Of a DNA stretch of 64,000 nucleotides, positions 1 through 64,000 are shown piece by piece. The DNA lies in the NCBI GenBank assembly GCA_030704615.1, contig CM060733.1:59830001-59894000 (forward strand). Reading direction: 5' to 3'. This DNA is from Takakia lepidozioides. Taxonomy: Eukaryota > Plantae > Bryophyta. The stretch's first letter is position 1; each line of letters begins with the position of its first letter. The notes below the pieces were generated by a model. It was not told the origin of the DNA. It did not search any database and saw only the letters and a program-made list of their open reading frames with translations. The position numbers and the translations under genes were made by a program.

Positions 1-176
1 CATTCATGGGTTTGGGAATAAGTTACGGGTTTCACTCGTCCACAAGTGTTTTCTCTATTCAGTTGTCAGTTGGTGTCTGTTTAGCTTTAACCCCACCTTC
101 CACCTATTGGAGGTTGTGGAATGGCAGACTTAATCTATCTTTGCATTGCAAGTGACACGATGCAAATTGGTGGCAG

Positions 177-1827
177 GCTGAAAAAGTGACAGTTGTGTTT
201 CCAATGCGATACAAGGACAGCAATGATATCATTCTTGCAACTTCATTTCTGCAGGTGAAAGTCAGCTTCTGGAGAACACATTTTTTCTGCCACTGGGGTC
301 TATGACATGCTACAATCTATAAGTCGCGGTGGACCAGAATCCACGGTATTATGTGTTAGATGAGATCAAGGACAATGGACATTCTTTAACAATCAGGTCG
401 TGTGTACTAGAATGACTACTACATTGGCCTTGTGTTTACTTGTGAGCATCCGTACGTAATGCATCTCATCATGATCCTATCTTGGGTGGCCAGTAGATTC
501 TTGGCTCAAGGGTGGAAGTTAGAGACCTTTTTATTGCTGCCATCTCACCATGGTGGCAACTTGGAGCGTGAGACAGTTGACAGTGTTGTGGGAGGTTTAG
601 TATGTTCACACTGCATAGGAGGGTGGGTGGTGGGAGGCAGGAGTTCATGGAGGCTAGGCGGTCAGCAGGACTGAGTACAGCACCTCCTTGCTTATGGTCG
701 CCAATTCCACCTCTTGAACTGAAAGGAGCACCAGCCCATGCATTGGATGCCAACTCTGGTTTTGTTTCTTTTGGTACTTCCCTCGGGACTTTAAAGTTCA
801 GGCAATGACGAGTTGTTTTGATCTGGAGATGATAGTTCCAATCTCATTCTGCCAATGTTACAGATATCACAGCCATTTATGTTATCTTGGCTGGTTAGTC
901 TCTCCTATGCATTCTTTAGGCCCAATTGTATCTTGAGAGTCTTAATTATATGTATGCAAAATGTGGTCGTTGCCTGACTCTGCTGGTTCATGCAATAAAA
1001 CACATGCTCTGTTGATCATGTACTTTGTGATGGTGCCTGTAGTAATCTTCCCCCGCCATGTTGAGGGTGACAAGCTGGATAAGATAGTTTGGAACCTTTC
1101 GACGTTTTATGCTTATGTCAGTTACCATATAAAGGTACACCAAGTCACTGACCCGCTCTTGGTAATGAAATTGAGATGCGTTGGGGCATTTAACCCCACC
1201 ACTGTTGCCAGGCCTCTCAGAGGCGAGAAGAGATCGGAAGACTCTATATCGTCCGTCACAATGCGAGTGTCTTCCTCCATCCTCCATTCTTTGTTACCTT
1301 ATTAGGTCGTAAGTTATGCTCCTGGCATGTCACACATATTGCCAGTTTCAGTGACACATTCTAAACTAGTGGTTTGAAGTCCTGGAGAATCAAGCGCATG
1401 GGAGAAACATGTGTAGTATAGATCAAAAAACAGTCAAAATTGTGGTTTCCGTGAAAAGTGATGCATCCTGTGCCTGTCTGACCTGAATACTGTACGGATT
1501 GTTGGAAGTTTGACTACCTCTTGTTTTTCTCAATGGCTGTAGAAAATGTGTCTAACATCTGTTTGGCATCCCTCTTGTGTTTTCAGTGCTCTAAGGCTTT
1601 CATGCACACTCGAATGCGAAGACGAGTGGAAACATTAATACAGGTACAATGAAGCTTCCTTCTCGCAGAGTGTGTTGCTGATTTCAAATGGGCATCGTGA
1701 CTGTGTTTGTATGGAAAGCAATATGAAGTCAATGTTGGGTGTTATGCAGGCACTGAATAGAGCAAAACCTGAAGTTGAGAAGAAGAAAAAAACTGCACAA
1801 GGTCGCAGTTTCAAGCGTTCTGTATAG
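177..1827 (+). CDS. ARPC2: Arp2/3 complex subunit 2 (p34-Arc), 3' exons only; gene starts upstream of the window
   Basis: GT-AG exons 177-254, 641-773, 1043-1134, 1587-1643 and 1750-1827 splice in frame to AEKVTVVFPMRYKDSNDIILATSFLQ-EFMEARRSAGLSTAPPCLWSPIPPLELKG...GFVSFVIFPRHVEGDKLDKIVWNLSTFYAYVSYHIK-CSKAFMHTRMRRRVETLIQ-ALNRAKPEVEKKKKTAQGRSFKRSV*, which matches the plant ARPC2 C-terminus. Confidence 0.93.
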
Positions 1828-4260
1828 ACCCAAAGCAAAATGTGGTAAATACTGGTTGCTGATGATTTGCGCCACAAGCCCCTGTCCCCACTTCAATTAA
1901 GGATTCATGGTGGAACAACAATTCCACATCATTGGAGAAATTGGAGAAAGGACCTCACTATGTGCCGCTGCATTGAGCGTTGTGCAGCATCAGCATGCAA
2001 TAATGCACTTGGGCGATCCCACCAGGATTCCATGAGGTCACATACTGTAAGAAGTGCGAAAGGTTGATGGATGCAATCATCCAGCTTGGATCCACATTAT
2101 GGTTGTTCACCATGCAATATGCAAACATGCCCATGCTTTTTAGAGGCCACTGCAGGAGAGAGACCACACAATGGTATAATTGTCTGATTAGTGTCACATT
2201 CTCCCGTGCTCAGAAAGTTTTCAAAGTTTCCTATGAGGAGAATGTGATGGGTGAATTTCAGCTCCTGTAGGCAGGATTAAGTCTTGGTCAATCACGATCA
2301 AAACAAACCCCTCGAATGACTGAAAAAGATTTAGTAACATGTATTTTTTGGACCTCTCAGGCCTTGCAACGCCAGGTGCTTGATATATTCAACTAAGGAC
2401 ACGTCGAAACAAACAGGCATTCTTTCTGCAAGTTCTTAGAAGGGAAGACTCTGATGAAACTTGTCTTTGCATTGTGCGTGCAATGGACTGTACACATACA
2501 TGCATTATGCTTCGGCTCGGTTCTCAGCCTGCCAGCCTTCTTGTGACACATGCTGAAGCTCCACAGAAGAGGCTCTCGGTTCTTGCAGTATCTGTACATC
2601 AACTTCCAAAGATACAAGCTTTTCCTGCAATCTCATGGATACCTTTATACCTCAATTGTGAGCCATGTTGTGCTGATTTAGTATCGGTCCTCGGAGTGTG
2701 TGACTAATATTATATTTTTTCTTAATTAGTGAGCTGATTATGGGGGCCCTCATTTTAGATTATTCTTTACAATCAAGTGTAACACTTGGTACAATGGAAA
2801 GTGGTTGTCACCATTTTGATTGTGAGCTTCGGAACAATTTTCCAAGCAAGGGACTTGCCTATTTTTCGCATCAATTCCCGGAATTAAACTCTTACCTCCT
2901 TCAAAATAATGCACCTTGTAGTTGCATTGAAGATTTTTCCATCTTTCAAGGGTAGCTATGGGGTCATTGGCATCTATAGGACGTCCATGACTATGAGTAG
3001 ATGGTCGAAAATTGGGATCAACTTCACGAATACATGCAAATGTTGGCAAAACATTTGCCTCTAAACATTCAATCATGAGGCTCATACTTCCAAATGCAAA
3101 TTGAATGAATTTTGGAGAACGTTCTATCTCCATATTCCCGAAAGTACATAGAGAAGGATCGTTACCGATTGCACATAGTTCCACATCATTGTCAATATGG
3201 AAAGATCCATATGCCTCTTCGTGCTCGTCAAATTTGGATTCGTGTGTTGTCTCCAATCCACCATCAATATCCAACTTTAACATCCGAAAGCTAAAAATAT
3301 GCTTTCTCAAAAAGAGGAGGTGAAAGAGGCTCACCATATATGTGCGCACTTTCAAAAGTCTCCTCCAAACTTGCGACATATTCCAGCTTATCTTCAAAGT
3401 CCGAGAGATAAATAAATGCATCGCTGGCCTGTCGCGCAATGACCAACCCCCTACGGCGGCCGGGTGCCCCGTGGACTCGGCAACGCCGACCCCCCCCCCC
3501 CCCCCCGGGGCAGTGGGGTGCCCCAAGGCCGGGTCCCAAGCCAGGGTGCCCTCCGCACGGTCTACTACTCTCGCTCTCACCAAGTGCAGGCAAGGGCTTC
3601 TCCTATCCACTTTGCTATTTTTCGCGAATTCCAGCGACCAAAACACTTGAAATTCCAAATCTGCCACGTGAAGGGCCAATCATTGCTCCAAGAAAACCCA
3701 CTTTGCTATTTTTTGCGAATTTCCAGCGACCAGAAGTACTTGAAATTCAACATCTCCCACACCGCAGGTCCAAAAATCATGAGACCAAGCCTGTGCACCC
3801 CTCATCGAAGGCTTTCCAACAGCACCAAGCACCAACGTTGGGGCCCCGCAGTTTGGGAGATCTCAACAATGCTACAAAACAAACAAACAAACAACTCTCT
3901 CGATTCATATATTGATACGAGACAAGGCTGGTATTGACTTTTATATACCAACCGCCATACCAATATATATATATATATATATAAGAAGAGGGACAAAGGC
4001 CTCAACTTTTTATAGATTGAGGGGATATTAAAGAATCTCTTAACTACAGAGCATGTCCTAGGTAGAGCAATACTCCCCCACCATCTTCCTCATTTGCTCT
4101 GGTATGAGTATTCTATTTGTGATATTAGTATTGTATAAATATTCTATATAATTATATATGTGTATTCTACATACGGACTTTACAAGGTTTTTGCCTGCTA
4201 GATACCTGATAATTGATAAATTTATTAATTAAAAATGACATTGAATATACTCACATAGTC

Positions 4261-4697
4261 CAATATGGAGGGTCACTCATCGGGTCCACTTTATAGGTCC
4301 ACTCTAGAGGGTCCATTCTGTAGGTCACAAGTCGAGGCACCCACTCATCGGGTCCTCTCTTGAGGGTCCACTCTGCAGAATCATCTTTAGAGGGTACTCT
4401 GCAGGGTCCACTTTACAAGTAACAAGCCAAGGTGTCAACCCTTAAAGACCCTAATATATTGGTTGTATATTATTATTGCCTATGGCCCGGCCATTACGGA
4501 CCCACGGGGTCATCCGCAGTCACAGGCTGCCTCCGCCCACCTGGTCCACTCTAGAGGGTCCACCCGTTGGACCTCCACTCTGCCGGGTCCACTTTGTGGA
4601 TCCACTATGGAGGATCCACTTTGGAGGATCATCTCTACAGGGTACTCTGCAGGATCTAGTCTACAAATGACAAGCCAAGGTGTCCACCCGCCCTTAA
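4261..4697. repeat. Two diverged tandem units built from GGGTCCAC(T)-like motifs; probable old TE terminus
   Basis: Both units end ...GGGTACTCTGCAGG...ACAAGCCAAGGTGTC..CCCTTAA. Unit 1 continues directly AGACCCTAATAT; in unit 2 AGACCCTAATAT resumes only at 18216. Confidence 0.75.
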
Positions 4698-5140
4698 CCC
4701 TTAAGGGCCCGCCATTGGCCAAATTTCATCCCTAAAAAAAGTAACCTCTAGTTAGTTAACTGAGGCTACACACCTACCCTGATACATAAAAAAATGAACC
4801 TTACCAAGTTTATCTTGTCTACCATATACATCTACTCATCAAATTGTGGAAACATTCACTATAAATCATGAGAGATTTTAGTGTTTTAGTGAGAGGGTTT
4901 TGTTTTTTGGGATTTTGTAAAGTATAGAATTTGAACTTTGACCAAACTATTTAGGTAATGGGTGGATTTTTCCTGCTCCTGTCTCCCACATATAGAAATG
5001 TGGTATGTTGTCATAGCCAACTACTGTGGAAGTTTCAAATCAAACAACTTTTTCTTTTATTAGGGTCTTTTGTATGTGTTTGAGGTGAGGGCAAAATGTC
5101 CTCCATAGCTTATTAATTCAAAGTCAGCCCTCACAAGAAA

Positions 5141-5562
5141 GCCTCTCATTTTAAGATAATAGGGTCTTCAATGGGCACGTGCGATGTGGCCGGTGGGCCC
5201 CGCGCACGGACGCCCGGCTCCCCAGCACCCCGCCCTCCGCTTCGCGCGATCGCCTAGCCGCGGGCGCGGCTGCAGCAATCGCGCCCGCGCCCCCGTCCGC
5301 CGCGCGGCCAATTCCCCGCCCATGAGTCCGCGGCCCTCCAGTCTGCCAGTCCATTGCTGGCCAGTCCGCTGCCTAGCAGTCTGCCAGTCCGCCAGTCTGC
5401 CCGCCAGTCCGGTGCTGGCCAGTCCGGTGCCCAGCAGTCTGCCAATCCGCCAGTCTGCCCGCCAGTCCGCTGGCCAGTCCCCTGCCATCCAGTCCGTTGA
5501 CGGCGCAGGATCGCCACCGTCCATTCCCATAACCCATCCGAGCCCTCCATTTTTAGGGCTGC
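5141..5562. repeat. Left TIR of the MULE (GC-rich, with CAGTCYG array)
   Basis: Inverted match to 17328-17657, ending ...CCATTTTTAGGGCTGC; longer than the right TIR because of internal insertions. Confidence 0.92.
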
Positions 5563-7313
5563 GAAAATGGCAATGATCTTCCCACCAAATCCTGGCGCTC
5601 TCTTTTGACGGCTGTTTGTTGTCCGATGTTGCGGTAAGCGTTTCCAAGCACGCGACTGTTCCTCTTTTGCGCGCGATGTTCATGATGATGATGAAACGTG
5701 TGCTTGAACATGAGAAGACTGTCTGGGCACTACAGCCACCATCGTGCATATGCTTCCACTATTTTTGCCTTCTTGTTGTGCTTTCGGGAACCTTCGTTTT
5801 ATGGTTTGGTTCTATGTCATAAATATGGAAAATGCGGACATCTGTCGTCGATAATGTCCTCTGCTTGTGATCCGTCATGATACGTTTAGCCCCTTCATAC
5901 TGCATCCCTCATGAGAGCCTTCACAAGTTTAGTTCGTTAAAGGAACCCATGGGTAACATGGGCGCGAAAATGGTGGAAGCGTATGCACATGGGGGCGTGT
6001 ATTGCAGATTTCGTATCGGACGATGGGACTGTTTATGTGACCAAGTATAGCGGCTTGCATCCGTCGTGCATAAGTTGTGGAAAAGGGTGGAGAATCTGAA
6101 GAAACCCAGCTTTGTGATGGATCCACATGGTATTATATAAGGGATGGCAGCACAAAAAAGCAATTCGAGTCGTCAAGGAACACCATCCAGTCGTAAGGTC
6201 CTCAAACATCCACACGCACCTGCTGAATGCAGATGTCTGAGCCACGACGGGAGTAGGTGCAGAATCAGTACATTGTCGCATTTGCCAGGAGACGGACCAG
6301 GCTGAGACAATTGCATCTGCAAATGCGCGTGGATGTTTGAGGTCCGTTGTGTCGTGAGTCTGTTCACAGTGGGTCCGCTGGCCCGTCAGTGCTCCGGATA
6401 TTCCCCTTATCGCGTGCATAACAGTCAGTTTGGAGGCGGTCTGCTGGAAGTCCGTCTGTTGGATATCAGTCTATCGCACTTGTGAATTTGTCAGTCTGTT
6501 GTGTCGGAAGTCTGTTGCACTAAGTCTGTTTGACTTCTTATTTTCCCTCCGGTCAGTCTTTTGGCTTGTTCTCCCGCCAGTCTGCCGAAACGTCCGTTTG
6601 CTGGACAGTTCTCCTCTATGGATATCAGTCTGTTGGACTGTGCATGCATCAGTCTGTTGTGCCGCGAGTCTGTTCGCAATGGGTGTGTTCGACTTTCCTG
6701 TTCTCCCCTTAATCTCTTTTGTCTTCATTCCGCTGGCAGGGAAGTGGCTCCAATATGAAGCCGCTTCGCCTCAGCAAAGCGAATAGTCAACGGGACTGGC
6801 GGTCCGGTGGACTCTCGGCCCGATGGGAAATGAGTCTGCTGCACTTGCGAGGACCGTGGATGAATTTAGTACGATGCGTTCGTTCGGTGGACGTATTCAA
6901 TGCGATGACGGCGGATAGTTGGCGCCTGTGAAATCGCGGCACGTTGGCAGTGCCATGCCCGCTTTCCCCCTTCTACTTCTACTTTCTTCTCATGTTCCCT
7001 GTGCGATCGACTCCATTCTCTTCGTGCCTATTTCTTCGCACTGTTTTGCACTGTTTTGTTTTCCTCTTTGCGTTTCCATCACCGTAACAAAAGACGACCG
7101 TTCTTCCCCAGGTGTGGAGAGTCGCGGTGAGCCGCGAACCGTCGCAAACACACTCGCCTTCGTAACAACTCGAAGTTCATCAGCTCGGTGAGGTTCTCAC
7201 TTGCTGCGGTGTTTCCATTCCATTCTGTGTCCTCTTCTTGCTTAGGGTGAGTCTTTTCATAGGACTTCTATCTGTCGCTCATTGTCCTTGCACCTTCGTT
7301 TCATTCTGCAGCG

Positions 7314-10300
7314 ATGGAGGATGCTTGTGAAAAGGGTGGAGCGGACTGGGTGGATTTTGTGCACCAAACCAGACTGAAGAAGGAGCGAAGGTACTGGTAC
7401 TCACCAGACGAGTTTGATCATAAAATTGTGGAAGCATTTGTAGACCTCCGCGCCCGGAAGCCCAAAAACTCGAATTGGCAGAAGGACAAGCTCTTCTGTC
7501 TCTTCTGTGAAGAGGTTATCAAGGACAAAATCCAACTAAATCGGCATTGTGTTGACACGGGTTGCAAGGAGACTGTTGCAATGATTCCATGGGATTTCAA
7601 GCCTTGGCCGATACTGAAAGAAATGTCGATTGTCAAAGAGGCCACAATGCGCTTGCGCGGATCAGTGCTTGACCCCCGCACTTTGGAATTAGACGAAGTG
7701 CGCGCACGGTATGGCGTCCATTGTGGTGGCCCGTCAATGGAGGATTTGCAAGTGCAGGGAACGCCGGACGCTCCCAGAAAACGTAAACTGAGTGATGGGG
7801 CCCAAACGAAGGAGAGGCAAAAAAAGGAGAAGGCTGCAAGGTCTGCTCGCGAGGCAAGGGCAAAATCCACGCAACAGACTGAACCCCGTCCTGGGCGGCA
7901 GACCCACACCATCAGTACTGATACTGAAAGTGAATCTGCTCAGGGCCTGGAAGGGGTGACAAGTCCAGTGGACATTGACTTGCCTGACCAGACTCGGCAG
8001 CAGACTCACACAAATATCGCGACCCATGCCATCGGTTTAGGGTCAAAACCAAAAACTCAACAGAGCACTGAAGGGCCAGTCTGCCCTGGCACATTGCGCC
8101 TCGTTGACTTTGGGCTTTTCCCACCTGAGTGCCCACCAATTGGGGATCCAGACTTCTTCCGTTATTTCTACAGAGTTGCCCAGTCAGGTCTGCTACGCAC
8201 ATTCATCCGACAGGCGGAACAGAACTGGTTGAACAGCTTTGAAGATGAAGATGACGATGATGAAGTAGAGGAGGTAATGGTCAGTCTGACCGCCCAGTCT
8301 GTTCTCTGTGCTGTTTGAGTCCATCATCGGGGTCACGTTGCCTATTCAGTCTGGTCAGTCCGCTGCGTTCTCTCCTCAGTCCGCTGGCTCACTCCGCTCG
8401 TCAGTTAGTCTGTTTTATATCGCTGCATTACTTACTGAGTCCGTTTGTCAGTCCGCTGTCCAGTCCACTGGTATAGTCTACTAGTTGCCTCCACCCTACG
8501 TACGCACGTTACAGTCTGCTGGTCTGTGAGTCCAGTCCGCTGCATGAGGTGAATATAGAGTCCACGTCCATGTTCCTGACGTCCAAGTTCTCTGCCGTGT
8601 ACCAGGATGAACGTGTTTCTATTCGTAGGGCCATTCAGGCTTGGCGGATACCTAGCAATGATGCTCTTTTACAAGCGACTGCAGTGCGTGCGGAAGTGGA
8701 CCGCGTGCGAGAGTACATATTATTGAAGTATCCTGGGTCATCTGCTGCTATAGCGGCATTACATATTCAAGACACGTTGGGGGGGGGGATGCGTCTGGGA
8801 CAGCCGAGTCTGCCATCCAGCAGACTCCCATTCAGCAGGCCGTCATCCAGCAGACTCCCGTTCAGCAGCCTGTCATCCAGCAGACTCCAACGGAGCAGAC
8901 TCCCAACGAGCAGCCTGTCATCCTGCAGACTCCTCTCCAGGAGCCCATCATGCAGCCCATGCCAATGGGAAGTCCTGTCATCCAACAGACTGCGGACCAG
9001 CAGACTGACCAGCAGACTGCCTTTCTCTCACATAGCACGACGCTTTTTGCAGTTTGGCGATCGCCATCACCGGTAATTCGACCCGGAGCTGAAGACCTCA
9101 CACTTCCCCGGCTTAGGGTGGGAGAAATTAATCCCCATTTGGATTGGCATAATGAGCTCCACCGGATTGTTGCGGACCGCCGGTGGTCATTTGTACCCTT
9201 TCATTATTCCATGGAGTTTTCTATTGAGGAAGCCAACCATGTTCTAGAAGCCGCCTCTGCTGTTGCCATTGAAGCCACAAGCGACCAAAATGCGCCGCCT
9301 CTACTTGTGCAGCTGATTCTCATGGATGACCCTGAAGACCTCAGACATATGCCTATGGCACATCCAACCTTTGGGGTGCGAAGAAAGCACTTGTTCGGAT
9401 TGACTGAGGAGGACTTTGAGCGCATGGCAGCTTCCTTCCTACAACACAGATGGATGCAATTTGGCAATTTCCGCTCATACAACAAGTTGATGAAGGATCT
9501 GCATAGTTTGAGGATGGACTTACTCCATGGAACAGACCATTCACAGAAGTTTGTGGTGGATGACGCATTGCACTGGTTTGCATTGGTGATGGAGCGAGCA
9601 GTATTCGACATTGTTTTGCAGAATCCCAATGTCTTCAAAGTCCTGTGGTGTGGGATCCCAACTGAAGACCGCATCGGCGCCATTGCTCATCTCGATGGAG
9701 CATGCCTGTGCCGGCAAATCAAGGACATTGGCCTCGTCGGAAATCTCTTGAAGGTAAAATGTTATGGGCAACTTTCGTGTTTCAGCTCAATTTCTTTTGC
9801 CAACTTTTTTACAAGTTCACATTTGCATAAACATGTGTTGCAGGGCGAGTTGATCTGGGAGACAAGCAAGTGCAGGCTGCTTTCGACTCTTTTGCCAGAG
9901 GTGCAAGGGACCTTGTCCTGGCTTTACAAGGAGTTCGGGAGACTGTCCAGCAGACTGGCCACAAGAATGTCGAACAACATATTCCCCACGACACATGTGG
10001 GCAGACTGCCCAAGTCTGGAGACCGAGCATGTGCACCAGACCGTCCCGGGTAATAGGCCGGATCACTCCCAGCAGACTGCCCCGCACACACATACTCAGT
10101 ATGTGCAAACAGTACTGAGCGGAGCGAACTTTGCAGACTTTGCAGCAGACCGGAGAACAGACCGGCCAACAGACTGCCCCTCAGCCGACTGTGCAGCAGA
10201 CCAGCGAACATGGCCACCAGACTGCCCCTCAGCAGACTGTACAGTAGACCGACGAATCCAGCCAGCAGATTGCCCCTCAGCAGACCGTGCAGCAGACCGG

Positions 10301-13091
10301 CAAATCCAGCCAGCAGATTGCCCCTCAGCAGACTGTGCAGCACACTGGCGAACCCACTCAGCAGATGGCCGAGCAGACTATCCAGGAGACTAACAGCCAG
10401 TCTGTTCCCTGGATTGTGCAACAGACTCGGATGCACTGGCCTCACCGGGACCCTGTGGACGAATTTCTGCTGAGTTCCCAACAACATGTTTTTGGATCTG
10501 CCAGTATGAGTGTTTTGACCGAGTCCACTTTTCCCCCAGGCACATTCACTGACGACGTCATCAGGTCACCGGTAAAGCATTCTTATCCAGCTCCCCGTGG
10601 CCTGCCTTCTATGACCTTCCAGCTTAGTCCCGTTTTCGTGCGCTCAGTGGCGAAAGCGAAAGCCATAGATGAGTCTTACGTGATGACCGAACTCAATCTG
10701 GGAACGCAAAACCGTATCATAGATCTTACAGAAGAGTCTGAGGAAGCAATTGCCGGTGGGTCTTCCATACATGTTCTTGATGTTTCCCAAGTCCATGGAG
10801 ATCCGAACACCCAGCCGGCTGTCCACCAGACTGACCAGCACACTGAACAGTGGACACATGGAAGGACTGCCGAGCAACCTGTGGCGGGGCAGCATACTGT
10901 CTTCATTGATGAGCAGACTGAACCGCAGACTAACCAGCAGACTGCACAGGTCACAGATGGAAGGACTGACCAGGATGGCTCGGAGCGGCAGACTGCACAG
11001 CTCAGCTCTGACTGCACAGTTCAGACTGCACGGCCTGACCAGCACACTGCACACTTCACAGAGGGAAGGACTGACGACCAACCTGCCACCGAGCACATTG
11101 CCCACATTGAGGAAGAGACTGAACCGCAGAGTTGCCAGCAGACTGCACAGTTCACAGACGAAAGGACTGACGAAGAACCGGCGGCCGAGCAGACTGCCCA
11201 CATTGAGCAACAGACTGAACATGCTGGCAGGCACACTGACAAGGAACCACATGCGGCGCAGACACCGTCTGGTATAGCGCTGGATTACATGGAGTCTGCT
11301 CCCTCACCCCTTGGGCAGGTTGTGTCATTTCCTCTTTCAGCACTGTTGTTTATGTTTTAGCACATTGTGAAATTGGGCTAATTCGTCATTTTGCTCGGTA
11401 TCCTCACAGGATGTTCGTCCCTCCGTCGGCAGACTGTCTACTTCTGAGGACATGACATCTTCCGCCCATGCTGCAAACGTGGGATCGACAACCAAGAAAG
11501 GTGTGGGGGTGAGCACGCCCCCCGATGCGCGGGTCAGTTCTACGCATGCGACCCACGAAGCTGCAAAGACAGGTCCAGCAAGTGTAAACAAACCTGCTGA
11601 CCAGCCTCTGTTGCGAAGTAGGGCGGCAGCGCTGCGTTTGTCTGCTCTATCCAGCCCGCCTACAGCTGTCCCTGCTTCCCAGGGGAGAGGCAAAGCCAAG
11701 AAGCGGACTGTCGTGGACCATGCTGAGGAGGTCGAGGAGGGTCCGAGTACCAAGAGACCGGCGAAGAAAAAGTCTGGCGTCTTTATGAACAAGAACCGCA
11801 AGCTGGCCTTGGACATGGACAAAGATGTGGGTCGTTTCCTGGAGCAGCACAGGTGAGTACTGTGCTCAGTCTCCTCGTCTGTCTTTGTCGTTAAGTGCTT
11901 TGCGCTCTGTTGTGGTCAGTCTGCACGCTGGTCAGTCTGCTGCTGGTTTCATCATTGTCTGTTGTGGTTAGTCTTGTCAGTCTGATGAATTGTTCAGCCT
12001 GTAGAGTGTTTGGTACCATGTTGACGTCAGTCTGTTCAGTACATGAGGCTTCCCGAAGGATGGTCTGCTCTGTGCAGGATGGGTGCTCGGTTTGGCAAAG
12101 CACATGCTCTGCACGTGAAGGCGGGTAATTCCATGCTGATGTTTTTTGAAGGGGACCCACGGTTTGAATGCGGACTGTCGCCGGATGACATAAAGGCGCT
12201 CCAGAAGGTTGAGTCGGAGTGCACAGATAGACTCCTGGAGCTGTGGTGTCGATTCTATGAGAAGTCGGTTGAGGCTGCGTTCACCAACACTATTGCTGTT
12301 CTTCCAACGTCGACGTGGACGGTGTTGAAGTCATTGGGGGTGGGGCAACATGAAAGCCTTCTGGAGGTCTTGAAAGGTTGCCTCAGCACTGAACGACTGG
12401 GCAAGGACTTGAAAGAGTGCGATTTCATTTTGGTGCCAATTGGGGACGAGTAAGAACTCTTCCGAGTCTGCTGAGACTGTCTCCTGAGTCATAGTCTGGT
12501 TTCGCAGTGTCGTCTTGACTCTGAGCGATTAAGTTGACCTCTGTATTTGTGCAGTGGACTGGGTTTGAAGATTGAGTCTGCTGAGTGGTCGGTCTGCTGA
12601 GTGTCAGTCTGCTGAGTCTGCCCATCATGATTGTGCAATGACGCCATGTTGTTTGATACCATTGCAGGGGGCACTGGAGTGTTTGTATCATCGACCTCCG
12701 CAAGGGCTGTTACACTCACCTGAACTCTATCAGGGACTCGCATAAATGTCCCTTTGTTCTAGGGTGGATTCGGAAGCTTCATGCTGAGTGCTTAGGGTAC
12801 TCGATGGACTCACCAGAGTGGCATGAGATTGTCCAAGCATTTCAGTTCCACGCGCCTGATGTGCCCCAGCAACCATTCAGCTGGGAGTGTGGCTTTTACG
12901 TCATGTCATTCATTCAAGTGTTTTATGAGTGGGTAAAAGTCAGAGCAAATGTCTCCAAGACTGCAAAGCCAGAGAGAGGAACACCTTTCACGAAGGACTG
13001 GTTTACTTTCAAGTTTGCACTTGGGCAGCGAATGCAGTGTGCCCAGTATATCGTGCGGGGGTTGGACAATGTAGAGAAACTGCTCTCATGA
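7314..13091 (+). pseudogene. MULE accessory gene: C2HC zinc finger, Q/T-rich repeats, C-terminal Ulp1/C48-like protease; disrupted in this copy
   Basis: Exons approx. 7314-8273, 8606-9753, 9844-11319, 11411-11852, 12078-12449, 12668-13091 with GT-AG ends. Motifs: FCLFCEEVIKDKIQLNRHCVDTGC; NLS-like PRKRKL; DFILVPIGD-E-GHWSVCIID...THLNS...VPQQPFSWECGFYV. Lesions: frameshift at G10 tract 8779-8788, in-frame TAG at 10245-10247, probable further shifts near 9950-10140. Confidence 0.8.
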
Positions 13092-13660
13092 GTATGATGT
13101 ACTTGTCATGTGAAGTCTATGTACCGAAATAAAAAATGCGAGTCTTTTCGCTTACTATTCCAGTGGTGATGAGCACTTTTGTGTACTGTGGGTGCTGGCA
13201 TGTTTTGTAATGTTGTCACTAAACTCAATGGACACAATGGTGTCAATTTTTCCATGCACTGTGCACCCGAGTCTGCTGAGCTTGAATGTGCGAGCAGTAC
13301 GCTGCCGAGGCTAGGACTGGTGGGTCTGGTACCTAGTCTGGTAGGCACCATGTCCATGAGTCCGCTGGGACGCTGGATTGGCATGAGTCGTTAGGGAGGT
13401 AGTCCACTGGAGCCTGTCCATTTTGAGTCTGTTGTTGTGGATGAGTCTGCTTGAGACTTAGTCTGTTGGAAGAGTTGCAGGGATGAGGTGGAAGTGTGGT
13501 GAGCAGACTTTTGGAGTGGGCAACAGACTGACCAACAGACTGGCTTACTGGCGCTCGCAGTCTGTTGACTGTGACTCTGTTGGGAGACTGCGTGAGTCCG
13601 TTGGGAGACTGTGCATTAGTCCATTGCGGACTTGTATTTCAGAAAGGGACAATGCTACCA

Positions 13661-13855
13661 GAGGAATTGCAGACTTATATTGTCTTCTTCGTGACACCTA
13701 CACGACGTGAAACCTTGTCTCTTTTTGAGGAATTGCAGACTTATATTGTCTTCTCCGTGACACCTACACGACGTGAAACCTTGTCTCTTTTCGAGGCATT
13801 GCAGACTTATATTGTCTTCTTCGTGACATCTACACGACCTGAAACCTTGCGAATT
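13661..13855. repeat. 66-bp tandem repeat, about 3 copies
   Basis: GAGGAATTGCAGACTTATATTGTCTTCTTCGTGACACCTACACGACGTGAAACCTTG... starts at 13661, 13727 and 13793. Confidence 0.95.
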
Positions 13856-13981
13856 TTCGAGTATATATGTGCTGCAGGTGCAGGTGCAGACACCCTCTTG
13901 CTGGTTCTCCGCAAAACCCTAGGCCGGGTTTTCCAGGCCTCCACGAAATCTCGTCTCCTTTTCAGAGACATGTTGTTGTTG

Positions 13982-16900
13982 TCAGTTCAGAGGACGGAAA
14001 GCCTTCGCTGCCGCAGGGTGCAACATTCCAGCCGCACTTTTCGCCAGGATATCAACGAGCTGCCCTCTGCACATATGAAGAGCAGATCGGGCATGTGCCT
14101 CCAGGTATTTGTCATCACCTACAATGCGAAGTATGTCCGCGAATTCTTGTTCCATTGAGGCTGAGACCTCCAGAGGTACATCCGGAGGATGTCTTTCCAT
14201 GAACTGATTGGATTCGTCGTTGCCGCCGGCACCATTGCCCAAGAGCAAGTTAGGTAATCCTCCATGAATGGTTCCCAGCGCCGTGCCACAAGCGCGCACA
14301 AGGAGGCCATCCTGCAGGTCAGGGTGAAGCATCTTCAGGACACGGACCTGATGCTTGCATAAGTTTCCCTTCATTGCCCATGGGCACGTGCAACAACCCC
14401 AATCGCAATCAGGATTGTAAACAATGTATGTTGTGCCGGGGTGGTTGCTGCTGAGAACGTAGGCTGGTTCACCAGGACCCAAGGGAAGAGTAACACTCTC
14501 AGCAGGAATGTCTCGTGCCGCAAGTATAGAACTGGATATGTACTTTTCGTGTTTGTCATTTCTTATGAACCCGTGGGTCTTCAAATGGATTGCGTACCAG
14601 TAGTGTGTTAGCACACGGCCAGTGAGTTCCCATATAAGCCAGTCCACTCTACGACCACTCATCTTGCCTTTCCCCATCTTGATGGCAAGTCTTGCCTTCA
14701 GATTTCCATGGTATGCCTCAATGCTTGCGTTTGTGTCTTGGCTCGCATGAGGGACATGGCGGGCTGCTGTACACCACATTGCTATTTTGGGCTTCCAGTA
14801 CTGTTCGATATAGTCAAGAAATTCATGTCCTTTCGGGTATTTTGACCTCATACGACGGATTCTCCTTGCAACCCACCGAAGCGCTCTTTTCTCGTTGCGT
14901 GGTCCCCCTCTACAGTACATGAGGTCTCCCATATCCTTCAACAAGTTTACAGCGGTCACCGGATCCTTCGTTTTCTTGCATGATTGCTTCACCCATGCCT
15001 TGCGGACATGCCAAAGGCAGAGGAAAATGAGTACTCCTTCAAAAACAATTCTGCACAACACACATGGTACACATTAGAGTCTTGGGATCGGACTGCAATG
15101 GTGGACTGCCGGAGTGGACTGTAACAGCGACCTGTATCAGCGGGCAGAGCCACTGGACTCGCCCAGTGGACAGTACAATGCCATGACGTTGATGTGCTGG
15201 AATAACCCCATTGGACTACCCAGTGGACTTCCCCTAGCTAGGACTGGGGCAGCGGACTGCATCAGCGGACTGCCCCATTGGACTGCCACAGCGGACTGCC
15301 GAGTGGACTTGGCAGCGGACGGCCGACCCCAGGGACTGCTGAGTGGACTGGCAGCGGACTTGGCAGCGGACTGCCGAGCGGACTTGCCGGGGACTGCCAG
15401 CGGACTTGCCAGGGGACTGATGAGCGGACTTGACAGCGGACTACCAGTGGATTTGCCCAGCGAACTGCCATCGGGTTTCGCCACAGGAGTCTGCCAGTGG
15501 ACTGTAGCAATGGACTGCTGCAGTGGACCTCGACAATGGACCGGTGCTGTGGACCAACAGACTTACCGAATAGCGTTGATTTCTGCTTCGGCATCGTCCA
15601 CAATGAAGGCATTGGGTCGCCAGCTCGGCAAATCTGCGAGGAGTGAATCGCGCAAGGCTCTCATCCACGGAACCAGGTCTCTTGTCCGATTCCTCGCGGA
15701 TAGGATATAGGCAACTGGTATACCGTTCAACCACTCGTCGAAGACCATCAACGTGTACAATGGGAACTGTTGGAATGCACAATGTAAGATGGTCAGAGCA
15801 TGCAAATTCCGCTCAGTTCTGCACGAGAAGACTTCATAAGAGTGATGAGGTCTGCAGCGGTTCACAATGGGTCTGCCCCTCGGTCTTCCGCAACGTACAC
15901 ATGAAAACATACAGAAAGGGTCAGCACACCAAATTTTATGTGAATGTTGCATGGTACTATGCTATCATGCTCGTACAAGTCCATGGAATCGTTCGAATAG
16001 TACCTTGTCATGATTTGTCCCAAAGGTTGCATCACATGCAACGATACGGTCATGTCCTAGTTCCAGCATTCGTCGTTTCTGCCACGGAGTCTGTATGCCA
16101 ATAGTGAATGTCAAATCTCCATCAAAATGCTCGAATGTTGGCTCTAATTTCTCCTCTTGATAGAAAAAAACGGACGCAGGATTCTGGTCTCTCCACATGC
16201 GCACACTCTCTGCATCATCGGCGTGCTTTTTGAAGGTTTGCCACGCACGTTTCTCGGCAAGGTTGCGAACATCTTGCTCCAACAAGAAATCATCGCGGGT
16301 CCATGCATCGCCCAAGCCGGTGTTGTTCATCACGTGCTCTTTATGCTCCATCATGATTTGGGCGACCGACAGGCCTCGGCACAAACACTCGACGACCCAG
16401 GCTTTCAATTCCTCGCTAATGTGTGGTGCATAGGCGTGGCGGGTGTTCCTGAACTCTGCGGACTTCCCATGCGAGGGTTTCCCTTGCGCATCTGTATGCT
16501 CCATGTTGTTGTAGTACGTGAGGACACAGATGTCAGGGGCGAGATAGCATTGCTGGACCTTGAAACAGCATTGGCAACCACGTTTGTAAGACTCTCCATA
16601 CTCCGACTTCTTTCTCCTTGGGCCTTTATGAGGGCAAGATGTTCCAGCACCCACAAGAGGTCCTCCACGCTTCTGTTTTGGATCCTCCACTATTGCCTTG
16701 TTGGTGCGCTTGTCATCAGGACCGTAGCAGCATTGATACCTGGACAGAAAATTCTAAAATCGATATCCAACGACTTGAGGAAGCATAAAATCAGAGAACT
16801 CGTGAAACAAAAAATGGCAACAGACATGCAATGAAACGTCAAAAGGACTGAGGATGGTGCACACATAATACTGGACAGAAATGTGTTGGCTCTGGGTGCT

Positions 16901-17183
16901 TTTCGCGAGCCGGGTTCCACTTTAGAATGGACATTCACCCAAAACTGAGTGGGGTAGTCCTCCAAACTCTCCTCTCCCAGGACGAAGTCACCAACTCTAT
17001 CCCAAGGTATGCAGGCCTTTTCAACATTCACTCGCACACCCATAAACCCATATTGCGTCTCACTCTTCCAATGGAGATCCTTCCTGTTGAAGGGTCCTGG
17101 TTTTGCTGTTTGCAAACATTGTCGAAGAGTATAAGCGGGCTTTCCGTGATCAGTATATCATCGGGTTTTGCTTCCACGTCCAT
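13982..17183 (-). CDS. MULE DDE transposase with WRKY/FAR1-like Zn domain and SWIM finger (apparent frameshifts near both ends)
   Basis: Exons approx. 17183-16865, 16739-16004, 15766-15567, 15050-13982 splice in frame. Motifs: IPWDRVGDFVLGE, YQCCYGPDD, KRGCQCCF..EHTDAQGKPSHG, ACDATFGTN, FIVDDAEAE, CLWH, TNASIEAYH, SWIM CTCPWAMKGNLCKH. The ATG at 17183 and the C-terminal SLKRRRDFVE segment are each out of frame with the main ORF. Confidence 0.9.
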
Positions 17184-17327
17184 GCCCTATACAGTACAAA
17201 GGACACGCTTCTGAACATGCAAGAAACGCGCCGCAGTACAGGACACGATCGACAACGTGCCAGGAGAACAGTGCGCACGTTCGCGGCTGCTGGCAAGTGG
17301 CAGGCGGCAGGGATGCAGGTTTGAATT

Positions 17328-17657
17328 GCAGCCCTAAAAATGGAGGGCTCGGATGGGTTATGGGAATGGACGGTGGCGATCCTGCGCCGTCAGCGGACTG
17401 GATGGCAGGGGACTGGCCAGCGGACTGGCGGACTGGCAGACTGCTGGGCAGCGGACTGGCCAGCACCGGACTGACGGGCAGACTGGCGGACTGGCAGACT
17501 GGAGGGCAGCGGACTCATGGGCGGGGGACTGGCCGCGCGGCGGACGGGGGCGCGGGCGGGGCGGGCGGGGTGCTGGGGAGCCAGACGTCCGTGCGCGGGG
17601 CCCACCGGCCACATCGCACGTGCCCATTGAAGACCCTATTATCTTAAAATGAGAGGC
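17328..17657. repeat. Right TIR of the MULE (CRGACTG array)
   Basis: Starts GCAGCCCTAAAAATGGAGGGCTCGG; reverse complement of the left TIR. Confidence 0.92.
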
Positions 17658-18381
17658 CACAAGAAATCCACTACTTGATAAAATGATGTTTCACTCAATC
17701 ACTCTGGTGAAGGTGTGATATGTAATACAATAGTGAGCCTAGAGAAAAAAAAACTAGATCCAATGGTACAATCTACAAATGTGGGCCCCCGAATGGGCCA
17801 AGTTACTTTCCTGCCCACATGCCTGCAAATTACCTACTCCAGTAGAGGTTTCTGACTGTGGAAGGGCCACGTAGACTTTCAACCTCCATGCCGGGTGAAT
17901 AGATGTATAGTCCACCGCCGGCATGCATATGGCAATTTGACGGCTAAACATGTGCCAATTATATCTCGCCACGCAGATGGTCAACTCTGCGTGGCCCCAC
18001 CCCATGCTCCAATATTATGACCCTGCGTTTTTAGAAAATCTATAGGTCAGAGAATTTATTAGAGTGTACTGTTTTCAATATGAGAATGTGGGCCATGTTG
18101 CCAGAATATTAATTGTAATTGAAACCATTGAAAAATATTAAGATATGCGAAAAGTAAAGAAAAAAATCTACTTCCTCAAAACCTGAATTGGGTCTCTTGG
18201 GCCCTTAAGGGTTAAAGACCCTAATATTGTATAATGTAAAGCGAATGCAATTGATCCTCTTATTTTGGGTATTACGTTAATGTAAATGTTTATAGTTGCT
18301 AGATATTAATGACTCGGAATACTGTAAACAAAGTACAACATCATAATAACATTGGAAACAAATGATACAATAAACACATTA

Positions 18382-18787
18382 GAGCATCTCCAAGGTGAGC
18401 ACGACCCGTCAAACGTCATATACCCTGGTTACAGGGGCGACGATATTTTTTACAAGGACTGGTTGGCTGACACTCCACGGTTGGGACGGTAGGAGACCCG
18501 AATGAGATAGCCCCGAGGCAGGCCCTCCGCTCGACCACAATCTTGACGCGTTCACCGAGGACATCATATCTCATTAACTCACAAATAACTCACAAATCTA
18601 ATGTACCGTGGTTGGCGGGGTCCCGGTATGATTCGCAAAAGTGCCGAGCGGGAGGCAGATTTAAGGCAGGGCCGACAACAATTCTATCGGGCTGAGCCAA
18701 CCGTGGAGCAAGCTGTGCTATTTTCCTGGTCCCAACGTCATTAGATTGTCGTTTTCGGGCAAGTGCCGTGGCACCGTGGAGATGCTC
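18382..18787. mobile_element. Tourist-type (PIF/Harbinger) MITE, 406 bp
   Basis: TIRs GAGCATCTCCAAGGTG / CACCGTGGAGATGCTC (15/16 match); TTA TSD at 18379-18381 and 18788-18790. Confidence 0.9.
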
Positions 18788-19559
18788 TTACAAAGCAGAC
18801 TTGGAGAGAGATTATACCGCATTGACGAACAATTTTTTTCCGATTGTTTCTCTTGGGGTATCTACACTCACTAGATTTCGATGGTTTGCATGCAACTCTG
18901 TCTTTATGCTCATTCTTTTTTTCATCTTCTTCACTTTCATGTGAGTCGACGCATCACCATAATATTAGTTCATCTTGTGGAAGGTTGTGCCGTTTCTACG
19001 AACAACCTCCAATTGCTTCTGTAGATGACTTTTTGTACTCATCTCTATTTTCTAGGGTGTCTCTTCACATGTCCACAACACGAATCTAGCATGATGCGTC
19101 CACTCATGAAGAATGAGGAGCGTGAAGAAGGAGTCACATGCAACCCGTCGACCTAGAAGTGAACTACATGAGTGGTAAGTGCGGGTGCCCCAAACGAAGC
19201 AATTGGAAGAAAACTATTTGTCGAAGCGATATCACAAATCCACAAAACCAACAATAACACAATGCTTCACAGGAAGAAGTGAAAAAAGAGGAGCGTCAAG
19301 GAGGAGAGGTAAATAAGGAGGAGTATAATGAGCGTGACGACCGTCGGGGCGATCTTGTAGTTCCTACGGGGTGGAGACGATGGGGTCGGTTCATGGATTT
19401 TCGTTCCTTTTGTCACATCGTGCTTGAAGGGTTGAAGAGAGATAGTGCATCGAGCTCAAACTAAGCTGCACGAGGTAGGTGAGTGCAAATGCCCCAAACA
19501 TAAGTTTTGGAGAAAAACTGCCTTTTGATGGTATGACCTTCCACAATATGACCAACATG

Positions 19560-20020
19560 ACCCAATAGGAGAAGGATGAGGATGAAGTATGAGAAATGCA
19601 CGTGTGAACAAAGAGGAACGTGAAATAGGAGAAGTGAAGGAAGAGAAGTGAAGAAGGAGGAGAAGCACACGTGTGAAGCATGAAGTAGGAGAATTGAAGC
19701 ATGAGGAGGATAAAGAGCTTGAAGGAGGAGAAGTGAGGATGAAGTAGGAGAAACGCACGTGTGAAGTAGTAGAAGTGAAGCAGGAGGAGGATAAGGAGTG
19801 TGAAGGAGAAGTGAAGAAAGAGGATGAAATAAGAGTAGCGCACGTGTGAAGTCCTGAAATAGGAGAAGTGAAGCAGGAGAATAATATTAAGGAGTGTGAA
19901 GGAGGAGAACTGAAGGAATATGAGGAGGAAGTAGCAGAAGCATATGTGTGAAGTAGTAGAAGTGAAGAAGGAGGAGAAGTAGAGGAGCGTGATCGAGGTG
20001 AAGGAGGAATAGCGTGAAGA
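19560..20020. repeat. Purine-rich degenerate tandem repeat (~70-100 bp units) with a GCACGTGTGAA core
   Basis: Recurrent GGAGAAGTGAAG / GCACGTGTGAAG blocks near 19598, 19667, 19755 and 19839, with a degenerate copy near 19941. Confidence 0.8.
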
Positions 20021-21024
20021 CCGTGCACCTCCAATTGAACTCCGCTAAGTGGTGAGTGCACACGTCGCGCCATTTTGCCGTGCGTGGGCCCCGCCGCCTA
20101 CGCTGGCGCAGTCAAGATGTAAAATGAGGGCGATAAGCAAACAGAAAGAAAATGGATGTAAGTATGTGGGTGATGGGAGTGGGAGGATGAAGTGTGCACT
20201 GAGTTGATGCTCGTGAGATTCACGGTAGATGCCTCACACGCATACAGCACAGCGCTCCCCACACTGCACACCACGCAGGCTCACATTCTCGCAGGGACGA
20301 GCAGCACCTGCGTGTGGGCGTGCAACCTGGGGTGTACCCTCCAATGGCAATGCCGGAGAGAGCAAGTAGACAAGAAGCGCACAGCAAGGATTTCTTGATG
20401 CGGGTGCAGCCCTGGCTTGACAGTTCCTTTGCACGTCTGCTCTCTGTGATGTACCATGCGGCATGACATGGTGGTCGATGCAAACGGTTGTGGGTTCTTG
20501 CCCAGCAGACAAATCCCGAAATTTCCATGGCCTCCCCGCACAGAGCTCACGAAAATTTGGGTAAGACTTGAGTTTATGCGAGGTTGATCTTTATATTGCT
20601 CCGTACATCATCTCATCTGTGGTCAACTTGCAGCCACATTGTTGAGATAGAGAGAGAGAAAGAGAGAGAGGGGTCAGGTCATGGTGGCGAAGTGCCAGTG
20701 CCTCCCTTTTGCTCAATCTCGCGGTAGAAAGATGGGCGGCAACTGCTGATTCCCATTCGTCTTTGGTGCTGTCGTTCTCTAGGTGGACTTACTTTGATTT
20801 TTGTGGGATGGAATTCTCGGAGTTCATTTCATTCTTGAAACCTAATAGTCAATTGGTTGATTGTCCTGGTCGTGTGCAGGTACTGCCGCCTGATCATGGG
20901 GTTCTCCTTTATGCTGTTATGTCGCACTGTATCTTCTATCTCCATACGGCATCAAGCTTGAAGTTGGTGGGGCAACGACTGATATGGTCCAGTCAGAGAT
21001 TGGAATGAGAGAGAAGGGTCAAGA

Positions 21025-24000
21025 GTGAACGGAGAGGTGGAAGGCAGCTGTAGCACAGATGGCGTCGAATGCGGGGCGGGGCTCCCCGCTTCATCCCGGC
21101 AGCGCCTCAAGCAGCGACTAGCAAGCTCTCGCGGCATGCTTTTGGTGCAGGAGCAGGAGCAGCTGGGAGTGGTTCACCGTACCTCGTGGGCTACTCGTAA
21201 CTTTTTTAGCACCGCCTCTTCGCTGAAGCAGTTTGCCACCAGAGGTTCGCGATCATGGCTCATCCGGGGGGCTAGCTCAATGTCTCTGGATTGTGCCGAT
21301 CCCGGCAGCACCGCCTCTTCATTTGCATCTTTAAGCTCCTTCGACTTGCCGGGATTGATAGGACTTGAAGATGTAGCCCGGCACGTTAGCGAGCAGGGGG
21401 TAACTGCAATTGAAAATTTAGAGACACGGAACCTAAACATTGTATCTGGTGGCACCCCAGTAGCGAGTGCTTCTGTAGACACCTACACCCTAAATCAGAC
21501 AAATCAAAGTCACCTGGACGTGGCACAGATATCTGTTTCGCCACATAATTATGTACAACAGGAAGCTGCAGATTCTTTGAGCTTGGGAAACCGTTCTGCT
21601 CTATTGGATGTAGGGAGGGGTGAGGAGACTGTAGGATTTTTCCACCCCATTGATGAACTGCCAGTACCTGCAAACAGGCTCCCAAATCCCATTGTTTCCA
21701 ATCACTTGTTTAGAGTTGAAGAGGACCTGCCAGGGGTGACTAATCCAACAGTGGAAAATGGTGTTACCGAGTTTCTGAATGAACAGCCTTTGACCCACGT
21801 TCAGACAATTATAGAAGAACAGCAGAAGGCTTTGAGTGCTGCTGGTGTGATCCAGGCTGCATTCCGGGGGTTTAGGACTCGAGCTGCAATCAAGTCCATG
21901 CATGCTGCAGCTGTGAGGATCCAGAGTTTTTACAGGGGTTGGCTTGCCACAAAAAATTACAGAATGTGGAGGCAGCATCTACAATTCCAGAGGGAGGTAG
22001 AGGAGCGTGCCGCCATGAGAATGCAGTGTTGTTACCGCGGGTGGCTAGCTAGAAGGAGCTATAAATTAGGGAGGGAGAAAGTGGTGATACTTCAGGCAAT
22101 GGTTCGGAGCAGGCAAGTAAGGAAGCAGTACCAGCAGCTGTACAATGCAGTGCTCACTCTCCAAAGAATGTGGAGAGCTGCCAGAAAGCGACTTTTGCAA
22201 CAGCAGAGGGAGGTACTAGAGCACGCAGCATCGAAGATTCAGAATTCTTATCGAGGTTGGCTAGCTAGAAGGAACTACAGATTAGTGAGAGATAGGGTGC
22301 TGTTGCTCCAGGCTTGTGTTCGGAGGCAACATGTAAGGAAGCAGTATTGGGAGCTCTACATGGCGGTGCTCACTCTCCAAAGGACATGGAGGGCTTCCAG
22401 AAGCCGACGTTTGAAACTGCAGAGGGAGGTGCAAGATCGTGCAGCAGTGAAAATCCAGAGTTCCTATCGAGGTTGGCTAGCTAGGAAGACCTACAGATTA
22501 GGGAGGGAAGGGGTGGTGTTGCTGCAGGCTTGTGTTCGGAGGCAACAAGTACGGAAGCAGTATGGGCAGCTCTACAGTGCAGTGCTGACAATCCAAAGGA
22601 CATGGAGGGCTTGCAGATTGCGGCATTTGCAACTGCAGAGGAGGTTGCAGGAGCATGCTGCAGTGGTAAAGATCCAGAGTTCTTACCGAGGTTGGCTAGC
22701 TAGCAGGAACTACAGATTAGGGAGGGCAGGGGTAGTGTTGCTACAGGCTAGTGTTCGGAGACGACAAGTAAGCAAGCGGTATCAACAGCTGTACAATGTA
22801 GTGCTGACTCTCCAAAGAAAGTGGAGGGCTTCCAGAAGGCGGCATTTGCAACTGCAGAGACAGGTGCAGGAGGGTGCAGCAATTAAGATCCAGAGTTTTT
22901 ACCGAGGTTTGCAAGCTAGGAAATACTATCAAATACAAAGGGTTAGTGTGGTGAAGCTCCAAGCCGCTGTTCGCAGGAAGCAAGTAAGAGATCAATATAG
23001 GCAGCTTTGCAACGCAGTGCTCACAATGCAGCGGATGTGGAGGGCTGCCCGAGCGCGACATTTGCAAGAGCAGAAAGATGTGGAGGAGTGTGCGACACTG
23101 CTGATTCAGGCGCATTCATGGGGTGTTGCAGTCAGGTATTGGCTTCACACGTGCCAGGCTGTTGCCCTGACCATTCAGCAAGCCTGGCACAAGCAGCAAC
23201 GATACAGGGTTCACAGACTAAAGCACCAGGTTGTGACAGCTGTTGTGATTCAAGCACATCTGTGCGATTATGCACTACAGCATATGCTTAGGCGATGGCA
23301 TGCGGCTGCATTCACCATCCAGTGGAGTTGGCGTCATTACAGACAATCAAAAGCAGCCGTGAAGATACAGGCCACTTTTCGTTCATGGGCTATAAGGAAA
23401 CGGAATGTGATGGCAGCAGTTACCATCCAGCGCTGGTACAGGTGTTGTTTGAGGACAAGGGCAAGTTTGTTTGTGAAGCAGCATGCAGCTGTGTTCATTC
23501 AAAGTTGGTGGCGGGGCCTTCATTATCAGCAGCTCCACAGAGGGGCACTTCAGGCTCGGCATGAAGCTGCAGTAATAATACAGCGCCGATGGAGGTTATT
23601 TCAACTTGGAAGAGTGGAAAGATTGATTCCAGAGCAAGCAGTTGTTGGTGTAGAGGCTGGCATGTGTACTTCTTTTTTCAGGCAACAGAAGCAGCTATTG
23701 CATGTGGGAGCCTCAACAGACCAGAGTCACTTGCACAGGCACCAGCACCAGCATGTGCAAGGGGCAGCTGTGACCATTCAGGCGGCTTATCGTGCATTTG
23801 CCTGCAGGAAAAAATATCAAGCAAGATGCCAAGAAGGGTCGTTGATTCAGCGATCGTGGCGAGAGAAGGAACGAATGCAGCTTTTAGGGGAAAATTTAGG
23901 TTTAGAAGTGGTGACTGGAAAAGTGGTCAGATCTGCTGGGGGCTCCACTGTCTGGAGGGATGTAATAATTTCTGAGTTTCCAGATGTTCCTTCAACTTCT

Positions 24001-25569
24001 GGTACCTTTTCAAGTGCAGATTTTTCCAAGGAAATCAAGTATACAGGTGTTAGAGAGGCAGACAGTGGCGGTGCAACCCTGCAACATTCAGTGATGGAGT
24101 TGGGTGCTGGAGAGGAGGGTTTCTTCTGTATTGCTGGACTTACGGAAGACACAGATAGTTTACAAGTCAGATTTTGTGAGACCAAGGAGGTTGTACCAAC
24201 TCAAATAGACAACAACATGAAGGGATATGTCTCTTTAACTTCTGATTTGAGTCCATATGCAGACTCTCTTAAAAAGGCCCATGTGAGGGATAGAGAAGCA
24301 GAGAATAGTTGGGGACCCCAGGATCATGTATGTCCCTTGAAGTTGCAGTTGGTTGCTGAAAATATGGGTCCACCTGGTACTGTTGGGCGGCTGGAAGCCA
24401 AGGAAAGCTCCCGAGGTATCATTATTGAGACCAAGGATAATGTTACGGCCACTCAAATCAATGGTGAAAGATACTCCTTGTCTGCGGAAGCTGAAAGCAC
24501 ATCTGCAGAGGATTGGAATAATGTGCACATAGACAAACTGGACAGTGTTTTAGACACATGCTTGGCAGTGCTTCACCCACTGCCTCCAGTCATCTCATCC
24601 AGTTCTTGCAAGCAGCCTTTGCCCCTTGATTTTGCTGATACAGCTGCTCCTTTTTTTTCACAGAGGGCACGTGAGGTGGCTGGTGGAGTCGACAATGAAG
24701 GCGATGTAAAACTCAACTTGAGCAGTACCTCGACAGCAGAGAAACAGCATGTTTGTTGGGATGTCTATGAAGTCAGTGCAGGGGAGGTTTATGCCAGTGC
24801 GACCATCTCTCAACCCTGTAATGATGGAGGATCACCTAGCTTGGAAGCTCATTCCAGCCCTCAGCAGGAGTGCTTTGGTGACGAGACTGGCCCCAAGAAG
24901 CAATCGAAGAGTCTGAAACGTGATCAGGAAAGGCTCCAACAATTTGCACAGGTGTTCCTGACAATGCGTCACATATCTAATCAGCAACAACATGCTCAAT
25001 GTGCTCCACCTTTCCCGCCCCCACTCTTGTCATCATGCTCTGATGGCCCCAACAGTTTGGCTGCGGAGACAGTGCAATGTGGCAACTCACATATAACAGA
25101 TGGCTTTAGTCCCACAAACAATGGAGGTCATTTTTGTGTCCACTTGCCCTCACCAGCCAATGAGGGCGAGGTGACTTCAGTTGGTGACCTGCTCCTGCCT
25201 CCACGAGCACCTCAGGTGGACTCTGACATCGTCACCAACAGTAGTCAAGTACCAGCACACACAGGAGGCACAGATGTGGTGCTGGATATGGTGGATCTAC
25301 TGAAGAAGATGAAGCATTACTATGATACAGAGGAGCATGATGCAACTGGCTCTGAGTTGCTCCCAGGAGGGGATGTAGAGGATGGCAGGGCTTGGAATCT
25401 TCAAACTGAAGGTTCCAAGCCCACATTGGCAAAAGCTTTGGGGGGAAAACGGTTGGGACTCCGTGATGTCAATGCGGTATTTGTGGTGCTTGTTGCCATG
25501 GTGTTGTATACTAGAACAGTGTGCCGCGATGTTTTCTTCGGCCGAAGACAGTCATATCGCAAACACTAG
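21025..25569 (+). CDS. Large poly-IQ (calmodulin-binding) protein with ASPM-like IQ array and C-terminal hydrophobic segment
   Basis: Uninterrupted 1514-codon ORF (first ATG at 21136; true start uncertain). Many IQxxxRGxxxR-type motifs, including five 72-73-aa units. C-terminus AVFVVLVAMVLY followed by a basic tail. Confidence 0.85.
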   Translation: MNGEVEGSCSTDGVECGAGLPASSRQRLKQRLASSRGMLLVQEQEQLGVVHRTSWATRNFFSTASSLKQFATRGSRSWLIRGASSMSLDCADPGSTASSFASLSSFDLPGLIGLEDVARHVSEQGVTAIENLETRNLNIVSGGTPVASASVDTYTLNQTNQSHLDVAQISVSPHNYVQQEAADSLSLGNRSALLDVGRGEETVGFFHPIDELPVPANRLPNPIVSNHLFRVEEDLPGVTNPTVENGVTEFLNEQPLTHVQTIIEEQQKALSAAGVIQAAFRGFRTRAAIKSMHAAAVRIQSFYRGWLATKNYRMWRQHLQFQREVEERAAMRMQCCYRGWLARRSYKLGREKVVILQAMVRSRQVRKQYQQLYNAVLTLQRMWRAARKRLLQQQREVLEHAASKIQNSYRGWLARRNYRLVRDRVLLLQACVRRQHVRKQYWELYMAVLTLQRTWRASRSRRLKLQREVQDRAAVKIQSSYRGWLARKTYRLGREGVVLLQACVRRQQVRKQYGQLYSAVLTIQRTWRACRLRHLQLQRRLQEHAAVVKIQSSYRGWLASRNYRLGRAGVVLLQASVRRRQVSKRYQQLYNVVLTLQRKWRASRRRHLQLQRQVQEGAAIKIQSFYRGLQARKYYQIQRVSVVKLQAAVRRKQVRDQYRQLCNAVLTMQRMWRAARARHLQEQKDVEECATLLIQAHSWGVAVRYWLHTCQAVALTIQQAWHKQQRYRVHRLKHQVVTAVVIQAHLCDYALQHMLRRWHAAAFTIQWSWRHYRQSKAAVKIQATFRSWAIRKRNVMAAVTIQRWYRCCLRTRASLFVKQHAAVFIQSWWRGLHYQQLHRGALQARHEAAVIIQRRWRLFQLGRVERLIPEQAVVGVEAGMCTSFFRQQKQLLHVGASTDQSHLHRHQHQHVQGAAVTIQAAYRAFACRKKYQARCQEGSLIQRSWREKERMQLLGENLGLEVVTGKVVRSAGGSTVWRDVIISEFPDVPSTSGTFSSADFSKEIKYTGVREADSGGATLQHSVMELGAGEEGFFCIAGLTEDTDSLQVRFCETKEVVPTQIDNNMKGYVSLTSDLSPYADSLKKAHVRDREAENSWGPQDHVCPLKLQLVAENMGPPGTVGRLEAKESSRGIIIETKDNVTATQINGERYSLSAEAESTSAEDWNNVHIDKLDSVLDTCLAVLHPLPPVISSSSCKQPLPLDFADTAAPFFSQRAREVAGGVDNEGDVKLNLSSTSTAEKQHVCWDVYEVSAGEVYASATISQPCNDGGSPSLEAHSSPQQECFGDETGPKKQSKSLKRDQERLQQFAQVFLTMRHISNQQQHAQCAPPFPPPLLSSCSDGPNSLAAETVQCGNSHITDGFSPTNNGGHFCVHLPSPANEGEVTSVGDLLLPPRAPQVDSDIVTNSSQVPAHTGGTDVVLDMVDLLKKMKHYYDTEEHDATGSELLPGGDVEDGRAWNLQTEGSKPTLAKALGGKRLGLRDVNAVFVVLVAMVLYTRTVCRDVFFGRRQSYRKH

Positions 25570-26927
25570 CCTCACATCAAAAGCCAGCAATTTAGGTGTC
25601 CAAGTCCTACTGGTAAAATAATTCTTTTCATTGCCTGACACGGCCAGAGGCCTTGGGTGCATGGCCTGGCTGATGACACCACTTACCGATCCACCAGGGT
25701 AGTTCATACCTCAGAAGCCTCCAGAAGGTTGTATTAAGACTTGTAGATTTGCAGAAACAATTTCCCAGCAACCCCATTGGTTGCATTGAACCAGTTTTAC
25801 ACCAACAATAAGCCAGATTGCAAAGGCTGTTTGCTGGCTTGCAGCCACAGACAGGTTAACCCGGCAAAAGGGAACTGTACATATGTATGAATGATGAGAG
25901 CACAGCTACTTTTGTAGATGGAGAAAATGAAGAAAACAATGAAAGGAGATGGGGGTTGGCATCTGATGCAGATTGGGCGCTGAAACTTATATTGCATAGT
26001 CCAGTGCTGTGGGTGCCTCGTGGAGGTGGTCATGTTTCAAGTTTGGTTTGGAAGCTTAACTTGTTTTCGAGGGCATCCTTCCTGGGCTTCGTGTAGGGCC
26101 TCAGTTTGTTGATGTGGTGCATACTGCATACATAAAGTTTGATCTGTGGACTTGCCCCTTTCCTCTCCTTTGGCAGTCTAAATTGAGGTTTGAGCTGACA
26201 AACTAAGGGTATTCACATCTAACAACAGTAGTGGCATGAAGATTTTGTGTCATCAGATGACCAGGGCCTCGCAGACAAGATGAACTTGCACTGGCCTGAT
26301 ATCAAACAATGCAGTACTATTTGTACCATATGATCTTCCAGTTCTTGGAATTACTCCCATTAGTATAGTAATCGGTTGGGAGAAAACTAGCAAGGAATAT
26401 CATAAGGTTGTCTTTAATGCAAGTCCCTGCTGATCTCTTAAGAAACTTAAGGTTGAGATTGCGGGGTACTGTGAGCACCCCATGGTCATAGAAGATGGGA
26501 ACCACATAAAGGCTACACCTCAATCCACTGTGTACTGGTCAGTGTCTACTGACACCCTCACTGCATTTGACCAGATCTTGGGAAACTCTTGGAAGTTTTG
26601 CTAACAGCCAGTGACCCAATGAGCAACCTGCAAGACATACTGACCCCGACTTCTGTGTGGAAGTGCACTAAAAGTAAAAGTAATCCTAACACTGGCACAC
26701 CCACAAATACAAGTATCGCAAATAAAAAAAAGACTCTTTCCACTTTACCAATGATTCGCCTACAACCAAAGAACAGAAGAATTCTACAGATTTTTTGTAA
26801 CTGAGGCATAGCTTTCAGTATGGGACTCTGTCCAGGTTCTTGCTGCTTCTGAGTTATGCAAAACTGGAAATTAGTATTCACAATAAAGATGGAACAAGCT
26901 CAAGCCTTATAAGAATGAATTTGGTAT

Positions 26928-29511
26928 TCACACTAACGATGGAACAAGCCTGATAAGAATGAAGGTGTAAAGTACAGAGAGGACAGCTCCAACTGGGATG
27001 GTAACCATCCAGGATGCCACAATCTCACGAACGACTTCACCCCGCACACTGTTAAGGCCACGTGCAAAGCCAACCCCCATGACTGCCCCAACCAGAGTGT
27101 GGGTGGCAGAGATGGGCAGACCAAGTCGTGAGGCAAGTACCACCACAGTGGCAGCTGCAAATTCTGCTGCAAAGCCACGAGTCGGTGTTAACTCCGTAAT
27201 TTTCTTCCCTATGGTGGCTATGACCCGATAACCCCAAACCATCAGCCCAGCTACTATCCCAAATCCGCCCCAGGCCAGTACATCAGTGGGCATGCCTGCC
27301 TGAGGCCCTGTACTTAACCCATTGCCATGCAGAATGGCTAAGGCGGCAGATATGGGTCCAATCGCATTGGCAACATCGTTTGCCCCATGTGCAAATGACA
27401 TAAAGCATGCTGACAACACCTGCAAATACCCAAATATGCTGTACACGATGCGAAGCTGTGTGCCTTTGGGCCCTTCCACCTTTGACATCAAACTCAAAGA
27501 TTGCTTGCCCACCTTCTCATCTGTCCTAGTTTCCACAGGCAGTTCGCAATATGCACCTAGCAGACCACCCAACTGGCGCCGAATGACCACAGTAATAAGA
27601 ATTGCCCCTATCATTCCAAAACCCAGTGCCTGTGCTGCCGACAGTAAAACACCTGCCTTGCTAGGAAATGCAGTGAATGACAATGCAGCCACGCCAATGA
27701 ACACAGCTATTGGGGCTGCTGTGGCTGCTGCTTGCCCTGGATTTGATGCACTGTACACAAACTGCTTCCCCACCCATCCCCTGTCATTGCTAGCCCACTT
27801 CCTTCATCCTTCACTTGCCATCATCTACTTCTTGCACAGCATTAAAGGAAGCTATATATTCTCTAAAGCATAGTGAACATAGGCATTTCAGCAACATGAA
27901 AGTGGATTTGAAACACTTCGGACAACGTAAAGCAAATCAGTTGTCCTTTAACTATGCTAACAGCATGCCTCGTAGGCAAACACCATAATACAATATCCAG
28001 ACTTAAGTCAGTCGCCACATAAAATTATCAAAATATTTGAAGGAGTTCACTGTTGCTGATATTAGGTTTGAAATATGGCATCACAAGCATTAATGCCCTG
28101 AAGACTTGTGGAGGGGGACCAGAGATATAGTACTTACAGTTCGAATACATTTGTATACAATGAATGAAACCACTGCACCCATTAAGGGTGATACTACCCA
28201 GGATGAGACAACACGAGCCAAAGATTTCCAATAAACTGCCCCAATCCCACCATATACAAGGCCAAATCCCACCATTGCTCCAATAATACAATGTGTGGTC
28301 GACACGGGCCATCCATAGTAAGATGCCACCTGCACCCACACCCTGTGTGCTTGTTACTTGCCCTAATTTGCCAATACAGGCCTTACTTGCAAAAGTATTA
28401 CTGCAGGGGACGACTTGGCATGTATTTTCTTATGTCAGCTAGTGGGATGGTTTCACAAAGTCTTGTGCAAGTTCCTTTGTGGAACTACTAAAACTACTAT
28501 TATGTGGAATTTCAAGTTACACACACAAGACCGGTTGATTGCGCTATGCTATTTGTGACAGCTAATCAGCTTCCTACCCTGATTACCTGAAGGCCATTCA
28601 CTGAGCTTTGGTCATCCATAGTCACTTTGCCAAAGACACAGCTCCCTGCCAATAGGAGAACTTAAACCTACCCACCTAGAACCTCAAAACTACATTGCAT
28701 AACCTTTCAACAATTTACTCACCTGCAGCCAGGTGCCAGCAGCTCCAAGAGATGAAATCATTCCACAAAACAGCAGTGAGTCTTTCCCATTGAACACACC
28801 AGCTGTCAAGATCCCTGATTGCATTGTGTGGCTCACATGAGAGCCTACCATGAAGGCCCCACTGAACTCTAAAACTGCAGCTGTCAACACAGCCTGGCGG
28901 AGAGAGAGAGCACCAGAACCCACTGACGTACCCATGGCGTTGGCCACATCATTGGCACCGATGTTCCAGGCCATGTAGAAACCAAACAGCAGAGTCATAT
29001 AGGAGAGAACGAAAGTTTTTAGGGGCAGCCCTGCTGTGGATGGCATGTACAGGGGCACCACCAGTGCCGCCAACCCAATAGCTGCTGTGATGCCAACGGC
29101 AGTCCGAGGTGCAATGTGAAAAGCTTCTGCCATGCCTTGCATTCCACTGCGAGTCTCCACCACCTTCTCATTCAAGGTACTAGCAATGTTGGTGTTCGCC
29201 CTATGCAGCTGGGCGTCAATTTCGGACGCCTCATCGAATTCTCTCTGCAAGTCTCCACCCTCAGCATCCGCAAAGGACGACTTGATCACAATGTTGCGAC
29301 GTAGGACAGTGAGGCCCCCGTGCAAGTTCACCTTGGGAATACCGTAGCTCTGCCATTGATGCCGCTGTATGGCCCTTGCCTGTCGAGATAGATTGCGAAC
29401 TTGACCAGGCCCGGCAATGCGTATCCCCTGCAACAAACTCTGCCCACTTCCCAAATTACACCCCCTTGCAACTACTTCGTGGGGGCAGCAAGCTAGCCCT
29501 ACCCTAGTCAT
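26928..29511 (-). CDS. PHT2;1: Plastid low-affinity phosphate transporter (PiT family)
   Basis: Exons 29511-28723, 28329-28138, 27761-26928. PiT signatures AWNIGANDVANAMGTSVGSG and SFAHGANDVANAIGP, plus GWPVSTTH and GLPISATH; N-terminal transit-peptide-like extension. Confidence 0.95.
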
Positions 29512-30509
29512 GTCTCCGGATCTTGCTCTCGCTACCACACCTCCCCCGTCATGCCCCGCCCCACCTACCAGAAGGGCCCTCGTCCCATATCAAATCAACT
29601 CCAGCCTCCAGCCGGATGTCGGATTACACAACCGCCTCCTGACAACCTGCGGCAATTGTGTCGAAATCTTGAACTTCTCTCCAATTGGAGTGCTCAAGAG
29701 ATGGACCTCATAAACAGCGTTTCCCAGCTTCCCTGATTTCACATCCACCCTACCCAGCCTTGCTCACCACAGCAGCTCAAGAGCCAGCCCACCCAGAAAC
29801 TAGACACACGGGGTGCTCCGCCTGTTCATTGTCAACAATGCGTCATAGTCCAATCCGAAAACCACCTTTACCGTCCGGCATGGCATGGGACCCATACATT
29901 GCGCATGCCAACAGCTCCCACCACTTCCCGCCCTCATCTACAGTGTTCCTGCAAAGCTTCCCATGACGTAAAGTCCCAAGAATTGCTCGACAAGAGAGAT
30001 CAGTACTCCCTAAACGGTGAGGCTGAAGCAGGCCTCCAGACCCAGACAAAGGAAGGAGATAAGGCGACAATCCCGCAAGAAAGACAATAGGGCCAGCAGA
30101 AATGAAATGAGAGCAGAGATTTTACACTTGGTTATGCACTAATCAGCTGCCAAATCTGAACCAGAATCAGAATCAGGAGGGCGGCAGTGTGACTTGTGGT
30201 CAAATCCAAAAGAAACAGAGCTGAGAAACTTTATGCTCGCTAGATGAGTTGCTCTGAGATTCTTTTGAACTATCAAAAGAGCTCAGATCGGTGTGCGGGT
30301 TGGATAGGGATCTTGGATAAGTAGGGATCCGCAGCTGGTGATGAGGAAAGAAGATGGCCCGCCCCTGCGTGCGGACCGCGCGGTCCTCCGCGCGGTGTGA
30401 TGGGCAGCTGTAAAATATAATGTTTTGGAGAATTATTTAAATTTTTCTTATTTCCCGGGCATGGGCAGCTGCTGTCTCTCTCTTCAGTTGTTTATCTTTG
30501 CAAGGAGCT

Positions 30510-31936
30510 ATGGCGTCCCTCACAGCAGCTCTCTCCCTCGCTCGTATTCATCAGTCCAGAATCTCTACAAAAGCCTCGATCTTTTCGCATCCACCATCGC
30601 AAGTACTCCTCCCTCTCCACCTCGTCTCACTTTCAACTCATAACACGCTTTCGAGGGGAAGGCTTCAAATTACAGGTGCCAAGAATGTGTCTTCGGAGAG
30701 GAAGGGGGTCACCGTGTCTCCACCAGAGCCAGAGATGACTGCGGAAGAACTGGCTGAATACGAGATGGTGATGTCAAAACTCGACGGCGAACAGCCTAGT
30801 TTTTGGGAGGGTCCCCAGTGGAATACTCTGGGCTTGATAGTTCAGTATTTGTGGGCTTTCGGCATCGTTGTTGCGGTATGTATTTTGCGCTCTGTTTCTC
30901 GGTCACTTACTATCTAGAGGGTCATATCTCGCTCGTTTCCCTCCTCTCTCTGTGCGACTGGCAGTGTAATAATAGGTAGAAGACTACAATCCTGCGAAAC
31001 CCTGTAGAAGATGGAGAATTCTTCAAAAGAACGAAAAAACAAGGATATTGTAAATACTGTGTAGCTATATGTAGCAGCTAACAACATATGGGCTATGTCA
31101 GTGGGCATAAGACGTACAGATAGAGCAGATATAGCAGCTGGAACAGCTGGAAGAAGTTGGCCGCAGTGATCTGGGTGGGGAAAAGCAGAATGTGCAGCAA
31201 TACAACAGCAGTCACCGCTCTACTTGATCCCTACTGTGCAGAGCACTGGCTGCTCTTCCTCACAGGGCCTTCTTCGAGACTACTATATCAACTCATGTTT
31301 AGTCCCAGAAATCCATCTGGCTGCAAACCAAAACTTTCTAACAGCATGGGTTTTGGGGGGCTTTGAGAAATGTGTCTCTCTTCTCCTCTCTCTCAGGCTT
31401 TGTCCCAGACACGCAGTGCCTGGGAGTGCTGACTGGAGGCCATATTCTACACCAACATTGTGTTTTGTAGCATGATGGCAATAGATCATCAGCGACAATT
31501 CCTTGACATAAGCAGCTTGTCGTTGGCTATTGCAATTGAGGAATGAGTCTCATATTCTCCTGTGGGCTGAAACCCCCACTCCTGGAAGATTAGTATAGAT
31601 CCTGAGGACTATGGCCTTCGGGTATGCTAATGAATACATCTCTCGTACATTCCCAGAAGGCACGATCCTAATCTGGCTGCAAGCCTGCATACCCGTAGAA
31701 TGTAATATGTACAACATCTTTCAGCTTTGCTAACCCAGCCTTATGTTGGGGGAGGTTGGCAGTTGGTGGCCTGTGTGGTGGCCGTCAGAACATTCAATTC
31801 AGGGGCAACTGACATCAAAAGCACAGCAGTGTTCAAAGAGGCCCTGAAAGAACAAAGTGGTGTCCTCGAGGAGGACTCCGGAGAACCTTCAGTACTTGGA
31901 GACTCAGTAGAAGAAGCGCCCCCATTGCAAGAGTAG
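30510..31936 (+). CDS. Small conserved plastid-targeted membrane protein of unknown function
   Basis: Exons 30510-30875 and 31763-31936 splice in phase 0. Ser/Thr-rich MASL.. transit-like N-terminus, then FWEGPQWNTLGLIVQYLWAFGIVVALVACVVAVRTFNSGATDIK...EEAPPLQE*. Confidence 0.8.
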
Positions 31937-32690
31937 CCAACCAGCAACCCCAGAAATTAGACTCAAATTAGATGCTATAGATGTGATGTGTTGCCCACCT
32001 TTTAAGTTCTGAAACGTACAAAAGAAATTTCTCCTGTTGTTCCTGTGTCAGAAAGAGAGGTGAAAGAGAGAGGACTCTATACTTCCCTGTAGTGATATGA
32101 CCAACTGGGAAATTGTTCACACAAAATTCTAGTTTTCCTTGCTATCCAGCACGGTTACGTCAAAAACCTAATAGTTCGAGATTGTCTTATAAGCAATAGC
32201 AAAATGGAAACTCTTGCATGATGACCACAATTTTCCGTGCAAAGATCTTGCACGACGGGAGAGATGAAGGGCAGCTTGCAACCCCAAACAGCAAGCACTG
32301 TAGAGATGCTTCGTTCTGCCTTCTCGCAGGACTCCAGCGCAGACGAAGATAACATCGCGCGTGACGACGCGTAAGACGGCTCCATGTGTCGCGGATGGAA
32401 TAGGGCACTACGCATACTCATACCGACGATCATCCAGGGAGTTGAGATAATCATCCATAACGGTCGGGTGATCATCCAGGCGGACGACGGGTCATCCGTG
32501 CAGGCCAGGCAAACCCTAGCAGATGAGATCACTGTCTCTTGTGTCTCGCATCTCTTTTCCGGATCCCTCGTTGCTCGCATTCTTCCTTTGATTTCTAGAC
32601 GTTGTAGGGTGCGGAAGGAAGGGCATCTAAGTTGTTTGGAAGGCCGTATAGATAAGAAGAGAAAGAGGCGGATTTACGTGGTACTCATGT

Positions 32691-38311
<5,621 letters not shown>

Positions 38312-39213
38312 CAAGGACAGAAACCTCAAGCGTGCACGCACTTCTTTGAACAACAATCCACTGATGGATGCTTGTGGTTTCATGTATAGTCACCATCTTC
38401 ATGACCTAAATAGAACGTTTGGTGTTGTTTGAAAGGAGTGCAAAGTATTGCCTCTTTCTGAAGGCACACATGGTTGAAAAGTTGGACAAGCACTTTTGGG
38501 GTTACGATTTCCACCTGCTAGACTTGCTATGGCTTGTGGAAGTTGCATTTGTCAGCCGTTTAGAGGCTCCATATTTGCATGATGGCCTTGCCTCTGCAGC
38601 TCATTGATGCATCAGAGTCATCTGCTTTTGCATCATTGATTTGCTGTCTTCATGCAACATAATGTCTTTGAGTGTAGAAATCTTTGGCAGCCTGCAGCTT
38701 GTTCCCACTGAGCTTCCCCTCTACTTCGTACTTACACCTTGTATGTCTCTTTCCCTTCCAAAACGCTTATGAAGTTTCCCTCCAAAGTCTATATGTTGAG
38801 ACTTAGGTGGACATTCAAATACGACCCGTACAGAAAAAATCTTCCCTTCTCAGTTTTAAATACAATACAATCCCCATGATGATTTGGCATGAGGTAGGTA
38901 GAAGATTTTTATGGTTGATTTTAAAAATAAAATAATTTTTTTCCTGTTGTGATTCTTACTTTCATCTACGTAATCAAACCCTCAAACGCACTCGAGAAAG
39001 TTGTCTCACAGCAACTCAAGTTATGTGAGATAATCTAGTGACAAAGTTTTGTCATCCACAATGATTTCAAAACTGTTTGTATGTTTACAGTATGTTGAAG
39101 GCCTTCTGACAAAGTGGGATTGTAAACCACACATTTCACTTTGAATTCATCGATATGGACATCACATTTGGTGAAATTTATGTATAGGTAACTTGGGAAC
39201 AAGGATGCTGCGG

Positions 39214-39492
39214 CAGTGTTTTCTGTTCTCTTTTTACCTTAAAAACTTTTCTGGCGAAAAATCACCAGATTTAGACCTTGAAAATGGGTAAAAATCGAAA
39301 AATTCGCCAGAAAGCGCCATCAGGAGCCTGATTTTGCCTACATGGACATGTTTAAACGTGCCACCTGTTATGAAGCCACTTTTCTAACCCTGCCACCTCG
39401 TTATTCTGGCCACATGAGCGCTGTCGAATTTACATGTGGCCCTTGTAGCGATTTTGGAAAAATGAAAAAACAAAACAAAACAAAAAACACTG
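39214..39492. mobile_element. Old hAT-type MITE
   Basis: TIRs CAGTGTTTTCTGTT / AACAAAAAACACTG (13/14). The 8-bp flanks TGCTGCGG and CATTGTGG differ only by transitions, consistent with a decayed TSD. Confidence 0.55.
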
Positions 39493-41834
39493 CATTGTGG
39501 TAATCTTCCAGTCCATACGAGCAAGTGTACCTAGATTGCATCACAAAATAAAATCAATCACATCGAATCATTATATGTGTGATGAAGATAACATATCAAC
39601 TTAAATTATAAATATATCAAGTAACGTATCCAGTTGGCATCCACCTCATATTAGTTACTAGTTACTTCTTGTTGGCATCAGGGTTTGAATGTTTGAACTG
39701 GTGTTCCCGCCATACAGTTACCTCCTCTCCTGTTGAGTACATCTCACATCTCCAGTGTGTGTGCAACTTTGGTGTTATCGGGTATCCTTGTCGCTGCTTG
39801 CAGTGAACAAGTACGTTGATACGTCTGGTCTGAGCTTTGTTTAGTCATTCACTGTGGGTTATGGGCCCACAGCGTGTCTTCTCGGACCACTTCTCATAGT
39901 TTACATCAGAATAGAGATTCTTGATCTTATTGATTTCTTAGAAAATTTCACAGAGTTCTTGTAGAATCTGTTAGATTGGTGCAATCAGGGTAAGTGCTCC
40001 GGACGAAGAGTTCACAAGTGTTTTATTTGCGATGGCGTTGGAGAATTGCAGTACATTCTTAACGTGAGGATTTTGCAGTGGTTCCAGAAGCGATCGAACC
40101 TGTACAGATCTGTAGTCATACTGGGTTCCATGAAATTCTTGAAGAGACACAACATGTCTTCTGGGAGAAATCATGCAGGTGCATCCTCATTCAGAAGTGC
40201 TGGGGAGATCTCGTCCTGTTTTGAAGAGCTTCCCTAGGACTTATTCGACAGCAGACAAGATTGTGCCACAGGTGTAGGGGGAATGCTCAATGAGCTGGCG
40301 AGAGGCTGGAGACGGGAGATGCGTTTCCAGACTCCAGACGTCTGCTAGCACCAGCCGCGGGACGCCCCATTGTCGATGAAAGCTTATTAATGAGAGTAAA
40401 TTTGTGAGTTGTCAAGCGTTGTCTGTTTCTAACTTCGACTTCCCAGGAATGGGCAAAAAATACATCATGTGTGAGTTCACTGTATATCTCCGATGCACAA
40501 GCTGCAGTAGAAGATCATCCTTTCCAGTCACATGTGGAAGAGCCCGTGTGGAGTAGTAGGCCGCCTCTTGGCGACCCCCCGGATATGCGTTAAATGCTTG
40601 AATCCCAGGTGTACAAACTTGGCCCAGGATCATGCCCATTGCCTAGTTAAGATTTCATTTTCACGAATTGGCTGAAGTTGAGTCCGCTCCGTGGATGGTG
40701 GTGGAGAAGCTTCGTAATTGGAGAATGCAATTTAATGTAATCTGAGCTGTAGGCTGCTCCTGAGTTTGTTACAAGTTATACTGTGTTTCCAACAAACATT
40801 CCAGGCTTGAATTTCAGCTCCCCAGGTGAGGCAATTTGGAGCTGAAACTGCAGCCCGGCCGTCTAACTGTGACAATAGTACGGGAACCCGCTTTCAAGAT
40901 GAACATGGAGATGGTTTGGCAAGTCGTCCGGATCCGTTTATTCATGATCCTATATGTGCGTTAAAAGAGAGAACACAAACTGTGCATTCATGAGTGACGA
41001 TAACCGGCCATTGATCCTGAATTCAATGAGAGCTGTGAGTTGTTCAACGACGTGGAGGAAGAACCAAGCCTTTGATCTTGCTGTTAATAGTGCCGCACCG
41101 CAACCAACGCTACCAGGGCAGTATCAGTCAGTAATCGCAGGAGTTCGCAAACATCGACAAGTAAATTTTTGGGGATTCATCATCAAAGAGACATGAGCTT
41201 GCGTGAAACCGACCTTGTGAACAATGTTGACTATCCCAGAACAATCCTGACGAAGATTCATGATGTAAACCACTGCTAAAAATAACTGTCATTGCAGGTA
41301 TTTGTGTCTATTTAATTGATGTACATACATTTAGCAAAGACGTGATCCATTGAGTACTTCAGTCAGTGGGTTGGCACAATAATTTTTGTGAGGACGAGGA
41401 CTGCCATCGGAAGAAACTATTAACATGTGAACTTCAGGATCGATTTGAATTGAAGATTGGCACCTGCAAATTGTGCAGTACGCAAATTTTCACCATGCTA
41501 CAGTCTGTACAATCGGAAACTGTCCTTTCTAAATGTCTAAAACTGCATTTGTTTTGGATGGGTAAACTCTACAGTGAAGATTTGAACAATGTGCAGTAGC
41601 TCTACGCCAATGTGCAGTAACTCTACGGCCTTCTCTCTTTTGAGAGAAATCCCAATAATTGAGAAACTTAGATGCTATGAATGGCGGCAGCTCGCAGCCA
41701 AAAGTCTAGTTTAGGAGTGAGTCAACTCGATCGCACTGATTTACACCCAATCACTGGAGTCGTGCAAGAAAAACAGCCTCCTCAGAGTGGGGTTGAAGAA
41801 TGTAATGGCCGAGTTCTGGCCCACGGAGTTTTAG

Positions 41835-43355
41835 CTACTTGTAATCTTGTCGGTAGAATGTGGTCTTGCCGGGCACGCTACCATCATTCCCAGCGAGAAC
41901 CTTGTACTTGTCCCTGCGAGTGAAGTTTGTGCACTGGAAATTCAGTGTCCCTGCAATAACCCTTTGGATGTAGTTGGCTACCTCAACCGATGTTTTTCCA
42001 CCCGCACATGTAAGCTCCATAGGCAGTTGGTTCAAAAATGTAACCTCGTAGACAGGACTTGGGTTCATGAAGAAGAAGAAAGGATCCATGCCCTTCCACC
42101 CTGTGGCAGTCGTGCCGTGGAACATGGACATTCTGTTGAACATCGCCACGGGGGTGATCTTGTCCGTCAGCTCGGCAAAAAGCGCTGAGAATCGTAGAAG
42201 AAATGGCTCCCGGCATGTTGTTCCCTCTGGGCAGATGGCTAAGTCTCCTTCTTCCAAAAGCTTGCTGATGTTGGCAGCATCTTGCTCTCTGTTGCGACTC
42301 AAAGCAACCGTCTTGATTGGGGAAAGGGCCTCGGAGACACGTGAAATGGAATATGTGACTGCTGTGATAGGCCGCCGAAGGGCTATCGACAGGAATATGG
42401 GGTCCAACAAGGTCCGATGGGAGCAGATAAACAGGACTCCCTGTTTCCCATCCTTCACTGCAGGTGGGGGTGTTCCCGTGACCTTTACACGCACCCCGAG
42501 GGCAACGAAAGCGTAGTATGTCAAGGACATGGGGAGCAAGGACGCTGCAGCAATCCGAAGCACAGCAAGAAGGAAACCGATAGGCATCCAGACGAGGGTG
42601 AGAAGAGCGTTGAGTGGAGTAGGGCGTTGCACAAGCCGCCCGTCGTGGAACACGATCGGCTTTGGCAGCTTCTCCTTTTGCACGGCTTGTACCTTGTTGG
42701 CGGGCACCACGTAGCCTTCCTTGCACAGAGCCATGAAGGGGTGGTCAGTCTTGCGGTCGCCGAGGCCAACGTCAGGTGCCTCATCCCCGAAAGTTGCCTT
42801 CAAACAATTTTCTTTCTTCACACCCACAAGGACACCGGGGGCTTTGAGGAAACCTGTTGCGCGCCCGTTCCTGGTCACCTCGATCTCGGACCCAAGTACC
42901 ACATCGGCACCCAGATACTCCGTTGCAAAGGTCTCGACCATTATGCGGGGACTGGCAGTCAGTACATAGCGCTTCCCAAAGGAGGAAAACACACGCCATG
43001 TCTCTGGGTGCAGATCCTCGCAGTAAAACTTTGGCAGAACCGCGCGGGCTACAGTCTCAATTTGAGTCACTTTAAGACCAGCAAAGGTGACAAAGATTAA
43101 CACCTGGATCCCTGCAGCTTCTGAGACGAAGTGATAAAGGAACCAAGCAATGGGGGCGAAGAGGAGGAGGAGCAGAGAACGGAGAAAGCCCCCGGCCTCG
43201 AATGCCACCAGCATGAAGTAGGGAAATGAGCTCCGCCCTCTGACCAGGGTGCCATCCAAATCGGATATTACCGTCTGTTTCTCTCGCCCATCGGAGCTGC
43301 ATTTCTCAATGTAATCGAAGGGCTCCGCCCCAGACATCTTCGCCTTCGGACCCAT
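41835..43355 (-). CDS. GPAT6: sn-2 glycerol-3-phosphate acyltransferase/phosphatase, GPAT4/6/8 clade, intronless
   Basis: HAD motif [13 protein letters not shown], acyltransferase motifs HRTLLD and CPEGTTCRE. Probable start at 43355; the ORF extends to an ATG at 43406. Confidence 0.93.
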
Positions 43356-43643
43356 GTTATGTTGTTGAAGAAGACCCGATCTTTCGAAGCTACGTCCTGG
43401 CTGCACTATATCAACAGATCGTCTTCACACTGCCCAGTTCTGCTTCTCAAACGATCTGAATATGTCGATCGCGTTCTTGGTGGACCACACCTTGCGTGTA
43501 GTGTAGAGAGGCAGATGTGTGTAGTGCAGAGGCAGAAAACTGACTGTATGTCTCAGACAAGTCGGAGAGAAGAGCGGGCGGGGATGAAGGGAGGTGATGA
43601 GAGAGACTGAGAGATGGTGCGAGTGAGTGAGCGTAGTGTGCGG

Positions 43644-43649
43644 TTTATA
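43644..43649 (-). promoter_or_regulatory. Probable TATA box of the GPAT gene
   Basis: TATAAA on the minus strand followed by a CT-rich leader, ~290 bp upstream of the ATG. Confidence 0.45.
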
Positions 43650-44046
43650 TCGAGGGGGGCGCAGTGGCACACTGGTCAACTCAGGTTGACAACGACCTCT
43701 GCTCTGGTCCCGCCGCGTCCAACTTATTATTCGCTACGTCGGCCGCCACCCTCTTCTTCTCCGGGTCATCAAAGCTATCATACCCCTGGCAGCCCAGCCG
43801 GGCATCGCATATATTTACCGTATATTTGGCGTGCTGTCATTCTGCCCAAGACAAGAGTGCACTTGATCCGTTGCTGAAAGGAAAATACATACAGACAAGT
43901 GCGTGTTTGTACGCAGTGAGAATCAAGCGCGTTGACATTGCGTACGGCAGAGTGTCAACGCGGTTGGTTGGCCGTCGCCCACATTCAACAAGCGGGCCCA
44001 CCTTCGGACCGCGGTGAACTTGTGGGCCATAATGTACTAGAGAAGG

Positions 44047-44269
44047 GGGCGCGTTCCCTGGCGTAAAGGACTTTTGGGAGCAGATTCTGCGAGGCCCTGA
44101 TTGGCTGCAGGCCATAATGAGGCAATTAAAGTCAAACTGCCGATTAGGAGAGTCAAACAGCCGATTAGGAACGCAGAAAGCGCCAGCGCCGTGGAGCGTC
44201 GATCTTCTGCATCCTAATTTGCCTCAAAGAATCTGCCCCCAAAATCCTTTACGGCTCTTGGACGCACTC
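44047..44269. mobile_element. Small foldback MITE (Harbinger/Tourist-like)
   Basis: CGTAAAGGACTTTTGGGAGCAGATTCTGCGAGGC is inverted to GCCTCAAAGAATCTGCCCCCAAAATCCTTTACG; internal direct repeat GTCAAAC.GCCGATTAGGA; TSD unclear. Confidence 0.6.
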
Positions 44270-44401
44270 TTGTTGGCGTCCATCAATCCTCTCACTTTTA
44301 CATTCGTTGGTCAGACTGACCAGGTCATTCTTAGATCAAAATTCCACGAAATAAGCCCACTCCAAATACAAAGGAGGTTTTTTGAAAATTCTTTACGCTA
44401 T

Positions 44402-44620
44402 TTAACCCTTAAGCGCCCAGTGCCCAATGTTGACTTTTTGAAAAAAGTGGACCCCAACTCAGAAAAATGAGAATATCTCAGCGAAAAAAATGTTTTTGGG
44501 AAAATTGACCGGACGTTATGCTCATACCTACCCCTTCCAGACACATGTAAATTTCCAGGCCAATCAGGCGAAAATCAGAGAAACGCCACCGTTGAATGTG
44601 GGGCCCATTTTTTGGGCCCC
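44402..44620. mobile_element. Single terminus of a second piggyBac-like element
   Basis: TTAA followed by CCCTTAAGCGCCCA, nearly identical to the TIR of the 4698-18211 element; shares CCTACCC and AATGTGG(G)GCCC blocks. No partner end found. Confidence 0.5.
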
Positions 44621-45742
44621 TCCTAAAACAATAAGGGAAATTGGAGGAATTTGCAATTTTCAATGACAGGATGAAATCTGCAGGACCTCATCCTGCTTAC
44701 AGGTGTTGTCCAGCACATTGGCATTTTGATGAGCCATAGAATGCAAAAAATGGATTCATATTTTCTGATTTACAACTGGTCAAAGTAAGGGGGGTCAAAA
44801 TGCCATAGGCAGCAGCAGTTTTGCTGAAGCACAAAGACAGCTGGCATGTGCACATCAGCTTCCACCTGCTCTCATTCTTTGCCCAAGTTCCACACAAGCC
44901 TAAGGTACACAAAATGGAGTCTAGCAACATGAAGACAAAGGCCAGAATCAAGCACAACAGCCAACTACTTCATCTCTCATCCATAGTGGGAGAGCATGGG
45001 TGGGATTTGAACCCACAGAGCTGCCCCAGCTGGCAGCCCATGCTGAAGCCAAATTCCACACAAGCCCAAGCTCCCAAAATATAGAGATGCAAAACAGCCT
45101 CACCTTCATCTCCCACCCTTAGTGGCCAAGCATAGGTGGGATTTGAACCCATGGAGCTGCCCCAACTGGCAGCCCATGCTGAAGGCTTTTGGCCAAGTTC
45201 CACACAATCTGTTTAGTCTTGTATCTCTAGCCTGATCTCTTGTTTGTATTCAGTGTTCTCGTCCTTGACAAGCTATGGACTTTTCAAAAACGCATATTTA
45301 TTTACATATATTAGTCCATATGAGTCAAATGACAAATGATTTTGTCACTTCAAATCTATACCTATGATGTGGACCAAAATGACCACCTTAAGTCCAAATT
45401 TCAATGGAATTCACCAATGGCACATAGGAGAATTTGAGTCCATTGTAATTTCATTCACTGCGGTAAAAGTCCACAATGACGGTGTTCAAAAGTCCATAGC
45501 AGAGTCATTTCTTATCGGATTCATGATTGGAGAGTTGCTATGGGTGCGTATTGAAGCTAGAAATCCAATGACATATATATTTTCTATTTTTAATGAGTTA
45601 ATTAAAATTCAATTGATGACACCATCAATTGCAGTAATTTAAAACTTTTTAGCCTCGGACTATTTAATAGTAAGCGCGCTTCACTTGAAGAACGTTCTTC
45701 AAGTGTTACTTGCCTACTCTTACATACTCTGATCACTTGCTA

Positions 45743-45889
45743 GACTGTCTGATCTTCACTTGGGTACCCTCACAGCCTGTCTGATCTTCGCTTTCGTACT
45801 CGTACAGACTGTCTGATCTTCACTTGCGTACTCTTACAGTCACTTATAGACTTTTTGATCTTCACTTTCGTGCTCTAGACTGTCTGATT
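45743..45889. repeat. ~32-bp tandem repeat (GACTGTCTGATCTTCACTT...) just upstream of the SAUR
   Basis: Units near 45743, 45775, 45807, 45849 and 45878. Confidence 0.85.
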
Positions 45890-45912
45890 TATTTCACCAG
45901 TTGCTCCACACG

Positions 45913-46437
45913 ATGTGGGCATCCTGTTTCTCACACCCACAGGCGGTGCCAAGGGGCTGTTTCATCAGTACTGGTTCAATATATCCACCGGGGGTCAACT
46001 CTATGAAGCAGCAAAGCCTGATCAAATGTGTGACAAATTCTCATGTCTCACACCCACCAAGAGGCTGCTTCACCTCTGTTTTAAACCCACCGGGGGTCAG
46101 CTCTATCATTAAATTTGTGACAAAATCTGATGCTTCTCACCCACCGGGGGTGCCAAAGGGCTACGTGGATGTCTACGTGGGCACAGAGAGGCGCCGATTT
46201 GTAATCCCAATTGTTCTCCTCAGGAATAAACTAATTGGTGAGCTGCTTGCCAAGACCGAGGAAGAATATGGATACGAGAATGAGGGGCCCGGCGTGCGCA
46301 TCTCTTGCAACCCTGTTCTCTTCGAACAATTCTTGACACGGCAAATTAGAATGTCTTACATGCAGAGAGGCGTACTTAACGGTGGTCCGAGTGTGAGGTC
46401 CCAAGACTCGCGAACTAATACAGACTCCAGCGATTAA
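45913..46437 (+). CDS. SAUR: SAUR (small auxin-up RNA) family protein, intronless
   Basis: VPKGYVDVYVGTERRRFVIPIVLLRNKLIGELLAKTEEEYGY...ISCNPVLFEQFL. Start may be 45913 or 46003. Confidence 0.85.
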   Translation: MWASCFSHPQAVPRGCFISTGSIYPPGVNSMKQQSLIKCVTNSHVSHPPRGCFTSVLNPPGVSSIIKFVTKSDASHPPGVPKGYVDVYVGTERRRFVIPIVLLRNKLIGELLAKTEEEYGYENEGPGVRISCNPVLFEQFLTRQIRMSYMQRGVLNGGPSVRSQDSRTNTDSSD

Positions 46438-48229
46438 AATACGGTGCACCCCTACAAGAAGATTCCAGCACTTTGAGGACTTTTGTGTGCTTAGTAACAC
46501 TAGCGTTGTACCAACTTGAGCAGCAACTGTTTGAAATTAAGACTTTCTGAATGACATACTGTGGCAAATTTCTAGTTAGTTTTCTGACAGTTCTCTGAGG
46601 CTTCAGTCTAGGTGCGTATGGTGCTCCTGCTACTTTAGGATGCTACTTGACTATCGATTTAGTCAAATGACCAAAGACTTTGGTCTGTGTACTCTGTCTG
46701 CATTGCGCTAAAGGAAAATAACAGCAAATTTCTATCCTACAATTTCTAGCACTTGCTTGATTACATGTCCATCAGCTATGCACACTCAGAGGGTTAGTAT
46801 TGCGTTAGCACATGTGGTCATCTCCAACCAAGAGTAAACCCTCTGTATGTTCGTCTTTAGAATCTCTCCTTGTGATTTCTGTTTCACATCTCCAGCTATA
46901 AATTTAAAAGTGATATACATAAAACAACTCCTGGAAATCTAATTGTAGCAAAGGATCTCGAATAACCCTATAGAGAGTCGAGACTAAACAGATTCCTTAC
47001 ATAAGGCCAGCCTTCTCATGATCTCACCACATGACCAGTACTGGCATCGTTCTTGAGTAGATGGTTTCTGATTTCTGCATATAGTCCGCCTTTCTACATT
47101 AAAATCAGATGGTCTCTCCAGCCTAACATGAAATCGACCACACCTGATCTCACATCGCCGATTTGAGATCCCAATTTTTCTCCTGGCAAAGCACTAATAT
47201 TCACAGTGACATAACTATGTTTCCTAGACTGCAGAAGGGTTTTTTTTTTCCTCCAGTACAACGGCGAAGGGAATATAGTAATTCCACCGTATTCGCAAGA
47301 AACCTGGCTATCACTCTATCGCAGAAGAACCACAGCACAATATACAGATGAATTACCGCGACACGCAAGTACAATGTCAAGATTTTTGATGCTATAAGAT
47401 ACTTCAGTAGGGATCTTGCATGAGTTCTACAACACAGACAAATTAAAGAAGTAGCACAGCTGGAGCTGCCAACTGTAGACTCAATGAGGGAGGTGGCTAC
47501 TGAAACGCAAAACGACGGAGACACGAAAGAAGGTAGCACACGCGCCCCCTCCCCTAGAGCTAGACAAAGTGCCAATGTTGAGGATACAATTAGGGTAAAG
47601 CAAGTAGAGGGCTCTGGGTCTCCTCTGGGTGGAAAGGCCATGGGCTGGTTGAATAACAGGTGGGGGAAACTGGATACGATGCCATGTGATGCCTGAGGAC
47701 TCGGAAACCGACAGATTGAAGTAGCGGTTACCAGTAGGGGAGGTCACCTGTCTGTGAAGGAGGCAAGACGAAGATCGCCCACGGGGAGGAGCTACACAAC
47801 GATGGCAGGGAGGGGAGCCTGCAGGGGAACAGTGGACGAGGGATATGTGCATAGGATCTGATTACGTAGCACGGCGTGGTGGCTGGGTGGACCGGATGTT
47901 GTAACCGGTGCTGTGCAAGACAAGAGGAGGAGGTAGCCTCAGCTCTCCAGGCCATGGTGACAAATAAGTGGCAGATGTCGGGGAGGCGAGCAGGACACAG
48001 ACAGTGGTGAAGGTGGAGACTACATGTTCAAGTCTAGTGAGGGAGCAGAATACCGGATTACAGAAAAACGAGATGGAGAAGGGTGTCCCCGGCGCCAGCC
48101 GCAAGAAGAGAGTGATCAACCTGAGAGCACCAAGCGAGATAAAGTGCAGAGAAGAGAAGAGACACAGGTCTTGCAGGTCCGCGACTTTCCAAAGACTGTG
48201 ATGGCGGCAGTCCAAATTTATTCAGGCTC

Positions 48230-48640
48230 ATTGCATGATCCTCCAGAGGATGACACATGCACTATTTTGAATGCCCGTCCCAATATTTGAGGGTAATTGA
48301 GAAGTCGAAGTAGGGAAGCAGGAACTACTCATGCGTGGGGGAATTTTTTTTCTTCTTCGCCTCCATCGACACAATGTTCGGTAGGATCTCTCGCACACAT
48401 TGTCTCTCAATGGGCGTGGACCTGGGTGGCAGGGATCTTCTGCTCTTGGCCAGCCCTTTCCCTCCTTCGTTTTCCCTATCGCAGTAGTGATTTTTACAAT
48501 GTTTCCTTGATGCCTGAGTTCCAGGGAATATACCTTTTGATCTGCCGAGGTACATTACGTCTGTCTGTAGGTAGACGTTACTCAATTCTGCACGCGTGTA
48601 TTGGAAACTGTGGCAACGATCTTGTGATGGGCATCGACAG
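48230..48640 (+). mobile_element. Possible degenerate L1-type LINE 3' (zf-RVT-like) remnant
   Basis: Fragmentary QCSVG..SLAHIVSQWAWTW..GI and a W..(R)NDLV-like segment; heavily decayed. Confidence 0.3.
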
Positions 48641-49019
48641 ATTCTTCCCTCGGTCGTATAGAGAATCTCTCAATCCGAAACTCACTGAACTTCAGCAAGC
48701 TAGTGGAAGGGCTCTCATTAAAGGAAGTAGAGCAGACGAGTCTAAGGGTTGTATAGAAGGTAAACAACACCGACAAAAATTCCCAAAAGATGGAGGTCAA
48801 CGTGCAAATAGTCTGTTGGAGGTTGTGCACTCAATGTGTGCGGCCCTATGCGGCCCTATGCAGACAAAGTCGCTCGGTGGAGCCACTACTTGTTTCAAGA
48901 GGAACAACAGTCAATTTTCTAAAGCAGAAAAACACCAAGTTCTAGATATAAATTTAAAGAATACAAAGTTCTTACAGAGAAACAAACAAGGGAAACCCTC
49001 AAAACTCTGAGGTCAGATA

Positions 49020-50750
49020 ATGGAGGGGAATACATTTCTAATGCCTTCAACCAATTCTGTAAAGAAATCAGGATAGTGAGACAAAATTTAACGGTTCCCT
49101 ACACACCTGAACAAAACGGTGTTGCGAAGCGGAAGAACATGTCTCTACAAGAGTGTGCTAGGAGCATGCTCAAGCAGGCTAACTTGCCTAATTATTTTTG
49201 GGCAAAAGTAGTGGGAACTGCAACCTACCTTCAAAATAGAACGCCTACAAGAGTAGTCTCGGGAATGATTCCAGAAGAAATGTGGACAGGTGTGAAGCCA
49301 AGTGTATCGCACTGTAAGGTGTTTGGGTATCGAGCCTATGCTCATATCCCAAAAGAGAAGAGACAGAAATTGGATTCAAAAAGTGAAGCGTGCATTTTTC
49401 GTAGGTTACACTGAAGGAGTTAAGGGTTATAAACTGCTTAAGGAGAAAACAAAGACTGTCTTTCATAGTAGGGATGTAGTCTTTGATGAAGTAAGTACAG
49501 CTTTTCCAAGAGTAGGAGAAGAACCCAGTCATCAGACAAGCTTCCAATCTACTGACAAGACATCTTATGAGATTTCAATGGATCTACGGGCTCAAACAGT
49601 CTCCGAGAGCATGGTACGAAAAGATCGATACTTTTCTTCTGATATCTGGATTTAAGAAGAGTGTTGCAGATACAAACGTCTACATTCTTACGCAAGGAAG
49701 TCGATTGGTAATATTGGCCTTGTATGTGGATGACGTTGTGCTGTCAGCAATGGGTCAATGATTACTACTGTAGTTTAAGGATAAACTGTCCAAGGAGTTT
49801 TCCATGACTGATATGGGTTCAAGGCGTACAAAGCAGTAGAGATAGAGTAAATCATACTGTTTTTATGCATCAAGCTAAGTACATTGAAACTAAATTACTG
49901 CAATATAAGTTAGAAATGAGTAAGGCAGTCTCAACTCCACTAGAAGCAGGCCTAAAACTCACAATACAGATGTGTCCTCAAACTCAAAAAGACACAGAAG
50001 ATATGATAAAGCTTGTTCCATATCAGAGTGTCGTGGGTAGCTTAATGTATTGCATGACTTGCACTAGACCTGATATTGCATACTCAGTGGGAGTAGTGTC
50101 ACAGTTTCTTTCAAATCCTGGTGAGACCCATTGGAGAGCAGTCAAGAGGATTTTCAGATACCTCAAAGGAACATCGACGATGGGATACTCTACAAAGGAA
50201 ATGGGAGAACAAGTCTGCAAGGCTATACAGATGCTGATTGGGGAGGGGATTTCGACAACATGAGATTGACCTCGGGACATTGTTTTACTCTTGCAGGTGG
50301 AGTTGTGTCGTGGTCAAGCAAGAGACAGACTGCAATAGTGCTTTCATCAACGGAAGCGGAATACATGGCAGCCACTCAAGCGGCCAAAGAGGCTGTGTAG
50401 TTAAGAAAGTTATTAGGAGACTTGGGTCATAAGCAATCAGGAGCAACAACTATGTATTGTGATAATCAGAGTGCAATAGCACTAAGTCAAAACCCTAAGT
50501 ATCATTCTAGGACTAAGCACATACAAGTGCAACATCATTACATAAGAGAGATAATGGCCAAAGGAGAAGTAAACGTAGTTTACTGTGCTACAGACGACAT
50601 GGTTGTATATATCATGACGAAGAGTTTACCAAAGCTCAAACATTCGAAGTGTACTACTCAGCTTGGCCTTAGCTTGAGTCTACAGTAGTTCAAGAACATA
50701 CAAAGAGGCTTTACAAACTGATTAAGACCTAACTAAGTGGGAGTGTAGAA
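49020..50750 (+). mobile_element. Ty1/copia remnant (integrase-RT-RNaseH, deleted and frameshifted)
   Basis: TVPYTPEQNGVAKRKN, YGLKQSPRAWY, LYVDD, TRPDIAYSVG, YTDADWGG, SSTEAEY, CDNQSAI, HSRTKHI. PPT-like AAGTGGGAG followed by TGT near 50744. Confidence 0.92.
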
Positions 50751-50892
50751 GAAGTCCTACTCAGGCAGCCGAAAGACTATGAACTCCCAACATGTCCATG
50801 CGTTTGTAATGCTTGGGTTTCGGAAGGGGCTTTGTCAAAATATCAGCTGCCATATCATCAGTTCTACAGTAGCAAAAAATGATTTTGCCAGA

Positions 50893-52566
50893 GGGTAGAT
50901 GCAGACTAGAGTGGCTCAGTTTGGACTACAATTTGAGGACAATTTGCAGTTTTTGACTGACTGCTTGTTATATTATTCTTCACCCTATACACATAAGTTA
51001 TATATTCATAGCAAATGGACTTAGAATGGGATAGCCACTTACCATATATACATGTGGGTACAATTATTTTGGAATTTGGATGAAATCTCATGAAGCTATG
51101 GACTTTTGTAGGGAATTCCAATGGAATGTCACAGTCCATCTATTGTCCCAAATTCCATCTGAAAACCCTATTTGTGCACAACCAATTCATATATGGACTT
51201 TACAACTAGATACACAATGTTTGAATAGACCAGTGTTGGGCGGTTACCCGCCTGGGCCCCGGGTAACCGCCGGTTCCGGTTCCAGTTATGTGGAACCGGA
51301 CCGGAACCGGACCCGCCTGTGCAGAACCGGAACCGGAACCGCTCATTGGGGATTGTGTGGGAACTGGAACCGGCGGTTCCAGCTACGACCACATGTGTGG
51401 GAACCGGCGGTTCTAGCTCCAAAGCGGTTCCGGTTCCGGTTCCGGTCCACCCGTGGGCTGTAGCCCTAAATGTCTCCAGTACCTACCAAAGCGCTTCTAA
51501 GTCCGGTTCTTGGTTCTTGACCTCTTGGTGGGGCTGGTGGGCCCAGGGAAAAACTTATTTAATGCTCTTAAGCTCCTGAGATCCTGGGTTCAATGCTTGA
51601 AGGCCATGAGATTCTATGTTCAATGCTTCAGCGCCATGAGATCTTGGGTTCAATCTCCAGCTCCATGATATCCTGGCTAAGTTCATTAATAAAATGTTTG
51701 AAGATGCCAATACTTGCCAGGTAGTTGAATAGTACTTTCAACCCATAAAATTTTACCCATTTTCTTCTACCAGTTTATTTAGAGTATTTTTGTTTGTTTT
51801 TTTGTGTTAGTGAAAACTAACAAAATCGTTGGATTTTAGTTCAAATATGTGAATACACTGCTATTTAATCTACCGGACTGATAAAATATTTTAAATCTAA
51901 TTAAATTAAACAAATATATTTTTAAAATAGAACCGGAACCTAACCGGAACCGATGGTTTTTATCAGCAACTAACCGGTAACCGGAACCGCCCCCATGTTT
52001 AAAAGTTGGATCCGGAACCGGACCGGAACCGGCTCAATAAAAAAAAACCGGAACCGGATCCGGAACCGTCTCTTGAAATAATTTTGGAACCGGAACCGAA
52101 GGTTCCTTCACAAATGCAAGAACCGCCCAACACTGGAATAGACACAAATATAAATTTGTGAACAATTCCATCCATCTATCAAGACACTATGGACGTTTTA
52201 ATCCAAAAAACCCCCAAAATGACGATTTATCCATAGCATTTTGAAAATTTCATATTTGGGTGGAGATCTTTGCTAAGAATATATATATTGTTATTGTCTC
52301 TAGGAGCTTATTGTTATATGGAAAATTTTCATAAACTACAAGATAATAATAAATAGCTATTAGTATTTTTAAAATATTATAATAAAAAATATCTCAAATA
52401 TTTGGGGTGAGACCATTTACTAAATATGATTAGTATACAATTACCTATGAAGATAAAAATATATTTGAACAAATATCCTTAATTAAAATATAATTAATTT
52501 TTTCTTATGGACTTTTAGTGGAGGGCACATCTGCCGCTTTTGAGCTAGTGTAGTCTGCACTTACCC
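50893..52566. mobile_element. Non-autonomous DNA element with GGGT..ACCC ends and 4-bp TSD (Sola2-like)
   Basis: TIRs GGGTAGATGCAGACTA / TAGTCTGCACTTACCC; TSD CAGA at 50889-50892 and 52567-52570. Excision restores the copia frame REVISSGKIIFCYC. Confidence 0.85.
51231..52135. mobile_element. hAT-type MITE, 905 bp
   Basis: 15-bp TIR CAGTGTTGGGCGGTT; perfect 8-bp TSD GAATAGAC (51223-51230, 52136-52143); subterminal GGAACC/GGTTCC arrays. Confidence 0.95.
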
Positions 52567-53603
52567 CAGAACTAATGACTTCTCGAATAAAATGGTACTA
52601 CACATCTATGTGTTTAGTTTGGCTATGGTGAACTAGATTCGTCATCAAAGCCAAACTTCCCTGATTGTCGGTTTGAATCTGTGTTACTTCTTGTTGTAAA
52701 GAACCGACATCCTCCAACAACTGTCTCAGCCAAATAGCTTCATTTGACGCATGTGTAGCCGACATGTACTCTGCTTCCGTGCTTAATAGAGCCACTGTAG
52801 CTTGTTGTTTGTTATTCTAAGCAATAGCTCCTCCACCAAGAAGGTAAGAATAATCTGTTGTTGATCTTCTTGTTTCAACATCCCCAGCCCAATCAGCGTC
52901 ATAGAATCCGGACAGAATAACACCCTCATCTTTACTTCCCATGTATTGCAGATAGTAGTCTTGTGTTGCCTGTAAATACCTCATAACATGTTTCACAGCT
53001 ACCCAATGCTCATGTCTTAGATCGTCACAGTACCTGCTCAAGATACTGATTACTGCAGCAATATCTGGTCGAGTGCCTATCATTGGATACATCAAACTGC
53101 CTATTACTTCTCTGTATGGCATTCCCAGAACACTCTCCTCTTCTTCGTCAGATTTCACTTCGACTCCTTTGACAAATGTCAGTCCAAGGTCCATTGGAGT
53201 ACCAATTGGCTTACAATCAGCCATTCCAAACTTTTTGGATAGCTCCTTCATATACTTCTCCTGATTGAGATGTATTGATTTCTTCCCCCTATTTCTGATA
53301 ACCTGAATTCCGAGATAGTACTCAATTTCACCAACATCAATCATTTCGAATCCCTCACACATCAATCTTTTGAATACCATCATCATTTTTGCATTGTTTC
53401 CCAAAATCATCATGTCATCTACATGTAACCCCACGAGGAGTGTCTTCTCTTTTTTCTCGAAAACATACACACCGTTGTCCATTTGTGACTGCTCAAACCC
53501 TAGTCTTTTGAGAAAATCATTGATTTTTCGATGCCACACCCTAGGAGCTTGTTTCAACCCATATAACGATTTAAGAAGCTTACACACGAGATGCTTACCC
53601 TCT

Positions 53604-54292
53604 GGGTGATTGCAAACTAGAGTGGACCAAAAAGGGCAGATCATGAATACATAAAGAGTACATAAAAGAGGATGTGGTGAATCCTCAACCATCGGATTTG
53701 CTTCAACTGACAATCTTGACCGTCTATTATTGACTGTTAAAACCAAGATTTTCAAATTGGGATAACATCAATTCACAAATATGTTTTTGAAATTTGATCA
53801 TAATCAACTCTGCATTTATGGTGAATGAATGCGTCTAATGAAAAAAAAATTGTTATTTCAAAAGAATTTAGTCATAAATGACTTTATGAAAATAGCTATT
53901 TTTGAAGCTCAATATAATACATAATGTTTTTTTAACTTCATATTTTTGAATGATAGTTTTCATTCCAGATTCCTCATTTTCCAAAGCAAAGTTGAGAGAG
54001 TCTTTTTTCTTGACTTTGTTCTAACTCCTATATTAAAAAAGTCCATAACGTATTTTTTTATGGACTGTGACAATTCCTTATGGACTTTTTAAAAGTCCAT
54101 AGCATCTAGAGATTCTGGTTTTTGATAATGAGAATTAAAAGTGTGAAAGTATATGTAGATGAGCCTCTATATATTAGTCCCTTTTTATTGATGGCATTGT
54201 CATGTAGGAGTATGATAATTTACCACTATTCTATGTCTGGAAAAAACAGTGATGTGACAGCAAAAAATGGACACTATAGGTTGCAATCACCC
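53604..54292. mobile_element. Second GGGT..ACCC element with 4-bp TSD (Sola2-like), 689 bp
   Basis: TIRs GGGTGATTGCAAACTA / TAGGTTGCAATCACCC; TSD CTCT at 53600-53603 and 54293-54296. Excision restores the copia RT frame FEALEGKHLVCKL. Confidence 0.85.
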
Positions 54293-55599
54293 CTCTAGTG
54301 CTTCAAATCCTGATGGTTGTTCCATGTACACTTCTTCTTCTAACTCGCCGTTCAAGAATGGTGATTTCACATCCATATGGTGGATCTCAAAGTCAAGAAT
54401 AGCTCCCACTGCCAACAAAGTCCTCATAGATTCCAATTTTATCACTAGAGTGTAAGTCTCCCGGTAATCGATCCCTAGTGTTTGAGCGTAACCCTTGGCC
54501 ACCAATCTGGCTTTGAATCTATCAACCTCTCCATTAGATTTTCTCTTGATTCAAAATACTCATTTTGATCCAATGGCTTTCCTCCCTGTTGGCAACTTCA
54601 CCAATTTCCAAGTCTGATTCTTCTGAATAGACTCTAGTTCTTCCTGCGCAGCTTTCTCTCGATGTTTTGCATGTGGTCCGGCCATTGCTTCCTCCATGCT
54701 CGTTGGCTTCTCAAGAACACTAGCTGAACATGCAAAATATTCATCAGAGAGCAATCTTGTTGGTGCCTTCTTGATCCGTGTAGATCTCATTTCACCTAAC
54801 AGCTGTTCTGGCTCTTCATTGACTTCCGTTGGTTCTTCCAACTGTGTTTGAGTTTCCTCGGTCTCAGTGGGCAACTCTTCAATCTCATAATCCTCCAAAA
54901 TAATAGGTGCACTGCAATCGCTGGAGTCTTCCCTGGTAGTTGACGGGGATTCTTCCAACTTCTCCTCAAATATTACAACATCCCTGGAAATTATCATCTT
55001 CTTTGTGACTAGATCATACAAGGGGCAAGCGAAGCAGCTACCACTGCAATTGAAGATATGAGTAAGTGGAGCAACATGATGGAAGCATGGAATATTTGCC
55101 GATGTATGCTGGCTGACAAGGAGCAGCGACATGTGATGAATGAGGAGAGAGACCTGCCCGGAATCAACATGGTTCCAACACGATCTGAAAGACGTAAAGG
55201 AAAGGTGCATTCAAAGGCACTTGGGTATGATTCACCAACTAGTGAAGAGGATGATTATACAAGGGAAGAGCAGGAAGGCAAGCAGCCAGGGCAAAATCTC
55301 GCAAGCGGAAATGCAACTACAAACCGTGGAAGCAAAAAAGGGTCGACAAGCACTGAAGGCCAAAACCAAGAAGCGTCAAGATCAAGCAGCACACGGGATG
55401 AAGAGAAGAACGTCCGGGGCGCAGCTGTGACAGTTGGATTACAAATGCGATTGTTGTGCTCTGTGACAGAAGAATGTAGAGGAGCGGAGGAACTACCATC
55501 TGCGTTTATCTGTGGCCAGTGCACATGGGAGGAAAAGTGTCGGGCGCACACAAAAACGCATGAAAGCAAATGGAAGGAAGAAAGCTCGACTTACCAACG

Positions 55600-55890
55600 A
55601 ATCGAGAAATATGCTCAACCAGCCAAAATCGCAGGGCCATTGGGGTGGAGAGGAACCTGTCTAAACAAAGCACCAGTACGCGGGTTGTGTCTATGCCAAG
55701 TAGCCCTGAACAAAACATCACCATTGCTATGCAACAAAACGGACAATACACATGCAATGATCGTCATCAATCACGTTTCAAGATGGGTGAAGGTGAAACT
55801 CGGGCAAGAGAACAATGCCAAGAAGACCTCACAATTCCTAGAAGAGCAATGCGCGTATAGTTATGGACTTCCAAGCTGCACGTTGAAAAA
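55600..55890 (+). mobile_element. Degenerate Ty3/gypsy-like integrase fragment
   Basis: MIVINHVSRWVKVK..ENNAKKTSQFLEEQCAYSYGLP resembles the gypsy integrase core. Confidence 0.4.
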
Positions 55891-56731
55891 CAGAAGCAGC
55901 AGGCAAGATCTGCTGCAAGATGGTACAAGAAGGCGATGGACTAGGCCTCGAAGGGAGCTTAAGGAGCTGTGCACAGTCGAAGTCACTGAGCACACTGAAG
56001 GTGCCACCGAGGACGGAGACAACAAAAAGACGGAGTGCTCTACAGCTGTAGGGTAAAAACGCTGGGACTTGTGTTTTCTTTTCGGACATGGATTCGGTCA
56101 AGATACTTGTCGGGTGACGGGGGTTGCTATTTCATATGCACAGGTTGCGTACATGCATGCACAAAATCTCTTATTATATATGCATGTGACAAATTTGTAT
56201 GCACACATTATAGATTGTATGCAGTGGAGTTATATAGCATAGAATATGACGTATTTATTGCATATGCAAATGTTACATCATATGTATATAGAAAAAAATA
56301 AAATAAAAATCTTAGCTAACAAAATCAGTAGTCAATGGTCAAAGATGCATGTGACCACTAACTCCAACTAATGCACCACCTTAAACTGAAGAGAATACAA
56401 GATCCCTGGCCAAAGTAATAGTTTGCAAACTTGTATTCAAGGAAAACAGTTTCATATTAACCAAAATATGGACTTTTGTACTAACAAATGCATATGTGTC
56501 ATGTTTGGAACCACCACATTGCATGTCTGTTTGTAATGCCAAGCAGTTCTATAATTTGAAAACTTGTATGACAGGTACACAAGTTCCATTTTAACCAAAA
56601 TAGGAACTTCTGTACTAACAAATGCTATGTGTCATGTTTGGAATAAAGTAGTAACAAGATAATTACATGTCACATGCATGAAAATGAACGGCACAAGTTA
56701 GAGGTTCTTTTTTTGTGCATTTCATGTGTCA

Positions 56732-59700
56732 CTAAGAAGTTGAACTAGGGTCCTTCTTTAGCATAGCCCTAACCTCTAACTGGCTAAGGGAAGGTTGGTG
56801 GATCTCATAAGCCCCGGCGCATCCTAGATGCACGTTGTACATGAAGTACATGTGCTTACAAGGTAGATATGTTTGTTTTTTCTTCTTGACAGATAGCTCA
56901 TCAAAGTCGGGACAATCACAAGATGGAAACTGACCAATGTATACATTGTAAACCAATCCTGCTCTGGTAGATCCCTCTGTTTGTAGCTGGTAAATTCTCC
57001 CATAACCTGGCTGAGGCACGTTTCTGAATCCACGAACCTCAGCAATAAGAGTCTCCGCTGACTCTTGGCGACTCAAGTGTCGAGGAGTCGGATCCCGACG
57101 CCGAATGCGCACCCCATAGCGTGTAGTGGGATACTTACCCACAGAAGGACAACACCTTGATGAATATGTTGTTCCACTGGAAGTGGTCCCACAGGAAAGT
57201 TCGGATCAGGAACGTTGGGAGGATGGACTAGTCGAAAACCTGCAAGGGTCAAGTTGTCCACCTCTTCTTGTGTAAGGTTGGTTCCAACCTTCACAGGCCA
57301 CACGTTAGGTATACCCGGTTTTCCCAAGCAATAGGATGGCACGGTCCCTCCAACACACGACAAAACATCTGTGGGGCAAAACCAAAAAACTTGCAGTTTT
57401 GGTTCTTTCATGTTCGGTGCTAGTAACTTGCCAGTGAAGCAAGGTGCAGGACTTCCTTTACCTTTCCTGATGAGCGCTTTGCATTTATCTTTGGAAACTC
57501 CAACCAAGGCAGAACAACGAACCATGGAAGCAGGACCTGTCCGCTGAATCCTGAACAATGCATCGGAAAAGTCTTGTGTCTCTCTCACTGGATTTCCCCA
57601 TTGCATTGGCTGAGGAGGGATAGCAACATGTGGATTTGTCTCACAGAAAGTCGAAGAACCAGGAATGTCATGACTTGATTTGGAGCTGACAAACCTAGAT
57701 GGCTGGTGTGGACTGGGCATCCCAGTGGCGCGCACTGGAACAGTCTTTACATTCATATCACACCTCCAAGATTCGTTTGGCCCACCATGCTCATCGCCTA
57801 ACTTGCGTTTGACTGGAATAGTGCGATTGTCTCCCTCCAATTGAACCCCCCTTGTGTGCATGGGTGTTCCAGCTACTATGCCACGTACAACCTTACCCAT
57901 TTTTGCTGGGCTATTAGATCTAGCTGCTTGACGCAACATGAGCTCCTCTTTGTCGGGCCCCGTCCCCCATGTCTTTCCTGTGGTGTGCCTGTAAAATGTT
58001 GCCTGCTGCAAAAGAGCTCGTGACATGTCATGCATGGTGGCCTCATATAGATCCACCTTCATTTTTTTCCCATTGCCTGCTGTCTTCCACCAAGCAGAAT
58101 GGACTGCCTCAGACAAATTAGTGGTAGGCATATCTGCATCTGCCTCCACATCCATGTCCTCTCTCATCCATTGGCCCCACATTCGATATCTGTAGTGCCA
58201 CCATGCAAGCCATGAATCCAGTTTTGGCAGACTCTTTTCTGTGCATGCTCCTGAAGAGAGCCACCAAGCCCGAATTGCAATGTATGTGGTTGTAGCATCC
58301 TCCAAGGTAGCACTATCTTTCCATTCATAACAGAGCTGAGTGTGCCTTTCACGGAAGTCCTCCAAGATATAGTCGTTGGTGTGTCTTCGGAGGCTTTCAG
58401 CCCAATGATATAAACATGTTCTTTCTTTACCTTCCATTGGGACATTGGGATCAGATCCATAAACCCTTCGAACAGCAGCCCAATTCGCTCCTGCTGCATC
58501 CGCCATGAAGCCAGCAAAATTTGGTTTGTTCAAGCCAGCAAGTTTTGCTTGTTCATTGATCATCTCCCAGAATAACACCTGAGCATCTGCATCCTCTGTT
58601 TTCATATCGCAAATGGCAATGGTCATCATTCGCTTGACATATGGTTCATAGACATGACACGCAAGAGTTGTCCAATCCTTGATGCGTTTGACATGGTCAA
58701 ATACTACCCAACTTGTGCGTAGATCCCCCTCACTCATGCGACGCACAAGATCAACACCACTCCCGGGACCAGCAACAGACATCTTGAAAACATGGGGGAG
58801 ATGAGAAGTATGCTGGCCTGGAAGGAGATTGCTGTGAATGAAATGGTATGTACTCAGACGCTTCAACTCCAATATGGACATGATGGAATTGACACGTGCA
58901 GATGCGACCTTGTTTTTCACATTGGGGCTACAAACATGGGCAAACTCTTCAAGAATATCTTCCAAAGCCTCTCCCTCAAGACGTACTGTCTCTGTGCCAT
59001 CAGCCACAAGAACTCGATCAATCAAGAGCTTTTGGGCCATTGACAAGGAAATAGCTCCCGGGGTCGACCATGGCTTCATCTTAACGTGCTCTTGAATCAT
59101 GCTTGATGCATTTTCCGCAGCCTCTCTATTCTCGCCCTTGGCACATGGATGGTTATGAAACCCAACGTGAACTGCAACACGTGTATATGTTGGAAGGGAA
59201 CTTGTGACATAGTACATTCTTGCCCCACAATGCGCCTCACAGAAAGGTCTTTCTTTGCAGAAACTACACTTGAACTGGTTGAATGGAACTTGGGCTCCTG
59301 CAATGAACACCTTGTCTGCATTGCCTTCCCAATAGCGGTCATTCCGTTCTCCTTCTTTCTTGAAGAAGGGGCAAGTGCTGCTTTGACATATGAGCTTTCC
59401 AACACAAAGAACCTTACTACATTTCACATGATCTGGAACACCAGACATATTGTAGGTATTGGTCTTGCACCAAGGATGACCATCAAACTTGCGGTCCATG
59501 CCTTGGAGGGACTGTGAACCACGGTCCGTACGTAGTTTGACCACGGGGGGGAGTTCGTGGATCACTTTTCCATCAAAAGCTCGAGGAAGACACCGAACAC
59601 GATGCACTGGAATGTGACTATAGTCCAAGGTAGAAAGCTCTCCTTTTGATCCATTCCTCCGAGCAGTGGCCAAGATACTCAAAATGGACAACACACCAGA

Positions 59701-60273
59701 AGGAAATGCAGATGTAGCCTCCCCTGCTAGTCGTGGAGATGAAGATAAACCCCTCGCAGATTCGCAACAATCAGACGTGGTGTTGTCCAATGGAGTTTTC
59801 CGAGGCTTCATGTCGTGAAGCAAGACCGTATGAGCAGATGAGGAAGGTTGAGATCCACAAAATACACTCTTAGAAACCTCAACACAATCCGAATTATGAG
59901 ACCCCAAGCTCGCCGAATCTGCAACCTCCTCCTTCAATTTACAACTCCCATTTGTTGCAGCTTGATCGTTCTTTCTTGCAATAGAAGTGTGCCTCTCATC
60001 ATGTGACTGTGTATAGCTCGTACCTGTGACACGGTACTTGGAGAAAGTGTCTGGAAACAACTCCCATTGCTTTTGGCCGTCATTGAAAACTGGAAGCAAC
60101 ACTGTGGAGGCATCATCATCTCCATCATCCTCCAAAAAAACTGAACCCGGAACAAGTTTGAATCTATTGCATAACCAAGGTTCTGGGATAATGCACTTGT
60201 TTCCATTGCAAGGATAACGAACCACTTTTGCATCAGGTGGACATGAAAGCACTGCATATTTTGGTGTAGACAT
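56732..60273 (-). CDS. Divergent MULE-type transposase with GCM-like Zn domain, DDE core and C-terminal SWIM (SWIM in a shifted frame)
   Basis: ORF 60273-57073: DGHPW..CVGKLIC..CPF..CSFC..CGARMY..HVGFHNHP; VFDHVKR, FMADAAGAN, CLYH, TTNLSEAVH. Overlapping ORF 57142-56732: YIGQFPSCDCPDF...CKHMYF. Confidence 0.8.
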
Positions 60274-60556
60274 TTGGCAATGCCCTCAAAGTTTGAGAGA
60301 AGATGCAAAATGAATGAAAGCGCACATCTTGCAAGACCTTATGCAAATACATTAAATGGCTTACATTACTTATGTGTATCATCAATCCAGAAGGTCCAAA
60401 TTTTTTGAGGCATGTGCTCCATCCATATTATTCTCTGACAGAAACAACTAAATGGACTATCCCCTATTTTTAAGACGACGGCGCCGTTGTTGAGATCTTA
60501 GAATCCAATGTACTGCCTTCTTCTTATGAGCATATGAAACATAAATGCTCTGCATG

Positions 60557-61056
60557 NNNNNNNNNNNNNNNNNNNNNNNNNNNNNNNNNNNNNNNNNNNN
60601 NNNNNNNNNNNNNNNNNNNNNNNNNNNNNNNNNNNNNNNNNNNNNNNNNNNNNNNNNNNNNNNNNNNNNNNNNNNNNNNNNNNNNNNNNNNNNNNNNNNN
60701 NNNNNNNNNNNNNNNNNNNNNNNNNNNNNNNNNNNNNNNNNNNNNNNNNNNNNNNNNNNNNNNNNNNNNNNNNNNNNNNNNNNNNNNNNNNNNNNNNNNN
60801 NNNNNNNNNNNNNNNNNNNNNNNNNNNNNNNNNNNNNNNNNNNNNNNNNNNNNNNNNNNNNNNNNNNNNNNNNNNNNNNNNNNNNNNNNNNNNNNNNNNN
60901 NNNNNNNNNNNNNNNNNNNNNNNNNNNNNNNNNNNNNNNNNNNNNNNNNNNNNNNNNNNNNNNNNNNNNNNNNNNNNNNNNNNNNNNNNNNNNNNNNNNN
61001 NNNNNNNNNNNNNNNNNNNNNNNNNNNNNNNNNNNNNNNNNNNNNNNNNNNNNNNN
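60557..61056. other. Assembly gap (500 N)
   Basis: Run of N. Confidence 1.
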
Positions 61057-61164
61057 CTCTTCCTTCTTTCCTTTTCTTTAATTTCTAATTAATTTATATA
61101 AATGTGCTTTTGAAAAAAATAAAACGAGTCCTCAGTCATAAGTTTGAGTCAAGTTTATCACCAA

Positions 61165-61340
61165 CAGTCAGTAGCTCAGTTAGATAGTGCACTGAGTGGC
61201 ACCCAGATGGATTTGGGGTCAAATCCTGCTACCTTGACGGGTGTGGTATGTCCTTCTCCCCCTCTCCTTTTAGGGGGTGTCCAACGCGAAAGCCTTCACG
61301 GCGAGGCTACTGCGAAAGATGTTATTTCTCACTGTAATTA
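61165..61340 (+). mobile_element. Possible tRNA-derived SINE remnant
   Basis: A-box-like TAGCTCAGTTAG and B-box-like GGTCAAATCC at tRNA-like spacing, followed by a non-tRNA body; no intact cloverleaf. Confidence 0.4.
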
Positions 61341-64000
61341 AGTGGCCTCTGTCTGCATTTAACATTCTCAGTTGGCACCATTCGGACGGGTGAGATGCGG
61401 CCTCAAGCCAATGGCTAAGATCGACCTGGAAGATTCACAACACATGCAGGTCATGAACGTCAAGAGGTCTTATGAGGACTCTCTTTTGACTGTTGGGATT
61501 GGCTGTGCAATGTGAGAGAGGGCCTTTCACCGCTAAAACCTGCTCTTTATTTTCCTTTGTATTTTTTAGGGCATTTTGAAGCAGAACTCCCCAGGATGCA
61601 CAAGTGGAATGGAACCAGTCCTGCCATTTGGGGGCGGGAGCGTTGAACAGGTGGTTCCATTTCTGGAACCTCATTGCCAGAGAGAGATGCAATTTTGTCC
61701 CTTGGATGACATATCATCTAGGGTTGATGTGAGGCCAGCGTGTCAGAGGGTGGAACCAGGTGAGCAAATTTTCACACAGCGGAAAAGTTCCTGCCCCAGG
61801 ACTTTCCGCTAGGGTAACTGTACCTATCATTGCCCATTTAAGACTTTGAGAACAGCCATAACTTGTTCATATGATCATATTATGGTGCAAAATTTGGACC
61901 TAGGGGAGGTTGGCAAGTTGGCTTCAAAACCCAATTTACGAAATTTGCAAAACCCAATACACAAGGGGCCTGATTTGTGAGCTGTCGCTCCAGGTGTTTC
62001 CCTATTTAAAAAGAAAAAAGAAAATACACTGCATTGAAGTGTTGGGCACAACGAGCCTATATAATCTTCATAAAACCAAGTATCATTGCCCCTATCATTG
62101 CACACCATTCGCAAACCCCTAAGCACGGTCGACGGGTGTAGAGTGATAGGCGCTGGGATGAGCATTTCTTGACAATGGATTAGGCATTTTTGCACCTAAA
62201 TCCAAAATCAATCAATCAGAAAATTAGGCATTTTTGAAAATAGGTTCTCAAAGTAGGCATTGCATGCTACAATTTTTTAGAATTAGGCCCATGAGAAGAG
62301 AAAACATCTATTTTCTTAAGAATAAATTACAAAAATAGACACCCAATGCCCAATGGGAACAATGTGGGATTTTACGGGCTTTTGAGCACACTTTCCAGGG
62401 AGAAGCTATGCGAGCAAATTTTGTAACCAATTTGTTTGCAGTGAATGATCATTTGGTGGACGTGAATGCTCAAGTCACTGAGGGTATCCCTGATATCTAC
62501 CTTGACCTTAGTGTAGAGGAAACTATGTGTAGATGTCTTGCAAATCTGCACATTGAAAATGAGGATATCCCCGATCTCAATGTGGTGGACGAAGTAGATG
62601 AAGAGATGATGACGATTAGTGAGGATGATGAGTATGATGACATCGTCGAGTCCATGCAAAAACCTTTCGAAGTTACACGGAGCTCTCGCAAATAGATTGC
62701 GATTTGTAGGAAGTTATTTCCGCACGCATATACTTGTATTGATTTTTGTTCAAAGAAATTTTGATCTTATTACAAACAACATGAGAAGAGCTTGCAAGTT
62801 TTTTGGTGGAATTTTTGGACATTAGGCACTTTGGTCCCATAATTTCCCGAAATTAGGCTTAAATCTGAAAAATTCACAAAATTCGTTAGGCACTTTTATT
62901 TTGAATTAATTATCGCCTAATCCGTTGTCCAGGGACGGTACATGATGTAAGATGTGGAGGGTGTCGAAAACGTAGACCGCCCTCGGGCCCATCCTTAAAC
63001 GGCGGAAAGTCCTCGGGCAGGAACTTTCCTCTATACATGATGTAAGATGTGGAGGGTGTCGAAAGTGTAGAACTGTCTAACACTACTGCGCACCAAGGGA
63101 ACCAGGTTTGGTGAACACAAAGGGCTAGTGTGGTATGACTATGACTCAGTATAAGTCTAGTGACCACTCAAAAGTCAAAGACTACTTTTATGTAGAATAA
63201 GATGCATTAGGGCCCCTTTGTGGTCCAAGACCAACTCAAAATGCAAGGATTCTCTTGGTCGAGGGCATTTTCTTGGTCATATGTGCTTTGCACTATGGAC
63301 CAAGACCAACAAAGTTGAGAATGATATAGCGTCTAAGTGGCATTGACTATGGCGGGATATTGTCGGTCTAGAGACCAAGACATGAACCCATGTAGTTTGG
63401 ACTCATGATCAACTCTTCAATGGACCCCGGACCAAGCATGGAAACATTAAACTGTAATTTTCTCAAATGATCCTTACCGTCCATTAGAATCAATCTTGAT
63501 TGTCTCGAGGGAAAGATGAACTTGATGGAAGTTGATATACCTCATTTTAAGTTTCTTGGTCTTGGTTCCAAGGCCTTCACACACACCCATTTTGTAGGTC
63601 CCTAGGATATTAAAATACATCTAGGGACCAATATCTGAACCAATTTGAAGCAAATTGGTTGAGAGGTTTTTTTTGGTCCCTTAGTGCCACTACATGGTCA
63701 TTTGTTTTACTCCTCTTTATTCAAAGGAGGAGACAAGGAGTGATCACAAATCGCTCTCCACATTTATACCAAGTTTCCCAAGTTGTTACCTCCTCTCCTT
63801 GGCTTGAAAAATACCTACATCCCTTCTCTAAGTAACACCTCCCACAGGTAACATCTCTATATTGAATGTCAAAAATAAATGGATGAATTTTCAAGTTTTT
63901 TTAACAAAAACATTCTTTTACAGATAGAGGGACGGCCCGTGGCCCGATCTTTAACTTTACAGCAGGTGGACTTAAAAGAAGTCCAAAGAGTACAAAGATT

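What the first reader, a model, noticed from the sequence alone, without database searches (positions are those of the whole stretch)
5141..17657. Candidate TE-encoded anti-silencing system: a MULE coated in one polarised motif and carrying a zinc-finger/Ulp1 protein
Seen: AGTCY(G) is densely repeated on the + strand in the left TIR, at ~6420-6680, in three introns of the + gene (8274-8605, 11853-12077, 12450-12667) and up to ~13470. From ~13500 it reads mostly as RGACT (66-bp repeat, transposase intron 15051-15566, right TIR). So the non-coding copies mirror around the point where the two genes converge. Known: Arabidopsis VANDAL MULEs encode a transposase, a Ulp1-domain protein and VANC, which binds short motifs amplified in the element's non-coding DNA and removes methylation. 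Inference: this may be an independent version of that design in another plant lineage. The cargo protein would recognise AGTCY arrays and bring a SUMO/Ubl protease to the element's own chromatin. No separate VANC-like ORF was recognised.
Basis: partly seen in the sequence, partly recalled or inferred. Interest (0 to 1): 0.9.

Follow-up and report, generated by a model that had tools for sequence, protein, structure and literature searches.

The report
Moss Mutator transposon coated in motif
This is a real, recently spread jumping gene of a moss (probably Takakia) that fills much of its DNA with one 8-letter word and carries a helper gene for a zinc finger plus a protease; it looks like a separately evolved version of the self-protection system of Arabidopsis VANDAL transposons, but which protein reads the word, and what it does, is untested.

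Summary
Real 12.5-kb MULE: 9-bp TSD, 96%-identical TIRs, DDE/SWIM transposase, and a convergent six-exon cargo gene (one C2HC finger, unknown domain, Gln-Thr linkers, Ulp1). The word is AGTCYGYT: 73 exact copies inside, 4 in 51 kb of flank. Non-coding copies face the sense strand (106:10), but cargo exons carry it in the opposite orientation (52:14), mostly as Gln-Thr codons. The mirror therefore holds only for non-coding DNA. This copy is broken as assembled; other copies lack the four frameshifts, and putative RNA contigs leave the element at predicted splice sites. A sister family fills the same transposase intron with another word (13:0). Moss-metagenome relatives keep the finger/Ulp1 cargo in the same place, most with their own words. 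No VANC domain was found, so this is not a VANDAL member. Best reading: cargo-read self-recognition and anti-silencing (about 0.42). Main rival: the transposase reads the word (about 0.3). No binding or methylation data exist. The scan noted this system many times elsewhere in this genome.

The parts
5132..5140 (.). Left target-site duplication CACAAGAAA (9 bp)
5141..5562 (+). Left TIR; outer ~180 bp free of the word, inner part holds the motif array (14 copies, 58-bp unit at 5345-5486)
5563..6354 (+). Motif-free stretch, no intact ORF, two internal inverted repeats; candidate 5' UTR region (GT donor at 5634)
6355..6739 (+). Non-coding motif cluster (11 sense : 1 antisense)
7314..8273 (+). Cargo exon 1 (ATG 7314; acceptor at 7311), with the zinc finger, a basic stretch and Gln-Thr linkers
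7497..7565 (+). Single C2HC zinc finger with classical C2H2 spacing (aa 62-84); helix positions -1/2/3/6 = D/I/Q/R
8274..8605 (+). Cargo intron 1, 15 sense copies : 0
8606..9753 (+). Cargo exon 2: Gln-Thr repeats (8810-9019), then an unknown ~230-aa globular domain; frameshifts near 8779 and 9749 in this copy only
9844..11321 (+). Cargo exon 3: long Gln-Thr-rich linker built from the antisense word (26 copies); frameshifts near 10015 and 10122 and a stop at 10245 in this copy; alternative acceptor at 9875 seen in one putative RNA contig
11411..11852 (+). Cargo exon 4, Ala/Ser-rich with a basic NLS-like end
11853..12077 (+). Cargo intron 4, 6 sense : 0
12078..12449 (+). Cargo exon 5, presumed N-terminal half of the protease fold (by position; no Pfam hit of its own)
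12450..12667 (+). Cargo intron 5, 5 sense : 2
12668..13091 (+). Cargo exon 6: Peptidase_C48/Ulp1 (E 3e-12); His (12672), Asn in place of Asp (12723), Gln, Cys (12888)
13092..13981 (.). Spacer between the converging genes; orientation of the word changes in 13450-13630; 66-bp tandem repeat 13661-13849
13982..15050 (-). Transposase exon 4: CxxH, catalytic Glu, SWIM finger; background motif count
15051..15566 (-). Transposase intron 3, 25 sense : 2; the orthologous intron in sister family L002 holds a different word
15567..15766 (-). Transposase exon 3 with the second catalytic Asp
16004..16739 (-). Transposase exon 2: WRKY/GCM-like zinc domain and first catalytic Asp
16870..17183 (-). Transposase exon 1 (ATG 17183); frameshifted, and the donor is not in phase, in this copy
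17328..17657 (-). Right TIR with motif array (12 copies, pointing inward)
17658..17666 (.). Right target-site duplication CACAAGAAA

Best explanation
A MuDR-shaped moss MULE with a family-specific self-recognition code. Shown: two convergent genes between long TIRs, and an 8-10-bp word amplified by local duplication wherever the element tolerates it (inner TIRs, long introns, spacer, and in-frame in the cargo's disordered Gln-Thr linkers), but not in the transposase exons. Shown: related families keep the same cargo layout while the word changes. Inferred: the cargo's single zinc finger, probably oligomerised or helped by the exon-2 domain, binds the many short sites by avidity. Inferred: it tethers a Ulp1-type protease to the family's own chromatin, where removing SUMO or another ubiquitin-like mark from silencing factors or from the transposase keeps the family active.
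For: Enrichment far above shuffles. Orthologous transposase intron filled with GRGTTACACTG, 13:0, in sister family L002 with 45% transposase identity. Several transposase clades each have their own word. Finger found at the cargo 5' end in L015, L018, L025, L033 and L039 (leave-one-out E 0.004-0.07 for L018, L033, L039 and 4e-7 for L025; L015 not recovered alone); Ulp1 exons lie convergent to the transposase in L015, L016, L025, L032, L033, L036, L043 and L058; L015 repeats the whole layout between TIRs. A young relative with no detected finger/Ulp1 gene (L010) has repeats only in its TIRs (n=1). The array lies inside the outer ~180 bp where transposase end-binding is expected (MuDR precedent from memory). 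Finger helix D(-1)/Q3/R6 predicts GAC by the textbook code (from memory), which is the word's core on the reverse strand (post hoc, chance about 0.06-0.2). Family is young, high-copy, and its cargo appears spliced. Precedent: VANC binds family-specific words in non-coding DNA (PMC5735166), and Ulp1-carrying VANC genes do the same (PMC13317346).
Against: No binding, methylation or protease data. One finger reads only 3-4 bp. The atlas look-alikes are JAZ/matrin-type fingers, many of which bind RNA or protein (own knowledge). The recognition-code match is unreadable in the decayed TGAYAC clade. The GTATTRC clade has motif arrays without a detected finger or Ulp1 exon. L015 has the cargo but only weak motif enrichment. 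The catalytic Asp position is Asn. The transposase's WRKY-like strand also changes from clade to clade.
Confidence: 0.42

Rival explanations
1. The transposase reads the word. The TIR arrays are its subterminal sites; copies spread inward because extra sites load transposase and let it activate or protect its own element. The cargo is a general helper, for example de-SUMOylating the transposase or repair factors, and does not choose the target.
For: Inward-pointing arrays in both TIRs. The transposase has a WRKY/GCM-like zinc domain whose recognition strand differs between clades with different words; WRKY folds read GAC-core boxes (own knowledge). The TGAYAC clade's word is W-box-like. AtMu1 transposase alone binds, demethylates and activates its copies (10.64898/2026.08.24.746577). 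GTATTRC clade has arrays without detected cargo.
Against: AtMu1 binding and demethylation are at the termini, not across the body (same paper). The word is absent from the outer ~180 bp of the TIRs. L010, with no detected finger/Ulp1 gene, has no interior copies. It leaves unexplained why a finger is kept on the cargo across clades.
Confidence: 0.3
2. No reader: a short repeat seeded in the TIR spread by slippage, gene conversion and template switching during transposition and repair, and survives only where it does no harm. The cargo is a captured protease unrelated to the word.
For: About 45% of AGTCYG copies are in tandem arrays. Copies fill only expandable parts: long introns and disordered linkers. 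Array lengths differ even between the two TIRs.
Against: More than half the copies are dispersed with unrelated spacers. The same word occupies at least a dozen separate compartments, and it is replaced wholesale between sister families at the same intron. The word is rich in CG and CHG sites, which methylation-driven decay should erode; CHG observed/expected is 1.32 inside against 0.9-1.1 outside.
Confidence: 0.13
3. The word acts on the RNA. It faces the sense strand in every motif-rich non-coding part because the cargo's JAZ/matrin-like finger or a host splicing factor reads it on nascent transcripts, controlling splicing, retention or 3' end formation; exons avoid the sense form.
For: Sense orientation in all nine motif-rich non-coding compartments, including one whose base skew runs the other way, and in L002's intron (13:0). 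Atlas features point to zf-C2H2_jaz, zf-met and zf-U1.
Against: Sense and 'pointing inward from the nearest TIR' are confounded here. Only 2 of 105 copies form a GTRAGT donor-like site. In the TGAYAC clade the word keeps one orientation on both the transposase and the cargo side. It does not explain antisense enrichment in exons.
Confidence: 0.08
4. A host DNA-binding protein (transcription factor or anti-silencing factor) reads the word, and the element accumulates its sites to recruit it.
For: Arrays sit next to both presumed promoters.
Against: Words differ between sister families in what is probably one species, which fits an element-encoded reader better. No host homologue of this finger region was found among 1.84 billion representatives.
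Confidence: 0.07

Closest known systems
Arabidopsis VANDAL/VANC (VANC21, VANC6) anti-silencing systems
   Same: MULE with accessory gene; short family-specific word amplified, often in tandem, in introns and upstream regions; sister families differ in the word; accessory protein has variable regions of tandem peptide repeats (PMC5735166).
   Different: VANDALs are non-TIR; this element has TIRs of 330-420 bp. VANC has DUF1985/DUF287, is MAIN-related and dicot-specific (PMC5735166, PMC13547354); none of that was detected here. VANC21 coding probes lack the word, whereas here cargo exons are rich in it. Function is proven there and untested here.
KAONASHI (KIU) / Ulp1-carrying VANC genes, and Ulp1-MULEs of melon, rice and grape
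   Same: An accessory protein with a captured Ulp1 domain inside a MULE; KIU-carrying VANDALs recognise their own words (PMC13317346).
   Different: That capture is dated to the monocot-eudicot split (PMC13317346); here the partner is a C2HC finger plus an unknown domain, the triad has Asn at the Asp position, and the host is a moss.
Maize MuDR (mudrA/mudrB)
   Same: Long TIRs, 9-bp TSD, transposase plus a second gene (PMC6446971); convergent transcription from the TIRs (own knowledge).
   Different: mudrB is small and of unknown function; no element-wide motif coat is known to me; the transposase here belongs to another clade, recalled as resembling Arabidopsis At1g60560/At4g13970 (memory, not tested).
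AtMu1 transposase and Spm TnpA as self-activators
   Same: Element-encoded proteins that bind short motifs in their own family and lower methylation (10.64898/2026.08.24.746577).
   Different: Their sites are terminal or subterminal; here sites also fill introns, spacer and coding linkers.

Membership tests
Mutator-like element (MULE) | 8-11-bp target-site duplication | tested here: met
   identical 9-mer on both sides
Mutator-like element (MULE) | Terminal inverted repeats | tested here: met
   96% identity in ungapped columns
Mutator-like element (MULE) | DDE transposase with CxxH and SWIM | tested here: met
   catalytic motifs read; SWIM E 0.002, just under the Pfam cut-off; 80 relatives share the exons; the Pfam MULE model itself did not hit single exons
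VANDAL/VANC | Non-TIR MULE | tested here: not met
   long TIRs present
VANDAL/VANC | VANC protein with DUF1985/DUF287 (MAIN/PMD-related) | tested here: not met
   no such Pfam hit on any exon; no relevant PDB hit for exons 1-2 at E<10 (I could not confirm that the VANC21 entry is in that copy); fold models too poor to compare
VANDAL/VANC | Short word amplified in non-coding DNA | tested here: met
VANDAL/VANC | Word differs between related families | tested here: met
   L002 orthologous intron; clade-specific words
VANDAL/VANC | Word absent from coding regions | tested here: not met
   52 antisense copies in cargo exons; transposase exons at background
VANDAL/VANC | Accessory protein binds the word and causes family-specific demethylation | not testable with these tools
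   needs EMSA/DAP-seq and methylomes
Ulp1 / peptidase C48 | Peptidase_C48 domain above the curated cut-off | tested here: met
   47.2 bits vs 20.7; best PDB matches are Ulp1 and SENP2
Ulp1 / peptidase C48 | His-Asp-Cys triad with oxyanion Gln | tested here: inconclusive
   His, Gln and Cys kept, Asp replaced by Asn; relative L015 keeps Asp; Asn occurs in some clan CE proteases (own knowledge)
Ulp1 / peptidase C48 | SUMO-specific isopeptidase activity | not testable with these tools
   needs an enzyme assay
DNA-binding C2H2-type zinc finger | CxxC-x3-hydrophobic-x5-L-x2-H-x3-5-(H/C) spacing | tested here: met
   spacing read directly and conserved in relatives; atlas 0.93 to C2H2 clusters; Pfam below cut-off
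DNA-binding C2H2-type zinc finger | Tandem fingers sufficient to read 8 bp | tested here: not met
   one finger only in this family; L018 may have several

The most novel reading that the evidence does not exclude
An old clade of TIR-bearing moss MULEs evolved, independently of eudicot VANC, a self-recognition system in which a one-finger protein carries a ubiquitin-like protease to a family-specific word. It would be the first sequence-specific transposon anti-silencing factor outside flowering plants, and a direct link between de-SUMOylation and transposon self-protection.
Probability: 0.35. Interest if true: 0.85.

Novelty: new variant of a known kind. Interest (0 to 1): 0.66.

Why it matters
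Sequence-specific anti-silencing by transposons is documented in only a few cases, and VANC is reported as dicot-specific (PMC12973397, PMC13547354). A non-homologous version in mosses would show that the design recurs. Ulp1 domains have been captured by MULEs several times and their role is still unknown (PMC13317346); a small finger fused to the protease, with a predicted target word and sister families with other words, makes that question testable by swap experiments in Physcomitrium. A compact reader with natural specificity variants could also serve for targeted de-silencing of transgenes.

Tried and rejected
Homology searches for the cargo N-terminus, the exon-2 domain and the Ulp1 exon found only the family itself or nothing; relatives came only from loci fetched with the transposase. 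Single-sequence folds were poor (pLDDT 40 and 53) and the fold searches gave only generic matches, so no fold is claimed. A third gene at 5563-6354 was rejected: stops in all frames, none of them among the listed variants of other copies (table truncated), and a weak tblastx hit to transposases was not supported by transposase profiles. Base composition as the sole cause of polarity was rejected: strand-specific shuffles do not reproduce it and one compartment runs against its skew. The idea that the word is an array of 5' splice sites was rejected (2 of 105). The idea that the word is a palindrome CRGWCYG was rejected: the CGG-starting variants are nearly absent and the flanks are asymmetric. 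Recognition-residue covariation was tried for both the finger and the transposase and is inconclusive. Sasaki et al. 2022 (EMBO J) is not held, so VANC1 details come second-hand. The host could not be confirmed by look-up.
Full report
Host and element. The window is from a moss-like plant. About 5,084 windows of 64 kb give 325 Mb, one chromosome exceeds 53 Mb, and Takakia lepidozioides has a 325-Mb PacBio assembly with N50 83 Mb (PMC13120521). Takakia is therefore likely but inferred. The element spans 5141-17657 with an identical 9-bp TSD and TIRs 96% identical apart from array-length indels. It sits inside a ~1-kb element with TTAA-flanked 13-bp ends.

Genes. The minus strand encodes a four-exon transposase with a WRKY/GCM-like zinc domain, DDE residues, CxxH and SWIM. 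The plus strand encodes a six-exon cargo: a single C2HC finger at aa 62-84, Gln-Thr linkers, an unknown ~230-aa domain, a basic stretch and a Peptidase_C48 domain with His, Gln and Cys kept and Asn at the Asp position. As assembled, this copy has four cargo frameshifts, one stop and a broken transposase exon 1. Contigs from other runs lack the four cargo frameshifts, and a loose end from one shows Gln at the stop, so the family gene is continuous. Several lesions are one-base shortenings of runs and may be assembly errors; I cannot tell. The family is young and abundant: over half of 5,255 contigs in one DNA run are 99% or more alike, and summed depth is tens of thousands against 50-100 for rare variants (not a copy number). 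In a run guessed to be RNA, contigs cover exons, drop in long introns and leave the element at the 7312 acceptor and near the 11322 donor; one joins the 9754 donor to an alternative acceptor at 9875.

The word. De novo counts give AGTCYGYT, extended CAGTCYGYTG. There are 73 exact copies inside and 4 in 51 kb of flank, and 68 of 123 AGTCYG copies are outside tandem arrays. Nine non-coding compartments carry 106 sense and 10 antisense AGTCY copies against about 16 expected; no shuffle reached any observed count. The protein's linkers are thus built from the word. Transposase exons and the four short or medium introns are at background. The longest gaps between AGTCYG copies are 1,287, 938 and 935 bp, over transposase exons and the folded exon-2 domain.

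Relatives. L002, from the same run as the family contig L001, encodes a transposase 45% identical and has the orthologous last intron filled with GRGTTACACTG, 13:0 on the sense strand; that word is absent from the window element. Eighty loci from metagenomes, most of which I recall as Sphagnum-associated (memory), encode the same transposase type. Several clades each have their own enriched word: TGTTACA, TGAYAC, GAAACATA, CCTWGGGA, GTATTRC. Decayed Ulp1 exons lie convergent to the transposase in eight loci, and the same finger lies at the cargo's 5' end in five; individual finger matches are weak but fall on the predicted strand and side. L015 repeats the whole layout between TIRs, though its motif signal is weak. 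L010, young and with no detected finger/Ulp1 gene, has repeats only in its TIRs. The tree does not resolve the window's position strongly, so I make no claim about order of events or transfer. Mirror polarity is not general: the TGAYAC clade is mostly one-directional.

Who reads the word. For the cargo: the finger is kept across clades; its helix (D-1, Q3, R6) fits GAC by the textbook code, and L018 (N, K, R) fits GG-containing words; the array is separate from the outer TIR. These matches are post hoc and weak, and the TGAYAC fingers are too decayed to read. For the transposase: inward TIR arrays, a WRKY-like domain whose recognition strand also varies by clade, the AtMu1 precedent, and a clade with arrays but no detected cargo. 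Passive spread explains tandem arrays but not dispersed copies or wholesale word replacement. An RNA-level role explains sense polarity but fails the splice-site test and the TGAYAC pattern. My odds: cargo reader with tethered protease 0.42, transposase 0.30, passive 0.13, RNA-level 0.08, host reader 0.07. Everything from binding onward is inference.

Comparison with what is known. It resembles VANDAL/VANC in two testable hallmarks, amplification and family-specific change of the word. It is not a member: it has TIRs, no VANC domains, and the word enters coding DNA. Ulp1 fused to a motif reader already exists in KAONASHI-type VANC genes, so the fusion is a recurrence, not a new principle. Two paper searches found no description of such a system in mosses; the library is incomplete.

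Verdict. The feature is real and well above chance. It is a new variant of a known kind: a probably independent, moss-lineage counterpart of the VANDAL design, with mechanism untested. The scan has noted the same family and sister families many times in this genome; those notes are not counted as support.

Noticed in passing
window 4694-4710 and 18199-18215; third end at 44402-44418: The MULE is inserted in a ~1-kb non-coding element bounded by TTAA and a 13-bp inverted repeat starting CCC, a piggyBac-like anatomy unusual for land plants.
   Followed up: partly
window 9754-9875: One putative RNA contig uses an acceptor 32 nt downstream of the in-frame one; this would end the protein after the finger and exon-2 domain, giving a protease-less isoform.
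   Followed up: partly
window 5563-6354: Motif-free stretch with two internal inverted repeats (5727-5768/5964-6005 and 6197-6243/6300-6345); a diverged relative in RNA and DNA runs keeps short patches of it in order. Unexplained.
   Followed up: partly
L018:14700-15480 (-): The related cargo seems to have several tandem Cys-rich finger-like units instead of one, and a near-palindromic word CCTWGGGA.
   Followed up: partly
L010:4900-5160 (-): Young 5.4-kb relative with 94-98% identical TIRs and what looks like a small acidic convergent exon, mudrB-like in position.
   Followed up: no
window 57073-60273 (-): 1,066-aa ORF with no Pfam hit but a GCM-like Cys/His pattern; probably another DNA-transposon transposase.
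   Followed up: no
window 48000-56000: Copia-type reverse transcriptase fragment (52820-53755) and a cluster of the word GGAACCG around it.
   Followed up: no
window 21025-25569 (+), 26928-29538 (-), 41835-43406 (-): Host genes: an IQ-repeat protein (ASPM-like by my reading), a PHO4 phosphate transporter and a RAM2-type GPAT.
   Followed up: no
window 4283-4630: Short degenerate repeats of a TCCAC word just outside the TTAA element, possibly the end of another repeat.
   Followed up: no
window 60557-61056: 500-base assembly gap.
   Followed up: no
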